The position numbers and the translations under genes are program-made. The notes under the pieces were generated by a model. The model was given only the letters and a program-made list of their open reading frames with translations, did not search any database and was not told where the DNA came from. From Armatimonadota bacterium (GTDB taxonomy: Bacteria > Armatimonadota > Armatimonadia > Armatimonadales > Armatimonadaceae), in the NCBI GenBank assembly GCA_043754515.1, contig JAYUUO010000001.1, positions 538 to 64,537 on the forward strand: a stretch of 64,000 nucleotides of DNA. Reading direction: 5' to 3'. Positions 1-64,000 of the stretch are shown here, in pieces (positions within the stretch are counted from its first letter, which is position 1; every line of letters begins with the position of its first letter).

Positions 1-446
1 CCGGAGGGATCGGCCTGTTCACCTACTAAGCGCGTGTCGAGCAGGAACATCTGGAAGTTGAGCCGGATGCTACTCGCGGTGCCGGGAACGCTGAACGACT
101 GCGACAGGGCGTGCGCGGCGGGGCCTGCCTGCGAGACGGTATCGCTCGTCGGGGTGCTGACGGCGTATGTCGTGCCGCCTCCCGGTATCAGGTCGTTGCT
201 AGGGGTGACGGTCGCATAGCCGGGGTCGAATGACGGCGCCGTAGTTCCCGGCTGGTCCAGGTAGAAACGACCGATGCTCCCCGCCTGCTCAAACAGCGTC
301 CAGCCCGGAGGGCGGGCGTTCACCGGCGTCGCTTCAAAGTCGCCGTTTGTGAGTAGGTTGACCGCGAACGCATTCGGGGTCAGGGGGGCGAGTAGCACCA
401 GGCAAAGAAGAGCCAGGTGGCTCCCGTTTCGCGCGCAATTCACCAT
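1..446 (-). CDS. secreted protein, N-terminal part (CDS continues past the window start)
   Basis: Minus-strand ATG at 444-446 preceded by AAGGAAAAAG. My own translation (MVNCARNGSHLALLCLVLLAPLTPNAFAVNLLTNGDFEATP...) stays open to position 1, so it is absent from the ORF track. The N-terminus looks like a signal peptide. Confidence 0.55.
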   Translation of the reverse strand, partial: MVNCARNGSHLALLCLVLLAPLTPNAFAVNLLTNGDFEATPVNARPPGWTLFEQAGSIGRFYLDQPGTTAPSFDPGYATVTPSNDLIPGGGTTYAVSTPTSDTVSQAGPAAHALSQSFSVPGTASSIRLNFQMFLLDTRLVGEQADPS

Positions 447-530
447 GCCGTCTTTTTCCTTCTTGGTAATCATTGTCGTGCCCGGCAGAGCGATACCGCC
501 GGGCATCTGGAGTTGTCCCTTCGGCCCGGA

Positions 531-1991
531 TCAGACCGGCTTCATGAAGCCGAGGTCGGTAGGCGCGAAGCGGCTCAGGTTCGGCAGGAACGAGGCCATT
601 TCGCCGCTCCCGATGCCGAACCATTTGCAGACCGTCGCCGCGTACTGATCCACCGAAGTGGACGGGAGTAGCCGCCCGCGAGCCTGGGCACCGCTCTCCA
701 CGTCGTCGGGGCCGCCAAGCACCAGTGAGGGATACTTGCCGTACATCTTGCCGCCATTCACGCCTCCGCCGAGCACCAACGCATGCGATCCCCAGGCGTG
801 GTCCGTGCCGTCGCCGGAGTTCTGGATGGTGCGCCCGAACTCGCTGAGCGTGAACGACGTCACGCTGTCCGCCACTCCCAACGCGGCGAGCGAGTTGTGG
901 AGTGCCGCGAGGCCGTCGTTGAGTGCCTTCATCAGTTCGGGTTGTGAGGTGCTTTGTAGGTCGTGCGTGTCGAATCCGCCGATTGAGGCGAAGAAGACCT
1001 GCCGCTTGTTCTGGCTCAGGTCGGAACGCGCCGCGATAATGGTCGCGATCTGCTTCATCTGGTCACCGAAGTTGCCCATCGGGAATGGTGTCGTGATCAA
1101 CGCCGCCGCGTTCGCGAGGGCGTCTGAGGCGGACTGCCCGTCACTGATTGCCTTATCGGTGCGGTCGCTGATCGCGTGGACCACCGGGTCCGGGCTTGCG
1201 ATGCGATAGATGTTACGTAGCGCGGTCAGCCGCGCCTGATCCGCCGCCGTGCTATAGTGAAACCCGTTCAGCCGCAATTTGCCGTCCTGTGCGCCGGGCG
1301 GTAGCGATATATAGGGCGCGGTGCCGGTCAGGTACACCGAGCCGCCGCCCGCGACATTGAGCAGAATCGGCACCAGCGGTTGCGGCGTCGTGAAGCCCGC
1401 CCGCGCCGCGAGCACCTTGCCGAGTCCGTTGCCCCAGCCTTCGTCCAGCCCCATTTCCTGCCACGTGTTCGTCTGGATGTTATGGTCGAAGAGCGATTTA
1501 GGACGCTCGCCAGGATTATTTCTGTAGTCAGTTTTGTCCTTGAACGGGCGCAGGAGCGTGCCGACGTTCGCGACGACCGCGAGTTTGCCCGCCCCGTAAA
1601 GATCGTTCAAGCCGGGAATCGTCACGTAGGGCGAGTTTCTCGCGGTCTGGAAGTTCGCCGCCGCGAAGTTGGGGTGGAACCCGAAGCCGAGTGGCAGAGC
1701 GGGGGCGGCGGCGAACGGCAACATCACCAGCCGCTTTGTGCCGTCGCTCTTGTCGAGCAGGCCGATATTCGGGCGGGCGAGTTTATAGGCGTCATACTCG
1801 CTACCCGCGTAGGGCGCGACCATATTTAGCGCGTCGTTGCCGCCGCCCAGGAAGATGCACACGAGTGCCTTGTAGTCGCCGGTAGTGGTTTGCGCAATCG
1901 CGCTCATCAGACCGAGACGGTACGCAAGCGCGGACGCGCCCAGCATGACGCCGCCGCGCAACAGGTTGCGCCGTGAGAGGAGATGATCCAT
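531..1991 (-). CDS. DUF1501-family (sulfatase-fold) protein with Tat-type signal
   Basis: 486-aa ORF with an N-terminal SRRNLLRGG twin-arginine motif and SIGGFDTHD. It lies directly downstream of a DUF1800 gene, which is the usual pairing. Confidence 0.8.
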   Translation of the reverse strand: MDHLLSRRNLLRGGVMLGASALAYRLGLMSAIAQTTTGDYKALVCIFLGGGNDALNMVAPYAGSEYDAYKLARPNIGLLDKSDGTKRLVMLPFAAAPALPLGFGFHPNFAAANFQTARNSPYVTIPGLNDLYGAGKLAVVANVGTLLRPFKDKTDYRNNPGERPKSLFDHNIQTNTWQEMGLDEGWGNGLGKVLAARAGFTTPQPLVPILLNVAGGGSVYLTGTAPYISLPPGAQDGKLRLNGFHYSTAADQARLTALRNIYRIASPDPVVHAISDRTDKAISDGQSASDALANAAALITTPFPMGNFGDQMKQIATIIAARSDLSQNKRQVFFASIGGFDTHDLQSTSQPELMKALNDGLAALHNSLAALGVADSVTSFTLSEFGRTIQNSGDGTDHAWGSHALVLGGGVNGGKMYGKYPSLVLGGPDDVESGAQARGRLLPSTSVDQYAATVCKWFGIGSGEMASFLPNLSRFAPTDLGFMKPV

Positions 1992-2017
1992 GTTCGAGAA
2001 ACCTTTCTTCGCACTAA

Positions 2018-3769
2018 CTAGCGTTCGACCTGGTATTCGTTCGACGCCGCAGTCAGGAACAGAGCGGTACGCGCCCGGTTCAGCCGGTTCGCGGGGGTAT
2101 CGGTGGCGGAAATGGCGTTCACTGCGTTCGTGATCTCGACGCGCATCGCCGTGCTCATCTCGCCGTGCAGGAGCCGCTGATTGACCAGATTAATCAGCGT
2201 GGTCGTGTCGAGCGCGACATTCTGGTAGTCCGCGATATTGATCGAGGTGACCAAGGTCGTGACCCCGATGCCCGCGCCGCCGAGTTTCCCGTCGCGGATC
2301 AGGTCGTTGGCGAAGTTGATCCGCCGGATAGCCGTAACGGTGGTGAATGTCATCGCCTCCGGCGCAGAGTAGGAGAGATTGTCCGGGGCGGTGATCCGGT
2401 AGTCCGGGTGATAGAAGCTGAACACGTTCGGCGGCGACATCGGGTCCTGTCCCGCGTCTGCTGCCCAGTTCTCGATCCCGTACAGGTCGCCCTGCGCCTC
2501 GAACTGCCGCAGAAGCGCGGTCAGGTATAGGACTCCGGAACGCCAGTGCCCGTACCCGGCCGTGGAGCGGGCGTTGACCGCGTCGCGCGCTTCGGCGTCG
2601 AGCAGGATCGCCTTCACGACCGATTTCATGTCGCCGCGAACCCCCGAGCCGTTGTTCTTGAACACCTGCACCACGCGCCCGACGTATGCGGGTGACGGCG
2701 AGGCGGTGACGAGGTGTTGTATCAGGCGGGTGACCACGAACGGCGGCAGGTTCGGATGCGCGAATATGTTGTCGAGCGCGACATTCAGGTCGTTCTGGCC
2801 GTAAGCGATCAGATTGGCGTTGTTGGTCGTGGTAGAGATCCCCGCCGCGAGTGCCGGTAGCGTCACCCCGTTAAAGAGCGTTTTCGCCCCGGTGTCGTGT
2901 TGCGGTGCCCAGAGTGCCATCGGGGCGGCATAGTTCGGCACGTCCGTCAACCCTGTCACCACTTGACCGGGGCGCGGCCCGAACGTCCATCCGGTAAACA
3001 CGCGTGCGAACTCGGTCACTTCGGCGTTGCTGTACGTCGGAAGGGGGTGCCCGCCGACGTCCGTCTTCACGGTACCGTCGTCATTGAGTTGGAATACCCC
3101 GAGCGTGAAGAGTTGCATCAGCTCGCGCGAAAAGTTCTCGTTAGCGCGGCTGTTCGTCGTCGGGTTCGCCTTCGCATTGTTGAGCATGTCGAGGTACGTG
3201 CCCATCGCGGCCGTCTTCGTCATGCTCGCCATGAGATCCCGGTAGTTGCCGAGGCCGTACTTGTGGAGGGCATTCTGGTAGGGGATCATCACGTTGGCAC
3301 GGTCGCTACCGTTGAACGCCGCGTCCTTGCTGTTGACGACCATCACCTGGCTGAGCGCGAACGCGATGCGCTGACGCAACTGATCCGGCTTGCGGACCGC
3401 GTTCTGGATAAACCGTATCAAGAAGCCGTGCGCGGCGTGGTCAGTATAAAGGTAGTTGTAGTTAGAGATGGGCGCGGCGAACTGTTCGTCAAGGAACGCC
3501 GAGTAGCCTATCGTCTGCACGTGCGCGACATCGGTTTGCGTCGCCCCGAACGTACACTGGTCGAGGAACCGCGTCGCGTCCTCGACCGAGATCGCAGCGG
3601 GTGCCGTGTCCGTCACCGGAGTACGCGGCGAGACGACGCGCTGGCGCGGGGTTTGTCGCGCGAAGGCGGGTAGCGTCAACGCCATCGGCAGGATCGTAAA
3701 AGCGGCGAGCACGGAGAAAAAACCCGGAGGGGTCACGCAACTACGCCGGGTTGCACGGGAGAAACTCAT
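2018..3769 (-). CDS. DUF1800-family protein
   Basis: ORF 2018-3847. Start placed at the internal ATG 3767-3769 (MSFSRATRR... followed by a hydrophobic segment, AAAGGA about 9 nt upstream). ELMQLFTLGV-type motifs and partnership with DUF1501. The start is uncertain. Confidence 0.72.
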   Translation of the reverse strand: MSFSRATRRSCVTPPGFFSVLAAFTILPMALTLPAFARQTPRQRVVSPRTPVTDTAPAAISVEDATRFLDQCTFGATQTDVAHVQTIGYSAFLDEQFAAPISNYNYLYTDHAAHGFLIRFIQNAVRKPDQLRQRIAFALSQVMVVNSKDAAFNGSDRANVMIPYQNALHKYGLGNYRDLMASMTKTAAMGTYLDMLNNAKANPTTNSRANENFSRELMQLFTLGVFQLNDDGTVKTDVGGHPLPTYSNAEVTEFARVFTGWTFGPRPGQVVTGLTDVPNYAAPMALWAPQHDTGAKTLFNGVTLPALAAGISTTTNNANLIAYGQNDLNVALDNIFAHPNLPPFVVTRLIQHLVTASPSPAYVGRVVQVFKNNGSGVRGDMKSVVKAILLDAEARDAVNARSTAGYGHWRSGVLYLTALLRQFEAQGDLYGIENWAADAGQDPMSPPNVFSFYHPDYRITAPDNLSYSAPEAMTFTTVTAIRRINFANDLIRDGKLGGAGIGVTTLVTSINIADYQNVALDTTTLINLVNQRLLHGEMSTAMRVEITNAVNAISATDTPANRLNRARTALFLTAASNEYQVER

Positions 3770-3947
3770 ACGAACTATCCTTTCATCGGGAACGGAGGGT
3801 GAGGATCCACCCTTTGAAGTTATTCCACACTTGCCCGCCGGAATCATACCGCCGAAATACTAGTTTCTTTACGCGGCTTTTCAAGAGGGCGTCATGGCCC
3901 TGAGAAAACAAGTTTCAGACCCCGCGAAAACAAACTTTTACAAACCC

Positions 3948-3976
3948 TTGACTTTGTGTATAAATTACATTATCAT
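3948..3976 (+). promoter_or_regulatory. sigma70-like promoter candidate
   Basis: TTGACT (3948-3953), 17 nt, TATCAT (3971-3976), in an AT-rich divergent intergenic region about 40 nt upstream of ATG 4019. GGAAGGA repeats lie before the start. Confidence 0.45.
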
Positions 3977-4018
3977 AGTCGTGTAGGAACGACGGAAGGA
4001 AACGGAAGGACGAAAGCA

Positions 4019-4819
4019 ATGAAAGTAGAAGGGCTGATTATTGACCCGCAGGTTGATTTCTGCGACCAGAAAAGCGGGACGCTGTATGTCAGCGGCGCGG
4101 AGGACGACACGCGGCGGCTCGCCGCGATGGTGACGCGGCTCGGCAAGCGCGTGGACGATTACCACGTGACGCTCGATAGCCACCACCGAGTTGACATCGC
4201 GCACCCGATCTTCTGGAAGGACTCCGCGGGCAAGCACCCGGACCCGTTCACGATCATCACGCTCGCCGACCTGGACAGCGGGCGGTGGACGACCACTAAC
4301 CCCGGCTTCTTCCGCCGGTCGCACGATTATGTGAAGGCGCTCGAAGCCGGGGGACGATACCCGCTCTGCATCTGGCCCTACCACTGCCTGATCGGGAGTA
4401 CTGGCCACACCGTGATGCCGGAACTGCTCGCCGCGCTGGGGGACTGGGAGCGCGACAACTTCGCGGTCGTGGACTTCGTGACGAAAGGCTCCAACATTTT
4501 CACCGAGCATTACAGCGCGGTGAAAGCGGATGTGCCCGACCCACAGGACCCGACGACGCAGATCAACAAGACGCTGATCAAGACGCTGATGGATAGCGAC
4601 CTGGTGTTCATCGCCGGGCAGGCACTCTCCCACTGCGTCGCGAACACGGTGCGCGACATCGCGGACGCGTTCGGGGACGAATCGTATGTCAAGAAGCTGG
4701 TGCTGATAACAGACGCGTCGTCAAGCGTCGGCGGGTTCGAGACGCTGGGCACCGATTTCGTGCGTGAGATGACGGCGCGGGGCATGCAGACCGCGACCAC
4801 GGTGGACTTCCTGCGCTGA
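4019..4819 (+). CDS. isochorismatase/nicotinamidase-fold cysteine hydrolase
   Basis: ORF 3956-4819, with start placed at ATG 4019 (MKVEGLIIDPQVDF...). Asp in IIDPQVDF and Cys in GQALSHCVANTV match the family D-K-C pattern. Confidence 0.7.
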   Translation: MKVEGLIIDPQVDFCDQKSGTLYVSGAEDDTRRLAAMVTRLGKRVDDYHVTLDSHHRVDIAHPIFWKDSAGKHPDPFTIITLADLDSGRWTTTNPGFFRRSHDYVKALEAGGRYPLCIWPYHCLIGSTGHTVMPELLAALGDWERDNFAVVDFVTKGSNIFTEHYSAVKADVPDPQDPTTQINKTLIKTLMDSDLVFIAGQALSHCVANTVRDIADAFGDESYVKKLVLITDASSSVGGFETLGTDFVREMTARGMQTATTVDFLR

Positions 4820-4835
4820 GGCGCGGCTGACTGGC

Positions 4836-4866
4836 GGCGCGGGCACTACAATTCGGTGCCCGCGCC
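4836..4866 (+). terminator. GC-rich hairpin after the hydrolase gene
   Basis: Perfect 11-bp arms GGCGCGGGCAC / GTGCCCGCGCC with a 9-nt loop, 17 nt after the stop. There is no clear U-tract. It covers the GTG at 4856, which argues for ATG 4883 as the vWA start. Confidence 0.4.
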
Positions 4867-4882
4867 AGAGAGACTTATAACA

Positions 4883-5626
4883 ATGCCTAAACTAAACGAT
4901 GCGACTCTTCAGCAACACAACTCGGGGCACAGCCACTTCGGCTTCTCCGCGACCCGGATTGCCGACCTGGGGGCGAGCGAATATACGCTGGCTTCCGTGA
5001 TAGTGGACGTGAGTTCGTCGGTCGAGGCGTTCGCGTGCGAACTGACCCGCGCGGTGAAGGAGGTCGTCCGCGCCTGCAAGTACAGCCCGCGCGCCGACAA
5101 TCTTCTGATCCGAGTGACCGAGTTCGCGACGAATATCAGTGAGATACACGGGTTCAAGTTGCTCGAAAATTGCAACGAAAGCGACTATGATATGGCCCTG
5201 ACCATCGGTGGCTCGACCAGCTTGTTCGACGCCTGCGCGAACGCGGTGGAGGCGACTTCGGTTTATGCGCGGGATTTGCGTGCGAACGACTACGACGCGA
5301 ACGGCATCGTGGTCGTGATCACCGACGGCGACGACAACAACTCGACGCTTTCGATGAACTCGGTCAAGGACGCGCTCGCCCGCACCCTGAAGGGCGAGTC
5401 GCTGGAGTCGCTGGTCACAATCCTGATCGGGGTCAACATACAGGATCCTCATATCAGCCAGAAACTCAAGGCGTTCCAGAGCGGCGTCGGGTTTACTCAG
5501 TATGTGGAACTTGGCGACGCGGACGCCCGGACGCTGGCTAAACTGGCCGACTTCGTGAGCCGTTCCATCTCCGCGCAGTCACAAAGCTTGGGCACGGGCG
5601 GGCCGAGCGTGAGCCTGACGATTTAG
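4883..5626 (+). CDS. von Willebrand factor A (TerY-like) protein
   Basis: MIDAS-type D-x-S-x-S in VIVDVSSSV, followed by VVVITDGDDN. First gene of a vWA/PP2C/kinase trio. The start could instead be GTG 4856. Confidence 0.8.
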   Translation: MPKLNDATLQQHNSGHSHFGFSATRIADLGASEYTLASVIVDVSSSVEAFACELTRAVKEVVRACKYSPRADNLLIRVTEFATNISEIHGFKLLENCNESDYDMALTIGGSTSLFDACANAVEATSVYARDLRANDYDANGIVVVITDGDDNNSTLSMNSVKDALARTLKGESLESLVTILIGVNIQDPHISQKLKAFQSGVGFTQYVELGDADARTLAKLADFVSRSISAQSQSLGTGGPSVSLTI

Positions 5627-5627
5627 C

Positions 5628-5783
5628 GGGGAACCTCAATCTACCGCAAGCGAGGTTCCCCCTCTCCGTCCCGGAGAGGGGGGAACCTCGCTTGCGAAAA
5701 TGAACCGACGTCCCCGTGTTCGCCTGCATTTAATCCACGGAACTTTAGGTTCCCCCTTTCCGGGACGGAGAGGGCGCTTGCGG
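5628..5783. repeat. pair of related palindromic (REP/MITE-like) units in the vWA-PP2C spacer
   Basis: Hairpin 5645-5696 has arms CGCAAGCGAGGTTCCCCCTCTCC / GGAGAGGGGGGAACCTCGCTTGCG (23/24 nt, one bulge) and loop GTCCC. A degenerate copy at 5748-5783 (GGTTCCCCCTTTCC GGGAC GGAGAGGG CGCTTGCGG) has the loop inverted. An extra GGGGAACCTC lies at 5628-5637. Confidence 0.7.
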
Positions 5784-5849
5784 TAAATTAAGGTCTCTCG
5801 GCACGGTCACGGGCGCGCCGCACCCAAGAGGAGAGGGAAGTTAAACACC

Positions 5850-6725
5850 ATGATACACGGGGATGCCGCGTTTCGGATCGGTAAGACACACACGGTTTGC
5901 GAGGATTATGCCATTGCGCGAACCGACGATCAGACCGCTCGCGCAAGCGTATGGCTCTCGGACGGCTGTTCATCAAGCCCGCATACCGACATCGGGGCGC
6001 GGCTCCTGGTCCACACCGCGGCGGCGCGGGTGGGCGAGTTCAAGGCGGTAGCAACTGGCGAGGCGTCATGCCGCGTTGCATCCCTAGATGGTTTAATCGC
6101 TACTATAATGATGCACGCTGTCACGGGTGTCGAACATACTGGTTTGCCAACCGACTGCCTCGATGCCACGCTTCTCGGTCTGGTCGCCGGGGATACGGGC
6201 GCGGTTCATGCGATCCTGTACGGAGACGGGGCAGTTATTTGGGGTTTGCGGGACGGCAGCCGGATCGTGTACCGCTCGCGGTATCCGGCGAGTTTCCCGT
6301 TCTACCCCGCATATGTCGGCGACGTGGACCGGCGGGCGCGCTGGGAGCGGACGCCGGACAACGGGCAAACGCTCACCCGCACAGTTCTGGAGCCGGACGG
6401 AGCGGTATGCGACGAGGAAACGAGTTGCCCGGACGAGGGCAGTCATTTGCTGTCGCATTCGTGGGACGATTTGTGCTGGGCGGCGGTGGTGTCGGACGGC
6501 ATCGAATCGTTCCAGCAAGTCGGCAATGGGACCGGGCGCGCGGCCACGTCGGTCGGCTACCTGGATGTGCTACGCGAACTGACGGCGTTCAAAAACTTCC
6601 GGGGCGAGTTCGCGCGCCGCCGGGTGCGGGCGTTCGCGAAAGACGCCGACCAGCGCGGCTGGCACCACAACGACGACCTCTCGATAGCGGCATTGTATTT
6701 CGGCGATGGCAACCCCACCGAGTGA
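5850..6725 (+). CDS. PP2C-like Ser/Thr protein phosphatase
   Basis: GKTHTVCEDY, WLSDGCSSS and VVSDGIESF (metal-binding Asp/Gly motifs of PP2C_2-type phosphatases). GGAGAGGGAAG lies upstream of the ATG at 5850. Confidence 0.8.
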   Translation: MIHGDAAFRIGKTHTVCEDYAIARTDDQTARASVWLSDGCSSSPHTDIGARLLVHTAAARVGEFKAVATGEASCRVASLDGLIATIMMHAVTGVEHTGLPTDCLDATLLGLVAGDTGAVHAILYGDGAVIWGLRDGSRIVYRSRYPASFPFYPAYVGDVDRRARWERTPDNGQTLTRTVLEPDGAVCDEETSCPDEGSHLLSHSWDDLCWAAVVSDGIESFQQVGNGTGRAATSVGYLDVLRELTAFKNFRGEFARRRVRAFAKDADQRGWHHNDDLSIAALYFGDGNPTE

Positions 6726-6751
6726 ATCGAGCGCGGGGAAGGAGTTACACA

Positions 6752-8452
6752 ATGGATCTTTCGATAAACGGTAAAACGCGGATCACGCTGTCGCCGTCCG
6801 ACTTCAAAGCGGCGGGCGGCGAGGGCGCGGTCTACGTCAAGTCAGGCACCGCCTTCAAGCTATACGGGCAGGGGGACGCGAATGGAAAGTTCGTGTTCGC
6901 CCCTAAGAAGATGATCCCCGAGGGCAAAATCCAGGAGCTAGGCACGCTGTCCGCCGCCGACATCATACGCCCGCAAGAGATACTACGCGACAAAGGGGGC
7001 ACGGCGGTCGGCTACACGATGCGAGCGGTGCCGGACGCCGTACCGCTCTGCCAGCTCTTCACGAAGTCGTTCCGCGATCGTTACCACGTCTCGCCTGATT
7101 GCGCGCTGGATCTGGTTCAGAAATTACAGGCGGGCGTCCGGCACGTCCACGAACGCGGCATCCTGATCGTGGACCTGAACGAAACCAACTTCTTGGTAGA
7201 TACGGGGTTCCAGCACGTGTTTTTCATTGACGTAGACTCGTACCAGACCGCGCACTACCCCGCCACCGCCATCATGGAGTCCGTGCGTGACCGCCATAGC
7301 CGGACATTCAGCGAGGGGACGGACTGGTTCTCGTTCGCCCTGATCAGTTTCCAGATGCTGGTCGGTATCCACCCGTTCAAAGGCAAGCACCCCGATCTGC
7401 AAACGCTGGACGAGAGGATGAAGGCGAACGTCAGCGTGCTAAACCCCGCCGTTCGCGTCCCCGGTGCCTGCCAGCCGATCAGCGTCTTACCGGCGGTCTA
7501 CCGCGATTGGTACGAGGCGGTGTTCGAGCGCGGCGAACGCGTGCCGCCCCCGAACTTGCTGATGTCCGTGATCGTCGCCTCGCCGACCATCACGCAGGTG
7601 CCCGGCTCGGACAACTTCCTGATCAAGAAACTGCTGACGTACGACGGCGCGATTATCGCGGTGGTCGGCGGCAACGTCCTGACCACGCGCGGGGTCTGGG
7701 CGGGCGCGCATCGGCAGGGGGCGGCTCCCGTCGGCGCGGTGCTGGGCGTCACCCCAAATAACCATCCAGTAATCGGGTGGCTCGACGGCGACCGTTTGCG
7801 CCTCACCGACGTCACGCGGCAACAGGAAATCGCGCTGGACGTCAACGTGGAGGCGATCATGGCGACGGGCGGGTATATCTACGCGCGGCAAGGCGACATG
7901 CTGGTGGAAGTCTCGCTGACGGAGATGCCGAACCGACTGCTCGCGAGCGTGACGGTGGTTGGGAACGTACTGGGGCAGGCGACGCAACTCTTCGAGGGCG
8001 TCGCCGTTCAGAGTCTGCTCGGTGCCACGTACCTCGGGCTACTGCCGGGCGGAGGGCGGTTCCACGAGATCCGCGCCCCGGAACTGGACGGCTACCGAAT
8101 CGCGGATGCCCGGTTCGAGCGTGGGGTTCTGGTGGCGGTCGGGCAGAACGGGCAGGGACGCTACGACCGTTTCGTGCTCCGCTTCAACGACACCCTGACG
8201 CACTACGACACACGCGACACCCCGGACGTGTCCCCGACCGGCGTCAACTTCGCGGTGCTCGACACCGGGATCGTCGCGCTACTCGGCGAGGACGAACATC
8301 TCGAACTGTTCGCCAAACTCCCCGGCTCGCCCGCCGTGAAAAAGATCGGCGACAAGGGGATTGACGGCTCATGCCACCTGTTCGCGCGGGGAGCGCAAGC
8401 ACTGATCGCGCGGGGTGACGCGCTGTTCAACATCACGCGGAACACGCCGTGA
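6752..8452 (+). CDS. Ser/Thr protein kinase-like protein with about 330-aa C-terminal beta-rich region
   Basis: The true start is ATG 6752 (GGAAGGAG upstream), inside the long ORF 5897-8452. Motifs: GGEGAVYVK, AFKLY, HERGILIVDLNETNFLV, FFIDVDSY, TDWFSFALISFQMLVGIHPF. Confidence 0.8.
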   Translation: MDLSINGKTRITLSPSDFKAAGGEGAVYVKSGTAFKLYGQGDANGKFVFAPKKMIPEGKIQELGTLSAADIIRPQEILRDKGGTAVGYTMRAVPDAVPLCQLFTKSFRDRYHVSPDCALDLVQKLQAGVRHVHERGILIVDLNETNFLVDTGFQHVFFIDVDSYQTAHYPATAIMESVRDRHSRTFSEGTDWFSFALISFQMLVGIHPFKGKHPDLQTLDERMKANVSVLNPAVRVPGACQPISVLPAVYRDWYEAVFERGERVPPPNLLMSVIVASPTITQVPGSDNFLIKKLLTYDGAIIAVVGGNVLTTRGVWAGAHRQGAAPVGAVLGVTPNNHPVIGWLDGDRLRLTDVTRQQEIALDVNVEAIMATGGYIYARQGDMLVEVSLTEMPNRLLASVTVVGNVLGQATQLFEGVAVQSLLGATYLGLLPGGGRFHEIRAPELDGYRIADARFERGVLVAVGQNGQGRYDRFVLRFNDTLTHYDTRDTPDVSPTGVNFAVLDTGIVALLGEDEHLELFAKLPGSPAVKKIGDKGIDGSCHLFARGAQALIARGDALFNITRNTP

Positions 8453-8518
8453 CCTGGGCCGATTCGGATGAATGGGAGTGGGGGCGGACGATGCGCTTGC
8501 GGCGTGGGAGTGCGGGCG

Positions 8519-8743
8519 ATGAATCGCACACAGTTCGTGCTATCCGCACTGAGGCGCGGCTTCGACATCGGCGCGGGCGATGTCCGTTTTCTCGAAGACG
8601 CATTCGTCGAATATCTCAACCATCCGGTATTCGAGCGATGGGTTTACTATGTCGCCCCCGGCTGTTATGAAATCTATAAAATGTCCTACGACCCACTCGT
8701 CGCCGTCAAAGAAGTCCTCACAACTGTAAAACATACAACTTAA
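8519..8743 (+). CDS. hypothetical small protein
   Basis: ORF 8468-8743 (alternative ATGs at 8468 and 8519), downstream of the kinase on the same strand. No recognisable motif. AT-richer than its surroundings. Confidence 0.3.
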   Translation: MNRTQFVLSALRRGFDIGAGDVRFLEDAFVEYLNHPVFERWVYYVAPGCYEIYKMSYDPLVAVKEVLTTVKHTT

Positions 8744-8791
8744 CGCTCGTATCCCATACCAGGAAGCACGCTCCCACTCCGTCCCCTGATC

Positions 8792-9085
8792 TCATTCATG
8801 CCACCCGGCAGGAGGAAATGATACAGAAGGGCTGCCCAACCTGATCAATAAACTGTTGCATCGCTTCAGAATACCCACGCGAATATGGACGACCTCGGCT
8901 TCCTCCGCAACGCCACAAAGACGCTCCGCTTCGTCCACCAGAGGCAACATATCCTCCGGAAGGAATCCACACTCCCGAAGCGACATGGCCATGAACTTCA
9001 CGACTCTGGGTGCATCTTCGTCGCTGTATCCTACAGCCGGATCCTCGTCCGAGAGTTTTTGACAGTGGTCAAATAAGGTGATCAT
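8792..9085 (-). CDS. hypothetical acidic protein (97 aa)
   Basis: ORF on the track. Its ATG overlaps the stop of the upstream small ORF (ATGA at 9082-9085). No recognisable motif. Confidence 0.4.
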   Translation of the reverse strand: MITLFDHCQKLSDEDPAVGYSDEDAPRVVKFMAMSLRECGFLPEDMLPLVDEAERLCGVAEEAEVVHIRVGILKRCNSLLIRLGSPSVSFPPAGWHE

Positions 9086-9270
9086 AATGTAACACCCATA
9101 CTCGACTCTTCCTTCATCACCGCATCACCTCTGACTATATTGGATGGGGCCTGGAAGAACACGAAATGGAGGCGCATCGCCTCTAGCCGCGCGACGATGG
9201 GGTGCTGGGGCTTCGCCCTGAAGCGGTCGAAGAACCTGCTAATCATCGTGCCACTTTGGGTCGTTCGCAT
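9082..9270 (-). CDS. hypothetical small protein (54-62 aa)
   Basis: Short ORF packed between the 150-aa and 97-aa ORFs. An internal ATG at 9246 would reduce its overlap with the upstream gene. Support is positional only. Confidence 0.25.
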   Translation of the reverse strand: MRTTQSGTMISRFFDRFRAKPQHPIVARLEAMRLHFVFFQAPSNIVRGDAVMKEESSMGVTL

Positions 9271-9691
9271 CCCGCTCGAAGTCCGCCTTGCTCCCGAACC
9301 CTAACGCTTCAACCCGGTCGAAATACGGCGTGTAGACAGTCACGTCGTCCTGTTCCAAATTCTGTACGCCCCAGATGGATTCGATCACCCATTCGAGCCA
9401 GCGCGCGGGCGGCGGGTACTTGCGGAAGTAGGCTATACGAGTCGCTTCATCGAACTGCTTTCCCTCCCGCCAATGGGCGAACGCCATCATATAGCTTTCG
9501 CCGCCGCCCATTCGCCACCCGATGCTGTACGGGTGACAATCCTCCTGGTATATCCACGGCGGCGGGACGTCTCCATGCGCGACGACGAGTTGCCGAACCT
9601 CATCCTCAACACCGAGCACTTCGGAGTCGCTTGTTACATCTGCCGCTGTTCCCTCTGTATTCGGCAACTCCGTGATTTCCTGCACACCCAA
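9239..9691 (-). CDS. hypothetical acidic protein (150 aa)
   Basis: ORF with a TTG/GTG start. The motif PPPWIYQEDCHPYSIGWRMGGGESYMMAFAHW looks like a folded domain, but I cannot assign a family. Confidence 0.45.
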   Translation of the reverse strand: MGVQEITELPNTEGTAADVTSDSEVLGVEDEVRQLVVAHGDVPPPWIYQEDCHPYSIGWRMGGGESYMMAFAHWREGKQFDEATRIAYFRKYPPPARWLEWVIESIWGVQNLEQDDVTVYTPYFDRVEALGFGSKADFERDANDPKWHDD

Positions 9692-9921
9692 CGACCGAAG
9701 ACGGTCAGCCTCTTTATGCGTGACGTGTGAGGGCGTCTAACTCCATGCTGTAAATCCAGACGTGTTCGGAAACCTCATCACCTTCTTCTAAGAGGATTCG
9801 GAGGTCATCTTTGGCTCCACGGGCCAATCATCAATATCTTCCATGAAAGACACAGGTATCTACTTCTCCTGTTGCGCCATGTCCGGGGGCGCGGTCCGTC
9901 GCGCCCTCATCCCGACTCCGT

Positions 9922-11826
9922 TTACGCTCGCGTCTGCTCCACCGCCTCCGGCGCGTAGTGAATATCCCGCGCCGCGATCTCGGCGGTCAAGTCCGCCACG
10001 AACTGGTCGAGCGGCTTCGGCCCCAGGTCGCCGCGCTCGCGCTGGCGCACCGCCACCGTGCCGTTCTCGATGTCGCGGTCGCCGATCACGAGCATGTACG
10101 GCACTTTGGCGACCTGCGCCTCGGCGATCTTTTTGCCCGTCTTCTCCGACCGGGTGTCTACCGTGGCCCGTACCCCCGCCTCGATCAGCCGCTGCTTGAA
10201 TACCTCGCACCATCCCACGTGCCGATCCGCGATCGGTAGCAAACGTACCTGCTCCGGCGCGAGCCACGTCGGGAACGCGCCCGCGTAATGCTCGATCAGG
10301 AACGCGATCATGCGCTCCATCGTGGACAGGTAGCCGCGATGGATCATCACCGGGCGATGTGGCTTCGAATCGTCGCCGATATATTCCAGCTTGAACTGAG
10401 CGGGGAGGTGGCGGTCCACCTGCACCGTGGAGACCGTCTCCTCGCGCCCCAGTACGTTCCGTAACTGAATGTCAATCTTCGGGCCGTAGAACGCCGCCTC
10501 GCCGACGCCCTCGTAGAAGGGCAGATTTAGCTCCGCGAATACCTCGCGCAGTTCGCCTTCCGCCGTGGCCCATAGTTCGGGATTGTTCACATATTTTTCG
10601 CTGTTCACCGGGTCGTGGAGCGACAGCCGGTACCGGTACTCTGAGATACCAAGACGACGGTATGCGTCCTCGATCAGTAGGATGCTCTTTTTAACTTCCT
10701 CTTTGACCTGATCCTCGCGACAGAAGATGTGTGCGTCGGAGAGGGTCATGGCGCGGACGCGGGACAGGCCAGAAATCTCCCCGGCCTTTTCCCAGCGGAA
10801 CATCATCCCGAGCTCCGCGTAGCGCACCGGCAGCTCGCGATACGAGCGCATTTCGTTCTTGAAGATCTGGATGTGGTGCGGGCAGTTCATCGGGCGCAAC
10901 ACGAACTCCTCGTTGTCAATCTTCATCACCGGGAACATGCTGTCTTTGTAGTGCTCCCAGTGCCCCGAAATCTCGTACAGGTGCTTATGCGCCAGCACCG
11001 GCGTGTAAACGTGCTCGTAGCCGTTTAGCCGCTCCATGTCTTGCAGGAACCGCTCCAGCGTCATGCGGACCGCCGAGCCGTTTGGGAGCCAGAGAGGCAA
11101 TCCTGGCCCGATCTCGCCCGACGTCGCGAAGATGCCGAGTTGCTTTCCGAGCACCTTGTGGTCGCGTTTCTTCGCCCCTTCGAGCCGCTCCAAGTGTTCG
11201 GCGAGTTGCGTCTTTTTATCGAACGCGACGCCGTAGATGCGCGTAAGTTGGGGGTTCTTCTCCGAGCCGCGCCAATAAGCACCGGCGATGCTCATCAGTT
11301 TGAACGCGCCGACGCGCCCGGTGCTGGCGATATGTGGCCCCTTGCACAGGTCGGTAAAATCGCCCTGTGTGAAGAAGGAAATCTCCGCCTCGTCCGGCAA
11401 ATCGTCAATCAGGGCGACCTTGAACGGCTGCCCCTCCGCCTCGAACCGGGCGCGGGCTTCCTCTCGGGAGACGATGGAGCGTGTCAGCGGCAGGTTCTGC
11501 TTCACGATGCGTGCCATGCGCTCCTCAAGAGCGGGCAGATCGTCGGGCGTCAGCGGGCGAGAGAACTTGAAATCGTAGTAGAAGCCGTTCTCGATCACCG
11601 GCCCGATGCCGAGCTGGGTGTCAGGAAATATTTCTTGCACGGCTTGTGCGAGGACATGCGCGGTGGTGTGCCGCATGCGGGACACGAAATCGGACGGCGC
11701 GTCCGTCGCGGTTGCTTCTCGTTCCTGATCGGCGGGGGTATCGGTTTGGGCGTTCGGCGATTCGGCGGGCGGCACGGCGGGCGAGGCGTCCGGCGCGCCG
11801 CCATTCATAACTTCGGGCATAAACAT
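9922..11826 (-). CDS. thrS: threonine--tRNA ligase (TGS domain absent)
   Basis: Collinear with ThrRS from RHTTAHVLAQAV...GPVIENGFYYDF through the class II core and anticodon-binding domain. Start placed at MFMPEV (ATG 11824-11826). TAA stop. Confidence 0.93.
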   Translation of the reverse strand: MFMPEVMNGGAPDASPAVPPAESPNAQTDTPADQEREATATDAPSDFVSRMRHTTAHVLAQAVQEIFPDTQLGIGPVIENGFYYDFKFSRPLTPDDLPALEERMARIVKQNLPLTRSIVSREEARARFEAEGQPFKVALIDDLPDEAEISFFTQGDFTDLCKGPHIASTGRVGAFKLMSIAGAYWRGSEKNPQLTRIYGVAFDKKTQLAEHLERLEGAKKRDHKVLGKQLGIFATSGEIGPGLPLWLPNGSAVRMTLERFLQDMERLNGYEHVYTPVLAHKHLYEISGHWEHYKDSMFPVMKIDNEEFVLRPMNCPHHIQIFKNEMRSYRELPVRYAELGMMFRWEKAGEISGLSRVRAMTLSDAHIFCREDQVKEEVKKSILLIEDAYRRLGISEYRYRLSLHDPVNSEKYVNNPELWATAEGELREVFAELNLPFYEGVGEAAFYGPKIDIQLRNVLGREETVSTVQVDRHLPAQFKLEYIGDDSKPHRPVMIHRGYLSTMERMIAFLIEHYAGAFPTWLAPEQVRLLPIADRHVGWCEVFKQRLIEAGVRATVDTRSEKTGKKIAEAQVAKVPYMLVIGDRDIENGTVAVRQRERGDLGPKPLDQFVADLTAEIAARDIHYAPEAVEQTRA

Positions 11827-11922
11827 AGGGTACTCCCACACAACAGGATAAGGCAGTATAGCGCGGGCGGGCCGGTTTGCATAATCGGCGACGCGCGGGC
11901 CGCGACGCGGTACCATGAAAGC

Positions 11923-13317
11923 GTGCCCGAATACGATGAGAACGTGCTGGAAAACGAAACGGAGGTATCCCTCGCCGGGCTACGGGACGCCCTGCGCTCG
12001 GCGCGGCGGTGGCGCGAACTGCTCTCGGACGCCGACCGGCGGATGCTACTCGCCGACATCGCGCGGGTCGGGCTTGTGATCGCCCGCGACCTGTCCCCCT
12101 GTGTACAGGATCTGGACATCGGCGACGCGAACACGCAAACCGCCGCGTCGCCGATGGAACGGCTCGCGTTCCTAAAAACAACGATTCCGCGCGTTCTCGC
12201 CGCCGTCGCCCGGCTCCACGCGGAGCCGCCCGCCGCCCTTCGCGTCGCCGCGCGGGATGTTCCCCTGGAATGGGCGCGGCGCATTTCCCCCGCCGCGCTC
12301 CGCGATCTGGCGCGGAAGCCGCCCGCGATCTCCGGCACCAACCGTGTTCAGGAGACGGTGTTCCTGCCGACGAACGATACCATCCCCGTACGCGCCGCGA
12401 AAACCATCGTCGCGACGTTCGCCCGTGATGTTTCGATGATCGCCGAGCTAGCACGGGAGGGGGACGCGCCTGCCGCGGCCGCCGACGCGGAACGATTGCG
12501 GGCGCACCTCCAAATCGCGCTCCGGCACTCGTTCTGGCGAGACCTGCCCCCTCTTCCGCGCGTGCCTCCGCTACCACTGACGCTCCGCGCGAGCGGGGTA
12601 CACTGCCTGCTGCACGACGCCTATAACCGGTACCGGCGTGGGTTCGCCTGGGATTGGTCGCACCCGCTCTTCCGCCTCGCCTCGCGCGAGACGTGGCTAC
12701 TGTACGAATACTGGTGCGTGTTCATGGTCGTGGAAGCCGCGCGAAGCCTCGGCTTCCGCGCCTCGGGCGAGACGGACGTCGTGCGGATCGGTCGGAGCGG
12801 CGTCGCGCTATCCCTCGCCACGAACAGTTCTTCGCGGGTGGTGTTGTGGGACGGCGGGCGGGCGGTCACCATCAGGTACCAGAGTCATTTCCCCCGCGCC
12901 CGATCCGGCACTCCCGGCTTCCACTCACGCGCCTCGGCGATGACGCCCGACATCACGCTGGAGCACGACGGGCGCATTCTGATCCTAGACGCGAAGTTCA
13001 AAACGTACGCGGAGCGGGATACCGCGCAAGGGCCGGGCGTCTACCTTTCCGCGCTCGATGATCTGCGGCAACTCCATTCGTACCGCGACGCGATCCGCTC
13101 GGGGGATGAACAGCCGGTACGCGCCGCGTGGGGTTTGTATCCGGGGCGGGTTGGCGGGCGGAACCGCGCCGTGATCGCGTTCCCCGAGCTGCTCCCGACG
13201 CGCCCGTTCGGGAACGGCGAAGTCGGGGCGATACTTCTGCGTCCGGGGAAAACTGGTGGAAGCACGCTCGCCGCGCTAGTCGCGGCGTTCCTCGGGGGTC
13301 AGTTGCCGCAGAAATAG
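11923..13317 (+). CDS. McrC/DUF524-like PD-(D/E)xK nuclease-domain protein
   Basis: Only the part of ORF 11041-13317 beyond the thrS start is plausible. GTG 11923 is the first in-frame start after thrS. The C-terminal motif PDITLEHDGRILILDAKFKTY...LHSYRD fits PD...D-x-K. The start is uncertain. Confidence 0.6.
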   Translation: MPEYDENVLENETEVSLAGLRDALRSARRWRELLSDADRRMLLADIARVGLVIARDLSPCVQDLDIGDANTQTAASPMERLAFLKTTIPRVLAAVARLHAEPPAALRVAARDVPLEWARRISPAALRDLARKPPAISGTNRVQETVFLPTNDTIPVRAAKTIVATFARDVSMIAELAREGDAPAAAADAERLRAHLQIALRHSFWRDLPPLPRVPPLPLTLRASGVHCLLHDAYNRYRRGFAWDWSHPLFRLASRETWLLYEYWCVFMVVEAARSLGFRASGETDVVRIGRSGVALSLATNSSSRVVLWDGGRAVTIRYQSHFPRARSGTPGFHSRASAMTPDITLEHDGRILILDAKFKTYAERDTAQGPGVYLSALDDLRQLHSYRDAIRSGDEQPVRAAWGLYPGRVGGRNRAVIAFPELLPTRPFGNGEVGAILLRPGKTGGSTLAALVAAFLGGQLPQK

Positions 13318-14102
13318 TCGCGATACCGGTCGGTTTGGATGCGCCCGAACTGCATGACCGTGGGTTCCGTCTCCCCGACGGAACCCTCATAAGTGTCGGC
13401 GGTGCCGGGTTGCTTCAGCCCCGATGCGTCCGCGCGGCGCAACCGGGTGATCGAATGGCGCAGAATGTCTCGCTCCGTGCCCAGCCGTTCGCGGGTGCTG
13501 GTCTGTTCCAGCAGGGTTTGTTTGGTCTCGTTCTCCACCGGCAGGATGCAGGCGGTGATGAGCGAAAGTGTGGCAGGGTTGCGCGGCAGATCGAACTCCA
13601 CGACCCGCTGACCCATCTGGGCGAGCTGGCGCGTCAGGAACTCTTTGAGCAGATTCCCGACCTCGTCTCCTAGATCGGCGGTGACCTCGGTCTCCGCCCC
13701 GACCGGCACGGTGTCACCGAGCGACTCCACGATGCCAGTACGGTACGACTCGACCTCGTGTTGCTCGATCAGGCGGAACCGCTCCACGCCCTCGATCTCG
13801 ACGTCCATCTTGCCCTCGGCGAGTTGTTCGACGTGCGTGATGCGCGCGGAGCAGCCGACGCGGAACGTCTTGACGCGGCGCGGGTTGCGCGTCGGCGGCT
13901 GGTCGGAGCGCAGGAGAATCACGCCGAACAGACGGTTCTCGTCGAGACAGCGGGTTAGCATCTCTTTGTATCGCTCCTCGAAGATGTGGAGCGATATTTT
14001 CATGCCCGGAAAGAGGACGATGTCGAGCGGGAACAGGGGCATCTCTCCCATGCTTCGTTCGGGCCGGGGGCGGGGGGCGTTTCGTTCTTCGGGGGAAGCC
14101 AT
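13299..14102 (-). CDS. LON N-terminal (substrate-binding) domain protein
   Basis: MPLFPLDIVLFPGMKISLHIFEERYKEM... is the typical LON_substr_bdg start. There is no ATPase or protease part. Confidence 0.8.
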   Translation of the reverse strand: MASPEERNAPRPRPERSMGEMPLFPLDIVLFPGMKISLHIFEERYKEMLTRCLDENRLFGVILLRSDQPPTRNPRRVKTFRVGCSARITHVEQLAEGKMDVEIEGVERFRLIEQHEVESYRTGIVESLGDTVPVGAETEVTADLGDEVGNLLKEFLTRQLAQMGQRVVEFDLPRNPATLSLITACILPVENETKQTLLEQTSTRERLGTERDILRHSITRLRRADASGLKQPGTADTYEGSVGETEPTVMQFGRIQTDRYRDYFCGN

Positions 14103-14117
14103 AAGTGGTCTTTTCCG

Positions 14118-14405
14118 TTACGCGGCGGGAAGGGTGGACGCGAAGCCTTTCGCGACGCCCAACTTGAGAAACTCTTCGCAGGAGGCGGGTAGCGGCGCGG
14201 AGTCCTTCGCCGCCGCGTTATAGCGGCGCGTGGCCTCCTGCGCGAACTGAAGCGGCGACATGCGCTTGATCACCGCGCCGATCAGGAACCCGGCTTCCTG
14301 GGCGACGCGTTCTTGCATCTTGGTCGTGATCTCTTCCGCCGTGTCGCCCTCTACCACTTCATTTACGCGTATATCGCCGGTCTGAAAATGTACATGCAGT
14401 TTCAT
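14118..14405 (-). CDS. hypothetical protein (95 aa)
   Basis: ORF 14118-14504, with start placed at ATG 14405 (MKLHVHFQTGD...). It ends 15 nt upstream of the LON-N gene, so they are probably co-transcribed. Confidence 0.5.
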   Translation of the reverse strand: MKLHVHFQTGDIRVNEVVEGDTAEEITTKMQERVAQEAGFLIGAVIKRMSPLQFAQEATRRYNAAAKDSAPLPASCEEFLKLGVAKGFASTLPAA

Positions 14406-14597
14406 CGTTAAACTCCCGCCCGATTGATTATAGCCTCGCCGCCCGCGCCGCGTCAACCGGTGGTTAATGACAACTTCACGCGGTACAATGGAACCGATTC
14501 TCACGCTTTGGTGGGAATGGGGCGACCGTCGCGAGTTGGCACGGTTCGTTTTTTTTTGCGGGTGCCCCCCGTGCCCGGTTTTACGCGCCCGCGACTC

Positions 14598-14623
14598 TTC
14601 TAAAGTGTTATTTCACTTTAGAA
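14598..14623. promoter_or_regulatory. perfect 10-bp inverted repeat (operator candidate)
   Basis: TTCTAAAGTG ttattt CACTTTAGAA, AT-rich within a GC-rich divergent intergenic region, about 40 nt upstream of the ABC-F ATG. Confidence 0.4.
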
Positions 14624-14663
14624 ATGGTTACGGCGATACCCGAAAGGATTAAAGGTTACCTCC

Positions 14664-16229
14664 ATGCTTACCGTTGAAAAATTACACAAATCGTTCGGTG
14701 CCCAGGTCGTATTAAAAGAAGTCAATCTCGTGATCGGCAATCAGGAACGCGTCGGGGTCGTCGGGCACAACGGCGCGGGCAAGTCCACGCTGATAAAGAT
14801 CCTGGGCAACCTGGAGGAGCCAGATAAAGGCATCGTAGACGTTCACGGCGCGAGTGTCGGCTACCTGAACCAGGAGTCGCAGTGCCGCCTCGGCGTCACC
14901 GTCGGCGACGAAATGCGCGACGCGCTCCCCGGCGTCGCCGATGTCGAGGCGCAACTCGCCGCCGCCGCGAACAACGTGGACATGAACGCCCTGGCGAAAG
15001 CCACCGACGACATGCACCGCTTGGAGACGCACACGCTGAACGCGCGCATCGGCCGCGTCCTGTCCGGCCTCGGCTTCGAGCAGGGTGCCGTAGACCGTCT
15101 GACCGACACCTACTCGGGCGGCTGGCAGATGCGGATCGCGATGGCGAAACTGCTCCTGCAAGAGCCGGATTACCTGTTCCTCGATGAGCCGACGAACCAT
15201 TTGGACACGTCTGCGAAATACTGGCTGATGTACGACTACATTCCGTCCTACCCCGGCTCCGTGGTGGTCATCTCGCACGAGCCGGAGTTTTTGAACGTGG
15301 TTTCCCACCGGATCGTGGAGGTGGACGCGGGCGAGATCAAAGAGTACAAGGGCAACTACGACGACTACCTGCAACAGAAGCAGGAGGCCCATGATCGCCA
15401 GCTGAAGGAGTACGAGGCTCAGCAGAAGGAACTGGCCGACGTGCGCGAATTCATCGCCAAGTTTAAGGGCAATAAGTCGAAAGCGGGCCTCGTGGAGTCG
15501 CGCATCAAGATGCTCGACAAGCTCGACATTAAGGCGCGGCCGCGCGACCGGCAGAAGACGATCTATCTGCAACTGCCGCCGCCCCCCGGCTCGTCGCCCG
15601 ACCCGGTGACGATCCGCAACGTGGTGAAGAAGTACGGCGAGCGGACGATCCTGGATGACGTGTCGCTGGAGATCGTGCGCGGCGACAAGATCGCACTCGT
15701 CGGCCCGAACGGCGCGGGCAAGTCCACGCTACTGAAACTGGTGGCGGGCGTGGAGCCGATCACGAGCGGCAACATTGAGGTGCGCCCTAAGACAATCATC
15801 GCGTACTTCGCGCAACACCAGGCCGAGGCACTGATCGCGAACCGCACGGTGATCGAGGAGACGCTGTACGGATTGGATCACGCGGTCGAGGAGTTGGCGC
15901 GCGGCCTACTCGCGCGGCTTCTGTTCCGCAACGACGAGGTGTTCAAAAAAGTAGGCGTTCTGTCCGGCGGGGAGCGGTCACGCGTGGCACTGGCGAAGTT
16001 CCTGCTCCGCCCAGCGAACTTCTACCTGCTCGATGAACCGACCAACCATTTGGACCAGGCGGCGCGGGCGGTTCTTGTCGAGGCGTTGTCGCGCTTCGAG
16101 GGGACGATCCTGATGGCGAGCCACGACATTGAACTGATCGAGAACGCGGCGACGGGCGTGTTCGAGGTCGAGAACGGCAAACTGATCATGGTCAAGGACC
16201 CGGTGATCGCCCGCATTAAGGAAGATTAA
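14664..16229 (+). CDS. ABC-F family ATPase (two ABC domains, no TM domain)
   Basis: Two Walker A motifs (GHNGAGKST, GPNGAGKST), two signatures (LSGGWQMR, LSGGERSR) and a charged linker between the domains. Confidence 0.9.
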   Translation: MLTVEKLHKSFGAQVVLKEVNLVIGNQERVGVVGHNGAGKSTLIKILGNLEEPDKGIVDVHGASVGYLNQESQCRLGVTVGDEMRDALPGVADVEAQLAAAANNVDMNALAKATDDMHRLETHTLNARIGRVLSGLGFEQGAVDRLTDTYSGGWQMRIAMAKLLLQEPDYLFLDEPTNHLDTSAKYWLMYDYIPSYPGSVVVISHEPEFLNVVSHRIVEVDAGEIKEYKGNYDDYLQQKQEAHDRQLKEYEAQQKELADVREFIAKFKGNKSKAGLVESRIKMLDKLDIKARPRDRQKTIYLQLPPPPGSSPDPVTIRNVVKKYGERTILDDVSLEIVRGDKIALVGPNGAGKSTLLKLVAGVEPITSGNIEVRPKTIIAYFAQHQAEALIANRTVIEETLYGLDHAVEELARGLLARLLFRNDEVFKKVGVLSGGERSRVALAKFLLRPANFYLLDEPTNHLDQAARAVLVEALSRFEGTILMASHDIELIENAATGVFEVENGKLIMVKDPVIARIKED

Positions 16230-16249
16230 TCGGGGAGTGGATCTACACA

Positions 16250-16284
16250 AAGGCGGCTGAACCGTACCCCGGTTCAGCCGCCTT
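16250..16284. terminator. hairpin between convergent genes
   Basis: 15-bp perfect stem AAGGCGGCTGAACCG / CGGTTCAGCCGCCTT with a 5-nt loop, between the ABC-F stop (16229) and the stop of the minus-strand membrane gene (16316). The U-tract is weak. Confidence 0.5.
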
Positions 16285-16315
16285 CGTACGTCGAACTTTC
16301 TACTCGCGCACCATT

Positions 16316-16699
16316 CTACTGCCAGCCTTGGTGGGGCCTCTCGTTAGCTGTGAGTGCGTGAAGTGCTACGCCGGTCATGACGAACGCCCAACCGGCACCA
16401 CATAAGCACGCCGATAAGTAGTTACCGAACATCAGGTAGCCGAATAAAACACCCGCGATACCCATGAGGATGGTGAGTGTGTTCTCAGTGACATGCCACG
16501 GCGCGGTGTAGTGACTCTGCCCCGTCGCGCGGATGACGAGGAAGGCCAGGGAGCGCAGGAGCGTGGCGACGACCAGTGCCGCGAGACAGGTCGCGGCTAG
16601 GGATTCCGGTGCCTGCCATCCTTTCACGTCGCACAGATAGTTATATACGGGGATAAGGGCGGACGCGCCCGCACCGCCATTCACCGCCAGCTCACCCAT
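16316..16699 (-). CDS. small integral membrane protein (127 aa)
   Basis: Only the part from ATG 16699 (MGELAVNGG...) is plausible. It has three to four hydrophobic helices. The rest of ORF 16316-17110 overlaps the HlyD gene. Confidence 0.5.
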   Translation of the reverse strand: MGELAVNGGAGASALIPVYNYLCDVKGWQAPESLAATCLAALVVATLLRSLAFLVIRATGQSHYTAPWHVTENTLTILMGIAGVLFGYLMFGNYLSACLCGAGWAFVMTGVALHALTANERPHQGWQ

Positions 16700-16865
16700 G
16701 TTCACCCCGCGTTTCTCTGCTTCGCTTTCAACGAAGCATGTTACCGTCTGAATATACCCCCTAAATCGGTCCGGTGTGCAACCAAAGTGGGAATACGGTG
16801 TCAACTGCGGTGTGCCAAAACGCGGTGCCCCGTCGCTCCCCCTAGAGAGCGCGGCATGACGCGGC

Positions 16866-18467
16866 ATGAAGGGATTCGTAGCGAACGTGAAGCAACGCTG
16901 GTGGATTGCTATTGTGTTGATCGTACTCGTCGGGGGCGGCTGGATGTACATCCGACAAAAGGCGGCGGCGAAGGCGAAGGAAAGTGCCATCGGGCGCACC
17001 ACAAAAGTGGGCCGGGGCGATGTCACCATTAAAGTGACCGAAACGGGAACGCTGGAACCGGTGTCGCAGGTGGACGTGAAGTCGCGGGTCGCTGGCCGTC
17101 TCCAGCGCATATTCGTGAAGGAGGGTCAGCCCATACGGGCGGGCGATCCCATCGCCATCGTTGACCCGACCGAGGTCACGCGGCAGGTCGAGGGCGTCAA
17201 AGCGCAACTCGCCGCGTCGCAAGCCAGCCTCGCGCAGGCGGAGCAAAACTACCACCTCAGCGTCCAGCAAACGCGGCTCGCTATCTCCCGCGCAACCGTG
17301 GCCCTGCGGCAAGCCGAATCCGGCTACAAAGACGCCGAGATCGGACTTGCGCAGGCGCGATCTCAGTACAAACAGACAGCCGCGCCGAACCGGTCACAGG
17401 ACATTTCTTCCGCGCAGTTCGCCGTCGCCCGGTCCGAGGCGCAACTTGCCGACACGAAGCGCACGCTGACGCGGCAACAGAGCCTCGTAGACAAGGGGTT
17501 CGTCGCGCAGTCGGCGGCGGACTCGGCGGGGGTGCAGGTGACGTTCGCAGAGAAGGACCTGCAAACCCAGCGCGAACGGCTCGCCCTGCTCAAGGAAGGC
17601 CCGCGCCGCGAGGACATCGCGACCTCGAAAATCGGGATCGAGGCGGCGCGGTCGCGCCTCGTGGGGCAACAGGCGGCGGTGGACGCGGCGCGGGTCGCGC
17701 TCGAAACGGAGCGGGCGAACGCGGCGTTGGCGGGCTTGCGTCTGCGCGACGTTGACCGGTCCCGCGCCGACGTGCGCCAGATCGAGAACCAACTCGCCCA
17801 GCAGTCGGTGCAACTTTCGGAAACACGCATCGTGGCACCCATCAGCGGCGAGATCACCGGCAAATATCAGGAAGAAGGCGAACTGATCGCGTCCGCGACG
17901 GCGGGGTTCGCGCAGGGCGCGGCGGTGGTATCTATCGCGGATCTGTCCAAAATGCAGGTGCGCGTGAACATCAACGAGGTGGATGTCGCGCGGGTCAAGG
18001 TCGGGCAACCGGTGGAAATCTCTGTGGACAGCGTGCCCGGCAAGCGGTACGTGGGCCGCGTCTCCGCCATCGCCGCCGCCGCCATCGGCAAATCGCTCAA
18101 GCGCGACGCGGCGTCGGCGGGGCAGACGTCCGGCACGGGGGGCGTGGTGCGATTCGAGGTAAAGGTGACCGTGGACAACGTTGACCGGCGGCTACGCCCC
18201 GGTATGACCGCCGTGGTGGACATTATTCTCGAACGGCACAAAAACGTCCTCACGCTTCCCGCCGAAGCGATCAAGCCGAACGACAGCGTCTCCCTCGTCG
18301 CGGGGGTCGGTAAGGATCGCAAAACGGGCGACCGCAAGATCACGACCGGTCTCAAGAACGACGCGGAAGTGGAGATCACGACCGGGGTTTCGGAGGGTGA
18401 TACGGTGGAGATTCCGAAGATCAGTGCCAAAGACCGGCGCAAGATCAAGTTCAACGGACCTGACTAG
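16866..18467 (+). CDS. HlyD/MacA-type periplasmic adaptor (membrane fusion) protein
   Basis: N-terminal TM anchor (WWIAIVLIVLVGGGW), lipoyl-like GRLQRIFVKEGQPIRAGDPIA, a long coiled-coil and a C-terminal beta-barrel (GMTAVVDI). Confidence 0.85.
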   Translation: MKGFVANVKQRWWIAIVLIVLVGGGWMYIRQKAAAKAKESAIGRTTKVGRGDVTIKVTETGTLEPVSQVDVKSRVAGRLQRIFVKEGQPIRAGDPIAIVDPTEVTRQVEGVKAQLAASQASLAQAEQNYHLSVQQTRLAISRATVALRQAESGYKDAEIGLAQARSQYKQTAAPNRSQDISSAQFAVARSEAQLADTKRTLTRQQSLVDKGFVAQSAADSAGVQVTFAEKDLQTQRERLALLKEGPRREDIATSKIGIEAARSRLVGQQAAVDAARVALETERANAALAGLRLRDVDRSRADVRQIENQLAQQSVQLSETRIVAPISGEITGKYQEEGELIASATAGFAQGAAVVSIADLSKMQVRVNINEVDVARVKVGQPVEISVDSVPGKRYVGRVSAIAAAAIGKSLKRDAASAGQTSGTGGVVRFEVKVTVDNVDRRLRPGMTAVVDIILERHKNVLTLPAEAIKPNDSVSLVAGVGKDRKTGDRKITTGLKNDAEVEITTGVSEGDTVEIPKISAKDRRKIKFNGPD

Positions 18468-19180
18468 AGCGGGACCGTGAACCCTGCCCCGGCGAGAATA
18501 TCTCGCGCCGGGGCGGTGCGCAAAAACCGGACGAACCCCGCGGCGGCGACTTCGCCGCGCGTCTGCCGCGTGACGACCGCGATATAACGGATGGGAGCGT
18601 GATCCACGCCCGAACGGGCGGCGCATACAACACGCAGTGGTTTGTACCCCCGTGCGTCGGTCGCGAAGATCAGTCCCGCGTCGGCGTTCCCTTGGGCGAC
18701 GGCGTCCGCCGCCTGCCGCACGGAGCCGGTAAATACCAACCGGTTTTGTTCGCGTAGCAGATCGTACACGCCGCGCTTCAGGAGCGTTTCGCGGGCGTAC
18801 CTTCCGGCGGGCACCGCGTCCGGATTGCCAAGCGCGACGCGGAAGCCGTCCGGGAGGTGCGCCAGATCCGCGAACTCCTTCAGCCGGACGCGGGCCGTCG
18901 CCAGTTGCGTCAAGACTAGACTGTTCCCGGCGAACACCACGCGCGTCTCGGCGCGCGCCGCGCCCCGCGCCAGCAGTTCCCTCACCTCCTTCTCGCCCGC
19001 CGACAGGAAAACATCTATCGGCGCGCCCGCCGCGATCTGCCGGGCGAGCGTCCCAGACGCGCCTGAGGTAGCACGTATCTGGGGGGAGGAGCCGAGTTCG
19101 CTCCAGGCGGACGCGATACGCGGTAAAACATCCGACAACGATGATGCGACGGCGACGGTAAGAAATCGGATTTCAGGCAT
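18464..19180 (-). CDS. modA: molybdate-binding protein ModA homolog (no signal peptide seen)
   Basis: LTVAVASSLSDVL...SGASGTLARQIAAGAPIDVFLSAG is the ModA pattern. Start placed at ATG 19180 (MPEIRF...). The upstream in-frame extension is not hydrophobic. Confidence 0.7.
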   Translation of the reverse strand: MPEIRFLTVAVASSLSDVLPRIASAWSELGSSPQIRATSGASGTLARQIAAGAPIDVFLSAGEKEVRELLARGAARAETRVVFAGNSLVLTQLATARVRLKEFADLAHLPDGFRVALGNPDAVPAGRYARETLLKRGVYDLLREQNRLVFTGSVRQAADAVAQGNADAGLIFATDARGYKPLRVVCAARSGVDHAPIRYIAVVTRQTRGEVAAAGFVRFLRTAPARDILAGAGFTVPL

Positions 19181-19754
19181 TGCCCGTCTAGGATACCAGA
19201 TCCGTTGCTCGGGTCGGGTGAGCCGTCCGGGTGGACTCCCTCCCAAAATAGTGATTTGGCTTAGGTTTCTCAGTGCGCTGAAATCATTCTCCATGAAGCT
19301 CCTTTCTGATGAAATGCGTCCCGACGTTGAGCGGATGCTGATAGAAGGCCGTCTACGCATAACCCCTGAGATTGAGTTGCGGTGCGTGACGGAGATAAAC
19401 CGCTACGGCTACGAGTTGGCTTCCGCAAATGTTAAAAGCCGTGATCTGAAGGAAACAGCGCGGGAGCGGGATCCGTGGGTCACGTAGTGCTACCATCCCG
19501 CGGATTTCATGCGTGAGGTATTCGGTTGAGACCCGGACGGGAAGGGGTCCTGAAATACTTCCTGAGTTTAAGAAGGGAACCGGCGGGTGTGCATCGTTCA
19601 CCGCCTACTACGTAGTCTAGGAGACGAGTGGGCACCTGAGCCCGACGTCTCCGATCTTCCGGGACGTGCCCTCGAAGACGCCGGGCTAGGAGGGTGAACT
19701 CCGACGCGGATCGTGGTGGGTGGGTGTTAAATACAATCCGGTGGATTCAATCGG

Positions 19755-19783
19755 TTGACTACTTGCTTATAATGACGTATAAT
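19755..19783 (+). promoter_or_regulatory. near-consensus sigma70 promoter
   Basis: TTGACT (19755-19760), 17 nt, TATAAT (19778-19783), 13 nt before ATG 19796 of the GAF kinase. Confidence 0.55.
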
Positions 19784-19795
19784 AGAACCAGAAAG

Positions 19796-21172
19796 ATGAC
19801 AGAGCACCCTAACGAAACAAGTATTGAAGCGTGTGGCCTGCCGATCCCCCCGGAGACCATGAAGCCCGAGGGGGACGATGATATTCGCTCCCTGTTGTTC
19901 CAGCGGGAGCGGCAGGTCGAGGCGATCCGCCGTGTCAGTGAGACGCTGTTCACGCATCCCGGCACCGACCCGATGGTGCGCGAGACTCTCCGCATCGCGC
20001 TAGATGTCCTCGGTGCGGACGCCGGAACGGTCTACCTGTACGACGCCAAAGACGAGATGTTGGTGTTCCGATATGTAATCGGGGGGGCGGGCGAGCAACT
20101 CATCGGCACCCGCATCCCGGCGGCGAAAGGCATCGCGGGCGCGGTGTTCCACTCCGGCCAGCCGCGACTCGACGGAGACGTCCAGCAGGGCGGCGACTAC
20201 AACGCCGATGTGGAAACGCGCTTCGGCTACCACACCGAAAGCATGATGACCGTGCCTATCAAGCGCGCTAATGCGGCACCGATCGGCGTGATGCAGGTAC
20301 TCAATGCACACATCCCCCCCTTTACCGGGCGGGATTTGGCTGTGATGGAGGTGCTGTGCGCGCAAGCCGCGACAGGCATTGAGTATTTCCAGTTGGTCGA
20401 GTCGGCGCGCAAGACCGAAGTGGTACATGTCATCGGCGACGTCTCGCACGACATAAAGAACATGCTGACGCCGATCACCACCGGCGTGCAGACGCTCGAA
20501 CCGTTACTGGACGACCTGTTCCAGCGTCTCGATGCCCTGCGCGAGCAGTGCCAGGAGCCAGCGGTGGAGGAAGTAGCCCGCGAGATCGAGCGGATCGCCG
20601 CGACGGTGCGACACGACTACGGCTGGATGTTACAAAACGCTCTTTTCGCCGCCGAGCAGATTCAGGCGCGGACCAAGGAGATCGCGGACGCTATCAAGGG
20701 GGAACTGGCACCGCCTTACTTCGAGTCGGCGAACCTGAACGAGACTTGCGAACTGGTTTTGCGGACCTTACGCACCGTGGCCGCCAAGCAAAACATACTG
20801 TTGAACGAGGAGTATGATCCCGATCTGCCGCCCGCCGAGCTCGACCGTAAACAGATGTATAACGCCCTCTACAACTTGGTAAACAACGCCCTGCCGGAGA
20901 CGCCCGATGGGGGAAGCATTACTATAACAACGCGCCGGAGCGGCACCGACTCGATCACCGTTCAGGTGGCGGATACAGGGCGCGGCATCCCCGCGCACGT
21001 GCGCGAACGGCTATTTACCGACGAAGCGGTGTCCACGAAGCCCGGCGGCACCGGACTCGGAACCCGTATCGTAATGGGCGTTGTGCGCCGCCATAATGGG
21101 ACGATCACGGTCGAAAGCGAGATCAGCATCGGCTCCACGTTCACGATCACCCTCCCCATACGCCACGCTTGA
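19796..21172 (+). CDS. GAF-domain sensor histidine kinase
   Basis: GAF region, then H-box VIGDVSHDIKNMLTPI, N-box LVNNALPETP, G1 DTGRGIP and G2 GGTGLGTRIV. Start placed at ATG 19796. Confidence 0.85.
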   Translation: MTEHPNETSIEACGLPIPPETMKPEGDDDIRSLLFQRERQVEAIRRVSETLFTHPGTDPMVRETLRIALDVLGADAGTVYLYDAKDEMLVFRYVIGGAGEQLIGTRIPAAKGIAGAVFHSGQPRLDGDVQQGGDYNADVETRFGYHTESMMTVPIKRANAAPIGVMQVLNAHIPPFTGRDLAVMEVLCAQAATGIEYFQLVESARKTEVVHVIGDVSHDIKNMLTPITTGVQTLEPLLDDLFQRLDALREQCQEPAVEEVAREIERIAATVRHDYGWMLQNALFAAEQIQARTKEIADAIKGELAPPYFESANLNETCELVLRTLRTVAAKQNILLNEEYDPDLPPAELDRKQMYNALYNLVNNALPETPDGGSITITTRRSGTDSITVQVADTGRGIPAHVRERLFTDEAVSTKPGGTGLGTRIVMGVVRRHNGTITVESEISIGSTFTITLPIRHA

Positions 21173-21376
21173 GAGACGGCCGGGGAACGATCCTTTGCCC
21201 TCCCCGCCCCCCGAAATTAATCGTAGTGAAATAATAGACACTCGAAGAAGCAAGGAGAAGTAGCCAGTTACGGAGAAATAGACTCGGGGTCGGGAGCGGA
21301 AGCCCGCTTGTCAACATCGCCGTGGTCATCGCACGACCATATCTAAAGCGGCAGGATGCACCCCGGAGCGATAGTC

Positions 21377-23032
21377 ATGAATATCTCGACTCGTTTTAGA
21401 ACTGCTCGCGAGAGGATCGCCGTTTGCGCCATTCTCTCGCTCTCCCTGCTCGCGGCGGGCGGGATAGCTACCCTGACGGGATGCGGGGGGGGAAGCGACA
21501 CGCCCGCCATGGTAACGCGGACGACGCCGGTGGTGTTCGCCATTAACTGGGCGGCCCGCTCCCGCGCCATCGGGGGACCTGCGTCCGCGCTTTCGGCGGT
21601 GGTCGTACTCAAGGGGGCGGCGGCGGACGGGACGGATCTGACGATCAGCCCCGCGATCAACCGTGATGCCGCGAATCTCGCCGCTTACACGCAGAATATA
21701 ACTTCCGCGAACGTTGCCAAAGTCGGCACGTTCCCGCTACACGTCGAGTTCCACGCGCAGACGAACGGGGCCGGTGATCTGGTCGGCGTCGCGGACGCGA
21801 GCGTTACTCTCGCGAGCGACGGCAGCGGGATCGGCGACATCGCGACCGTAGGGCGTGTCGCGTCGGTCGCAGTCAACGCCGGACAAAGTGTGTCAGTCGG
21901 CGTAACCGGTGCCCTGAACTTCACGGCGAAGGACGGGGGCGGGAATATACTCGCCTTGACACCCGGATCGGCACAGTTCGGCGTTACCGGGGGCGGCGAC
22001 AAGTTGCAGGTTTCTCCGAGCGGCGCGGTGACAGGTGTCGTTGTCGGATCCGCGCAGGTCACGGCCACGGTTGACGGAAAGGTCAGCAGTCCACAAACCG
22101 TGACGGTCGCGTACGTCGGCGGCGGAACGCTTCAAGGTATCTCGGTGCAGAACAACGACGGCACGACTGCGGCATTGCAAGCGGTCGCCGGATCTCTCCC
22201 TACGGACGGTACCGCGCCCGCGCCCGCTGTTGATGGTTCGTCTACCCAGGCGGTTCGCGGCGGTAACGTCCTCGCCTCGGTGCGGACAACGGGTAAGGCG
22301 GATTCGATCCTGGTCGGCGTCGAGGGACAGCCGGATTTCTACCGGGTAAATGTTTCGGGTAGCGGGCGCGGGGCGGCGGTGCCGCTCGCGTCGCTCGCCG
22401 GACGCGATCAGTCGGCGTGCGGCGCGGCGTGCGGGGGCATCGGCAAGAAATATCCGACCGTATCGGTTCGCCCGGTGGGTAGCGCGACGACACGTGACGC
22501 GGGGGGCACGACTTACAACGTCGTGATCTTCCTGCCGATTGACTACGTAGGGACGACGTTCACTATTCTGATAGTCACGGAAACGGGCGGCACCCGTAGC
22601 ATCGTCGCCCGCCTCCCGATCACGATCAATGGAACGGCGCAGGCATCGGGCAAGCTCCAGTTCACGATGACTTGGGGGCAACCGGTTGATCTCGACCTTC
22701 ATGTGATGACTCCGGATGGCGATGAGATTGGTTTTGACCACCGAAATGGTACCAGCGGCGGGGATCTGGATCTGGACTCGAACGCAGCCTGCACGATAGA
22801 CAACGTGGACAACGAGAACATCACCTGGACGACGACCGATCCGAAGGCAGGTACGTATGTGATTCGCCCCGACTACTGGTCGGCGTGTGAGTCTACCGTG
22901 CCCATCCCCTACACGATCCGCGTGAACAAGAACGGCGCGATCAATACGTTCCAGGGCACGTTTCAGCCGAGCGAAGTGGATAGGAACTCGGGGACGAATG
23001 TGGCGCATAACATCAGCATATCGGTTCCGTAG
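21377..23032 (+). CDS. lipoprotein with Ig-like repeats and a C-terminal DLDLHV beta-sandwich-like domain
   Basis: Signal plus lipobox (LLAAGGIATLTGCGGG), Big_2-like segments (VTATVDGKVSSPQTVTV), and C-terminal TWGQPVDLDLHVMTPDGDEIGF...LDLDSN...ENITW...GTYVIRP. Confidence 0.7.
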   Translation: MNISTRFRTARERIAVCAILSLSLLAAGGIATLTGCGGGSDTPAMVTRTTPVVFAINWAARSRAIGGPASALSAVVVLKGAAADGTDLTISPAINRDAANLAAYTQNITSANVAKVGTFPLHVEFHAQTNGAGDLVGVADASVTLASDGSGIGDIATVGRVASVAVNAGQSVSVGVTGALNFTAKDGGGNILALTPGSAQFGVTGGGDKLQVSPSGAVTGVVVGSAQVTATVDGKVSSPQTVTVAYVGGGTLQGISVQNNDGTTAALQAVAGSLPTDGTAPAPAVDGSSTQAVRGGNVLASVRTTGKADSILVGVEGQPDFYRVNVSGSGRGAAVPLASLAGRDQSACGAACGGIGKKYPTVSVRPVGSATTRDAGGTTYNVVIFLPIDYVGTTFTILIVTETGGTRSIVARLPITINGTAQASGKLQFTMTWGQPVDLDLHVMTPDGDEIGFDHRNGTSGGDLDLDSNAACTIDNVDNENITWTTTDPKAGTYVIRPDYWSACESTVPIPYTIRVNKNGAINTFQGTFQPSEVDRNSGTNVAHNISISVP

Positions 23033-23046
23033 GTGGCTACCAGAGT

Positions 23047-23127
23047 GCGGGACGTGAACATTCGCGGTAGGTCGTCGGGAATGTTCACGTCCCGCGCGGT
23101 GTGAACCGCGCCTTTGTCGCGGTTCAC
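23047..23127 (+). terminator. two tandem hairpins after the lipoprotein gene
   Basis: First hairpin: GCGGGACGTGAACATTC, 15 nt, GAATGTTCACGTCCCGC (23047-23095, 17-bp perfect stem). Second hairpin: GTGAACCGCG cctttgt CGCGGTTCAC (23101-23127). Confidence 0.5.
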
Positions 23128-23200
23128 GTCGAACGTATGATTGTTTCCCTTCCGCTTCCGGCAAACTGAAAAGAGTACCATAGGCGGAGGGAAACTTTTT

Positions 23201-23680
23201 GTGAACTCGACTTTGAACAACGAAACCGTCGCCGCTTCCGATAGCGGCACACTCACCATCGAAGGCAAGCGGTTCGGGCGCGGCGCGAAGGCACTGTTCC
23301 CGAACTTCCAGATGCCGCTTCCCGAAGCGTGGAAGAACGGCGCGACGGTCACGGTGCGTGACCTGCTCGACACCGTGGTGCGCTCCGAGGTCGCCGCGTT
23401 TCAAACCCGGCAAGAGGCACGTACCGTGCTACAAACCCTGTCCCCGATCCAGATCGCAGCGGGCGTCGCCAAAGGCAAGATTGACTCGGGCGGGCGCGAG
23501 GACGAGAAGCAGTTCGTGGACGCCGACGAATCCGTCAAGGTCGCGCTATTGGCGTTCGAGGACGGCCTGTACTACGTGCTGATCAACGACGACCAGAAGG
23601 CGAACCTGTCCGACTCGTTCGTGGTCACATCCGATACCCGCGTGACATTCCTGCGCCTCGTCGCGCTGGCGGGAGGATAG
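23201..23680 (+). CDS. hypothetical protein (159 aa), partner of the DUF4132 giant
   Basis: ORF 23141-23680, with start placed at GTG 23201 (GGAGG at 23186-23190). Its stop (23678-23680) is 5 nt before the next ATG, and the next gene's GGGAGGA RBS lies inside its 3' end. Confidence 0.55.
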   Translation: MNSTLNNETVAASDSGTLTIEGKRFGRGAKALFPNFQMPLPEAWKNGATVTVRDLLDTVVRSEVAAFQTRQEARTVLQTLSPIQIAAGVAKGKIDSGGREDEKQFVDADESVKVALLAFEDGLYYVLINDDQKANLSDSFVVTSDTRVTFLRLVALAGG

Positions 23681-23685
23681 CCGCC

Positions 23686-26600
23686 ATGCTAAACCCACAA
23701 CTAGCTGCAGAGCGGCTAAAAGAGTTTTCCGTGGACGGCGGTGTCGCGCTCCAGAAGGCGCGAATCGCAAACTTCCCCGGCGCGTTCCGCGAATCCGCGC
23801 TCGCGTTGCTCGGCCTGAAAAGTGATGGAACACCTTTCATTCAAGAAGGCAACTACAACAGCAATGCGTATCAGGCTTTGAACAAGGCGCGGGACGCGGC
23901 GAACAAGCAACTTGACATGCTCAACGTGGCCGAACTGGAAACATTCTTCGGCGCGTTTTTTCCGCGAATGGGCAGTCTTCTCGCCGCGTGGTGGAAACCA
24001 GAAGGCAGTAGCCTGTATCAGGGCATGAGCAACCGGCGACCGTTCCGCATGGATCGCGGCGCACAAACGGACGAAGCGCGGCAAGAGCGGCGCAACATCC
24101 TGTCAACACTCATCAGTGGCTTTACGCAGTACCAAGAGATGTCGCTCGATTGGTTCGCCGCGTGGGTGCCGTACCTCGGCGCGTATCACGCCGACACTTT
24201 CAGCAAGTTGTTCGCGTTCGCGATTGACCGGAACGACGAACTCGGCGACGCCGTTTTCCACACCCTGCTCGAATCCGGCAAGGGCGAGCACGAGATAGGG
24301 GCGATGGGGCGACATGTCACGCGCGGTCTGCTCTCGGCCTCTCGCGAAGAGGGTTGGGAGTGGGTCGAAAAGCTACTCCTCGCGGCTCAGCGTCAGGAGG
24401 GCTTGCGGCAGTCGGTGCTCGAAGTCATAGACGAGGCGAACCCGCTCGCATTTCGCCGGATGCTCAAACTGATCCGCGAGAACGACCTATTCCGTTTTTC
24501 CGCGACGATCCGCGCCGCCGACACTTGGTTCGGAATGAACTGGGTCGCGTACGAGAAGTTATCCGTCAAAGCCGCGAACGCCGCCACCGAGACAGTGGAA
24601 ACGTTCCTGCTCGATCCCGCCGGGCGCGACGCCGTTCGCGCTGAGACGACGGACGGGCAGACCGTGTACCTCGCGCTATGGGCGACAGCGTTCGACGATG
24701 CGCACGCGGCACTCCGCGCGGCGGTGCCACTTCTCTCCGACCCTCTTCTCGTCCGTCGGTACGCCGCGCTCCATTTGCTGATCGAACTGCGGATGAAAGA
24801 AACGCGACCGGCGATCCTCGCCGCGTTTGACGACCCCGATCTGCGAATGTCACAGAAAGCGTTCGGCGCGGGCAACTGGTACGAAAGCGCGGACGCAGAT
24901 GGCTTCGACGTTCTCGCCGTCATGATGCAGGAGCAGAACGCCCTCGTGACCGAGGCACTGGAGGCGAGTGAAAATAACGCATCCGGGGCGGTGGCGACTT
25001 TCTTCCACGGCTTGAAGGACGCTGTGAGCGGGCTTGTGCAGACGCTTTCCCCTGCGGTCGTGCCCCCACCCCCTAGCCCCCTCCCCCGCTCCGCAGGAGA
25101 GGGGGAACTGGATGCGGAGAGCGTCAGCACCTCGCGGGACGGAACTCCCGCAGGCGAATTTACACTCGCATCCAGTTCCCCCTCTCCTGCGGAGCGGGGG
25201 AGGGGGCTAGGGGGTGGGGGCACGACTGACGACAGGTTCGAGCGCATCGAGCGCAACATCGGGCGGTTCCCGGTTCGTGCCAAAGAACTGGAGCCAGTCA
25301 TTTGGGAGTGGGACAAACTCACCGCCCACGCCGAATCACTCGCGGACCGGTTGCCGAACCTGCTCGGGAAGCGTCCTGTCGAGCGGCTGTTCCCGTTTGT
25401 GAAGATGATGAGTAGCTACGGGCGCTCTACCATCGCCTCCACTATCGCGAACCGCAAAGACAAAACGCCCGAGATGCGCGAACTGCTCTTCGACCTGTTC
25501 GCCGACGCGCAGTCGTACGTCCGCGACGCCGCGCTGAAAGCCGTGGATAAGTTCGACATTACGGAGCCGGAAGCGGAACGGATCGAGGGACTGTTGACGC
25601 GCAAAGCCGCCGATCTGCGTAAGGCGAGTTTGACGCTTCTCCTGAAGCGTGATGATGACGCCGCCCTCGCGTCCGGCGAGCGGCTTACCGCCGCCAGGGA
25701 CAGTAATCAGCGCGTCGCCGGTCTCGATCTCCTGACCCAGATGGTGGAGAGGAAGCGGCAACCGGCGCGGGCGCGAGGCATCGTAACCGCGTTCGTCGCG
25801 GCTCGCGCGGACAAGATCACGCCCGCCGAAAAAGCGATGACGGAGCCGCTTACGAGCGACACGCACGAGAAGGCGACGCTTGAGAACGCACTCGGTCTGC
25901 TCGACATGACGAAGCTCTCCCGCTTCGGCCCGCCGACAATGCCGATCCCCGTGCCTGATTTGGAGGGATGCGCCGCAACACCGATCCTCTACGCTCTTGA
26001 AGCCCTCATCGAAAAGCACAAAGAAGCCGAAGTCAAATCTCCCTACAGCGATGAAGATACTTATCTTCTTGGTACCAATGCATACTGGTTTCCGTCGCCA
26101 CGTATGGATATGCCGCTTGAAACGGACATTGAACGGCTTCCCCTGCGCGACATATGGACGGACTTCTGGCAACAACGCCCTGCCGAACTGCGCGACCCCG
26201 ATGGGCGCGAACTGATGCGAGCGCAGGTCGCCAAAGCCAAAGCGAATGAAAAAAAGTTTAACCACTCGCCCATTATCCTGGACTTGCTAAAATGGTTCGA
26301 GCGGATGGACACCAGCCGCGATCTGCATAGCGATACGGAGTTTATTCTAGCCGCCGCCGAGTATCAGATCGTTAGCGTTCCCGAATCAATTCGCGGCTCG
26401 ACAGCGCACGGGATTATCAAAGGGGAAGCGGTGGATTGGCGTAGCACCATGCGTGGCAAGTGGAACTGGTACGCCGTCTTGCAAGACCATGTCGAAGCGC
26501 ACGGTGATGATTGGACGCCGGAGCAGATTAGTCGTGCCTTCCGTCTCGCGCGGTACGTTGACCGCCCCTACAAGAAAGCGGTCTCGAATCCGGTCCCGTT

Positions 26601-28962
26601 TGCGCTCATAGTCAAAGCGTTCCTGCATGGCTTCGCTAACGACGCCGACCTGTACCGCGCCCTCCTACCGGAGCCAAATGCGCGCAAAGAGAACGAATAT
26701 TACCGTGAACAAGTCTTCAACGGACTCGCGGAACTTTCCGGGCGCAAGGTTCCACTTTTCGACACCCCCCCCAGCTTACGCGAGATAGTGGACGCCGTGC
26801 GCCGCCGCGTTCTCGAGATCGAACTTCGGCGCGGCGACACCGAAACTGCCGCCTCCCACCCCGCGCTCGCACTGCGCTACTCGGGCGGCTTGGACGTGCT
26901 GGTGAAGACCGTTGCCGCGTTCGGGAAAGAGACGTTCGCGCGGGGCTACTCCTACTACGGGGCGGCGAACCGGTCCAACGTTTTCAGCCGCATCATCCGC
27001 GCCACGTTCCCGCGCCCGGAGGACACGTTCGAGGCGTTCGCTCAAGCGGTGAAGGACGCGGGCATTCCCGAAAAACGGCTGGTGGAGATTGGCGTGTATG
27101 CGCCGCAGTGGGCAAAGCACGTCGCGCATACGCTCGGCTGGGACGGCCTTGTGGAGGGCATCTGGTGGTTCCATGCTCACACCAAGGGCAACGATTGGTC
27201 GGTAAACGCTGAACTAAAGGAGACATGGACGGCAGAGATTGCTGACAAGACGTCGCTCACCGCCGCCGACCTCACGGAAGGGGCAGTGGACGTGCAGTGG
27301 TTTTACCGGGTCTACGCGGCACTGGGCAAGGCGCACTGGAAGATGCTCGACGACGCGGCGAAGTACGCAAGTTCGGCGGGTGGGCATAAACGGGCACAAC
27401 TGTTCGCGGACGCGCTACGCGGCAACATCTCCCGCGCCGAACTCCTGGCGCGGATTGTGGACAAGCGAAATCAGGACGCGATCCGCGCGCTCGGGTTGGT
27501 CCCGTTTGCGGACGAAGGAGAGGATAAGGACGCGGATCTCCTGCTTCGCTACAAAGCGTTGCAAGAACTCCTACGCACGTCGAAAACGTTCGGCGCGCAA
27601 CGTCAGGAGTCGGAGAAGTTGTCCACGCGCATCGGGATGGAGAACCTCGCCCGAACCGCCGGGTACGCCGACCCGATCCGCCTGACGTGGGCCATGGAAG
27701 CCGCCGCCGTGGAAGATTTGAAACAGGGCGCGGTCACGAAGACGGTAGGGGACGTTTCGGTATCACTCTCGATAAACGACCTCGGCATGCCGGAACTCGC
27801 GGTGGTCAAGAAAGGCAAAACGCTCGCGAATATCCCGCCCGCTGTCAAGAAGGATGAGGAGGTCGCGACGCTTTCCGCCCGAAAGATTGAGATCACGCGG
27901 CAGGTTTCGCGGATGCGCGAGTCGCTGGAGAACGCGATGTGCCGTGGCGATGAATTCTCCGGCAAGGAACTGGGGGAGCTACTGGAGCATCCGGTCTTGC
28001 GCCCGCTACTCCGCAATATGGTGTTCGTCGAGGCGGAGGGGCGCGAGGCCGTAGCCGGTTACCCCCGAACAGGGGAGAAGGGTGTCACGTTGTCGGACCA
28101 TGCGCACCAGACTTATGCCATCGCTCCCGACACCATGCTCCGTATTGCGCACCCGTACGACCTGCTGCAAACGGGGGTTTGGGACAAGTGGCAGAAGGAC
28201 TGCTTCCTGAGCGAGCGGGTCCAGCCGTTCAAGCAGGTGTTCCGCGAGTTGTACGTGCTGACCGATTCCGAGACGACCGACGGCACGAAGTCGCGGCGGT
28301 ACTCCGGACATCAGGTGAACCCGAAGCAAGCCCTCGCGCTTTTCAACAAGCGCGGGTGGATCGGGGGCGGCGAGTACGACTACGACGGCGACGGGCCGCG
28401 CAAGACGTTCCACGAGGACGGCTACACGGTGTCGGTGAGTTTCATGGGCTACACGGCGACGCCGGCGGATGTCGAGGGACAGACGCTGGAAGAGGTGCGG
28501 TTCACGAAGAAGGGCGAGTGGAAGCCCGTCGAACTGAAATCGGTCCCGCCCCGCGTGTTCAGCGAAGCCATGCGCGACCTGGATCTCGTGGTATCGGTGG
28601 CTCACGTCGGCGGGGTGGACCCGGAGGCGTCCCAGAGCACGACCGAGATGCGGGCCGCGCTACTGCGGGAGATGCTAGGGTTGCTCAAGATCGAGAACGT
28701 GCGCCTCGAAAAGACGCACGCGCTCATTGATGGCAAATTGGCTACCTATAGCATCCACCTCGGCTCGGCGGTGGCGCATCGGCAACCGGGCGGCTACCTG
28801 TGTATCGTGCCGGTACACAGCCAGCATCGCGGGCGCATCTTCCTACCGTTCGTGGATTCCGACCCGCGCACGGCGGAGGTGATGTCGAAAGTCATCACGC
28901 TCGCGAAGGATAGCGAGATCAAGGACCCGACGATCCTGGAGCAGATCCTCGCGGTGCGGTAG
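23686..28962 (+). CDS. 1758-aa DUF4132-type protein (MolR/YehH/YehI-like), helical-repeat N-terminal region
   Basis: C-terminal core LRIAHPYDLLQTGVWDKWQKDCFLSERVQPFKQVFRELY matches my recollection of the DUF4132 signature (HP..L...W...QPF.Q..RE.Y). The N-terminal two-thirds is long and alpha-helical. Confidence 0.75.
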   Translation: MLNPQLAAERLKEFSVDGGVALQKARIANFPGAFRESALALLGLKSDGTPFIQEGNYNSNAYQALNKARDAANKQLDMLNVAELETFFGAFFPRMGSLLAAWWKPEGSSLYQGMSNRRPFRMDRGAQTDEARQERRNILSTLISGFTQYQEMSLDWFAAWVPYLGAYHADTFSKLFAFAIDRNDELGDAVFHTLLESGKGEHEIGAMGRHVTRGLLSASREEGWEWVEKLLLAAQRQEGLRQSVLEVIDEANPLAFRRMLKLIRENDLFRFSATIRAADTWFGMNWVAYEKLSVKAANAATETVETFLLDPAGRDAVRAETTDGQTVYLALWATAFDDAHAALRAAVPLLSDPLLVRRYAALHLLIELRMKETRPAILAAFDDPDLRMSQKAFGAGNWYESADADGFDVLAVMMQEQNALVTEALEASENNASGAVATFFHGLKDAVSGLVQTLSPAVVPPPPSPLPRSAGEGELDAESVSTSRDGTPAGEFTLASSSPSPAERGRGLGGGGTTDDRFERIERNIGRFPVRAKELEPVIWEWDKLTAHAESLADRLPNLLGKRPVERLFPFVKMMSSYGRSTIASTIANRKDKTPEMRELLFDLFADAQSYVRDAALKAVDKFDITEPEAERIEGLLTRKAADLRKASLTLLLKRDDDAALASGERLTAARDSNQRVAGLDLLTQMVERKRQPARARGIVTAFVAARADKITPAEKAMTEPLTSDTHEKATLENALGLLDMTKLSRFGPPTMPIPVPDLEGCAATPILYALEALIEKHKEAEVKSPYSDEDTYLLGTNAYWFPSPRMDMPLETDIERLPLRDIWTDFWQQRPAELRDPDGRELMRAQVAKAKANEKKFNHSPIILDLLKWFERMDTSRDLHSDTEFILAAAEYQIVSVPESIRGSTAHGIIKGEAVDWRSTMRGKWNWYAVLQDHVEAHGDDWTPEQISRAFRLARYVDRPYKKAVSNPVPFALIVKAFLHGFANDADLYRALLPEPNARKENEYYREQVFNGLAELSGRKVPLFDTPPSLREIVDAVRRRVLEIELRRGDTETAASHPALALRYSGGLDVLVKTVAAFGKETFARGYSYYGAANRSNVFSRIIRATFPRPEDTFEAFAQAVKDAGIPEKRLVEIGVYAPQWAKHVAHTLGWDGLVEGIWWFHAHTKGNDWSVNAELKETWTAEIADKTSLTAADLTEGAVDVQWFYRVYAALGKAHWKMLDDAAKYASSAGGHKRAQLFADALRGNISRAELLARIVDKRNQDAIRALGLVPFADEGEDKDADLLLRYKALQELLRTSKTFGAQRQESEKLSTRIGMENLARTAGYADPIRLTWAMEAAAVEDLKQGAVTKTVGDVSVSLSINDLGMPELAVVKKGKTLANIPPAVKKDEEVATLSARKIEITRQVSRMRESLENAMCRGDEFSGKELGELLEHPVLRPLLRNMVFVEAEGREAVAGYPRTGEKGVTLSDHAHQTYAIAPDTMLRIAHPYDLLQTGVWDKWQKDCFLSERVQPFKQVFRELYVLTDSETTDGTKSRRYSGHQVNPKQALALFNKRGWIGGGEYDYDGDGPRKTFHEDGYTVSVSFMGYTATPADVEGQTLEEVRFTKKGEWKPVELKSVPPRVFSEAMRDLDLVVSVAHVGGVDPEASQSTTEMRAALLREMLGLLKIENVRLEKTHALIDGKLATYSIHLGSAVAHRQPGGYLCIVPVHSQHRGRIFLPFVDSDPRTAEVMSKVITLAKDSEIKDPTILEQILAVR
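25057..25226. repeat. 170-bp palindromic element embedded in-frame in the giant CDS
   Basis: Arms 25057-25116 and 25167-25226 are perfect reverse complements (60/60, checked base by base), with a 50-bp spacer. It is translated as VVPPPPSPLPRSAGEGELDA...SSSPSPAERGRGLGGGGTT. Confidence 0.9.
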
Positions 28963-28993
28963 TCACGGGCGATTGCCGGTATAATGGGGTGAT

Positions 28994-30535
28994 ATGATTC
29001 GACGTATCGCCCCATTGCTCGCCACGCTTCTGTGCGCGGCTCCCGCTATCCCCGTTCTCGCGCAAGGTGCCGACCTCGGTACTCAGACAAAGCCCGCCGC
29101 GACCGACCCTCAGGCGGCGCGGACCGCGTTTCAAGCGGGAGTCGCCGCGTTCCGAAAAGGCGACCTGGAGATGGCTGAGACGCAACTCGCGAAATCAGTC
29201 GCCGCCGACGCCACTAACGGCGATGCCGAGGGTTTGTACGGGTTCCTTTTGCTCAAGCGTAACAAGCCGGGCGAGGCGGTGCCACATCTGGAGAACGCCG
29301 TCGCGCTGAAGCCGTTGATCGCCGACCACTACACAAACCTGGGCAACGCGTTGCTACTGAAAGACGGGCGCACCCCCGCCGACACCGCGCGCGCTTTGGA
29401 AGTATTCAAGAAGGCGGTCGCCATCGCGCCCGATTCCGCCGAGGCATTGTTTAACATGGCACTCGCGTACACGCGCCTGGGACGTCCCCGCGAAGCCATC
29501 CCGGCTTACCGACGGGTGACCGAGATCAACCCCAAAAACGACCGCGCGTTCGGCGCGCTCGCTCAAGCCTACGTCGCGCTTAATGATTACGATAGCGCGG
29601 CAACCGCGTTTCGCGGAGCCGCTTCCCTCACCCCGCAACGAGCCGACGTTTGGACGAACTTGGGCATCGCCGAGTCGAAGAAGTTACACCCCGACCGTCA
29701 GGCCGCAATCAGCGCGCTGGAAATGGCGCGTAAGCTGGACATCACCAATCCGCAAGTGCTTACCTTGTTAGGACAACTGTACGCGGAAGGAACACGGCCC
29801 GAAGCCTCCGCCGAAGCGTTCGCCGCCGCCGCTGACGAACTCGAAGTCAAAAAGGCCCCGGAGGCCGCCGCCGCGCGGTACAACCAGGGTGTCATGCTCA
29901 CCAAGCTGGGCAAAACGGATGAGGCTCTCGCCGCATACGAGAAGGCACTGGTTCTTCGCCCGTCTTATTTTGAGCCGGCGTTCAATGCAGGGCGGCTTCT
30001 TTACAAAGCCGGCCGGTTCCCCGACGCCGTTGCGAAGTTCGCGCTCGCGACCAAGGCCGAACCGAAGTCAGCGGTCGCGTGGACGAACTACGGGCTAGCG
30101 CTGATGAAGCAGGGGGATGAACCCGGCACCATCGCCGCGCTGAAGCACGCCACCGACCTTAAAAGCGACGATTACGTGACCCGCGACGCCCTGGCCGGGA
30201 TTTATATGCGCCGCAAAAGCTACGACGATGCCGTCGCCCTTTACAAGCAGATGGCGCGCATCCGCCCCGCCTCCGGGTTGCCATGGAGTGCGCTCGGGCT
30301 CGCTTATCACCGTAAAGGCGAGGACGAAAAGGCGATCAGCGCGCTTGGGATCGCTACGAAGAAGGAGCCGAAACTAGCGGCGGCATTCAACAACCTGGGC
30401 GTCGTTTATGAAACGCGGGCGCAGTTCAAGCTGGCAATAGCATCCTACAAGAAGGCTATCGCCGCCGACCCGAACTTCGCCGATGCGCGTACAAACCTCG
30501 CCCGCTACTCCAAGACCAACCCAGTGACCCCGTGA
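28994..30535 (+). CDS. secreted TPR-repeat protein
   Basis: Signal-like N-terminus (IAPLLATLLCAAPAIPVLAQG), followed by more than 10 TPR-like 34-aa repeats (A..Y..AL.L.P....A..NLG). Confidence 0.85.
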   Translation: MIRRIAPLLATLLCAAPAIPVLAQGADLGTQTKPAATDPQAARTAFQAGVAAFRKGDLEMAETQLAKSVAADATNGDAEGLYGFLLLKRNKPGEAVPHLENAVALKPLIADHYTNLGNALLLKDGRTPADTARALEVFKKAVAIAPDSAEALFNMALAYTRLGRPREAIPAYRRVTEINPKNDRAFGALAQAYVALNDYDSAATAFRGAASLTPQRADVWTNLGIAESKKLHPDRQAAISALEMARKLDITNPQVLTLLGQLYAEGTRPEASAEAFAAAADELEVKKAPEAAAARYNQGVMLTKLGKTDEALAAYEKALVLRPSYFEPAFNAGRLLYKAGRFPDAVAKFALATKAEPKSAVAWTNYGLALMKQGDEPGTIAALKHATDLKSDDYVTRDALAGIYMRRKSYDDAVALYKQMARIRPASGLPWSALGLAYHRKGEDEKAISALGIATKKEPKLAAAFNNLGVVYETRAQFKLAIASYKKAIAADPNFADARTNLARYSKTNPVTP

Positions 30536-30548
30536 AAGGTGCGAACGC

Positions 30549-31445
30549 GTGAGCCAAACGGTCGGACTGTTGATCAACGAGACCAAGCCCGCCGCCGTGG
30601 AAGCGGCGCGGGATCTCGCCGCGTTCCTAGAAGGGAGCGGGACGATGGTGCTTATGCAGGACGCGGTGGCGACGCTGATCCGGGGCACGGGCTGTCACGG
30701 CATACCGACGCGCGACGATGTGGTTGCGTGTTGCGACTTCGTTGTCGTGTTCGGCGGTGATGGTACCTTGCTCGCCGCATGCCGTACGGTAGCCCCGCAC
30801 AACAAACCCATCCTCGCCGCGCACCTCGGACACTTCGGCTTTTTAAGTCAGGTTTCGCCGCAAGGGCTACAAGGGGCGGTTGAGAGGGTGTTGGCGGGGG
30901 AGATCTCGGTCGAGGAGCGGGGGATGCTTGAGGCGCGCATACGGCGCGTCGGCGGCGCGAATCCGGGCGACTGCGAGACGCTCCTTGGAATGAACGATGT
31001 CGTGGTGGCGGGGGGGGCGGTGCGGCTGATCTATGTTCAAACGCGGGTCGGAGGCGAGATGCTGGCGACGTACGCGGCGGACGGCGTGATCGTGGCGACG
31101 CCGACCGGCTCGACGGGCTATTCGCTATCGGCGGGCGGGCCGCTCGTACACCCTTCGACACCGGTTTTCGTGATCGCGCCGATCTGCCCGCACACGCTTT
31201 CCGCCCGCCCCCTGATTATTCCGAACACGGAAACCGTGGAGTTATGTATCGAGGCGAACCGCACCGACACGACGGGCGTCGCCTCCATTGACGGCCAAAT
31301 CGAGGTGATCATCGCGCCGGGGGATGTCGTAAGCGTCGCGCAAGCACCCCACACGATCAAGTTCCTGCGGGTGGGGGATGCGCCGTCGTTCTATGAGAAG
31401 ATTCGCAACCGCTGGCACTACGGGGAGCGGCACAATGGCGGATGA
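30549..31445 (+). CDS. nadK: NAD kinase
   Basis: GGDGT motif (VVVFGGDGTLL), NDVVV and TPTGSTGYSLSAGGP. GTG start at 30549. Confidence 0.9.
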   Translation: MSQTVGLLINETKPAAVEAARDLAAFLEGSGTMVLMQDAVATLIRGTGCHGIPTRDDVVACCDFVVVFGGDGTLLAACRTVAPHNKPILAAHLGHFGFLSQVSPQGLQGAVERVLAGEISVEERGMLEARIRRVGGANPGDCETLLGMNDVVVAGGAVRLIYVQTRVGGEMLATYAADGVIVATPTGSTGYSLSAGGPLVHPSTPVFVIAPICPHTLSARPLIIPNTETVELCIEANRTDTTGVASIDGQIEVIIAPGDVVSVAQAPHTIKFLRVGDAPSFYEKIRNRWHYGERHNGG

Positions 31446-32346
31446 GTCCGTGCCCACCGCATTGGGAGACACTGTGCAGGCCGTTACCGGGAGGCGGGTC
31501 ACGGCTTGCGTGCCGCTGACGCGCTCCAGCGGCTACTCGCCCGCGCTAAGGATTCGTGCCCATTTCGCCGACGGCACCACGGCCTTCGTGAAAGCGGCGA
31601 CCAACGATTTCACCGCGAACTCAATCCGGCGCGAGGAGGTTGTCTATCGCTCGCTCGGGGAGCAGCTGTTCCTGCCCGCCTACATCGGCGTCGGAGAGTA
31701 TGAGCAGGGACGCTCGCTACTCATCCTGGAGGATCTGTCCGATTCCTATTGGGGGCCGCCGTGGCGCGAGGGTGACGTGGCGAAGGTTCTGGCGATGCTG
31801 GAGCAGGTACGTCCGCTCGCCTCACGGTTCCCCGCCGACTTCCTTCCGTCACAGGACGCCGAACGGCACGGCCTCGCCTCCTGGGCCAGGGTCGCCGCCG
31901 ACCCGGAGCCGTTCCTGACGCTGGGGTATTGCTCCCGTGACTGGCTGGAAGCCGCGCTACCGGTTCTGCTTAACGCCGACGAGACGGCGGTACTGGCGGG
32001 GGACGATCTGGTACATCAGGATGTGCGGAGCGATAACCTGTGCTTTACCGCAGACGGACGCGCGATACTGGTGGACTGGAATTGGGCGTGCTACGGTAAC
32101 GGAACGGTTGACATCGCGGGGTGGCTACCGAGCCTTCGTAGCGAGGGCGGACCCGCGCCGGAGAGCGTACTGCCGGATGACCCCGCGCTCGCCGGGATAC
32201 TGGCCGGATTCTGGGCTGCTAACGCGGGGCTTCCCGCGCACGACTTCGACCCCGCGGGGCGCATCCGGCGATTGCAGAGGACGCAGGTCGCCGTGGCTTT
32301 GCCGTGGGCGGCGCGGGAACTCGGGCTCCCGCCCCCATGCCCTTGA
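31435..32346 (+). CDS. aminoglycoside-phosphotransferase-fold (APH/choline kinase-like) kinase
   Basis: LVHQDVRSDNLCF (HxDxxxxN) and ILVDWNWA (metal-binding Asp). Start placed at ATG 31435, overlapping the nadK end by 11 nt. Confidence 0.7.
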   Translation: MADESVPTALGDTVQAVTGRRVTACVPLTRSSGYSPALRIRAHFADGTTAFVKAATNDFTANSIRREEVVYRSLGEQLFLPAYIGVGEYEQGRSLLILEDLSDSYWGPPWREGDVAKVLAMLEQVRPLASRFPADFLPSQDAERHGLASWARVAADPEPFLTLGYCSRDWLEAALPVLLNADETAVLAGDDLVHQDVRSDNLCFTADGRAILVDWNWACYGNGTVDIAGWLPSLRSEGGPAPESVLPDDPALAGILAGFWAANAGLPAHDFDPAGRIRRLQRTQVAVALPWAARELGLPPPCP

Positions 32347-32368
32347 AACAAAGCGGCGACAGGGCGGC

Positions 32369-32406
32369 AAAAAAAGGGCGCGGCTTCCTCCCCAGAAAGC
32401 CGCGCC
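32369..32406 (-). terminator. intrinsic terminator oriented for the minus strand
   Basis: 10-bp stem GGCGCGGCTT / AAGCCGCGCC (32377-32386 / 32397-32406) with a 10-nt loop. A7 at 32369-32375 precedes it on the + strand, which gives U7 after the hairpin on the minus strand. Confidence 0.55.
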
Positions 32407-32634
32407 GTCCCTTACTCTCGACCAGGCAGTGTGTCCGCTCCCCAACGTCTACACCGCCCATCCCGACTCCTCCGGCGGGTCTCGCTCCCCAACGATTCCC
32501 GTTACCGGAAGACTGATCTAGTCTCGCTCGTGGAAAGTAGGTACCCGCCGTGGTAGGTATCTAAACATTCCGCGCTCCGTTCATCACGGCTTCCATAGTG
32601 CGTTAGTTTCCTTATCATTAGGCAAACAATTCGT

Positions 32635-32663
32635 TTGTAAAGTGTTATGATCTGCTGTAAAAT
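32635..32663 (+). promoter_or_regulatory. gyrA promoter candidate
   Basis: TTGTAA (32635-32640), 17 nt, TAAAAT (32658-32663), in the only AT-rich stretch upstream of gyrA. This implies a leader of about 180 nt. Confidence 0.45.
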
Positions 32664-32690
32664 GACTCTAGTATAGGCCGACTTTAGGCG

Positions 32691-32736
32691 GGGCGACCCA
32701 CGGTGAAAAAGTACCAGGGTCGCCCTGTTTCTGTCT
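32691..32736 (+). promoter_or_regulatory. hairpin plus U-rich tract in the gyrA leader (attenuator candidate)
   Basis: GGGCGACCC (32691-32699), 17-nt loop, GGGTCGCCC (32717-32725), followed by TGTTTCTGTCT. Confidence 0.35.
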
Positions 32737-32847
32737 GCATGTTGGTGGCGTGTTCATCATAGGACCGCCACTGCTGATCCAGCCGGTGCCACCAAATCTG
32801 ATTAGTGATTCCCGGATTTTATGAAGTGAGGAGAAGTAGTTTCCCCG

Positions 32848-35800
32848 ATGGCTGAACCTTTAGATGAACCCGTAACTCCCGCCTCTACTCCCGACGCCTC
32901 CGGAGCGGCAGTCCTCGATACCCCGGCCCCCGCGCGCAGCTTATCCGCGTACGACGGCCCTGCGATTGACATCGCCGGCGAACTGCGCACGTCGTACCTC
33001 GGCTACGCGATGAGTACCATCGTGTCCCGCGCTCTACCCGACGTACGCGATGGCCTGAAACCAGTGCAACGCCGCATCCTGTACGCGATGCGTGAACTCG
33101 GGCTGTCACCGAACTCCCGGCACTTGAAGTCCGCGAAGGTTGTGGGCGAGTGCTTCGTCGCCGGTACCCGTGTGGCGACCCCAACCGGTTTGAGACGGAT
33201 CGAGGATTTACAAGTTGGTGACGTGGTATGTACGCAGTCCGGTGTTCGCGCCGTGACTGAGGCTTATGTCATGCCCGAGCAACCGCTTCTCGATGTCGAA
33301 CTCGGTAGCGGGCGCAACGTGTTTTGCACTCCCGGTCAATGCTTTAAGGTGCTGATGCCCGATCTGTCCACGATTTGGAAGCGGGCGGATGAACTCGTGC
33401 TGGGCGATAATGTCGTTACACGTGGCGGCACGACGGCGCGGGATGTACCCGCATCTGCTTCCTACCCTACTGTTGATGGCGTCGGCATTGACGAAGATAT
33501 GGCATACCTCCTCGGATTCTTTCTCGCGGATGGCTGGGTGGACCGGGATAATAAACGTGGTTATCGTCGTCTGGCTTTCGCTGCGGTGGAACGCGCCATC
33601 ATCGAACGTATTCAGGATATATTGACACGCAAATTCGGCGTGACTGCTTCGATCACGGGGCGGGGCAACATGTTCAACCTGCGCGTCAATAACTCCGCCC
33701 TTAATCGCCTCATCATCAACACCTTTGGATTGGAGGAGAAGCGGGCCGGCAATATATCCGTCCCGGAATTATTGTTTGACGCCCAAGCGGAAGTGTTGTA
33801 CTCGTTTGTTTCCGGCTTTTCGGATGGCGACGGTTCAGTACATAAGTCTCGCAACATGATGGTGCTGACCACGATTTCACGCCCATTCTTGCACGACCTC
33901 AGCGTTCTGTTGTTCGCCCGGAGCATTCACAGTCGCCTCCTTCCTTACGATAAAGTGGGCGGCAATACGGAGTACGCGCTCGAGATCGGTAGTCGCTCAC
34001 TCCATGAATTGGGTCAGAACCTGACGCATTCGCATCCCTTTAAGGCGGAGCGGCTCGCCGCGATTCTGGCATCTGGCAATTACCAGCCTGAGAAAGCGAC
34101 AAAGATTCCTTACCTTGGGGCTTTGCTACTAGACGAGTTCCGCGAGAAACATCTAGGCGGCGGGTGGTACGCTGGTGCCGGAGGCGAGAAGGTACGTTCA
34201 GGGTTGAAGTATGCTAACGGTGTAAAAATCAGATACAGTTCTGAGATAAACGAATCATTCGTTGTCTCAATGGACAGTCTGAACACGGTCGGGCTACTGG
34301 CCAAAATGACATCCATCGGCTCGCGCTACCTCGACCTGCTAACACAATGGGAGCGGGATGGGGTGGCTTTTCACCCCGTCAGGGCCGTTCGTCTGGCTGC
34401 CTCCGAAGTAACCTACGACATCCAGGTCGAAGGGGAGCACGAGTTTGTCGCGAACGGGATGATCGTCCACAACTGCATGGGGAACTTTCACCCGCATGGC
34501 GACCAGGCTTTATACGGCACGATGGTGCGTATGGCGCAACCGTTCTCGCTCCGCTACCCGATGGTAGACGGGCAAGGGAACTTCGGCTGTTTTACCGGTG
34601 ATACTAAAATCAAGTTGCTCGATGGCACGGAGAAGTCTTTCGCGGAGCTTTCTGCCCTACCGGAGGGGGAGATCTTTCACGTATATTCCGCCGATAAACA
34701 CGGGCGTATCGTCGTTGGCGAAGGTCGTCACTCTCGAGTGACACGAAGCAACGCGTCACTAGTTCGCGTCACACTCGACAACGGTGCTACGATCCGCTGT
34801 ACCCCGGACCACCGCTTTCTGTTGCGGAACGGTGAGTATAAAGAGGCGCGACACCTGACGCCGGATGACAGCTTCTTAGCTGGCTACTTCGATACGGCTC
34901 CGGTCAAGCCGGGGTTGAACCCGTACCTGCGTGTGCAACAACCCATCACGGGCGAATGGGAGTTCGTGCATTGGCTTGCGGACGAATTCAACGCGGACAG
35001 GGGAATTTCCAGTGGGAGTGGCAAGGCGTTCGTTCGTCACCACATCAACTTTAACCACTTTGACAACCGACCCTCGAATATTGACCGCATGGGGTTTCTG
35101 GAGCATCTGCACCTTCATGCCGAACACATGGCGGCTCTCTGGGAAGATCCCGCTTTCCGCGAGACACAGCATGCGGGTGTTGTTCGTTACTACAATGATA
35201 ACCCCCAGGCCCGTGAGTCGCGCCGCAAGCATATGATCGAGCAAAACACAGATCCCGCATTCCGCGCCGCGAACGGGGCGAGGGTCGCGCTGCCATTACG
35301 AGAGCGGTACGCAAATGACCCCGAAGCCCGAGCGATATTGTCGGAGCGTATGAAGGCGTTGTGGGCGGATGATGAATACCGCGCGAAGATGAGCGACGCC
35401 CTGAGTGGCATTGAGAAGCGCCCGCTCACTGTGGCGCAGCGGGCTGAGGTATCCCGCGTCGTCGGTGAAAAAAGTCGCGCCATGTGGAGTGATGATGCAA
35501 AGCGCGAGGAGATCATCGCCGCGATTGTTTCCGCGATGGCGTCTCCTGAACTACGTGAACGGTTGCGCGAGAATGCCCGCGCCATGTGGCAAGATCCGGC
35601 GTACCGCGCCCGGTTTAGTCCTACTCACCACAAGGATATGGCAACGACTCTCTGGAGCAGGCCAGAAACGCGCGAGATGCACCGCGAGAAGGTCGCGGGA
35701 CAATGGCAGGAGGAGTCGTTCCGGGTCGCTCAGCGCGACGGGGTACGCATCAGCAACGCCCGCCGCCTCGTAGCGAATCCGGGGCAGATGCACGAGATCG

Positions 35801-38800
35801 CTCAACACGCCGCGACCGCGTTGAAAGTCAAGTGGCAGGATGACTCCTACCGACAGCGCGTAATACGTGGCCGAGTGTGCCGCTACGTGTCGGGTCTGAT
35901 AGCCCGACACGGTGCCGGCGGCGTGACGCCGGAAGTCTACGAATCGGGGCGCGACGGCGGGTGGATACCGCGTCTGCCTAACGCCCTAACTTACTTCGAT
36001 GACTTCGACGAGATTGTCCGAGTCGCGCAAACTTACAACCACCGTATCGTGCGTGTTGAAGCCATTGAGGATACTGAAGACGTCTACGACATCACGGTTG
36101 ATGAACACCACAACTTCCTACTTTCAGACGGCGTTTTCGTCCATAATTCGGTAGATGATGATCCACCGGCCGCCATGCGCTATTGTATAACTGCCAATAA
36201 CCTGGTAGTGACGGCTGACGGTCTGGTTCCTGCCGGGGCGTTGGCGACGACGGAGGATATTTCGACCGCGATACTATCGCTCGACGGTAAGGTGAACACC
36301 GCGAGTAAATGGTTCGACTGCGGGGTATTTCCGGTGCGGACGGTGCGAACCAAGCGTGGTTATGAAGTCACTGGGACAACGAATCACCCACTACTGGTAT
36401 GCACCCCCGACGGCGACAAGCGCACCAGCCTCGTGTGGAAGACAATCGCTGACTTATCTGTCGGCGACTATGTCGTGCTCGATAGGAGCGAAACGCTGTT
36501 CCCCGACGCCCCGATTCATCTTGCGGCGCACTACCCCCGCTCATCCGAGCGTTCAACGGCAACCCAGCACGATCTGCCGACGCACCTGGACGCTGACTTT
36601 GCGTTCCTGTTGGGCGCGCTCGTCGCCGAGGGCACGTGTCGCTCTTCGTGCGTCGAGTTCTGCCATTTGCCCGGAAACTACGCGGACGAGTTCGCTTTGG
36701 CTTGGGCGAGAGTATTTCCGACTTGTCGGTTGCACATGTTCAACCGCGAACCAACCGGCTATGGCAAAAAGCCGTTCTTGCAGATGCAGTGCGTCAGCCA
36801 GCACGTCATCGGGTTCCTGGACGCATTGGGGCTACGCGGCAAGTCCGCCGAGCGGCTCGTGCCGGATGTCGTTCTTCGCTCGCCGCAAGCGGTGGTGTCC
36901 GCGTTTCTGCGCGGACTCTATGAAGGTGACGGGGCGGTGGAGCGTTCCGGGCGCAGTCTGCTTCGCGTCAACCTGTGCGCGAAAAGCCGGGCGATGTTGC
37001 GACAGGTGCAAACCGCTTTGCTCCGCTTCGGCATCGTTTCTACTCTGAACGCTGAAGCGAAACGGGGTACTTACCGCTTGTTGATCGTGGGCGAGGATAA
37101 CCTGCGACGATTCGCGGACAAGATAGGCTTCGTGTCGGAGGCGAAACGGGCCGCCCTCGCGGATGCGTTAGCGACGTATACAACGGGCCGCGCCCTCTCG
37201 CAGACTGATTTCATGCCTTTCCTGGCAGACTTTGTGCGTGACAGCGCGGCAAGTGGGAACCGCGAGTGGCTGGGCAAAAATAACGTCGATCGACCGGACC
37301 GATTGGGAAAGGCGTTGCCACGTCTCGCGCAAGACTTGCCCGCCGCCGATTCAGCGCATGTCGAGAGTCTGGCGCGTAACCGCTACCTGTTCGAGCCGGT
37401 GGTCGCTATCGAGGACGCGGGCGAGCAGAACGTCTACTCGATCCGCGTGGACAGCGAATGCCACTCGTTCGTCGCGAACGGGTTTATCAACCACAACACG
37501 GAGGCACGCCTGACCGCCGTCGCAATGGAGATGATGGAGGACATCGAGAAGGACACGGTGGACTTCAAGCCGACGTACGACAACGAGCGGCGCGAGCCGA
37601 CTGTGCTACCCGGCAAGTTCCCGTACCTCGTCTGCAACGGCGGGAGCGGGATCGCGGTCGGCATGGCGACCAACATGCCGCCGCACAACCTGCGCGAAAT
37701 CTGCGACGCCAGCGTCTACCTCCTGGAGCACCCGGACGCGAGCATCGAGCAACTGATGCAGTATGTCCCCGGCCCCGACTTCCCGACTGCCGGGCTGATC
37801 CTCGGCAGCAAGGGGATCAAGGCGGCCTACCACACCGGGCGCGGGCAGGTCACGATGCAGGCTAAGACTACTATCGAGCCGATGGACGGCGGCAAGCATG
37901 TGATCGTGATCTCCGAATTGCCGTATCAGGTGATCAAAAAGAAACTTGAAGAGCAGATCGGCGACCTCGTCAAGGAAAAGAAGATTGACGGGATAACCGC
38001 GGTGCGCGACTATTCCGACAAGTCCGGAATGCGCCTAGTGGTCGAACTACGCCGGGACGTCATGCCGCAGAAGATCCTGAATTATCTGCTCAAGCACACG
38101 CCCCTCCGCCTGAACTTCGGCGTGATGATGATTTCGCTCGCCGAGGCGGGCACGTCGCCCAAAACGCTCTCGCTGAAGACCATTTTGCAGGAGTATCTGG
38201 ACCACCGGCGCGACATCATCACAAGGCGCACCCGCTTTGAGCTCGCGCGGGCGAAGGCACGGGCACACATTCTAGAAGGCTTGCAGATCGCCGTGCAGTT
38301 CCTGGACGAGGTGATCGTGATCATCCGCGCCAGCAATAGTACGGAGCAGGCGCGTTCCCGGCTGATCGAGCGGTTCCTGTTCAGCGGCTTGCAAGCGGAA
38401 GCGATTTTGAACATGCAGCTCCGCCAACTGACGTCGCTGGAGCAGGGCAAGATCGAGGACGAGTTCAAAGATCTTCTGAAGGAGATCGGACGGTTCGAGG
38501 ACATCCTGATGGACCCGCGCCGCGTCAACATGATGATCAAGGCGGACTTGAAGTATCTGAAGGACAAGTTCGGCGACGACCGGCGCACGAAGATCATCCC
38601 GACGGAAGCCGAAGAGATCAACATTGAGGATCTAATCGCTGAGGAGGAGATGCTGATCACGGTCACCCGCGACGGGTACATCAAGCGCCTAGATTTTGGC
38701 ACCTTCCGGTCTCAGAAACGCGGCGGGCGCGGCGTGTCGGCGGGTAAGACACGCGAGGAAGATAACTTCGAGCTTCTTTTCCGCGCCTCGACGCACGACT

Positions 38801-39627
38801 ACATCCTGTTCTTCACCGACCGTGGACGCGTGTACCGGCTCAAGGCATTCGAGGTGCCGCAAACGTCGCGACAGGCGATGGGCACCGCGATCATCAACCT
38901 GATCAACATTCAGCCCGACGAGAAGATCACCGCGACCGTGCCGATCCGCGACTTCCGCACCGCCGAAGGCTTCCTGCTGATGGTGACCGAGCGCGGCGAG
39001 ATCAAGCGCACGGCGGTGGCCGAGTACGCCAACCTGCGGGCGAACGGCTTGGTGACGTTCGACCTGGAGGACAACGACGCGCTGAAGTGGGTCAAGCATA
39101 CGCCGGGCACCGCTGAGGTGATCCTGACCACGGTACGCGGAATGGCGATCCGCTTCCCAGAGGATAAGGTGCCGACGCGCGGCAGGGCGGCGGGCGGCGT
39201 GCGCGGGATCATGCTCGACAGCCCCGACGATAAGGTGGTTTCCGCCGACGTCGTGATCGGGGACGCGGACGCGCAGGAACTACTTGTAATCAGCGAACTC
39301 GGACTCGGCAAGCGAACCCCGCTCGCCGCGTACCGGTCGCAGGGACGGGGCGGCAAGGGGCTGATTACGATGAACCTTTCCGGCGACCGGACCGGCAAGT
39401 GCCTGATGGTGGCGACAGTGGTCTCGAAGGAGTCCGAGCCGAACCTGCGCCTCCTGATCGTCACCGAGAATGGCGTGATGATCCGCATGAAGGCGGAGGA
39501 AATCAAAACCACGGCGGGTCGCTCGACTTCTGGCGTGCGGCTGATCAATCTGGGCGAGGGTGACCGCGTGAAGACGGCCGAGGTGATTGACCTATCTAAG
39601 AACGCCGAAGAGGCCGAGGACGTGTAG
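32848..39627 (+). CDS. gyrA: DNA gyrase subunit A precursor carrying three inteins
   Basis: The exteins join to a collinear GyrA of about 860 aa: [19 protein letters not shown]...KSAKVVGE | [38 protein letters not shown] | [12 protein letters not shown] | TEARL...[14 protein letters not shown]... Confidence 0.95.
33151..34473 (+). mobile_element. intein 1 (441 aa) with LAGLIDADG homing endonuclease
   Basis: Starts CFVAGTRV and ends GMIVHN, followed by Cys+1. LAGLIDADG motifs are [10 protein letters not shown] and [12 protein letters not shown]. The block B position reads TPGQ rather than T-x-x-H. Confidence 0.9.
34588..36147 (+). mobile_element. intein 2 (520 aa) with HNH endonuclease and tandem W-x-D-x-x-[YF]-R repeats
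   Basis: Starts [13 protein letters not shown], has block B CTPDH, and ends GVFVHN followed by Ser+1. HNH motif: [29 protein letters not shown]. About nine repeats such as [27 protein letters not shown] and KWQDDSYR. Confidence 0.9.
36184..37497 (+). mobile_element. intein 3 (438 aa) with LAGLIDADG endonuclease, at the classical GyrA site after the catalytic Tyr
   Basis: AAMRY | CITANNLVV...TTNHPLL...[10 protein letters not shown]...[12 protein letters not shown]...VANGFINHN | TEARL. This is the same junction as the mycobacterial GyrA inteins (AMRY | CITGD...HN | TEARL). Confidence 0.92.
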
Positions 39628-39668
39628 CCGGGGTAGGTTAAGGACCCAGGTTTTATCCGGGTAAAAGC

Positions 39669-39702
39669 GAACCGGCGTTTCGAGAGATCGAAACGCCGGT
39701 TC
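39669..39702 (+). terminator. intrinsic terminator after gyrA
   Basis: Perfect 15-bp stem GAACCGGCGTTTCGA / TCGAAACGCCGGTTC with loop GAGA, followed by ATTTCAAGATGTTTCG. Confidence 0.7.
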
Positions 39703-39721
39703 ATTTCAAGATGTTTCGTAT

Positions 39722-40955
39722 ATGCCTCGTTGCCTCTCATACGATGGAACGGACGACAGGGCGGACGCGGTATGCGTAGAAATGGATGATGCACCTGCCC
39801 TCGATGAAGAAGGCGCAGTCGCGCCGAAACCGGTGCCGGGTCCCAGGCCGATTGCCAACACTTCCATCAAGGAATTGCTCTACCTCACGACAAAGCAAAA
39901 CGCCTCCGATCTACACATAGCGGTCTGATTGCCTCCCGTGCTACGCGTCTATGGCAGACTATTGCAAGCACCTTACGAGCCGTTCACCAGCGGAAGTGGC
40001 GCGACGCATCGCGTATGAGTTGTTGACGGAAGAGCCGAAGCGCGTCTTCGGGGCTGGGCACGAGCTGAACTTCACCCACCTGTACGCGGTTAAAACCCTG
40101 TTTCGAGTGAGTCTGTATCAAACGCTCGGCACCGTCGCCACCTCGTTCCGGATACTCACTGTGCCCATCCGAACACTCGATGAACTCGGTTGTCTGCCCC
40201 TAGTGGAAAAATTGACGCACTACCCCAGCGGTTTAATCCTCATCCGTGGCTCGGTAGGTTCTGGCCGAACCACTATGATGGCGATGGTTGATATAATCAA
40301 CAGCACACAAAGCAAGCACATCTTCGTTGTCGAGACAGAGACGAGTTGCTACCATTCGCACAAACTGTCGGTGGTGTGGCAACTTGAAATCAGGCCGGAT
40401 ACCCCGTCGCTCGTTGACGCGCTCAAAGGGTTGCTACGCAAAGATGCCGATGTGGTGGTGATCGAGGGGCTAGCAAACCTGGAAGCGATGGAATTAGCTC
40501 TTTCCATCGCGGAGAACGACTGTCTCGTAATCGCGCGGATCGCGACCGTCACGGCCGAATCTACCATCGAACGCTTCATAGAGTCTTTCCCCGCCGATCA
40601 GCGGAAGGCCATCCGGCAGCGAATATCTACACGACTCTTGGGAGTGGTATGTAACCAGCTAGTGCCGAAAGCCGATGGGACGGGGCAAGTATTGGCACAG
40701 GAGGCCCTTCTCCGCACCTATGAAGTTGGCGAACTGATAAGTCAGTCGCGGACGGAGGAGATTCCCACGCTCATCGAGCGGTGGACGCGCCTCGGGATGC
40801 GAACCATAGACGGGTGTCTACGAGACCTCTTCAAGGCGGGCACGATCACGGAGGACATGGCGTTGACGCGTTCCATGAACCGCGTCGAGATGGCGCGGTT
40901 GCTTGCGGCGAATTCGTCCGTATCCGGGGGCAACATTTTGCCCCCGGCAGTTTAG
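39722..40955 (+). pseudogene. pilT-like type IV pilus retraction ATPase, disrupted and degenerate
   Basis: IKELL...ASDLHIAV stops at TGA 39926-39928, where PilT has Gly (SAG-LPP). The same frame continues LPPVLRVYGRL..PFTS, then homology jumps to the frame of ORF 39951-40955. Walker A is GSVGSGRTT (K to R), and the Walker B and His boxes are degenerate. Confidence 0.7.
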
Positions 40956-40992
40956 CACGCTTCGCGGAGAGACGTAGGAGACACATCTCGGG

Positions 40993-41709
40993 CTACGGTT
41001 TGATCGCCCCGACCGGGTTATTAACGGAGCTATTGCCACCGTGATTGCCGCCGCGCAACCCCTTCATCCCGTCCAGGATTCGTTGTTGATCCGGGGTCAG
41101 TAGCGGGCGGATCTTCACCTTCGCGTCGCTCCAAACGCCTGCCATCTTCGTTGCCCGGTCACGACGCTGAAGTATCGGGTCGGCGCGCAACTTCGCCGCC
41201 TCCGTTTCCACATCCGCCATGATAGGGGTAATCTTCGTCTGCTGATCCGGCGTCAGCGTGAGTTCCGCCGTGAAGCGGGTCATTATCGTGCCCGCCGCGC
41301 GGGTGAGTTTAGCGGAGTCGTAGGCAGACTGAAACTTCGCCGCCTGGTCCGGGGTCAGAATCGCCTTGATCTCGGCTACCTCCCGCGCCTCTGAGTCGGC
41401 AAGTTTCGCGCGCAGTTCCGGCGTGATTTTCGGTCGCGTGCCGGTGTTCAAGCCCGTCGGCATCCCCCCCTGCATGATTGCCTTGCGCTCGTCGCGGTAC
41501 TTCTTGCTGATCGGTTTGATCAGCCCCTTTTGCGCGGCGGTTAAATCAGCCGCTTTAAGGGCGAGCGCGAGGGGGTTTTCATGCCGACCCGACATCGTGA
41601 CGGATGGGGCAGTCGCCGGGTTTTGCGCGGACGCGGGGTTCAGACCGGTGAGTGTCGCGATCAGTATAGCGATGCCCGTGCCCATCGCCGCGAAATTGAT
41701 ACGTTGCAT
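40993..41709 (-). CDS. periplasmic LTXXQ-repeat (Spy/CpxP-like) protein
   Basis: Signal peptide (AILIATLTGLNPASA) followed by four LTxxQ motifs (LTAAQK, LTPDQA, LTPDQQ, LTPDQQ). Confidence 0.75.
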   Translation of the reverse strand: MQRINFAAMGTGIAILIATLTGLNPASAQNPATAPSVTMSGRHENPLALALKAADLTAAQKGLIKPISKKYRDERKAIMQGGMPTGLNTGTRPKITPELRAKLADSEAREVAEIKAILTPDQAAKFQSAYDSAKLTRAAGTIMTRFTAELTLTPDQQTKITPIMADVETEAAKLRADPILQRRDRATKMAGVWSDAKVKIRPLLTPDQQRILDGMKGLRGGNHGGNSSVNNPVGAIKP

Positions 41710-41868
41710 TGTTCTTCTTTGCTCCAGACTTTGGTACCGGTATGGCCACTCTGGGGGTAGTGCCGGTCACTATTTCTGTTGTTGTGGACGTGGGGCAGGG
41801 GAGAAGGTTCATTCGACGCCCCGTATTTCCCGGCGAGTGAGTAGGAAATGGTCCGTAACCGCCTCCCC

Positions 41869-43155
41869 CTAACCCGTGGGAAGCCAGGCGGTAACCGCAG
41901 TGCCCGTGCCGGGCACGCTCGCGACTGTTAACGCCCCCCCCAGGCTGGCTACCCGCTCGCGCATGGATGTCAACCCGATCCCGACGGGCGCGCTCGCAGG
42001 GTCGAAGCCCGCGCCATCATCGCGTATTTCGATCCGCATCCGGTCGCCCTCGCGCGTCAAAGTAACGGCCACTTCGGTCGCCCCAGTCGCATACTTCGCG
42101 GCATTGATGAGTGCTTCCTGCGCGATACGTAGCGCCGCGATTTGCGCCGTTCCACTCCCGAGTGCGTCCAGATGCTCCGCCCCGATGACGCGCATAGCGA
42201 GGCCGGTGCGCCGCGATAGACGCTCGACCTCGCCGGTGAGCCGCGCCGCAGTTTCGCCCGCGCCAGCGGCCCATGGCTTATTGAAAAAGGTCCAGTCCCG
42301 TACACCGTTCATCGCGTCGCGCAGGAACTGTGCCTCCTCCCGGAGTAGCGTGGGAGTCTCGGAATCCGCGCCCGCTGTCTTCGCGACGACACGCGCCGTG
42401 ACTTCGAGCCGTAGTACCGCCGACGCGAGCGCGTTCCCGACTCCGTCGTGTATCTCGCGCGCGAGCGATGAACGCTCTTCCAGTAATGCCATTTCAGAGC
42501 GAAGCGACGCGATCTCACTTTTTTCGCGGTCGGCATTCTGGCGCAACCGCTGGACGACGACACCTGCCGCGACCAAGAATATCAGGCGCGTCAGAAGTTC
42601 CAGAAGCCACGTGCCGTCCCGGAGCGGGAACGGAACCGTTGCGGCGATCAGCGCGAGACAAACCCCCAGTCGGACCCAGCGCGCCTCGTGAATCGGCTCC
42701 AGTACCGACTCTGCGACCACAATCACGAAGAAGAGGGGCCATATCCCGCTGTTTATCCCGCCGGTCACGCGCACCGTCGCCGCGACCAGCGTCAGGTCAA
42801 CCACCGTGTGTAGCCAAGAGATAGTATTGATGTGCTCGGAGCCATAGCCACCGCGACGCGCCGTGAGCACGGAGCGCAGATATAGATGAAACGCCCCGAG
42901 GGCATACAGCACGGTCAGCGGGACCGTGGCACCGGTCGGCAGGGCGTCGCCCCCGATGCCGTTGGCGCGGAGCATGATCCAGACGCCGCTATACAGCACC
43001 ACGACCCAGTATATTTGCGAGACGCGCCACACCGCCCGCGACGCTGGGTCGCTCGGCCCGACCAGAAGTCGGCGGCGAAGTTCGGAGCCTCGCCGCCTCG
43101 CCCCGTCAATGGCGGTCGGTGGCTCGTATCCTGTCGGGTGCGTTGCTTCCGCCAT
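41869..43155 (-). CDS. multi-TM sensor histidine kinase (HisKA_3 / NarX-LiaS type)
   Basis: Five to six N-terminal TM helices, H-box REIHDGVGNALASAVLRLE, and an ATPase domain with INAAKYA and IRDDGAGF. There is no response regulator nearby. Confidence 0.85.
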   Translation of the reverse strand: MAEATHPTGYEPPTAIDGARRRGSELRRRLLVGPSDPASRAVWRVSQIYWVVVLYSGVWIMLRANGIGGDALPTGATVPLTVLYALGAFHLYLRSVLTARRGGYGSEHINTISWLHTVVDLTLVAATVRVTGGINSGIWPLFFVIVVAESVLEPIHEARWVRLGVCLALIAATVPFPLRDGTWLLELLTRLIFLVAAGVVVQRLRQNADREKSEIASLRSEMALLEERSSLAREIHDGVGNALASAVLRLEVTARVVAKTAGADSETPTLLREEAQFLRDAMNGVRDWTFFNKPWAAGAGETAARLTGEVERLSRRTGLAMRVIGAEHLDALGSGTAQIAALRIAQEALINAAKYATGATEVAVTLTREGDRMRIEIRDDGAGFDPASAPVGIGLTSMRERVASLGGALTVASVPGTGTAVTAWLPTG

Positions 43156-43732
43156 CGGTTTTATCGGATCCGTTCTTGTGCGTCAGGGCGAGTAGCTGTT
43201 GCACGAACTTCGCTTGCTCCGTACACTCCTTGCCTTCAAGCCACTTCTCGAAGAGCGCACGACAATCTTTGCTTTGTATGCCGCCTTCTATAAAAGGGTT
43301 CGCGGACTCGGGACTCTCGGGCGGACGCACGCGCTTGGTGCCGTTGTCGGCGGGGGCGTCCATCCCGAACAGGATGTAGGTCACGCCGGTCTCCATTGCC
43401 GCGCCGGTACACATCACGCACGGCTCCAGCGTCGAAACCAGAATGATATTTTCGGCGTCCATCGGCAGGGTCGGCTCGCGCCCCGCGCCGTCGCCCCCGG
43501 CGTTCTCGAACGCGATGATCTCCGCGTGCGCGTTTTTGCGCTTCAGTGCGTTACCGCGATTATGCCCCCGCGCGACAATGCGGGCGGTGCCATCCTCATC
43601 CGGGAGCGCGATCACGCATCCGATAGGGGCCTCGCCCTCGGCGACTCCTGTTTCGGCTTCACGTATGGCTTCGCGCATCAGACGCTCTTTTTCCGCGTCG
43701 GTTAGGTAAACAGGGGCTGTTCGGGTTTCCAT
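43106..43732 (-). CDS. CMP/dCMP-type zinc deaminase (TadA-like) with C-terminal extension
   Basis: The HAEIIAF and EPCVMCTGA zinc-binding motifs are present. At 208 aa it is longer than a typical TadA. Confidence 0.8.
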   Translation of the reverse strand: METRTAPVYLTDAEKERLMREAIREAETGVAEGEAPIGCVIALPDEDGTARIVARGHNRGNALKRKNAHAEIIAFENAGGDGAGREPTLPMDAENIILVSTLEPCVMCTGAAMETGVTYILFGMDAPADNGTKRVRPPESPESANPFIEGGIQSKDCRALFEKWLEGKECTEQAKFVQQLLALTHKNGSDKTDGGSNAPDRIRATDRH

Positions 43733-43888
43733 GATGATTGCTAACTTTCCAGCAACGGTTATACCCGACCACGGGACGAATCTTGTACGATCATCCGCGC
43801 CAGCGAAAGTGGCGCCGTTGCGCTAGCCGCGGGGCTGTACGACGGGATGAAGCCGTGTTTCAAGCCGTAGCCGCGTCCTGTCGTTGAA

Positions 43889-45034
43889 CTACAACTTACC
43901 GGTGATCGTCCCGCCGCCGAGAACCCAACCGTCCTGCTCCCCGACGCCGTAGAAGACCGCCGCCTGTCCCGGCGCGACGGCACGCAACGGTTCGTCAAAC
44001 CGCACCTCTATGACGTCCTCTCCCGTTCGCATGATACGCGCGGGTGACGCCGCCATATTGTAGCGGATCTTAACCGCGCACGGATACGGTTCTCCGCCTG
44101 TTTCCGGCGGCGTGAGCGCGACCCAGTTCAGGTCCCGCACAACGCAACCCGCCGCGTACAACTCCTCGTCGGTGCCGATGGTCACCTCACCGGTTTGGGC
44201 GTTCACTGATAGTACGTACAGCGGGGTGGGGGAGCCGATGTTGATCTTCTTGCGCTGACCGACCGTGTAGAACGCCGCGCCCTCGTGTGACCCGCGCGTC
44301 GTGCCGCCCGAATCCACGAACTTGCCCGGCGCCAATGTTTCCGGTGCCGACTCGGCGAGGAAGTCGCGGTAGTCGCCGTTCTGCACGAAGCAGATCTCCT
44401 GTGAGTCCGGTTTATCGGCAACTGCTAACCCGTATCTGTGCGCCATCTGGCGTGTTTCGTCTTTGGACATCACGCCGCCTAGCGGCATCGTCATGTGTGC
44501 TAGTTCGCTCTGCGTGGACGCGTACAGCGCGTACGTCTGATCCTTGCCGACTGTCCCCGCCGCCCGCAGGCCGAAGCGATCCGTCACTGGATCGTGGAAG
44601 ACGCGGGCGTAGTGTCCCGTAGCGAGTTTCGTCGCGCCGAGTTGCTTCGCGCGTTTCATCAGCGCATTGAACTTGATATACCGGTTGCAGTTGATGCAGG
44701 GGTTTGGCGTCCAGCCTTGCTTATACGACTCGACGAACGGGCGGATCACCTTCTCCGCGAACGGCTCACGGTAGTTCAGGACGTAGTGGGGGATGCCGAT
44801 GCGCGCCGCGACCCGGCGGGCGTCCTCGACCGCGCCGAGTGAGCAACAACCCGCGCCCTTCGTTTCCGTGGATGATTCCTGCCAGATCTGGAGCGTGATC
44901 CCGATCACGTTCATGCCCTGCTCTTTGAGTGAAGCGGCGGCGACGGATGAGTCTACGCCGCCGCTCATGGCGACGACCACGGTCTCTCCGGGGGACGGGA
45001 CTTGCTCCACGATTTGGTTGGCGGCGGTATTCAT
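43889..45034 (-). CDS. mnmA: tRNA-specific 2-thiouridylase
   Basis: PP-loop VVAMSGGVDSSVAA, NPCINCNRYIKF and ATGHYAR. Full-length collinearity with MnmA. Confidence 0.95.
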   Translation of the reverse strand: MNTAANQIVEQVPSPGETVVVAMSGGVDSSVAAASLKEQGMNVIGITLQIWQESSTETKGAGCCSLGAVEDARRVAARIGIPHYVLNYREPFAEKVIRPFVESYKQGWTPNPCINCNRYIKFNALMKRAKQLGATKLATGHYARVFHDPVTDRFGLRAAGTVGKDQTYALYASTQSELAHMTMPLGGVMSKDETRQMAHRYGLAVADKPDSQEICFVQNGDYRDFLAESAPETLAPGKFVDSGGTTRGSHEGAAFYTVGQRKKINIGSPTPLYVLSVNAQTGEVTIGTDEELYAAGCVVRDLNWVALTPPETGGEPYPCAVKIRYNMAASPARIMRTGEDVIEVRFDEPLRAVAPGQAAVFYGVGEQDGWVLGGGTITGKL

Positions 45035-45151
45035 AGCCTTTTATTTTATCGCGAAAAAAGCGGCAAAAAAATAGTTCGGGGAAGTATTGGTTACTTGCTT
45101 ATTTTTTTAATCCAAGCCCACAATCAGTTCACGTGATAACGCGAGGGGAAA

Positions 45152-45502
45152 GTGCTAGCTGACCGCGATAAGAGTAGTCATGGTGTAACCGGCGCAGTGG
45201 ACGTGATGAAAGAGACACCTTCACCTGTCCCCTCACCTACACCAGGTGGGCGTCATCGAGATACACCTCAGGTCGCGTATTTGGCGGACGATGTGAGCGG
45301 TGGCAATACCGTGCAACAGCCGCCTACTGAGCAACAGTGGTTGGCAGACTGGCAACAGGCCATACTTAATTCCTCCTCCACTGTGACGGACGCCGAGGTC
45401 GCAGTGCGATACAGTGCTGTCCTCAGCGTGCTCGATTCGCAGTCGGATGTCAGTCTGAAGATGTATTATATTCGCGCCTCGCATTACGCGATTTTGAAGT
45501 AG
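45152..45502 (+). CDS. hypothetical protein
   Basis: ORF with a non-ATG start in an AT-richer stretch. No motif recognised. Weak call. Confidence 0.25.
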   Translation: MLADRDKSSHGVTGAVDVMKETPSPVPSPTPGGRHRDTPQVAYLADDVSGGNTVQQPPTEQQWLADWQQAILNSSSTVTDAEVAVRYSAVLSVLDSQSDVSLKMYYIRASHYAILK

Positions 45503-45683
45503 TTCTCTACAGGGTCGCCCCAGCGCAACGTGCTGTCATCTGGGGCAAATTGTCCGCGATGAGGATCAATTCCGTGATCGACAAGATGGATCAGGGTGAT
45601 CAGTCCACCACCGCCTGGTACTTCGGCGAGCTTTCCAAAATAGGACTTGCTCCAGACTCGATTATGCCTTGGGATCGCATATA

Positions 45684-46373
45684 ATGAGGCGAGGCGGATT
45701 CACCCTACTCGAGTTGCTGTGTGCACTCGCAATAGTGAGTCTGCTTTGCGCCGTGCTACTGTCCGCCGCCGTGCAATCACGGCGGCGGGCACAAGCGCAG
45801 GCCTGTTCATCTAATGTACGGTGCCTGGGTATTGCGGTGCTGACGTACTCTCAGGATTATGATGGAACATATGCGACCATCATCCAAACCGACTTCGACT
45901 CAAAGGGGATAGCCCATGCAACAGGAGTTAAAACATGGCACGATTTGCTACGACCTTATGTGGGCAGTGAACTTCCCCGTTGCCCATTAGTTTCTGTAAC
46001 AGGCTTCTACGCAAATCACCCCTATACCTGTGGTTACGCATACAATCTCTGGCTCAACGGCTACACCACATCAATGATCGGGTTGCACCCTGAAGGGCAG
46101 TCAGAGGAAAGCATAAGACTTTCTTCCCTCACAGCGGCGATAGCCGAGGCCCGTACGGGTGTAACCGCATTGCGAAACCGCGATGAGGGACCCATAAAGT
46201 ACGTGGGCTTTGTCGCACAGAATATGGTTGCCACGTTTCCCAAGGAAGCCCCCGGTTCAATTCGACATAGCGGCGGCGCGAACTACGCCTTTCTGGACGG
46301 TCATGCGAAATGGCTTCGTCCAGCGGATGTTGTTGCTAAATGTGATGGAATGAAGCCGTGTTTCGAGCCATGA
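45684..46373 (+). CDS. prepilin-type N-terminal cleavage/methylation protein with H-X9-DG (DUF1559-like) C-terminus
   Basis: MRRGGFTLLELLCALAIVSLL (prepilin motif G|FTLLE) and GGANYAFLDGHAKWL near the C-terminus. Start placed at ATG 45684. Confidence 0.8.
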   Translation: MRRGGFTLLELLCALAIVSLLCAVLLSAAVQSRRRAQAQACSSNVRCLGIAVLTYSQDYDGTYATIIQTDFDSKGIAHATGVKTWHDLLRPYVGSELPRCPLVSVTGFYANHPYTCGYAYNLWLNGYTTSMIGLHPEGQSEESIRLSSLTAAIAEARTGVTALRNRDEGPIKYVGFVAQNMVATFPKEAPGSIRHSGGANYAFLDGHAKWLRPADVVAKCDGMKPCFEP

Positions 46374-46723
46374 GTTTCATACCCAAGATGAGCAAAGGCC
46401 ACCTCTCGTATAGAGTTTCGCTTATCAGACGCCCCTGTCTTAAGTGCCGGTCGCGGCGGGGGTGACGCGCGGGATGCGGGCGATGGCGGTTCCGCTCGCC
46501 TGCGTTCTGCTCCTCGCGTGGGGGGGGCTGTCTCCTGACTACGCTGCGGCATGAGACGCGGCCGATTCACGAAGTCGAGCGGGTGACGCAGATCGGCGAG
46601 GCGAGGATGTGCGCCGAAATAATGGGCATGCCCTTCCCTTAACGAGGCATTCGGTGACTGAAGCATGCTGTAGCGAGTATTCTCAAAGATTTCTATGTTT
46701 CATATGGGAGCCGGTGTGTTATA

Positions 46724-47269
46724 ATGTCAAAACCTATTGTTCGAAATGTCATGCCCGATACACGCACTTCTTCACTACCCGACGATAGCACTGTGGAAAC
46801 GGTAGGCTCGAATACAAGCCTTCTGAGCCGCCGGAGCGGGGAGGAGTCCGTACGTCGGGTCGCGCAATCCGTGATCAACCGGAGCCCGGAAGGGGGAGAC
46901 AACAAAGTGCGGCGTCGGTCTCGTCGCGCGCGGCACACGCCGATCCTCGCCGGGAGCGGGTTGCAGTTCCATTACGGAGTAGGAATACTTTTGTTTTTCG
47001 CGTTGATCTTCGTCATATTCCGCGACAAGATTAGTAAAAACCTTTGGGCGGTTATGCATCCCCCGCATCCTGTCGCTCCGGTGGGATCAGTCCAAGGAGT
47101 CGCCGTCCCGGTGGGACCCGCGCCCTGGTGGTTCCACGTTGAGATACCCGCGCTACTGATTGGTCTCGCCATATGGTTGTATCTGACTCCCGGTATATGG
47201 GACTCGATTAAAGTTGCCATCGGTCTGCGCAAAGACAAAGAACGTCGCGCCCGCCGCCGTCATAGCTGA
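46724..47269 (+). CDS. hypothetical membrane protein
   Basis: Two hydrophobic helices (GVGILLFFALIFVIF, IPALLIGLAIWLYL) and basic termini. No family recognised. Confidence 0.45.
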   Translation: MSKPIVRNVMPDTRTSSLPDDSTVETVGSNTSLLSRRSGEESVRRVAQSVINRSPEGGDNKVRRRSRRARHTPILAGSGLQFHYGVGILLFFALIFVIFRDKISKNLWAVMHPPHPVAPVGSVQGVAVPVGPAPWWFHVEIPALLIGLAIWLYLTPGIWDSIKVAIGLRKDKERRARRRHS

Positions 47270-47390
47270 TCCGCGCCCGGTAAATATCTGCCATGACCTT
47301 GCCGGGGATGTCCATCGTGCCGCCAGGAACACGGGCATGACACACCACCGTAAGGAAGACAACATCAGTATCGTTCGGGAGGCTTTATCT

Positions 47391-48524
47391 ATGCCACGTT
47401 TTCAATCCACCATTGCCGCTATTATCGTCGCCACCACGGCAGTCGCCGTTTCCATCACGGCAGCGACATACGCGCAGTCGCCCGCGCCCGCTACCGCGAC
47501 TCTCACTATCGGTTCGCCCGCGCCGAAACTGCCCGTCGCGGAGTGGGTTAAAGGGAAGCCTGTCACGCTTGGGGACGGCGGCATCCATGTCGTTGAGTTC
47601 TGGGCGACCTGGTGCGGTCCCTGTAAAGTGAGCATCCCACACCTAACCGCCATGGCGAAAAAATACGCGGGCAAGGCTGATTTCACCGGCGTCAGCGTCT
47701 GGGAGCGCGGCGCGGATGTGCCGACCCTGGTAAAGACATTCGTGACCAAGATGGGCACGAAAATGGATTACCACGTCGCCCGTGACGATGCGAAGGGGAC
47801 GCTGGCCGCCACCTGGATGACCGCGGCGGGGCAGGACGGGATCCCGACTGCCTTCCTGATTGACAAGACCGGCAAAGTTGTCTGGATCGGTCACCCGATG
47901 GACGGGCTTGACGAGGCGGTAGGCAAGGTAGTCGCCGGAACCTTCGATACGGCTAGCGCGGCTAAAGGGATAAAAGAGAAACAAGAAGCAAAGGCGAAAG
48001 ACGCCGCGAAGTCCGCTAAACTCGACGAACTTTTCGGACCCGCCCTTGCCCTTGCCCGACAGAAAAAGTTGCCCGAGGCGGTCGCCGCCATTGACGCGGT
48101 TTTAGCGAGCAACGCGGGATACGCGGGCGATGTCGCCCCGCTTAAGTTTCGGATGATGATGAGTTACGACGAGGTGGGGGCACAGTCGTATGCGGCGAGG
48201 GCGGCGAAGGCGGAATTAAAGGACAAACCCGAGACGTTAAACCAGATCGCCTGGGGGATTGTCGAGCCGAAGTCCGTGGTCAAGAAACCAGACTACACTT
48301 CGGCGGTGATCATTGCGGAGGCGGGGGTCGCCGCCACCCAGGGGAAAGATCCGATGGTTCTTGACACTCTGTCCTACGCCTATGAGAAGGCGGGTGACCT
48401 CGATAAGGCGATCTCGACGGAGGAGAAAGCGGTTGGATTGTTCCCGGTGGATGCGAAGTCGGAGGATCAAGCGAACATGATCGCTCGCGTCGTGACGCTG
48501 AAGAAACTCAAGGCAACGAAATAG
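47391..48524 (+). CDS. TlpA/ResA-like periplasmic thioredoxin with helical (TPR-like) C-terminal domain
   Basis: Start at ATG 47391 (GGGAGG 9 nt upstream), signal-like IAAIIVATTAVAVSITAATYA, and active site FWATWCGPC. Confidence 0.8.
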   Translation: MPRFQSTIAAIIVATTAVAVSITAATYAQSPAPATATLTIGSPAPKLPVAEWVKGKPVTLGDGGIHVVEFWATWCGPCKVSIPHLTAMAKKYAGKADFTGVSVWERGADVPTLVKTFVTKMGTKMDYHVARDDAKGTLAATWMTAAGQDGIPTAFLIDKTGKVVWIGHPMDGLDEAVGKVVAGTFDTASAAKGIKEKQEAKAKDAAKSAKLDELFGPALALARQKKLPEAVAAIDAVLASNAGYAGDVAPLKFRMMMSYDEVGAQSYAARAAKAELKDKPETLNQIAWGIVEPKSVVKKPDYTSAVIIAEAGVAATQGKDPMVLDTLSYAYEKAGDLDKAISTEEKAVGLFPVDAKSEDQANMIARVVTLKKLKATK

Positions 48525-48556
48525 TCGCCCCGTCGAATGCGGAGGCGGCGCGGGAC

Positions 48557-49117
48557 ATGGGCGGGGATTATCTGCCACAACTGATCATGCGCCGCCCCGA
48601 TCAGCCGGGGCCACCGGCTCTCGATCTGCCCGTCGGCTACTCCCTACATCGGTGCCCGCGCGTCTTCACCGAGCGCGAGCGCGGCGGTATAGCCCGCGTC
48701 CTCGCCGGGGCGTTCACGGACGCGACGTGGCTCCCGGAGCGCGTGGAAAGCGTGTTCGTCGGCGATCCCGCCTGTAGTGCCACCTTCTATATCACTCGGG
48801 ATGATACGGACGAGGTCGTGGCCACGGCGACGGCACGCGAGGACGACTCCTTCCCCGGCGTTGGGTATCTGCACTTCGTCGCCGTGTCGCCCGACCAACG
48901 CGGCAAGCATCTAGGGTATTGCGTCTCGCTAGCGGTGCTCCATGAATTCGCGCGCTCCGGCTTGCGCGGGGCAGTGCTGACCACCGACGATCACCGGGTC
49001 GCGGCTATAGTGACTTACCTGAGACTCGGCTTCGCACCGCTCCTGGCGCACGCCTCACACGCGGTGCGGTGGGAGGCAGTGCTCAAGCAGATCGCGTCAA
49101 GGCACCGCTCGCCTTAA
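48557..49117 (+). CDS. GNAT family N-acetyltransferase
   Basis: The acetyl-CoA motif VAVSPDQRGKHLGYCV (Q/R-x-x-G-x-G/A) is present. Confidence 0.75.
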   Translation: MGGDYLPQLIMRRPDQPGPPALDLPVGYSLHRCPRVFTERERGGIARVLAGAFTDATWLPERVESVFVGDPACSATFYITRDDTDEVVATATAREDDSFPGVGYLHFVAVSPDQRGKHLGYCVSLAVLHEFARSGLRGAVLTTDDHRVAAIVTYLRLGFAPLLAHASHAVRWEAVLKQIASRHRSP

Positions 49118-49136
49118 CTCACTGGGCGGATTCGGC

Positions 49137-50674
49137 CTAAACAGGTGCCGTCGAAGGACGATAATTCCCGTGCCCGACTTCCCTCAACCGCGCCTGGGAA
49201 ACTCGATCTCGGCGTTGGAATAGTACCGGCGACACTGCGAACGGCATGGCCCGGATGACAACAAGTCCCGCGAGCGCGAGGCCGAAAAGTAGCAACGATC
49301 CGCCTTCGGGTACCACTACCGCCGTCTGGAGGCGTAGCCGCCATCCCCGATTGATGCTTGCGTTGTCCGTGCCGATATTGCTCGCGTACAACTGTCACGT
49401 TCCGTTTACCTTATTCGGGTCGAAGATATTCAGTTTCGAGCCGTATGGTCCCGTCGGGGCGGGCGTCGGAAGAAAAGCGTTCGGATCATTGTTCGTCGGC
49501 TTGTACGTGCCCGAGGTCAGCGTCCCCGGCGCATCAGGAATGGGGCCAGTCGCGCTGTCGCTGAAAGTCAGCACCGCGTCCGCCGCCTGAGTGCCATCGC
49601 TTAGCGAACCGGCACCGATCATCAGAGCGGTGTTCGTGCCATCGGGTGCGACAAGCGTGAGTTTCCCGAGCCACGATATGTGTATGTTCCCGTTGGTCCC
49701 CGTGAACGTGTTCTGGAATGAGTTGGTGCCGGGGTGAAGCGCGACCGCGTTCCCTGACCAGTAGTTGCTGACGTTGTTGCCGTGGCAACGGGTGAGTACC
49801 ACCAGCGCGCTGGTAATCTGATCCACCGCAAGGCCATCTATGTACTGATCCGGGGTCGAGTTAAGCACCGACTTACCGTCCGCGTTCATCTCGTGATAAA
49901 GGCGGCTCCACCACTTGATCGCGCCCGTGTCCGTCATAGCGAGCACGGCGGGTTCAAAATCTGGGTTCCCGTCCGGCCCGCCGTCCTCGGCGCGCAACCG
50001 GCCCGCGGCGCAGCAGTTCGAGCCGAACGGCTCGCCAAGCACATAGACCACGCGCCCGTCGCTCCCGACGTCCCACGGCTGGTTATCCACGTAATCGCCG
50101 GTTGCGTTTATCGTCCGCGCCCAGACAAGCGACTGCGGCACCGCGCCCCGCTTGACGTAGTTGTTATCGAGACGGGCGATGAAGTAGCCGCCTTTCGTAT
50201 ACGAGGACTGGCTATTCTTCACCGCGCCGGATATGTACAGCAAACCGGTGCGGCTCCCGACCGCGTTGGTGGTCTTGATGTGCCTTATGTTCTCGACCGC
50301 GCCCACCGGGAGCGACTTGACGTCCAATTGTTGCGACAGATCGTGCGAAAGGTGCAGAAGGAAGACGACCCGTCCGGTGCCCGCGCTGTTGTCAATACCG
50401 GACGCGGGAGCCTGCAACAAAGTCCGCTTCGCCGCCGGAATACCACGCGTCAGAGCGTCGAGAATTGCGCCGCGCTACCGGTGCTTCCGGCAACTACCAC
50501 GGTGCCATCGGACAGTTCGACGAGCGAGTTGAACGAAGTGGAAGGGGTCGCGGAGACATTCGTCGCGGCATAAAAAGCCGCGTTCGCGAACGCGGGGGGC
50601 GTGTCCGCCACGGCGGGAGCGACGACCATCAGACCGATGGGCAACAAAAACAGAACAGGGGCGAAACGAGACAT
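49137..50674 (-). pseudogene. secreted beta-propeller-like protein with PEP-CTERM-like tail, split in three
   Basis: Signal-peptide fragment from ATG 50674 (MSRFAPVLFLLPIGLMVVAPAVA) ends at 50450. The body (50420-49395) is in another frame. An in-frame TGA (49395-49397) separates the body from VVPEGGSLLLFGLALAGLVVIR. Confidence 0.55.
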
Positions 50675-50789
50675 GAAAAACTTTCCTTCTAGAAATGCAT
50701 CCGGTAGAAACATCCAACGACATATTTGGCGACGAGGTGCCGCAACCTTATCCAATGAATTACCGGCTTACCCGATGAATCACCGGTTA

Positions 50790-51500
50790 TCATGCCCTGA
50801 ACCGCTCCCACTCCCCCGCGTCATTCCGCACCTCGCAGGGGCGGAATCGCGTCTTGTAGTTCAGGCTGGGGCACCCCGCGACGTAGTAGCCGAAGTAAGC
50901 GTATGGTTTGCCTAGGTGCCGCGCTAGCTCAATGGTCTGAAGCATCACGAACACGCCCAACCCCCGTTCTCGTTCCTCCGGCTCGTGGTAATGATAAACG
51001 CCCGAGATGGTGTCTGGGGTTACTTCGGTCAGCGCGACCGCCTGCAACACGCTGCCCTCCCAGGCCGTAACCTCAACGCCGGTACGGAGCGGGTTATGCA
51101 GAAACGACTCGGCATAGCCGTCGGCCGTTTTCTCGGTCTCTTGCCACCCTTTGTTATTCGCCTGCATTGCGTGATACCGGTTGTAGAGGGCGAGACGCTC
51201 ATCATCCACGGCGGGGCGGGCGAACCGTACCTCAAGGTCGGCGTTTCTTTGTGAACATCGGCGTTGGGAGCGGTCAGGGGCGAACTCGTTGATGAGGATG
51301 CGCACGGGTCGGCACTCGCGGCACGATGCGCAAACCGGGCGGAAGAGATACCTGCCGAACTTGCGCCACCCGGCGTTCATCCGCTCCTCGTATTCGGCCG
51401 GCGAGAGCGTCGCGACCACTTCGTACAGAAGTTGCGACGTCTGGTCGGGCAGATATTGACAAACGTCCGGCTGGGTTGCGAACTGCTTCAAAACGATCAT
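50790..51500 (-). CDS. bpt: arginyl/leucyl-tRNA--protein transferase (ATE/Bpt family)
   Basis: CQYLPDQ, GWRKFGRYLFRP.C..C..C (Cys cluster CASCRECRP) and LYNRYH; ATE_N plus ATE_C architecture. Confidence 0.85.
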   Translation of the reverse strand: MIVLKQFATQPDVCQYLPDQTSQLLYEVVATLSPAEYEERMNAGWRKFGRYLFRPVCASCRECRPVRILINEFAPDRSQRRCSQRNADLEVRFARPAVDDERLALYNRYHAMQANNKGWQETEKTADGYAESFLHNPLRTGVEVTAWEGSVLQAVALTEVTPDTISGVYHYHEPEERERGLGVFVMLQTIELARHLGKPYAYFGYYVAGCPSLNYKTRFRPCEVRNDAGEWERFRA

Positions 51501-51628
51501 GGCGTATTGTAGCGGTAGTCGAGGGCGCGCCGCACCCCGTGATTTCTCGCCTTGACGAACGCCTCGCGATAGGGCATAGTAACAGGGGATTTTCCGGCAC
51601 CGGATCGTCCGGAAGGATTTACATTTTT

Positions 51629-52747
51629 ATGGCACTCGGAGTGGGTATTGTCGGTCTGCCGAACGTCGGCAAGTCTACGCTGTTCAACGCGATCACGAAG
51701 GCGGGCGCGGTCGCCGCGAACTACCCGTTTGCGACGATTGACAAAAACGTCGGCATCGTGACGCTCCCGGACGCGCGTCTGGACGCGCTCTCGAAGACGT
51801 TCACAAAGGGCGACCGCGTGCCCCCGATCATCCCGACCGCCGTGGAGTTCGTGGACATCGCCGGGCTGGTCAAAGGGGCGCACAAAGGAGAGGGGCTGGG
51901 GAACCAGTTCCTCGCCAACATCCGCGAGGTAGCCGCCATCGCCCACGTTGTGCGTTGCTTCGACGACGACAACATCATCCACGTCGAGAACAAGGTTGAC
52001 CCGGCGGACGACCTGGAAACGATCAACACGGAACTCGCGCTAGCCGACCTGCAAACGCTGGAGAAGCGCGTGGACCGCCTGAAGAAGACGGCGAAGAACA
52101 ATAAGGAAGATAAGGAACTGCTCGACATAGGCGAGCCGCTTCTGGCACATCTCGCGGAGGGAGCACCCGCCCGCACCTTCGCGACCGGCACGGATCGGGA
52201 GACGCGGGAGCGGGCGTTCAAGAACTTCGGCCTGCTCACCAGTAAGCCGGTGATCTATGTCGCGAACGTCGCCGAGGAAGACCTGCCAGACGGCGAAGGG
52301 AGTGCGCATGTCGCTGCCGTCCGCGCGTACGCGGCCCGCGAGGGCACTAATGTTGTCGTAGTCTCGGCGCGGATCGAGGCGGAACTCGCGGAGCTAGATG
52401 AGGCAGAGGCGACGGAATATCTGTCCGACATGGGGCTGACCGAAACCGGCCTGAACCGTCTGGTCAAAGTGGCGTATACGCTACTCGGACTGCGAACGTT
52501 CATCACGTCGGGCGAGAAGGAGGTCCGTGCCTGGACGATTCGCGCCGGGGACAAGGCACCTCGAGCGGCGGGCGTGATCCACACCGACCTGGAGCACGGC
52601 TTCATCCGCGCCGAAACCGTGGATTGGGACAAGCTGGTAACGGCGGGTGGCTGGGCGGCTGCGAAGGAAAAGGGGTGGGTTCGGATCGAGGGCAAGGAGT
52701 ACGAGGTCAGAGACGGCGACGTGATGAACTTCCTGCACCAGGGATAA
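51629..52747 (+). CDS. ychF: ribosome-binding ATPase YchF
   Basis: Start at ATG 51629 inside the longer ORF. MALGVGIVGLPNVGKSTLFNAIT, DIAGLVKGAHKGEGLGNQFL, and a TGS-like C-terminus ending RIEGKEYEVRDGDVMNF. Confidence 0.95.
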   Translation: MALGVGIVGLPNVGKSTLFNAITKAGAVAANYPFATIDKNVGIVTLPDARLDALSKTFTKGDRVPPIIPTAVEFVDIAGLVKGAHKGEGLGNQFLANIREVAAIAHVVRCFDDDNIIHVENKVDPADDLETINTELALADLQTLEKRVDRLKKTAKNNKEDKELLDIGEPLLAHLAEGAPARTFATGTDRETRERAFKNFGLLTSKPVIYVANVAEEDLPDGEGSAHVAAVRAYAAREGTNVVVVSARIEAELAELDEAEATEYLSDMGLTETGLNRLVKVAYTLLGLRTFITSGEKEVRAWTIRAGDKAPRAAGVIHTDLEHGFIRAETVDWDKLVTAGGWAAAKEKGWVRIEGKEYEVRDGDVMNFLHQG

Positions 52748-52814
52748 TTTCTCTATTCGCCGGATGACTCAGGGTGCATCTCCGCCGCTTGCCGCAATGT
52801 CAGCCATGTTTCTT

Positions 52815-53750
52815 TCAGCGGTTGGCCCACCGAACTTTCAGCCTGAGAGTTAGCAACAAGATTTGATACGCCTCAACGAATGCCCTACGGCGGCGGTGGA
52901 ACAGGTATAGAAAATGGCGCAAAAAGGCGGTGCAATTCAAGACGGTGAACTCGACTCCGCCTGTCTCTTTATACATGCTCACCGCATAATCCTGGACTTC
53001 GCGATCAATGGTCTCCGTGGTGATGAAAATATAATTCTGAATGCCGCCGTGGCGTAAGACTTTTTGTAGAGCAATATCAATATCTCCCAGAGTGACGCGG
53101 CGGGTTTTCATCTCGTAGCCGGTTAGTACGTTATTGTCGCCGGTTATAGTAACCTCGACGTCTCCTACTGACCTGGTTTGTTTGTCCGCCGCATTGTGAC
53201 TCCCGAGAGGCAACGCGCGTTCTCCCAGAAGCGCGCCACCTACCGCGTAAGCCGCCGCGACCAGCAACACTGGTAGACGGACTCGAGTAATGCGAGCGCA
53301 TGTGTTGCTCGACCAGGTTGATTATCTCCTCCGTAGATAGCGGGGTGGAACCGTACGCGGTGTTGTGGACACCTTCGTAACAGAAGAGCCAAACCTTGCC
53401 GCTTTTCTTCGCGTACAATCACAAGCCAGCGGATCAATTCCGCTAATAGATCTTCCGCCGTAAATTTGCCGTCGTACACTGCCGTCAGTAATCGCAGAGC
53501 CACTTTATACACCTCCGGAGGGCGACCGACCATGTTTAAGTGCCGCATTCTGGTTGCGAAAGGCTGGAGTCAGAAACGCGGTCGTTTCATTCACGGGAAG
53601 ACGGTTATCTGTCAAGAAGCGGGCTAAATAATTTTCGTCATAGGTACGACCGGAGAAGGCATCCTCACCACCGATTTCGGTATACGGCTTGCGTACGTCG
53701 ACTTGAGGGCGGTGCGCTTTGGCCAGGGCGCACGAGGGTACCAACCGCAC
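52815..53750 (-). pseudogene. restriction-endonuclease-like gene broken by at least three frameshifts
   Basis: Four overlapping minus-strand ORFs (53750-53505, 53548-53240, 53418-53131, 53270-52815) use frames 2, 1, 0, 2 and read as one protein. The last carries GDVEVTITGDNNVLTGYEMK (D...E-x-K). AT-richer DNA, directly downstream of the methylase remnant. Confidence 0.55.
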
Positions 53751-53808
53751 CCCCGAGCGGTTCTGGAGGTTGCGGCTTATAAGCTCGGCATCCGCGAGGC
53801 TGACGGGA

Positions 53809-54714
53809 TCAGAAAGAAAAGGGGAGGGTTGCTCCGCCTATCGCAACGCTTCCACGCGTCGCAACGCGTCGGCGAGTATTTCCTGGGGTGTTGACATGGG
53901 TCTCCTCGTTGGCTACAACTTCCTCGAAATTGGGCATCGTTCCGCGTACTTGAAGGCCACGCGGTGCATAATTTAGCCACAGAACTTCCGTCCGCTCCTG
54001 TTTCACGCTGTGGCACATTTTCGCCTGTGCCTCGACCAGTGTCAGCCTTCGTACAACTCGTCGTATAGCGGTCCGTGGTAGCCGGACAGTGCGACTTTGC
54101 CCTCGACATGACGTTAGCCGCTCCGCCAGAACGCGATGGTCTCTATCCGTCATTTCGTGCGCGTAGGCTTTGCTGTCATAGCGGGCGATCACATCCAATG
54201 CAGGAGCATTCTCGATCTGCACCTGGAGTAACCGTTGCGCGATCAAGGAAAGATCTTCAACGCTACCCAGCCAGCGGGACACCGCGCCCGCCATCCCCGC
54301 CCGACTCGTCAGTTTGCAATGCGCCCACCTGCCCGCGCTAGCGGTTTGCGCGAGGCCCGTACGCACTTGACGGGCGCGGACGAAGAAGCGCCGCGCCTGC
54401 TCGATCTCGGAAACCCCTTCGGTACCACCGCAGGCGCTGGCGAGTTCTTCGCGCGAGAAGGACGTTAATCCTATCGCCTCGATCAGAGCGGATTTTTGGT
54501 CACGGAGCACCGCGAAGAGGTTCACCACCTCGCTGTCGAGGTCGTTGTATTTTTCTACCGGCGCGGGAACGCGGTTGATCAGCACAGCTACCTACCCGCC
54601 GAACACGTCGCAGAAGTGACCCGCCGCAGGCAACAGAGGTAGCAACGAATCTAGATGGCTGTATTTGCCACCATACCACCCGAATGCGATTAACTTATCC
54701 GTTTGTTTGCCCAT
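53809..54714 (-). pseudogene. Dam-like (D12 class) N6-adenine DNA methyltransferase remnant
   Basis: N-terminus MGKQTDKLIAFGWYGGKY...DVFGG is followed by an in-frame TAG (54592-54594) inside SAM motif I, then VAVLINRVP...YNDLDSEVVNLFAVLRD. No DPPY motif is visible where expected (IARYDSKAYAHEMTDRDH). Confidence 0.7.
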
Positions 54715-54871
54715 GCTTCACCCTTTTACACCAACTAGCTTACGACGATCACCGCTCACCCACTGTATCGTCATCGGCGTCAGGATCGGCGGTCGCATAA
54801 ACGTTCAATAATCACCAGCGGCGGGCGCGGGCGGCGCGGCGTTGATTCCCACTCTTCCGCGCTGACGCCAT

Positions 54872-57163
54872 CTACTCCACGAGGCGCAACTGCGTTTTGT
54901 CGGGCACCAGAATCCTCGCGGCGGCGGTCTTGCGCACGAGCAGGTCTATCTCGCGGGCGGAGGTCGGTTGCGACACCAGGTAGCCCTGCATCGCGTCGCA
55001 GCCGAGCGCACGGAGCGTGTCGCGTTGCGCCTCGGTTTCCACCCCCTCCGCGATCACTTCCATTTCGCAGGCGTGCCCGAGTTCCACTAGGGCGCGCACC
55101 ATCGCCTCGCCCTTCGGGTCCTCGCCGATGGGCGTCACGAACGAACGGTCAATCTTCAGCACGTCGAGCGGGAAGGTGCGCAGGTAGGAGAGAGACGAGT
55201 AGCCGGTGCCGAAGTCGTCAATCGAAAGCCTCACCCCGAGTGCCTTCAGGTCTTTAAGTCGCTGCTTCACGTTATCCCCCTTGACGAGCATCCCCTCCGT
55301 CATTTCGATGTCGAGGTACTCGGCGGGCAGGTCGGCCTCGCGTAGCACCTCCTTGATCAGTTCCACTATCCAATTTTGGTCGAACTGCCGACCGGACAGG
55401 TTGACCGAAACGCGGAGCGGAGCACCGGCCTCGACCCAGCGCGCCGCCTGCGCCACCGCCTCGCGCAGAACGAAATCGCCGATGGGGATGATGAGGCCCG
55501 TCTCCTCGGCGAGCGGAATAAACTGCACGGGGGAAATGCGCCCGAGCGTGGGCGAATCCCACCGTATCAGGGCCTCGACGCCATAGATGGTTCCCGTGGC
55601 AAGATCTACCTGCGGCTGGTACAGAAGATATAGTTCGTTCCTGTCAAGAGCCTTGCGCAACTGGTTCTCGAGTTCGAGGCGGTCCTTTGCGCGGGCGTTC
55701 ATCGCCTGCGTGTATACCCGGTACGAGTCGCGCCCCCCTTCTTTGGCGCGGTACATCGCCGTGTCCGCGTTTTTAAGCAGTGCCGCCGAATCCACGCCGT
55801 CGCGCGGCGCGAGCGAAAGCCCGATGCTCGCCGTCACGAACAGTTCCTGCCCGTCAATATCGAACGGCTCGTCCATCGTCTCTAGTAGCAGACGCGCCGT
55901 CTCCTCCGCGATCTCCTGCCCGGAAATGTCCGGCAACAGGATAGTGAACTCGTCCCCGCCCATGCGGGCCACGGTGTCACCGCCGCGTAGTCGCTCGCCG
56001 AGCCGCTTCGCCACTCCCTGTAGGAGTTTGTCACCGACCGGGTGCCCCAGCGTATCGTTTATCTGTTTGAAACGGTCGAGATCGAAGAACAGAATACCGA
56101 CCTGGCCTTCGGTGATCTGCGCGGCGCGGATGGCGTCCGCGAGGCGCCGCTCGAAAAGCGTGCGGTTCGGCAAGCCGGTGAGCGCGTCGTGCGTCGCCTG
56201 ATGCGCTATCCGCTCCGTGGCCGACTTCTGCTCCGTGATATCGCGTTGCACCGACATCCATCCGCCGGGTAAACCATTCGCGTCGTAGATCGGCTGGATG
56301 TTAAGCTCCACCCAGAACTCGGTGCCATTCTTTTTGTAGTTGAGCAGTTCGACGCGCGCGGGCTGGAAGGCGTACAACTTCGCCTGAAGGAAGGCGGCGA
56401 CTTCGGGATCCGTGCGGTGGCCTTGCAACATTTTCGGCGACCGTTGCGCCAACTCCTCGCGGGTGTAGCCAGTCATGCGCTCGAAGGCGGGGTTGACATA
56501 AATCAGGCGCATCGTCTGACCGAGATGCATCGGAGCCTCATAGAGCATTATCACGTCGTTGGTGGACTCCACGGCGGATTCCAGCCGCGTCGCCTTCGCC
56601 AGCGTGCGTTGCATCTGGCGCACCTGATTTTCCAGCGCGTTTTTAGTCTCGACTAGTTCCGTCTCGCGCGACACTAGATGCGCTTCGAGTTGCTGGTGCG
56701 CGACGTTCAGTTTCGCGCGGCCCCGTTCCTCGGATTGGAACGCGAGCGCGAACTCTTTCTCCTTGCGTAATCCGTCCCGCAATCCGTGGCTGATTCCCGC
56801 GCTCACCAGTCCGAGCGAACCCAGCCCGAGCAGAGCCAGAATCGCCTTAAATGGCGTCAAGTCCGGGGCGATAGGCGCGGGGTTGACCACCACTTTGATA
56901 GGCTTCTTGGCAGGGGGGGCGGAGGGGCGGAGGGGAGGAACGGGTGCGCGAGGGGCGGGAACGAAGGATAATCCGACCAGAGTGATGAATGACGCTCCCG
57001 TGCCGATCAAGCCCGCGCGGGTCAATCGCGGGGCACGGTTCGTCGCGGGCGACACACCGGGCAAAGACACGGTAGATTCAGACACCGCCTTCGTCGGGGT
57101 GTCTTTCTTCGTAGTCGGGATGCCGCCGATGCGCGGCTTATCCAGGGAGGGTGGCGTGGTCAT
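54872..57163 (-). CDS. membrane-anchored PAS-GGDEF-EAL protein
   Basis: Coiled-coil and PAS regions, RMGGDEFTILL (GGDEF), GVEALIRW (EAL), and DDFGTGYSSLSYL. Confidence 0.9.
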   Translation of the reverse strand: MTTPPSLDKPRIGGIPTTKKDTPTKAVSESTVSLPGVSPATNRAPRLTRAGLIGTGASFITLVGLSFVPAPRAPVPPLRPSAPPAKKPIKVVVNPAPIAPDLTPFKAILALLGLGSLGLVSAGISHGLRDGLRKEKEFALAFQSEERGRAKLNVAHQQLEAHLVSRETELVETKNALENQVRQMQRTLAKATRLESAVESTNDVIMLYEAPMHLGQTMRLIYVNPAFERMTGYTREELAQRSPKMLQGHRTDPEVAAFLQAKLYAFQPARVELLNYKKNGTEFWVELNIQPIYDANGLPGGWMSVQRDITEQKSATERIAHQATHDALTGLPNRTLFERRLADAIRAAQITEGQVGILFFDLDRFKQINDTLGHPVGDKLLQGVAKRLGERLRGGDTVARMGGDEFTILLPDISGQEIAEETARLLLETMDEPFDIDGQELFVTASIGLSLAPRDGVDSAALLKNADTAMYRAKEGGRDSYRVYTQAMNARAKDRLELENQLRKALDRNELYLLYQPQVDLATGTIYGVEALIRWDSPTLGRISPVQFIPLAEETGLIIPIGDFVLREAVAQAARWVEAGAPLRVSVNLSGRQFDQNWIVELIKEVLREADLPAEYLDIEMTEGMLVKGDNVKQRLKDLKALGVRLSIDDFGTGYSSLSYLRTFPLDVLKIDRSFVTPIGEDPKGEAMVRALVELGHACEMEVIAEGVETEAQRDTLRALGCDAMQGYLVSQPTSAREIDLLVRKTAAARILVPDKTQLRLVE

Positions 57164-57387
57164 GCGTTCGCTGCTTATCCGTTTCGTATTATCGTTAAAG
57201 TTATTAATTTGTCAAGGGGGCGGGTTTGCGCCTTTCCTCCGAAACGGGTATAACCCGCATGGCGTCGGCGTCGCGGGTACCCCGCGTCGCCCAGACGCCC
57301 GTAGTTGTTTGTCGGTCATTCGCGCCCGCGCGTGTAACGAAATATCGCGCGGTCCGTCAAACAATTGTGTGTTAACCCGAACTCTAC

Positions 57388-60300
57388 ATGAACCTATCGC
57401 AACTTTTACCGCTACTCGACGGCTATGAGCCGCTCACAGCCGTCTCGGAGGCACTCGGTCGTCGCAAACGACGCGCCCCGCTTCTGGAGGGCGTGCCCGT
57501 CGCCGCGAAGGGCTTTTTACTGGCGCGGTTGCAGGGCGACTTGGGTCGCCCGCTCGTGATCGTTACCTACTCCGACGAACAAGCGATCCGTCTCGCCGAG
57601 GATTTGCGCCGCTTCCTCCCGGATGACTCGCTCCCGGTGCGCCTGCTGCCATCGTCGCTCGCGCTCGTGCTCGATGACGAAGAGGGCGGGCGGGACGTTT
57701 CCCGCGCCGGTCAGCGGGTGGCCGCCCTCGCGGGCCTCGCCGATAGCGACTCGTCGCACCTCGTGACTTCCATCACCGCGCTGATACAGAAGACCCCCCC
57801 GCCTTCGGTGCTCAAAAACCGACGTATGACCTTGTCCGTTGGCGATTCCGTCAGCCTCGACGTGCTCTCCGCGCGCCTCGGCGCGTTCGGGTACGTACGC
57901 GAGGATCAGGTCTCCGTGCCCGGCACGTTCGCCCGCCGTGGCGACATCCTTGACGTCTTCCCGGCGGACTCCCTGAAGCCGATCCGCATAGACCTGTTCG
58001 GTGACGAGATCGAGACGATCCGCCCCTTCGACCGCGAAACCCAGCGTTCCGATGGCAAGCAGACCGCCGTAGTCGTGCCCGCCGCCCACGAAGTGACTTA
58101 CACCCGCGACACGATGGCGTCCGCGCCCGCCGCTCTACGTAAGCGTCTGGAGAAACAGCTCGCCGTGTCGCGTAAAGACGGTGCCGACGTCGCGCATTTG
58201 GACAAACTGCGCGACGCCGTCGAAGACGACGCCGTTAAACTCTCGCAAGCCGTCTACTTCCCCGGCGTCGAGCGGTATATTTCGCTCCTGCATCCGGACG
58301 CGGTGTGCGCCCTCGACTACCTTGCGGGCGACGCGCTCGTTGTGTTGGACGAGCCCGCGCAGATGGAGTCGCACGCGGAACGCGACATCAGCGTGGTACG
58401 CAAGAATCTTGCCAACCGCGCTAGTCGCGCGGAAATTATTTTACTGCCCGAGCCGCTGTGCCTCGATTTCACCGAAGCGGGCGCGAAATTGACCGAGAAT
58501 CGTCAATCGCTTTCGTTCTCGCTCCTCGCGCGATCCGTGTCGTGGCTCTCCCACGACGCGCATTTCCACACCGACGCCGCGCCCGCCGAAAGTTTCGCCG
58601 GTAAGCCCGCCCTGCTCGGCGATGCCCTTCGCACTTATAAGACCAAGATGAACGCCCGCGTGGTGGTCGTGTCAGTGCAGGCACCGCGCGTTCGCGGCGT
58701 ACTCACCGAACGCGAACTCGGGGAGTCACCCGTGTTCGGTCTGCGAACGGCGGCCGGAATTGCGCTGGTGGACGGTATGCTCCGCTCCGGTTTCCGCCTG
58801 ACAGACGGCCGACTCGTCGTTCTGACCGACACGGAGATTTTCGGCACCACAGGCGAGCGAATCGAGGCGCAGAAGAAGCGCAAGCGCGAGTTCCGCGACG
58901 GGATGCGTATCACGTCGCTACTGGAGCTGAAAACCGGCGACTTCGTGGTTCATATTCAGCACGGGATAGGTCAGTTCACCGGCCTTACACGGATGACGGT
59001 ACAGGGCGCGGATCGCGAGTACATGGAGATCGCCTACGAGGGCGGCGACAAACTTTTCGTGCCGTCCGATCAGGTGGACCGTGTCCAGAAGTACATCGGC
59101 TCCGAGGGCGCGGCACCCAATGTCAGCAAATTAGGCGGGAACGACTGGGAACGTGCCAAGAGCCGTGCCAAAAAGCAGGTTAAGGAAATAGCACAGGATC
59201 TTATCATTCTGTACGCCGCGCGTTCGTCGCAAGAGGGCTACTCCTACGGCGCGGATACGCCATGGCAGAACGAGATGGAGGATGCGTTCCCATACACCGA
59301 AACTCCCGATCAGTTAGCCGCCATTGAGGACGTCAAGCGGGATCTTGAGTCGCCGCGTCCGATGGACCGCCTGATCTGCGGCGATGTCGGCTATGGCAAG
59401 ACTGAGGTCGCGGTGCGTGCCGCATTCAAGGTCGCGAGTGAGGGGCGGCAGGTGGCGGTTTTGTGCCCTACAACGGTGCTGGCGGCGCAACATCTCAGCG
59501 TGTTCAGTGAACGACTCTCGGCGTTCCCGATGACAGTGGACATGATGTCGCGCTTCCGCTCGTCGAAGGAGTTAGCCAAGACCGCCGAGGCGATTAAAAT
59601 CGGCGCGGTTGACATAGTCATCGGGACCCACCGCCTCTTATCTAAGGACATCGTGTGGAAGGATCTCGGGCTGGTGATCGTGGACGAGGAGCAACGGTTC
59701 GGCGTCACGCACAAAGAGCGGTTGAAGCAGATCCGCCAGACGGTGGACGTACTCGCCATGTCCGCGACCCCGATCCCACGCACCCTGCAAATGTCGCTGT
59801 CGGGTATCCGCGACATGTCACTGATCAACGACCCGCCGGAAGGGCGGATGCCGGTCAAGACGTTCATCAAGGATTACGACGACGAGTTGGTGCGCGACGC
59901 GCTTCAGGCGGAACTGGATCGGGGAGGGCAGGCGTTCTTCCTGCATAACCGCGTGGACAGCATCTATCACACCGCGAGTAAGCTGGAGAAGATTCTGCCA
60001 GCCTGCCGGTTCCGGGTCGCGCACGGGCAGATGGGCGAGGACGAGTTGGAAGAAACGATGCTGGAGTTTTACGAGCATAAATTTGACTGTCTCGTCTGCA
60101 CCACCATTGTTGAGTCGGGTCTCGACGTGCCGAATGTGAACACGATCATGATTGATAACGCGGATAAACTCGGCCTGTCGCAGTTGTACCAGCTGCGCGG
60201 GCGGGTCGGTCGGTCGCGCCGACAGGGCTACTGCTACCTGATGAACCGCAAATTGAAGTCGCTTTCCACGGTCGCGGAACAGCGGCTCAGCGCGCTCCGC

Positions 60301-61008
60301 GAGTTTTCCGACCTCGGCTCCGGCTACAAGATCGCGCTCCGCGACCTGGAACTTCGCGGCGCGGGCAACATCCTCGGCGCGGAGCAGTCGGGCACCGTTG
60401 CGTCGGTCGGCTTCGACCTTTATACGCAACTGCTGGAGGAGGCAATCAACGAGATGAAGGGGAAGGTGCCGACGCAAAAAGAGGAGCCTCTCCCGGCCGC
60501 CGATCTGCCGGTCGCCGCGAGCATCCCGGAGAAGTACGTGCCCGGCGAGGCGCAACGCATCCTCATGTACAAAAAACTCGCGGCGGTGCGGGCGAAAGAG
60601 GACGTCGGGCGGTTGCAGGAGGAGTTCGAGGACCGGTTTGGCGACCCACCGCAACCCGTCTGGAACCTGCTCTCACTCCTGCGTCTGCGCCTGCGCTGTA
60701 AAGAGGTAGGGATCGAAAGCGTCACCACGGAAGGGACTACGATCGCGATCCTGTTTAACAAGGAGACCAAGTTGCCTTATCAAACGCTCCGTCCACTGAC
60801 GCAGGCATTCAAAGCGCAAGGGGGGACGTTCAACGAAGGGCGCGTGTCGCTCGCCATTCAGTCGGCGCAGGTGCTTCGACAGGTTGAGGATATGGTCGAG
60901 ATCCTGGCGAAGGCCATTTCGGAGAAGACGCCGCCGCCTGTGCCCGCGCCCGCCGTCGGCAAGCTCAGCGAGCGACCGCGTCGCGCCGTGACCGCGCCGC
61001 GACGGTAG
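57388..61008 (+). CDS. mfd: transcription-repair coupling factor
   Basis: UvrB-homology N-terminus, CarD-like GDFVVHIQHGIG, helicase motifs GDVGYGKTE and VIVDEEQRFG, and a TRCF C-terminal domain. Confidence 0.95.
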   Translation: MNLSQLLPLLDGYEPLTAVSEALGRRKRRAPLLEGVPVAAKGFLLARLQGDLGRPLVIVTYSDEQAIRLAEDLRRFLPDDSLPVRLLPSSLALVLDDEEGGRDVSRAGQRVAALAGLADSDSSHLVTSITALIQKTPPPSVLKNRRMTLSVGDSVSLDVLSARLGAFGYVREDQVSVPGTFARRGDILDVFPADSLKPIRIDLFGDEIETIRPFDRETQRSDGKQTAVVVPAAHEVTYTRDTMASAPAALRKRLEKQLAVSRKDGADVAHLDKLRDAVEDDAVKLSQAVYFPGVERYISLLHPDAVCALDYLAGDALVVLDEPAQMESHAERDISVVRKNLANRASRAEIILLPEPLCLDFTEAGAKLTENRQSLSFSLLARSVSWLSHDAHFHTDAAPAESFAGKPALLGDALRTYKTKMNARVVVVSVQAPRVRGVLTERELGESPVFGLRTAAGIALVDGMLRSGFRLTDGRLVVLTDTEIFGTTGERIEAQKKRKREFRDGMRITSLLELKTGDFVVHIQHGIGQFTGLTRMTVQGADREYMEIAYEGGDKLFVPSDQVDRVQKYIGSEGAAPNVSKLGGNDWERAKSRAKKQVKEIAQDLIILYAARSSQEGYSYGADTPWQNEMEDAFPYTETPDQLAAIEDVKRDLESPRPMDRLICGDVGYGKTEVAVRAAFKVASEGRQVAVLCPTTVLAAQHLSVFSERLSAFPMTVDMMSRFRSSKELAKTAEAIKIGAVDIVIGTHRLLSKDIVWKDLGLVIVDEEQRFGVTHKERLKQIRQTVDVLAMSATPIPRTLQMSLSGIRDMSLINDPPEGRMPVKTFIKDYDDELVRDALQAELDRGGQAFFLHNRVDSIYHTASKLEKILPACRFRVAHGQMGEDELEETMLEFYEHKFDCLVCTTIVESGLDVPNVNTIMIDNADKLGLSQLYQLRGRVGRSRRQGYCYLMNRKLKSLSTVAEQRLSALREFSDLGSGYKIALRDLELRGAGNILGAEQSGTVASVGFDLYTQLLEEAINEMKGKVPTQKEEPLPAADLPVAASIPEKYVPGEAQRILMYKKLAAVRAKEDVGRLQEEFEDRFGDPPQPVWNLLSLLRLRLRCKEVGIESVTTEGTTIAILFNKETKLPYQTLRPLTQAFKAQGGTFNEGRVSLAIQSAQVLRQVEDMVEILAKAISEKTPPPVPAPAVGKLSERPRRAVTAPRR

Positions 61009-61014
61009 CTGGAG

Positions 61015-61623
61015 ATGATACATACCACCGAGCGTGCTATGTCCGATGTGGAGGCTCGCTTTGCTACCGATAGACTTACCGTGTTGACACGCAGAGATTG
61101 CGGTTGGTTCTGGAAACAGGTCTTCGCGCGGGGGACATACAAGAGCGACGTCGCTAAATGGGCAGCCATTGTTACGAATCGCACGATGGAGGTGTTGCGG
61201 GTCGAGGCGACAGGCGTGAGCGCGATAGAAGCGGACGAGGATACGGGCGAGAACCTTTATTTTTTCGCGGTCGGGGGGAGGAGGATCCTCGCGGTGATGA
61301 GTAACCACTTTCCCTTTGAAGAGACGGATGGGCGAGCGGTCAGCGACATTGAGGACGAACTGCTGGAGGACACCGCGCCACCCTGTTTGAGCTTCACGTT
61401 GACGCGCTTTCCCCGCGACCTCACCCCATTCCACATCAGCACACACAGCGAGGCCATTCCCATCAATGGTCTTGATTTTCCTTTTGACACGGTGGAGTTA
61501 TCAGCTTCCGGAGGGTATTATCCGCTCGACGGCGAAATATTGGAGGGGGTTTCTCTCGACAACATCGTTGCTGATTTGCGTTACCATAGAGTAACCCTTA
61601 ACAACGATGTGACACAGGGTTGA
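61015..61623 (+). CDS. hypothetical protein (202 aa)
   Basis: ORF starting 7 nt after the mfd stop. Acidic, with no motif recognised. Confidence 0.5.
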   Translation: MIHTTERAMSDVEARFATDRLTVLTRRDCGWFWKQVFARGTYKSDVAKWAAIVTNRTMEVLRVEATGVSAIEADEDTGENLYFFAVGGRRILAVMSNHFPFEETDGRAVSDIEDELLEDTAPPCLSFTLTRFPRDLTPFHISTHSEAIPINGLDFPFDTVELSASGGYYPLDGEILEGVSLDNIVADLRYHRVTLNNDVTQG

Positions 61624-61666
61624 CGCCGGACATCCTCTGGGTGGGCAGAGGACAGAAAAGAGCGAA

Positions 61667-62437
61667 ATGACGAACGAACGTTGGACTTTGATTGGTAAAC
61701 AGGCTCTGGTAACGGGCGGGACGAAGGGCATCGGCTACGCCATCGCGGACGAACTGCTCCGGCTCGGCGCGACCGTGACTATCGCCGCCCGCACCGAAGC
61801 CGATGTGCTCGCCCGCGTCGGGGAGTGGCGCGGGGAGGGGCTTAACGCGCGCGGCATCGTCGCCGACCTATCCACGCCGGAGGGCGCGGCTATCGCGGTC
61901 GGTGCCGTCGCGGGCGACGCGCTCGATATCCTCGTCAGCAACGTCGGCACTAACATCCGCAAAACGACGAACGAATACTCCGCCGAGGAGTATAGACATA
62001 TTCTGGGCACCAACCTCGACGGCGCGTTCCATCTGTGTCGGGCCGCGTACTCGCGCCTCGTCGCCGCCGGACAAAGTTCCATCGTGCTGGTCGGCTCCGT
62101 CGCCGGGACAGTCGCGGTGCTGTCCGGACTTCCCTACGCGCTGTCGAAAGCCGCGCTCGACCAGATGGCGCGGTATCTGGCCGTAGAGTGGGGCGCGGAA
62201 GGCATCCGCGTGAACGCCGTCAACCCGTGGTACACGCGCACCCCGCTCGCCGCGCCGCGACTGGACGCGACGCCCGGCTTTCGCGAAAAGGTGCTCGCCG
62301 TCACGCCGCTCCGGCGCATCGCCGAGCCTGAGGATGTCGCGGGCGCGGCGGCGTTCCTGTGCCTACCGGCGGCGCGGCATATTACCGGTCAGACGCTCGC
62401 GGTAGACGGCGGCTTTTTAGCGCAAGGGCTGGCTTGA
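61667..62437 (+). CDS. SDR family oxidoreductase (tropinone-reductase-like)
   Basis: TGGTKGIGYAIA (cofactor-binding motif), NVGTN, and the catalytic YALSKAA (YxxxK). Confidence 0.9.
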   Translation: MTNERWTLIGKQALVTGGTKGIGYAIADELLRLGATVTIAARTEADVLARVGEWRGEGLNARGIVADLSTPEGAAIAVGAVAGDALDILVSNVGTNIRKTTNEYSAEEYRHILGTNLDGAFHLCRAAYSRLVAAGQSSIVLVGSVAGTVAVLSGLPYALSKAALDQMARYLAVEWGAEGIRVNAVNPWYTRTPLAAPRLDATPGFREKVLAVTPLRRIAEPEDVAGAAAFLCLPAARHITGQTLAVDGGFLAQGLA

Positions 62438-64000
62438 CCGGAGCGCGATCCGCGCACAGGAAGCCGAAGATCGCCGCGGCCGGCCCGGTATTTTGATGTA
62501 TCGTGAACTCGCTAGACAGCGGCGAACACCGGTTATTGAACCACCGCTCGTTACCAGGCCACGCGTCTATAGCGGGGTACGCGGTCGGATTCGCCCAATC
62601 GGAATCCCAGGGACCGACTCCCGTGTCCTTCTGCTTGAGCCACGGCCCATACGGGATGACGCCGGGGTGGGGGCGGCCCTTGCCGTTATACCAGGCGTCC
62701 ATGTGGAACACTCGCGTCGGGTAGCGGGGGCCTAGTCCCGTCACCCACGTCTGGTTTAGCGTATTGGTGCCGAGGAAATAGTCGCAGGTGGTGTAGAGCG
62801 CGGCCAGATAAGCGCGGGCGCGTTCCGGCTCGGTCGCCCGCGTCAGAGTGTAGCCAACCGCGCCCTCCAACACGATCGGCGTGGTCTGTTGCCCAACCAG
62901 CATCGGGAACCCGAAGTCCCTCCCCAGCGCAGGGCGCGCTTCGCTGATGTCGCGATCAGCGTTTCGTCCGCCGTGCGCAACACGGCGGCGCACATCCGCG
63001 CCACTAAAGCCGGGTCGCGTTGCTTCTCCCCGTCGCCCCCGCCCAGCGCGTAAACGAACGGCCCGTACCGCGCGTCGCCGCGTAGTACCGTGTCCGCCTT
63101 GACGTCGCCGGTATCAGCGGCGAACTGTTTCTCGAACGATTTATCGCCGGTCAGTCGGAATAGCGCGGCGGCGGCATAGGCGCGCGGCTCGCGCAGACTC
63201 TCGGACGTGTTGTTCTCATCGCCGGGACGGGTGTTCGCCCGCGCCCACGCATACGACTCACGGGCCTCCTTCGCCCAGTCTACCCCTTGCGCATCTGGCT
63301 TCACGCTGGCCTGACGCAGGGCATAGGCGAGACTCGCCGCTACCCCGGCGTAGCGGTAGCTTGACCACGGGTCCTCGCCCGAGACCATCCATATACGGTC
63401 CGTGTCTTCCCACGAGCCGCGCCCGGCTTTGGTGCCGTCTAGTAGCGTGCCCTCGTCGGTTCCGAATGCGTCGCCTGCAACGCGCAACCCGATGCCGCCG
63501 GTGCCCCAGTCCTTCGCTTTCAATTCCGCGCGCAATCGGTAGCAGAAGCGGGGGAGCCACGCGGCTTCGTCAAGAATGTCCAGCACGCCGTTCCCGGACT
63601 CGGGGATGTTCAGCTCCCCGTCGGCGAACTTAGCCGGGGTCATGCTGTAGACCGTTAGCAACTCCTGCGCGACTTTTAGATGGGTGTAGTAACTATCCCA
63701 ATCGCCCGCGTCCTGGTACCAGCCCCATGCGCTCTGGAGCGTGCCGGGCGAGTCGGCCATCAGTTTCTTCGCGTGCCGCCTTCGCTACCCCATTCCTGCC
63801 ACCGGACACGGGTGTATCGAAACTTCCCCGCGAACCCCGGCGTCAGGTTCGGATTATGCGGCGTGGGCCGCTCGAACCCGGTGTACGGCTTGGTTAGCGC
63901 GATCCCGGAGCGGTTGTGGTACAGGCCCCGCGCCACTGTGCGGAAGGCGGGGTGGTAAACGTCGGCACCGAGCCGAAATGGGAACGAGCAACCGACGCCT
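62382..64000 (-). pseudogene. glycoside hydrolase family 9-like gene with frameshifts (continues past the window end)
   Basis: AWGWYQDAGDWDSY (GH9 GGWxDAGD-like) in ORF 62843-63760. The C-terminal part (NQTWVTGLGPRYP...SSEFTIHQN) is in ORF 62382-62993 in another frame, with the junction near 62955. Upstream of 63760 the homology continues in yet another frame. Confidence 0.6.

Follow-up and report, generated by a model that had tools for sequence, protein, structure and literature searches.

Three unrelated mobile inteins have very probably entered the gyrA gene of an uncultured member of the Armatimonadota, each in a separate invasion and at a highly conserved codon boundary of the DNA-cleavage core, and all would be spliced from a single precursor. 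This gene lies in a stretch of 64,000 nucleotides, referred to here as the window. An earlier note on this DNA had proposed that GyrA holds three genuine inteins in a segment of about 50 extein residues, and this claim held on all sequence tests run. Judged by sequence, the triple-intein gyrA is real and unusually crowded around the active site. The GyrA cleavage core would have to be restored through three separate splicing reactions, two of which take place just 12 residues apart. The gene reveals no new kind of element; the three inteins and their insertion sites all have counterparts in public sequence data, and so does triple occupancy.

Organization of the gyrA precursor gene

The coordinates that the earlier note gave for the open reading frame (ORF) and for the three inserts, here called I1, I2 and I3, proved exact to the base. 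The features of the gene are as follows; insertion sites are given in E. coli GyrA numbering.

32848..39627, + strand: gyrA precursor ORF, 2259 aa plus stop (ORF list, profile matches)
32848..33150, + strand: N-extein, aa 1-101, last residues KSAKVVGE (E. coli residue 72)
33151..34473, + strand: intein I1, 441 aa, site 72/73, +1 Cys, predicted LAGLIDADG endonuclease
33310..33345, + strand: I1 block B with Thr-x-x-Gln (T60 and Q63 invariant in 26/26 site-1 alleles, the window's own included)
33499..33540, + strand: I1 LAGLIDADG motif 1 (26/26 alleles carry D or E at the acidic position D127)
33796..33840, + strand: I1 LAGLIDADG motif 2 (D225, D227 and G228 invariant in 26/26 alleles)
34474..34587, + strand: 38-aa extein from I1 to I2, E. 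coli residues 73-110, core of the quinolone-resistance region (QRDR)
34588..36147, + strand: intein I2, 520 aa, site 110/111, +1 Ser, putative HNH-type nuclease plus helical repeats
35029..35118, + strand: putative I2 HNH motif (phrog_7545 match, invariant residues, predicted topology)
35134..35859, + strand: I2 W-x-D/E-x-x-F/Y-R helical repeat array, putative DNA-binding module
36148..36183, + strand: 12-aa extein from I2 to I3, final codon that of the catalytic Tyr
36181-36183, + strand: catalytic Tyr codon TAT (E. coli Tyr122), last codon of the 12-aa extein
36184..37497, + strand: intein I3, 438 aa, site 122/123, +1 Thr, predicted LAGLIDADG endonuclease; allelic to mycobacterial GyrA inteins
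36598..36639, + strand: I3 LAGLIDADG motif 1 (motif located in the sequence, VAEG; conservation in the I3 alignment)
36895..36939, + strand: I3 LAGLIDADG motif 2 (YEGDG; D-G invariant across the I3 alignment)
37498..39624, + strand: C-extein, 709 aa, from TEARL to the gene end
38713-38733, + strand: GyrA box QKRGGRG, within the C-extein

All three inserts are in frame and their six junctions fall at exact codon boundaries (CFVAGT...MIVHN/C for I1, CFTGDT...VFVHN/S for I2 and CITANN...FINHN/T for I3, the slash marking the downstream junction). Each insert starts with Cys and ends with His-Asn before a nucleophile, as had been described, with Cys, Ser and Thr at the respective +1 positions. Inteins make up 1399 of the 2259 aa (61.9%, close to the 62% previously estimated). 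Removal of the three inserts leaves a GyrA of 860 aa, in agreement with the expected length and with the junction text quoted for it, which is gap-free and colinear with E. coli GyrA across all three sites. An ungapped alignment to 6rks_A placed these at 72/73, 110/111 and 122/123, the first being inside the QRDR and the third directly after the catalytic Tyr. In addition, the 38-aa extein that separates I1 from I2 has exactly the same amino acids as the corresponding uninterrupted stretch of a relative (L035).

A metagenome-type assembly could have joined intein-bearing alleles from different strains into a chimera. Relatives with differing occupancy exist and could co-occur, and the gyrA of related metagenome-assembled genomes (MAGs) breaks or has Ns at the intein hot spot (L032, and L035 and L029). 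However, the in-frame, codon-exact junctions speak against such an origin, and there are no long repeats that might mislead an assembler, the longest being 36 nt at 81% identity. Further, since the inter-intein exteins of 114 and 36 nt are shorter than a sequencing read, single reads must bridge from intein to intein. Every pairwise combination of occupied sites was also observed in independent assemblies, and we regard a chimera as extremely improbable.

Splicing domains and the host protein

When the whole ORF was compared with the Pfam Intein_splicing profile, three stretches were matched (E 5e-46), and each insert on its own was matched as well (E 2.3e-14 for I1, 6.6e-19 for I2 and 2e-12 for I3). 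The corresponding PF14890 bit scores were 53.9, 68.7 and 47.9 vs. a cut-off of 35.8; these matches are far beyond chance. TIGR01443 (intein_Cterm) matched both I1 and I2, the values for I2 being E 1e-10 with the TIGR intein_Nterm model and E 1.6e-7 with intein_Cterm. An AlphaFold model of I2 reached a mean pLDDT of 85, and its top Foldseek matches were all HINT inteins, including solved ones. I1 and I3 are 25% identical to each other, while I2 aligns to both over only approximately 35 C-terminal residues; by these alignments, the three inteins represent three unrelated families apart from their terminal blocks.

All three inteins have Cys1, the Thr of block B, Asp/His in block F, a terminal His-Asn and a nucleophile at +1. 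These splicing residues are invariant among 26 alleles of I1 and 31 of I2, the window included in both sets. They are also conserved in an alignment of 87 sequences for I3, where strict invariance is confined to Cys1, the His of block F and the His-Asn end, and the block B Thr and His remain below 100%. Inteins normally carry Thr-x-x-His in block B, and this holds for I2 (TPDH) and I3 (TTNH). I1 reads TPGQ, with Gln in place of His in 26 of the 26 site-1 alleles, and has a Cys at both position 1 and +1. Because the block B His is replaced, I1 may splice slowly or conditionally.

In the mechanism that we propose, a single 2259-aa precursor would be translated, in which each intein would fold its own HINT domain and remove itself by the class-1 route. 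Cys1 would perform the N-S acyl shift, transesterification would follow through attack by the +1 Cys, Ser or Thr, the terminal Asn would cyclise with the help of the penultimate His, and an acyl shift would restore the peptide bond. The expected product is the 860-aa GyrA with its QRDR segment and catalytic Tyr intact.

Alternatively, at least one of the inteins, most likely I1, might splice conditionally in response to redox, temperature or another signal. Such a signal would then gate gyrase maturation and make the arrangement partly regulatory instead of purely parasitic. The family-wide block B Gln and the Cys1/Cys+1 pair of I1 are in line with such behaviour, and the precursor should be inactive because the inserts sit in the catalytic core. 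Conditional splicing has been reported for inteins of replication proteins, such as mycobacterial DnaB (PMC6195587, PMC7360933). On the other hand, many close relatives have none of these inteins, so none of the three can be required. Moreover, the occurrence of Gln throughout the site-1 family, across several phyla, fits a compensated, normally splicing intein, comparable to the Tko CDC21-1 group mentioned in PMC6333167. Regulated splicing seems unlikely to us.

Fluoroquinolones target gyrase A, an essential protein. The extein-bearing ORF scored above the NCBIfam gyrA equivalog cut-offs (PRK05560, 1016 vs. 902; TIGR01063, 986 vs. 877) and matched the Pfam models for DNA_topoisoIV (E 8e-137) and six DNA_gyraseA_C blades. 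With both the catalytic Tyr and the GyrA box in place, the extein has the sequence of a working GyrA. GC3 is 0.63-0.72 in the inteins vs. 0.85 in the C-extein, the latter exceeding the values for the other genes measured in the window, which is compatible with strong codon bias, not proof of it.

These data also bear on whether the gene is a dead or redundant allele, with a second, intein-free gyrA supplying gyrase. The visible part of the genome is confined to 64 kb, and a second type II topoisomerase A subunit is known in some bacteria. However, the 6.8-kb ORF is free of stop codons and frameshifts, and none of the splicing residues has been lost. Compared with its relatives, the extein shows 89-94% identity and dN/dS values of 0.016-0.08. 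The high C-extein GC3, the catalytic Tyr and the GyrA box likewise argue against a dead copy, and relatives with one or two of the same inteins present the same pattern. A dead or redundant allele is, consequently, very unlikely; efficient splicing of all three inteins, activity of their nucleases and the status of this gene as the sole gyrA copy are what we infer. The neighbours of gyrA are ordinary chromosomal genes, and neither further inteins nor gyrB were found among those in the window. Rfam and tRNA scans of the window gave no matches.

Nuclease domains and occupancy of the insertion sites

The earlier note had assigned an apparently intact homing endonuclease to each intein. This was borne out for I1 and I3 as LAGLIDADG enzymes: Pfam LAGLIDADG_3 (PF14528) matched two stretches of I1 (E 3e-19), with D127 and D225/D227 conserved, and also I3 (E 2.9e-21). 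The assignment had to be revised for I2, which gave no LAGLIDADG match in Pfam and so is not a member of that family; instead it has an HNH-type motif and helical repeats. Residues 149-190 of I2 matched phrog_7545 ('HNH endonuclease') weakly (E 1.5e-5). All 31 alleles, at identities of 36-78%, keep the motif RHH...N.P.N...H unchanged (R150, H151, H152, N160, N164 and H177), and the model predicts a strand-strand-helix order at 149-152, 165-168 and 170-184 that would fit the HNH topology. The Pfam HNH models gave no match, searches with the central region at E up to 10 returned only noise, and Foldseek matched the HINT part of the I2 model but neither the nuclease nor the repeats. The weak PHROG match, the invariance of the motif and the predicted topology together tentatively suggest an HNH-type nuclease.

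The repeats of I2 contain six copies of a W-x-D/E-x-x-F/Y-R motif. The model predicts an all-helical structure over aa 170-441, with helical repeats of about 250 aa, and the array matched phrog_22215, of unknown function (E 4.5e-10), and no Pfam family.

Non-synonymous divergence in the endonuclease domains was 0.13-0.17 per site vs. 0.65-0.9 for synonymous divergence, and the splicing domains had the same pattern; these values show that the endonuclease domains are under purifying selection. The higher synonymous divergence of inteins compared to exteins was considered as a sign of transfer and rejected as ambiguous, because codon bias of the extein (GC3 0.85) lowers the extein synonymous rate.

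With regard to the insertion sites, the earlier note had taken the first two as possibly new to gyrA. That view was not sustained: dozens of GyrA sequences in public data, spread over several phyla, hold allelic inteins at these sites, 72/73 and 110/111, named sources including Armatimonadota, Herpetosiphonaceae, Bipolaricaulota, Omnitrophota and Patescibacteria. A full-text literature search found no naming or description of these two gyrA sites. The earlier note's identification of the third as the classical mycobacterial site was correct, given the Tyr/Thr junction, the position at E. coli 122/123 and the homology to Mxe.

The three sites are occupied singly and in every pairwise combination. 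Among the nearest MAGs, L001 has sites 1 and 2 occupied, L004 site 3, and L035 sites 1 and 3, while many other Armatimonadota have none; relatives from the contig search were at most 91% identical. The match set contained 25 other full-length site-1 alleles, the best 71% identical to I1, and the best I2 allele was 78% identical. At 71-78% identity, even the nearest allelic inteins give no indication of very recent transfer. The junction of I2, the 12-aa extein and I3 recurs in 36 metagenomic loci, so this arrangement is tolerated in nature. Other full-length triples were found neither in the top 120 homologues, nor in the top 150 cluster representatives, nor in those 36 loci, and cluster representatives can hide triples (the window's own protein stood behind a fragment representative). 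Among the sequences examined, three full-length, apparently endonuclease-bearing inteins together thus occur only in the window's gyrA, which is not proof of their absence elsewhere.

According to our proposal, each nuclease would cut intein-free alleles and the element would be copied in by repair, which would account for the patchy occupancy among relatives. A competing view accepts the inteins as real and holds that homing has ceased for some or all of the endonucleases, the three elements being fixed, vertically inherited and slowly decaying, with the patchiness reflecting losses. The behaviour of I1 agrees with this: its identity follows that of the extein, being the higher of the two in just 1 of 84 comparisons, and the closest relatives carry the closest inteins. 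Further, mini or shortened forms occur at all three sites (P0144, P0007, P0013 and a site-1 insert of approximately 258 aa in L001), from which it follows that the decay phase of the homing cycle does occur in these GyrA alleles. Empty site-1 alleles of relatives mostly have Thr at +1, and the Cys kept in several could be the footprint of precise loss. Against this view stand the strong purifying selection on the endonuclease domains, the invariance of catalytic residues across alleles and the retention of the 520-aa length in many I2 alleles. In addition, 23 of the 31 I2 alleles have a higher identity than their host GyrAs, which points to horizontal transfer. Some I3 alleles likewise exceed their hosts in similarity, and both findings would be hard to obtain without transfer. 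Loss of homing is a real possibility, which we nonetheless judge clearly less probable than inteins that are still mobile.

Comparison with other multi-intein hosts

I3 matched the Mxe GyrA intein of Mycobacterium xenopi (1am2) in both splicing halves (E 2.5e-21) and the NCBIfam model GyrA_w_intein (NF038098; E 1.8e-59). The whole protein remained below the NF038098 cut-off (1117 vs. 1850) because two further inteins share the gene. Mycobacterial GyrA inteins (Mxe, Mle and others; PDB 1AM2) occupy the same site as I3, after the catalytic Tyr and with Thr at +1, and the block B (TTNH) and C-terminal blocks (VYSIRVD...) of I3 are closely similar to those of Mxe GyrA. The latter is a mini-intein, whereas I3 has a full LAGLIDADG domain, a host from the Armatimonadota and two other inteins in the same gene.

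Public site-1 and site-2 alleles (for example P0006, P0001, P0004, P0034, P0089, P0098 and P0121) share the insertion points and intein families of I1 and I2, including the block B Gln of I1 and the 520-aa HNH-plus-repeat architecture of I2. They carry one or two inteins each, never three at full length in the sequences examined. The triple occupancy is real here, but it is not unique among gyrase A-type proteins. P0144, a gyrase A-like protein encoded beside a gyrB-like gene on a 1.3-Mb metagenome contig, has inteins at the identical three sites, with TPGQ in block B at site 1, CFTGET...FVHN/S at site 2 and an ISHN/T end at site 3. It differs in that all three are mini-inteins (approximately 115, 140 and 250 aa) with lost or degraded endonucleases, in a GyrA that is divergent, resembles a paralogue and matches the C-terminal domain only weakly. 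P0144 looks like a late, decayed stage, compared to the three full-size elements of the window. Another gyrase A-type protein (P0154) has three inteins, including one at a fourth site, 82/83. Together, these occupancies make GyrA residues 72-123 a hot spot for inteins, with four or more sites, which matters for gyrA annotation and for the calling of resistance mutations in metagenomes.

Multi-intein hosts among essential replication proteins include haloarchaeal MCM with four intein sites (PMC10643990), M. smegmatis DnaB with two inteins (PMC6195587), and Tko DNA polymerase and Pab CDC21, for which PMC8966425 quotes spacings of 85 and 48 aa. Their inteins are likewise clustered in the catalytic core and sporadic among relatives, and the homing of an intein is expected to be affected by its neighbours, as here. 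The gyrA spacings of 38 and 12 aa are tighter than those two examples. This host also differs in being a bacterial GyrA and in that one of its three nucleases is probably of the HNH type rather than LAGLIDADG.

Interference between neighbouring inteins has been reported to shape occupancy in haloarchaeal MCM (PMC10643990), and the same could apply to gyrA if its nucleases were interdependent. We put forward, as a doubtful extension of our proposal, that the three nucleases, with sites 114 and 36 bp apart, do not act independently, in that a neighbour's target is altered or destroyed or the block is co-converted, and that ordered splicing around the 38-aa and 12-aa exteins, in which I1, lacking the block B His, would be the slow step, might gate gyrase maturation. 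The gene offers a compact natural test bed for the folding and splicing of neighbouring inteins from one precursor, for interactions of adjacent homing nucleases at the DNA level and for activation of the N-terminal junction in a family of inteins whose block B lacks His.

Finally, HNH-type inteins were first recognised by Dalgaard et al. 1997, as cited in PMC8966425, and I2 resembles them in joining a HINT splicing domain to a putative HNH-type motif. It departs from them in the additional approximately 250 aa of W-x-D-x-x-Y-R helical repeats, which matched no Pfam family. The N-terminal 173 aa of I2 matched RtcB_rel_intein2 (NF052663; E 5.8e-44), and T4-like portal proteins and a family A DNA polymerase are hosts to relatives of I2.

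Organization of the interrupted gyrA gene

The three inserts of the gyrA ORF were found in frame and with exact starts and ends at the positions reported in the earlier note, as follows (junctions marked by a slash):

32848-39627, + strand: gyrA ORF, 2259 aa
33151-34473, + strand: I1, the intein at site 1, 441 aa, ...VVGE/CFVAGT...MIVHN/CMGNF...
34588-36147, + strand: I2, the intein at site 2, 520 aa, ...GNFG/CFTGDT...VFVHN/SVDD...
36184-37497, + strand: I3, the intein at site 3, 438 aa, ...AMRY/CITANN...FINHN/TEARL...
38713-38733, + strand: GyrA box, QKRGGRG

Together, the inserts account for 1399 of the 2259 residues (61.9%, in agreement with the earlier estimate of about 62%). Their deletion leaves the uninterrupted GyrA that had been predicted, a protein of 860 aa whose N-terminal part aligned without gaps, at an offset of -29, to full-length E. 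coli GyrA (6rks_A). The ORF also exceeded the NCBIfam equivalog cut-offs for gyrA (PRK05560, 1016 bits vs. 902; TIGR01063, 986 vs. 877) and contained the Pfam topoisomerase domain together with a six-blade C-terminal domain. According to the 6rks_A alignment, the insertion points correspond to E. coli residues 72/73 (site 1), 110/111 (site 2) and 122/123 (site 3). In the E. coli enzyme, the quinolone-resistance-determining region (QRDR) covers residues 67-106 and the catalytic tyrosine is Tyr122; thus, site 1 lies within the QRDR, site 2 four residues beyond it and site 3 directly after the catalytic Tyr.

Ser83 and Asp87 of E. coli GyrA are the residues best known for substitutions conferring fluoroquinolone resistance. 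At window positions 34498-34512, the extein carries Gln at the position of Ser83 and Gly at that of Asp87, and the motif QALYG is common to the window extein and its close Armatimonadota relatives. Judging from these residues, the quinolone sensitivity of this lineage may be intrinsically lower.

That the gene represents an assembly chimera is unlikely, since each of the six junctions is exact and preserves the reading frame, long repeats are absent, a single read is longer than either inter-intein extein, and every pairwise combination of the inteins occurs independently elsewhere. It is also unlikely to be a dead copy with a second gyrA supplying the function, as the ORF is intact, the extein is under strong constraint (dN/dS 0.016-0.08) and its GC content at third codon positions is high (0.85 in the C-extein). 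The corresponding values are 0.68-0.78 in neighbouring genes and lower, at 0.63-0.72, in the inteins.

Splicing and endonuclease domains of the three inteins

The Pfam intein splicing domain was matched separately, and each time above the cut-off, by I1, I2 and I3, which are mutually unrelated except for the terminal splicing blocks; the sole DNA repeat among them (36 nt, 81% identical) codes for a shared ...FVANG...HN motif. In line with the earlier assignment of the third intein to the classical mycobacterial site, I3 was homologous in both splicing halves to the Mycobacterium xenopi (Mxe) GyrA intein (1am2, E 2.5e-21), which makes it an allele of the classical gyrA intein. It has the same native ...AMRY/.../TEA context as the mycobacterial inteins, but retains an endonuclease, which the Mxe intein lacks.

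The earlier note had also ascribed an apparently intact homing endonuclease to each intein, which holds in a broad sense only. I1 and I3 matched LAGLIDADG_3 (E 3e-19 and 2.9e-21, respectively) and contain two recognisable LAGLIDADG motifs each, with the acidic residues kept, whereas I2 has no LAGLIDADG domain and carries a putative HNH nuclease instead. Residues 148-177 of I2 matched a PHROG family whose annotation is HNH endonuclease (E 1.5e-5), and R150, H151, H152, N160, N164 and H177 were invariant across 31 alleles of 36-78% identity. In the AlphaFold model (mean pLDDT 85), the HNH-motif residues are placed on a strand-strand-helix unit; the subsequent ~270 residues are helical and contain six W-x-D/E-x-x-F/Y-R motifs. 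A Foldseek search with this model confirmed the HINT fold and returned nothing informative on the nuclease; for the helical part, the only profile match was a PHROG of unknown function, and a Pfam search matched no family. Taken together, the PHROG match, the invariant residues, the model topology and the helical motifs led us to classify I2 as an HNH-type intein that carries a repeat array; the nuclease assignment is likely, and the array probably binds DNA.

All three inteins possess Cys1, Thr in block B, Asp and His in block F, a C-terminal His-Asn pair and a +1 nucleophile. These splicing residues are invariant across the alleles of I1 and I2. In an alignment of 87 I3 sequences, strict invariance was limited to Cys1, the His of block F and the terminal His-Asn, and Thr and His of block B were kept in at least 70% of the alleles. 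The block B motif Thr-x-x-His is near-universal in inteins. Block B of I1 (window 33310-33345) departs from it and reads Thr-Pro-Gly-Gln, with the Gln invariant in 26 of the 26 site-1 alleles of our set; TPGQ is also present in the site-1 mini-intein of P0144, a divergent gyrase A-like protein. On the basis of these alignments, the site-1 gyrA inteins appear to be another group with a His-less block B, and may constitute an undescribed one.

Site occupancy in relatives and in public sequences

The best homologues of the window GyrA were found in Armatimonadota metagenome-assembled genomes (Armatimonadaceae and Chthonomonadales). Occupancy was not uniform across the three nearest relatives:

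GFS_9362: extein about 91% identical; shortened site-1 intein and I2
ES-bin-131 (L004): 89% identical; I3 only
ES-bin-63: extein segments 83-100% identical; I1 and I3, site 2 empty

In ES-bin-63, the 50 extein residues of the hot spot are the same as those of the window, amino acid for amino acid. Inteins are absent from most of the remaining Armatimonadota gyrA genes of the set. The +1 residue at site 1 is Cys in all occupied alleles; in empty alleles it is mostly Thr, with Cys in several (among Armatimonadota, L002, L003, L004, L014, L015, L026 and L027 were compared with L005-L012). Such a Cys could be a trace of precise intein loss or a mark of intein-accepting alleles. Near or at the hot spot, gyrA contains a run of N or is split over contigs in related metagenome-assembled genomes (L032, ~1133-1147; ES-bin-63, L035/L029), which suggests that assembly at this locus is upset by intein content varying between strains.

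Among the best 120 homologues, each site was found occupied alone, and all pairwise combinations of occupied sites occurred. Named carriers include Chthonomonadaceae, Armatimonas, Bipolaricaulota, Omnitrophota, Herpetosiphonaceae, Wildermuthbacteria and other Patescibacteria. Further, a pattern scan of contigs detected the junction of I2 end, 12-aa extein and I3 start at 36 metagenome loci, at least 30 of which have an uninterrupted N-extein and hence sites 2 and 3 occupied without site 1. Sites 1 and 2, considered possibly new in the earlier note, are thus occupied in many public GyrA sequences. No paper naming 72/73 or 110/111 was found in the accessible literature, a silence that is a gap in that literature and no sign of novelty.

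A profile-free search over 1.84 billion cluster representatives yielded two other triples, P0144 and P0154:

L036 (1.3-Mb metagenome contig), 6001-10101: P0144, 1366 aa, with mini-inteins of about 115, 140 and 250 aa at the exact three sites of the window; a gyrB-like gene adjoins at 3237-5246 on the opposite strand
Logan contig of 8,289 nt: P0154, with inteins at site 1, at a fourth site (E. coli 82/83, between HPHGD and Ser; mini-intein at residues ~530-700) and at site 3

P0144 looks like the same triple invasion at the end of its decay. The site-1 intein of P0154 terminates in Met-Asn rather than His-Asn. Relatives of I2 were found in T4-like portal proteins (P0132 and P0141), which have four intein stretches, and in a family A DNA polymerase (P0143, 3009 aa), which has six; these proteins also contain HNH_3 domains, which links the I2 family to phage genes of very high intein load. 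In view of these four- and six-intein proteins and of P0144 and P0154, three inteins per protein are not exceptional in metagenomic data. Among the sequences examined, three full-length, nuclease-bearing inteins together were seen in the window alone. The earlier note described a real observation and read it essentially correctly, but overestimated its novelty: this gyrA is an unusually crowded case of known kinds, namely gyrA inteins and multi-intein replication proteins. Specialist interest lies in the 12-aa spacing between full-size inteins and in the lack of the block B His throughout the site-1 family.

The 2259-aa protein itself is grouped at 90% identity with a 337-aa fragment that serves as cluster representative and bears the labels of both Akkermansiaceae and Armatimonadota, and was missed by representative-only searches; long multi-intein proteins may be systematically concealed in this way.

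Proposed splicing, homing and spread

In the proposed mechanism, gyrA would be translated into one 2259-aa precursor, which should be inactive because the QRDR-bearing helix and the catalytic Tyr loop are cut into pieces of 38 and 12 residues. From its conserved residues, each HINT domain is predicted to excise itself by the class-1 pathway and to religate its flanks, and I2 and I3 would each find native flanking residues irrespective of which splices first. The 12-aa arrangement recurs in dozens of independent assemblies, which argues for function in vivo. Conditional splicing would be a speculative alternative to this scheme.

In the DNA, 114 and 36 bp separate the insertion points, a tighter spacing than in multi-intein examples of 85 aa and 48 aa (PMC8966425), so that a resident intein may lie in or near the recognition sequence or co-conversion tract of its neighbour. 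Interference between neighbouring inteins so placed has been demonstrated in haloarchaeal MCM (PMC10643990), and by analogy the same may apply to this gyrA.

Compared with the closest alleles, the endonuclease domains showed 0.13-0.17 non-synonymous and 0.65-0.9 synonymous differences per site, a pattern matching that of the splicing domains and indicating that the nucleases are kept by selection. The inteins may be fixed and no longer homing, I1 being the most plausible case. Intein similarity exceeded that of the host GyrA in 23 of 31 I2 comparisons (for example, 59% vs. 44-46%), in 15 of 89 I3 comparisons and in a single one of 84 I1 comparisons. Since inteins evolve faster than the extein in close relatives (78% vs. 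about 90%) and this relation is reversed in distant hosts, the comparisons indicate that I2 and some I3 lineages have spread horizontally. Identity to the best allelic matches is no higher than 71-78% and does not point to a very recent transfer.

Upstream of gyrA, and unrelated to the inteins, the window encodes a 1758-aa protein (23686-28962, + strand) with DUF5724 (E 1e-210), DUF4132 (3e-48) and DUF7737 (2e-37) domains, next to which a TPR protein follows.
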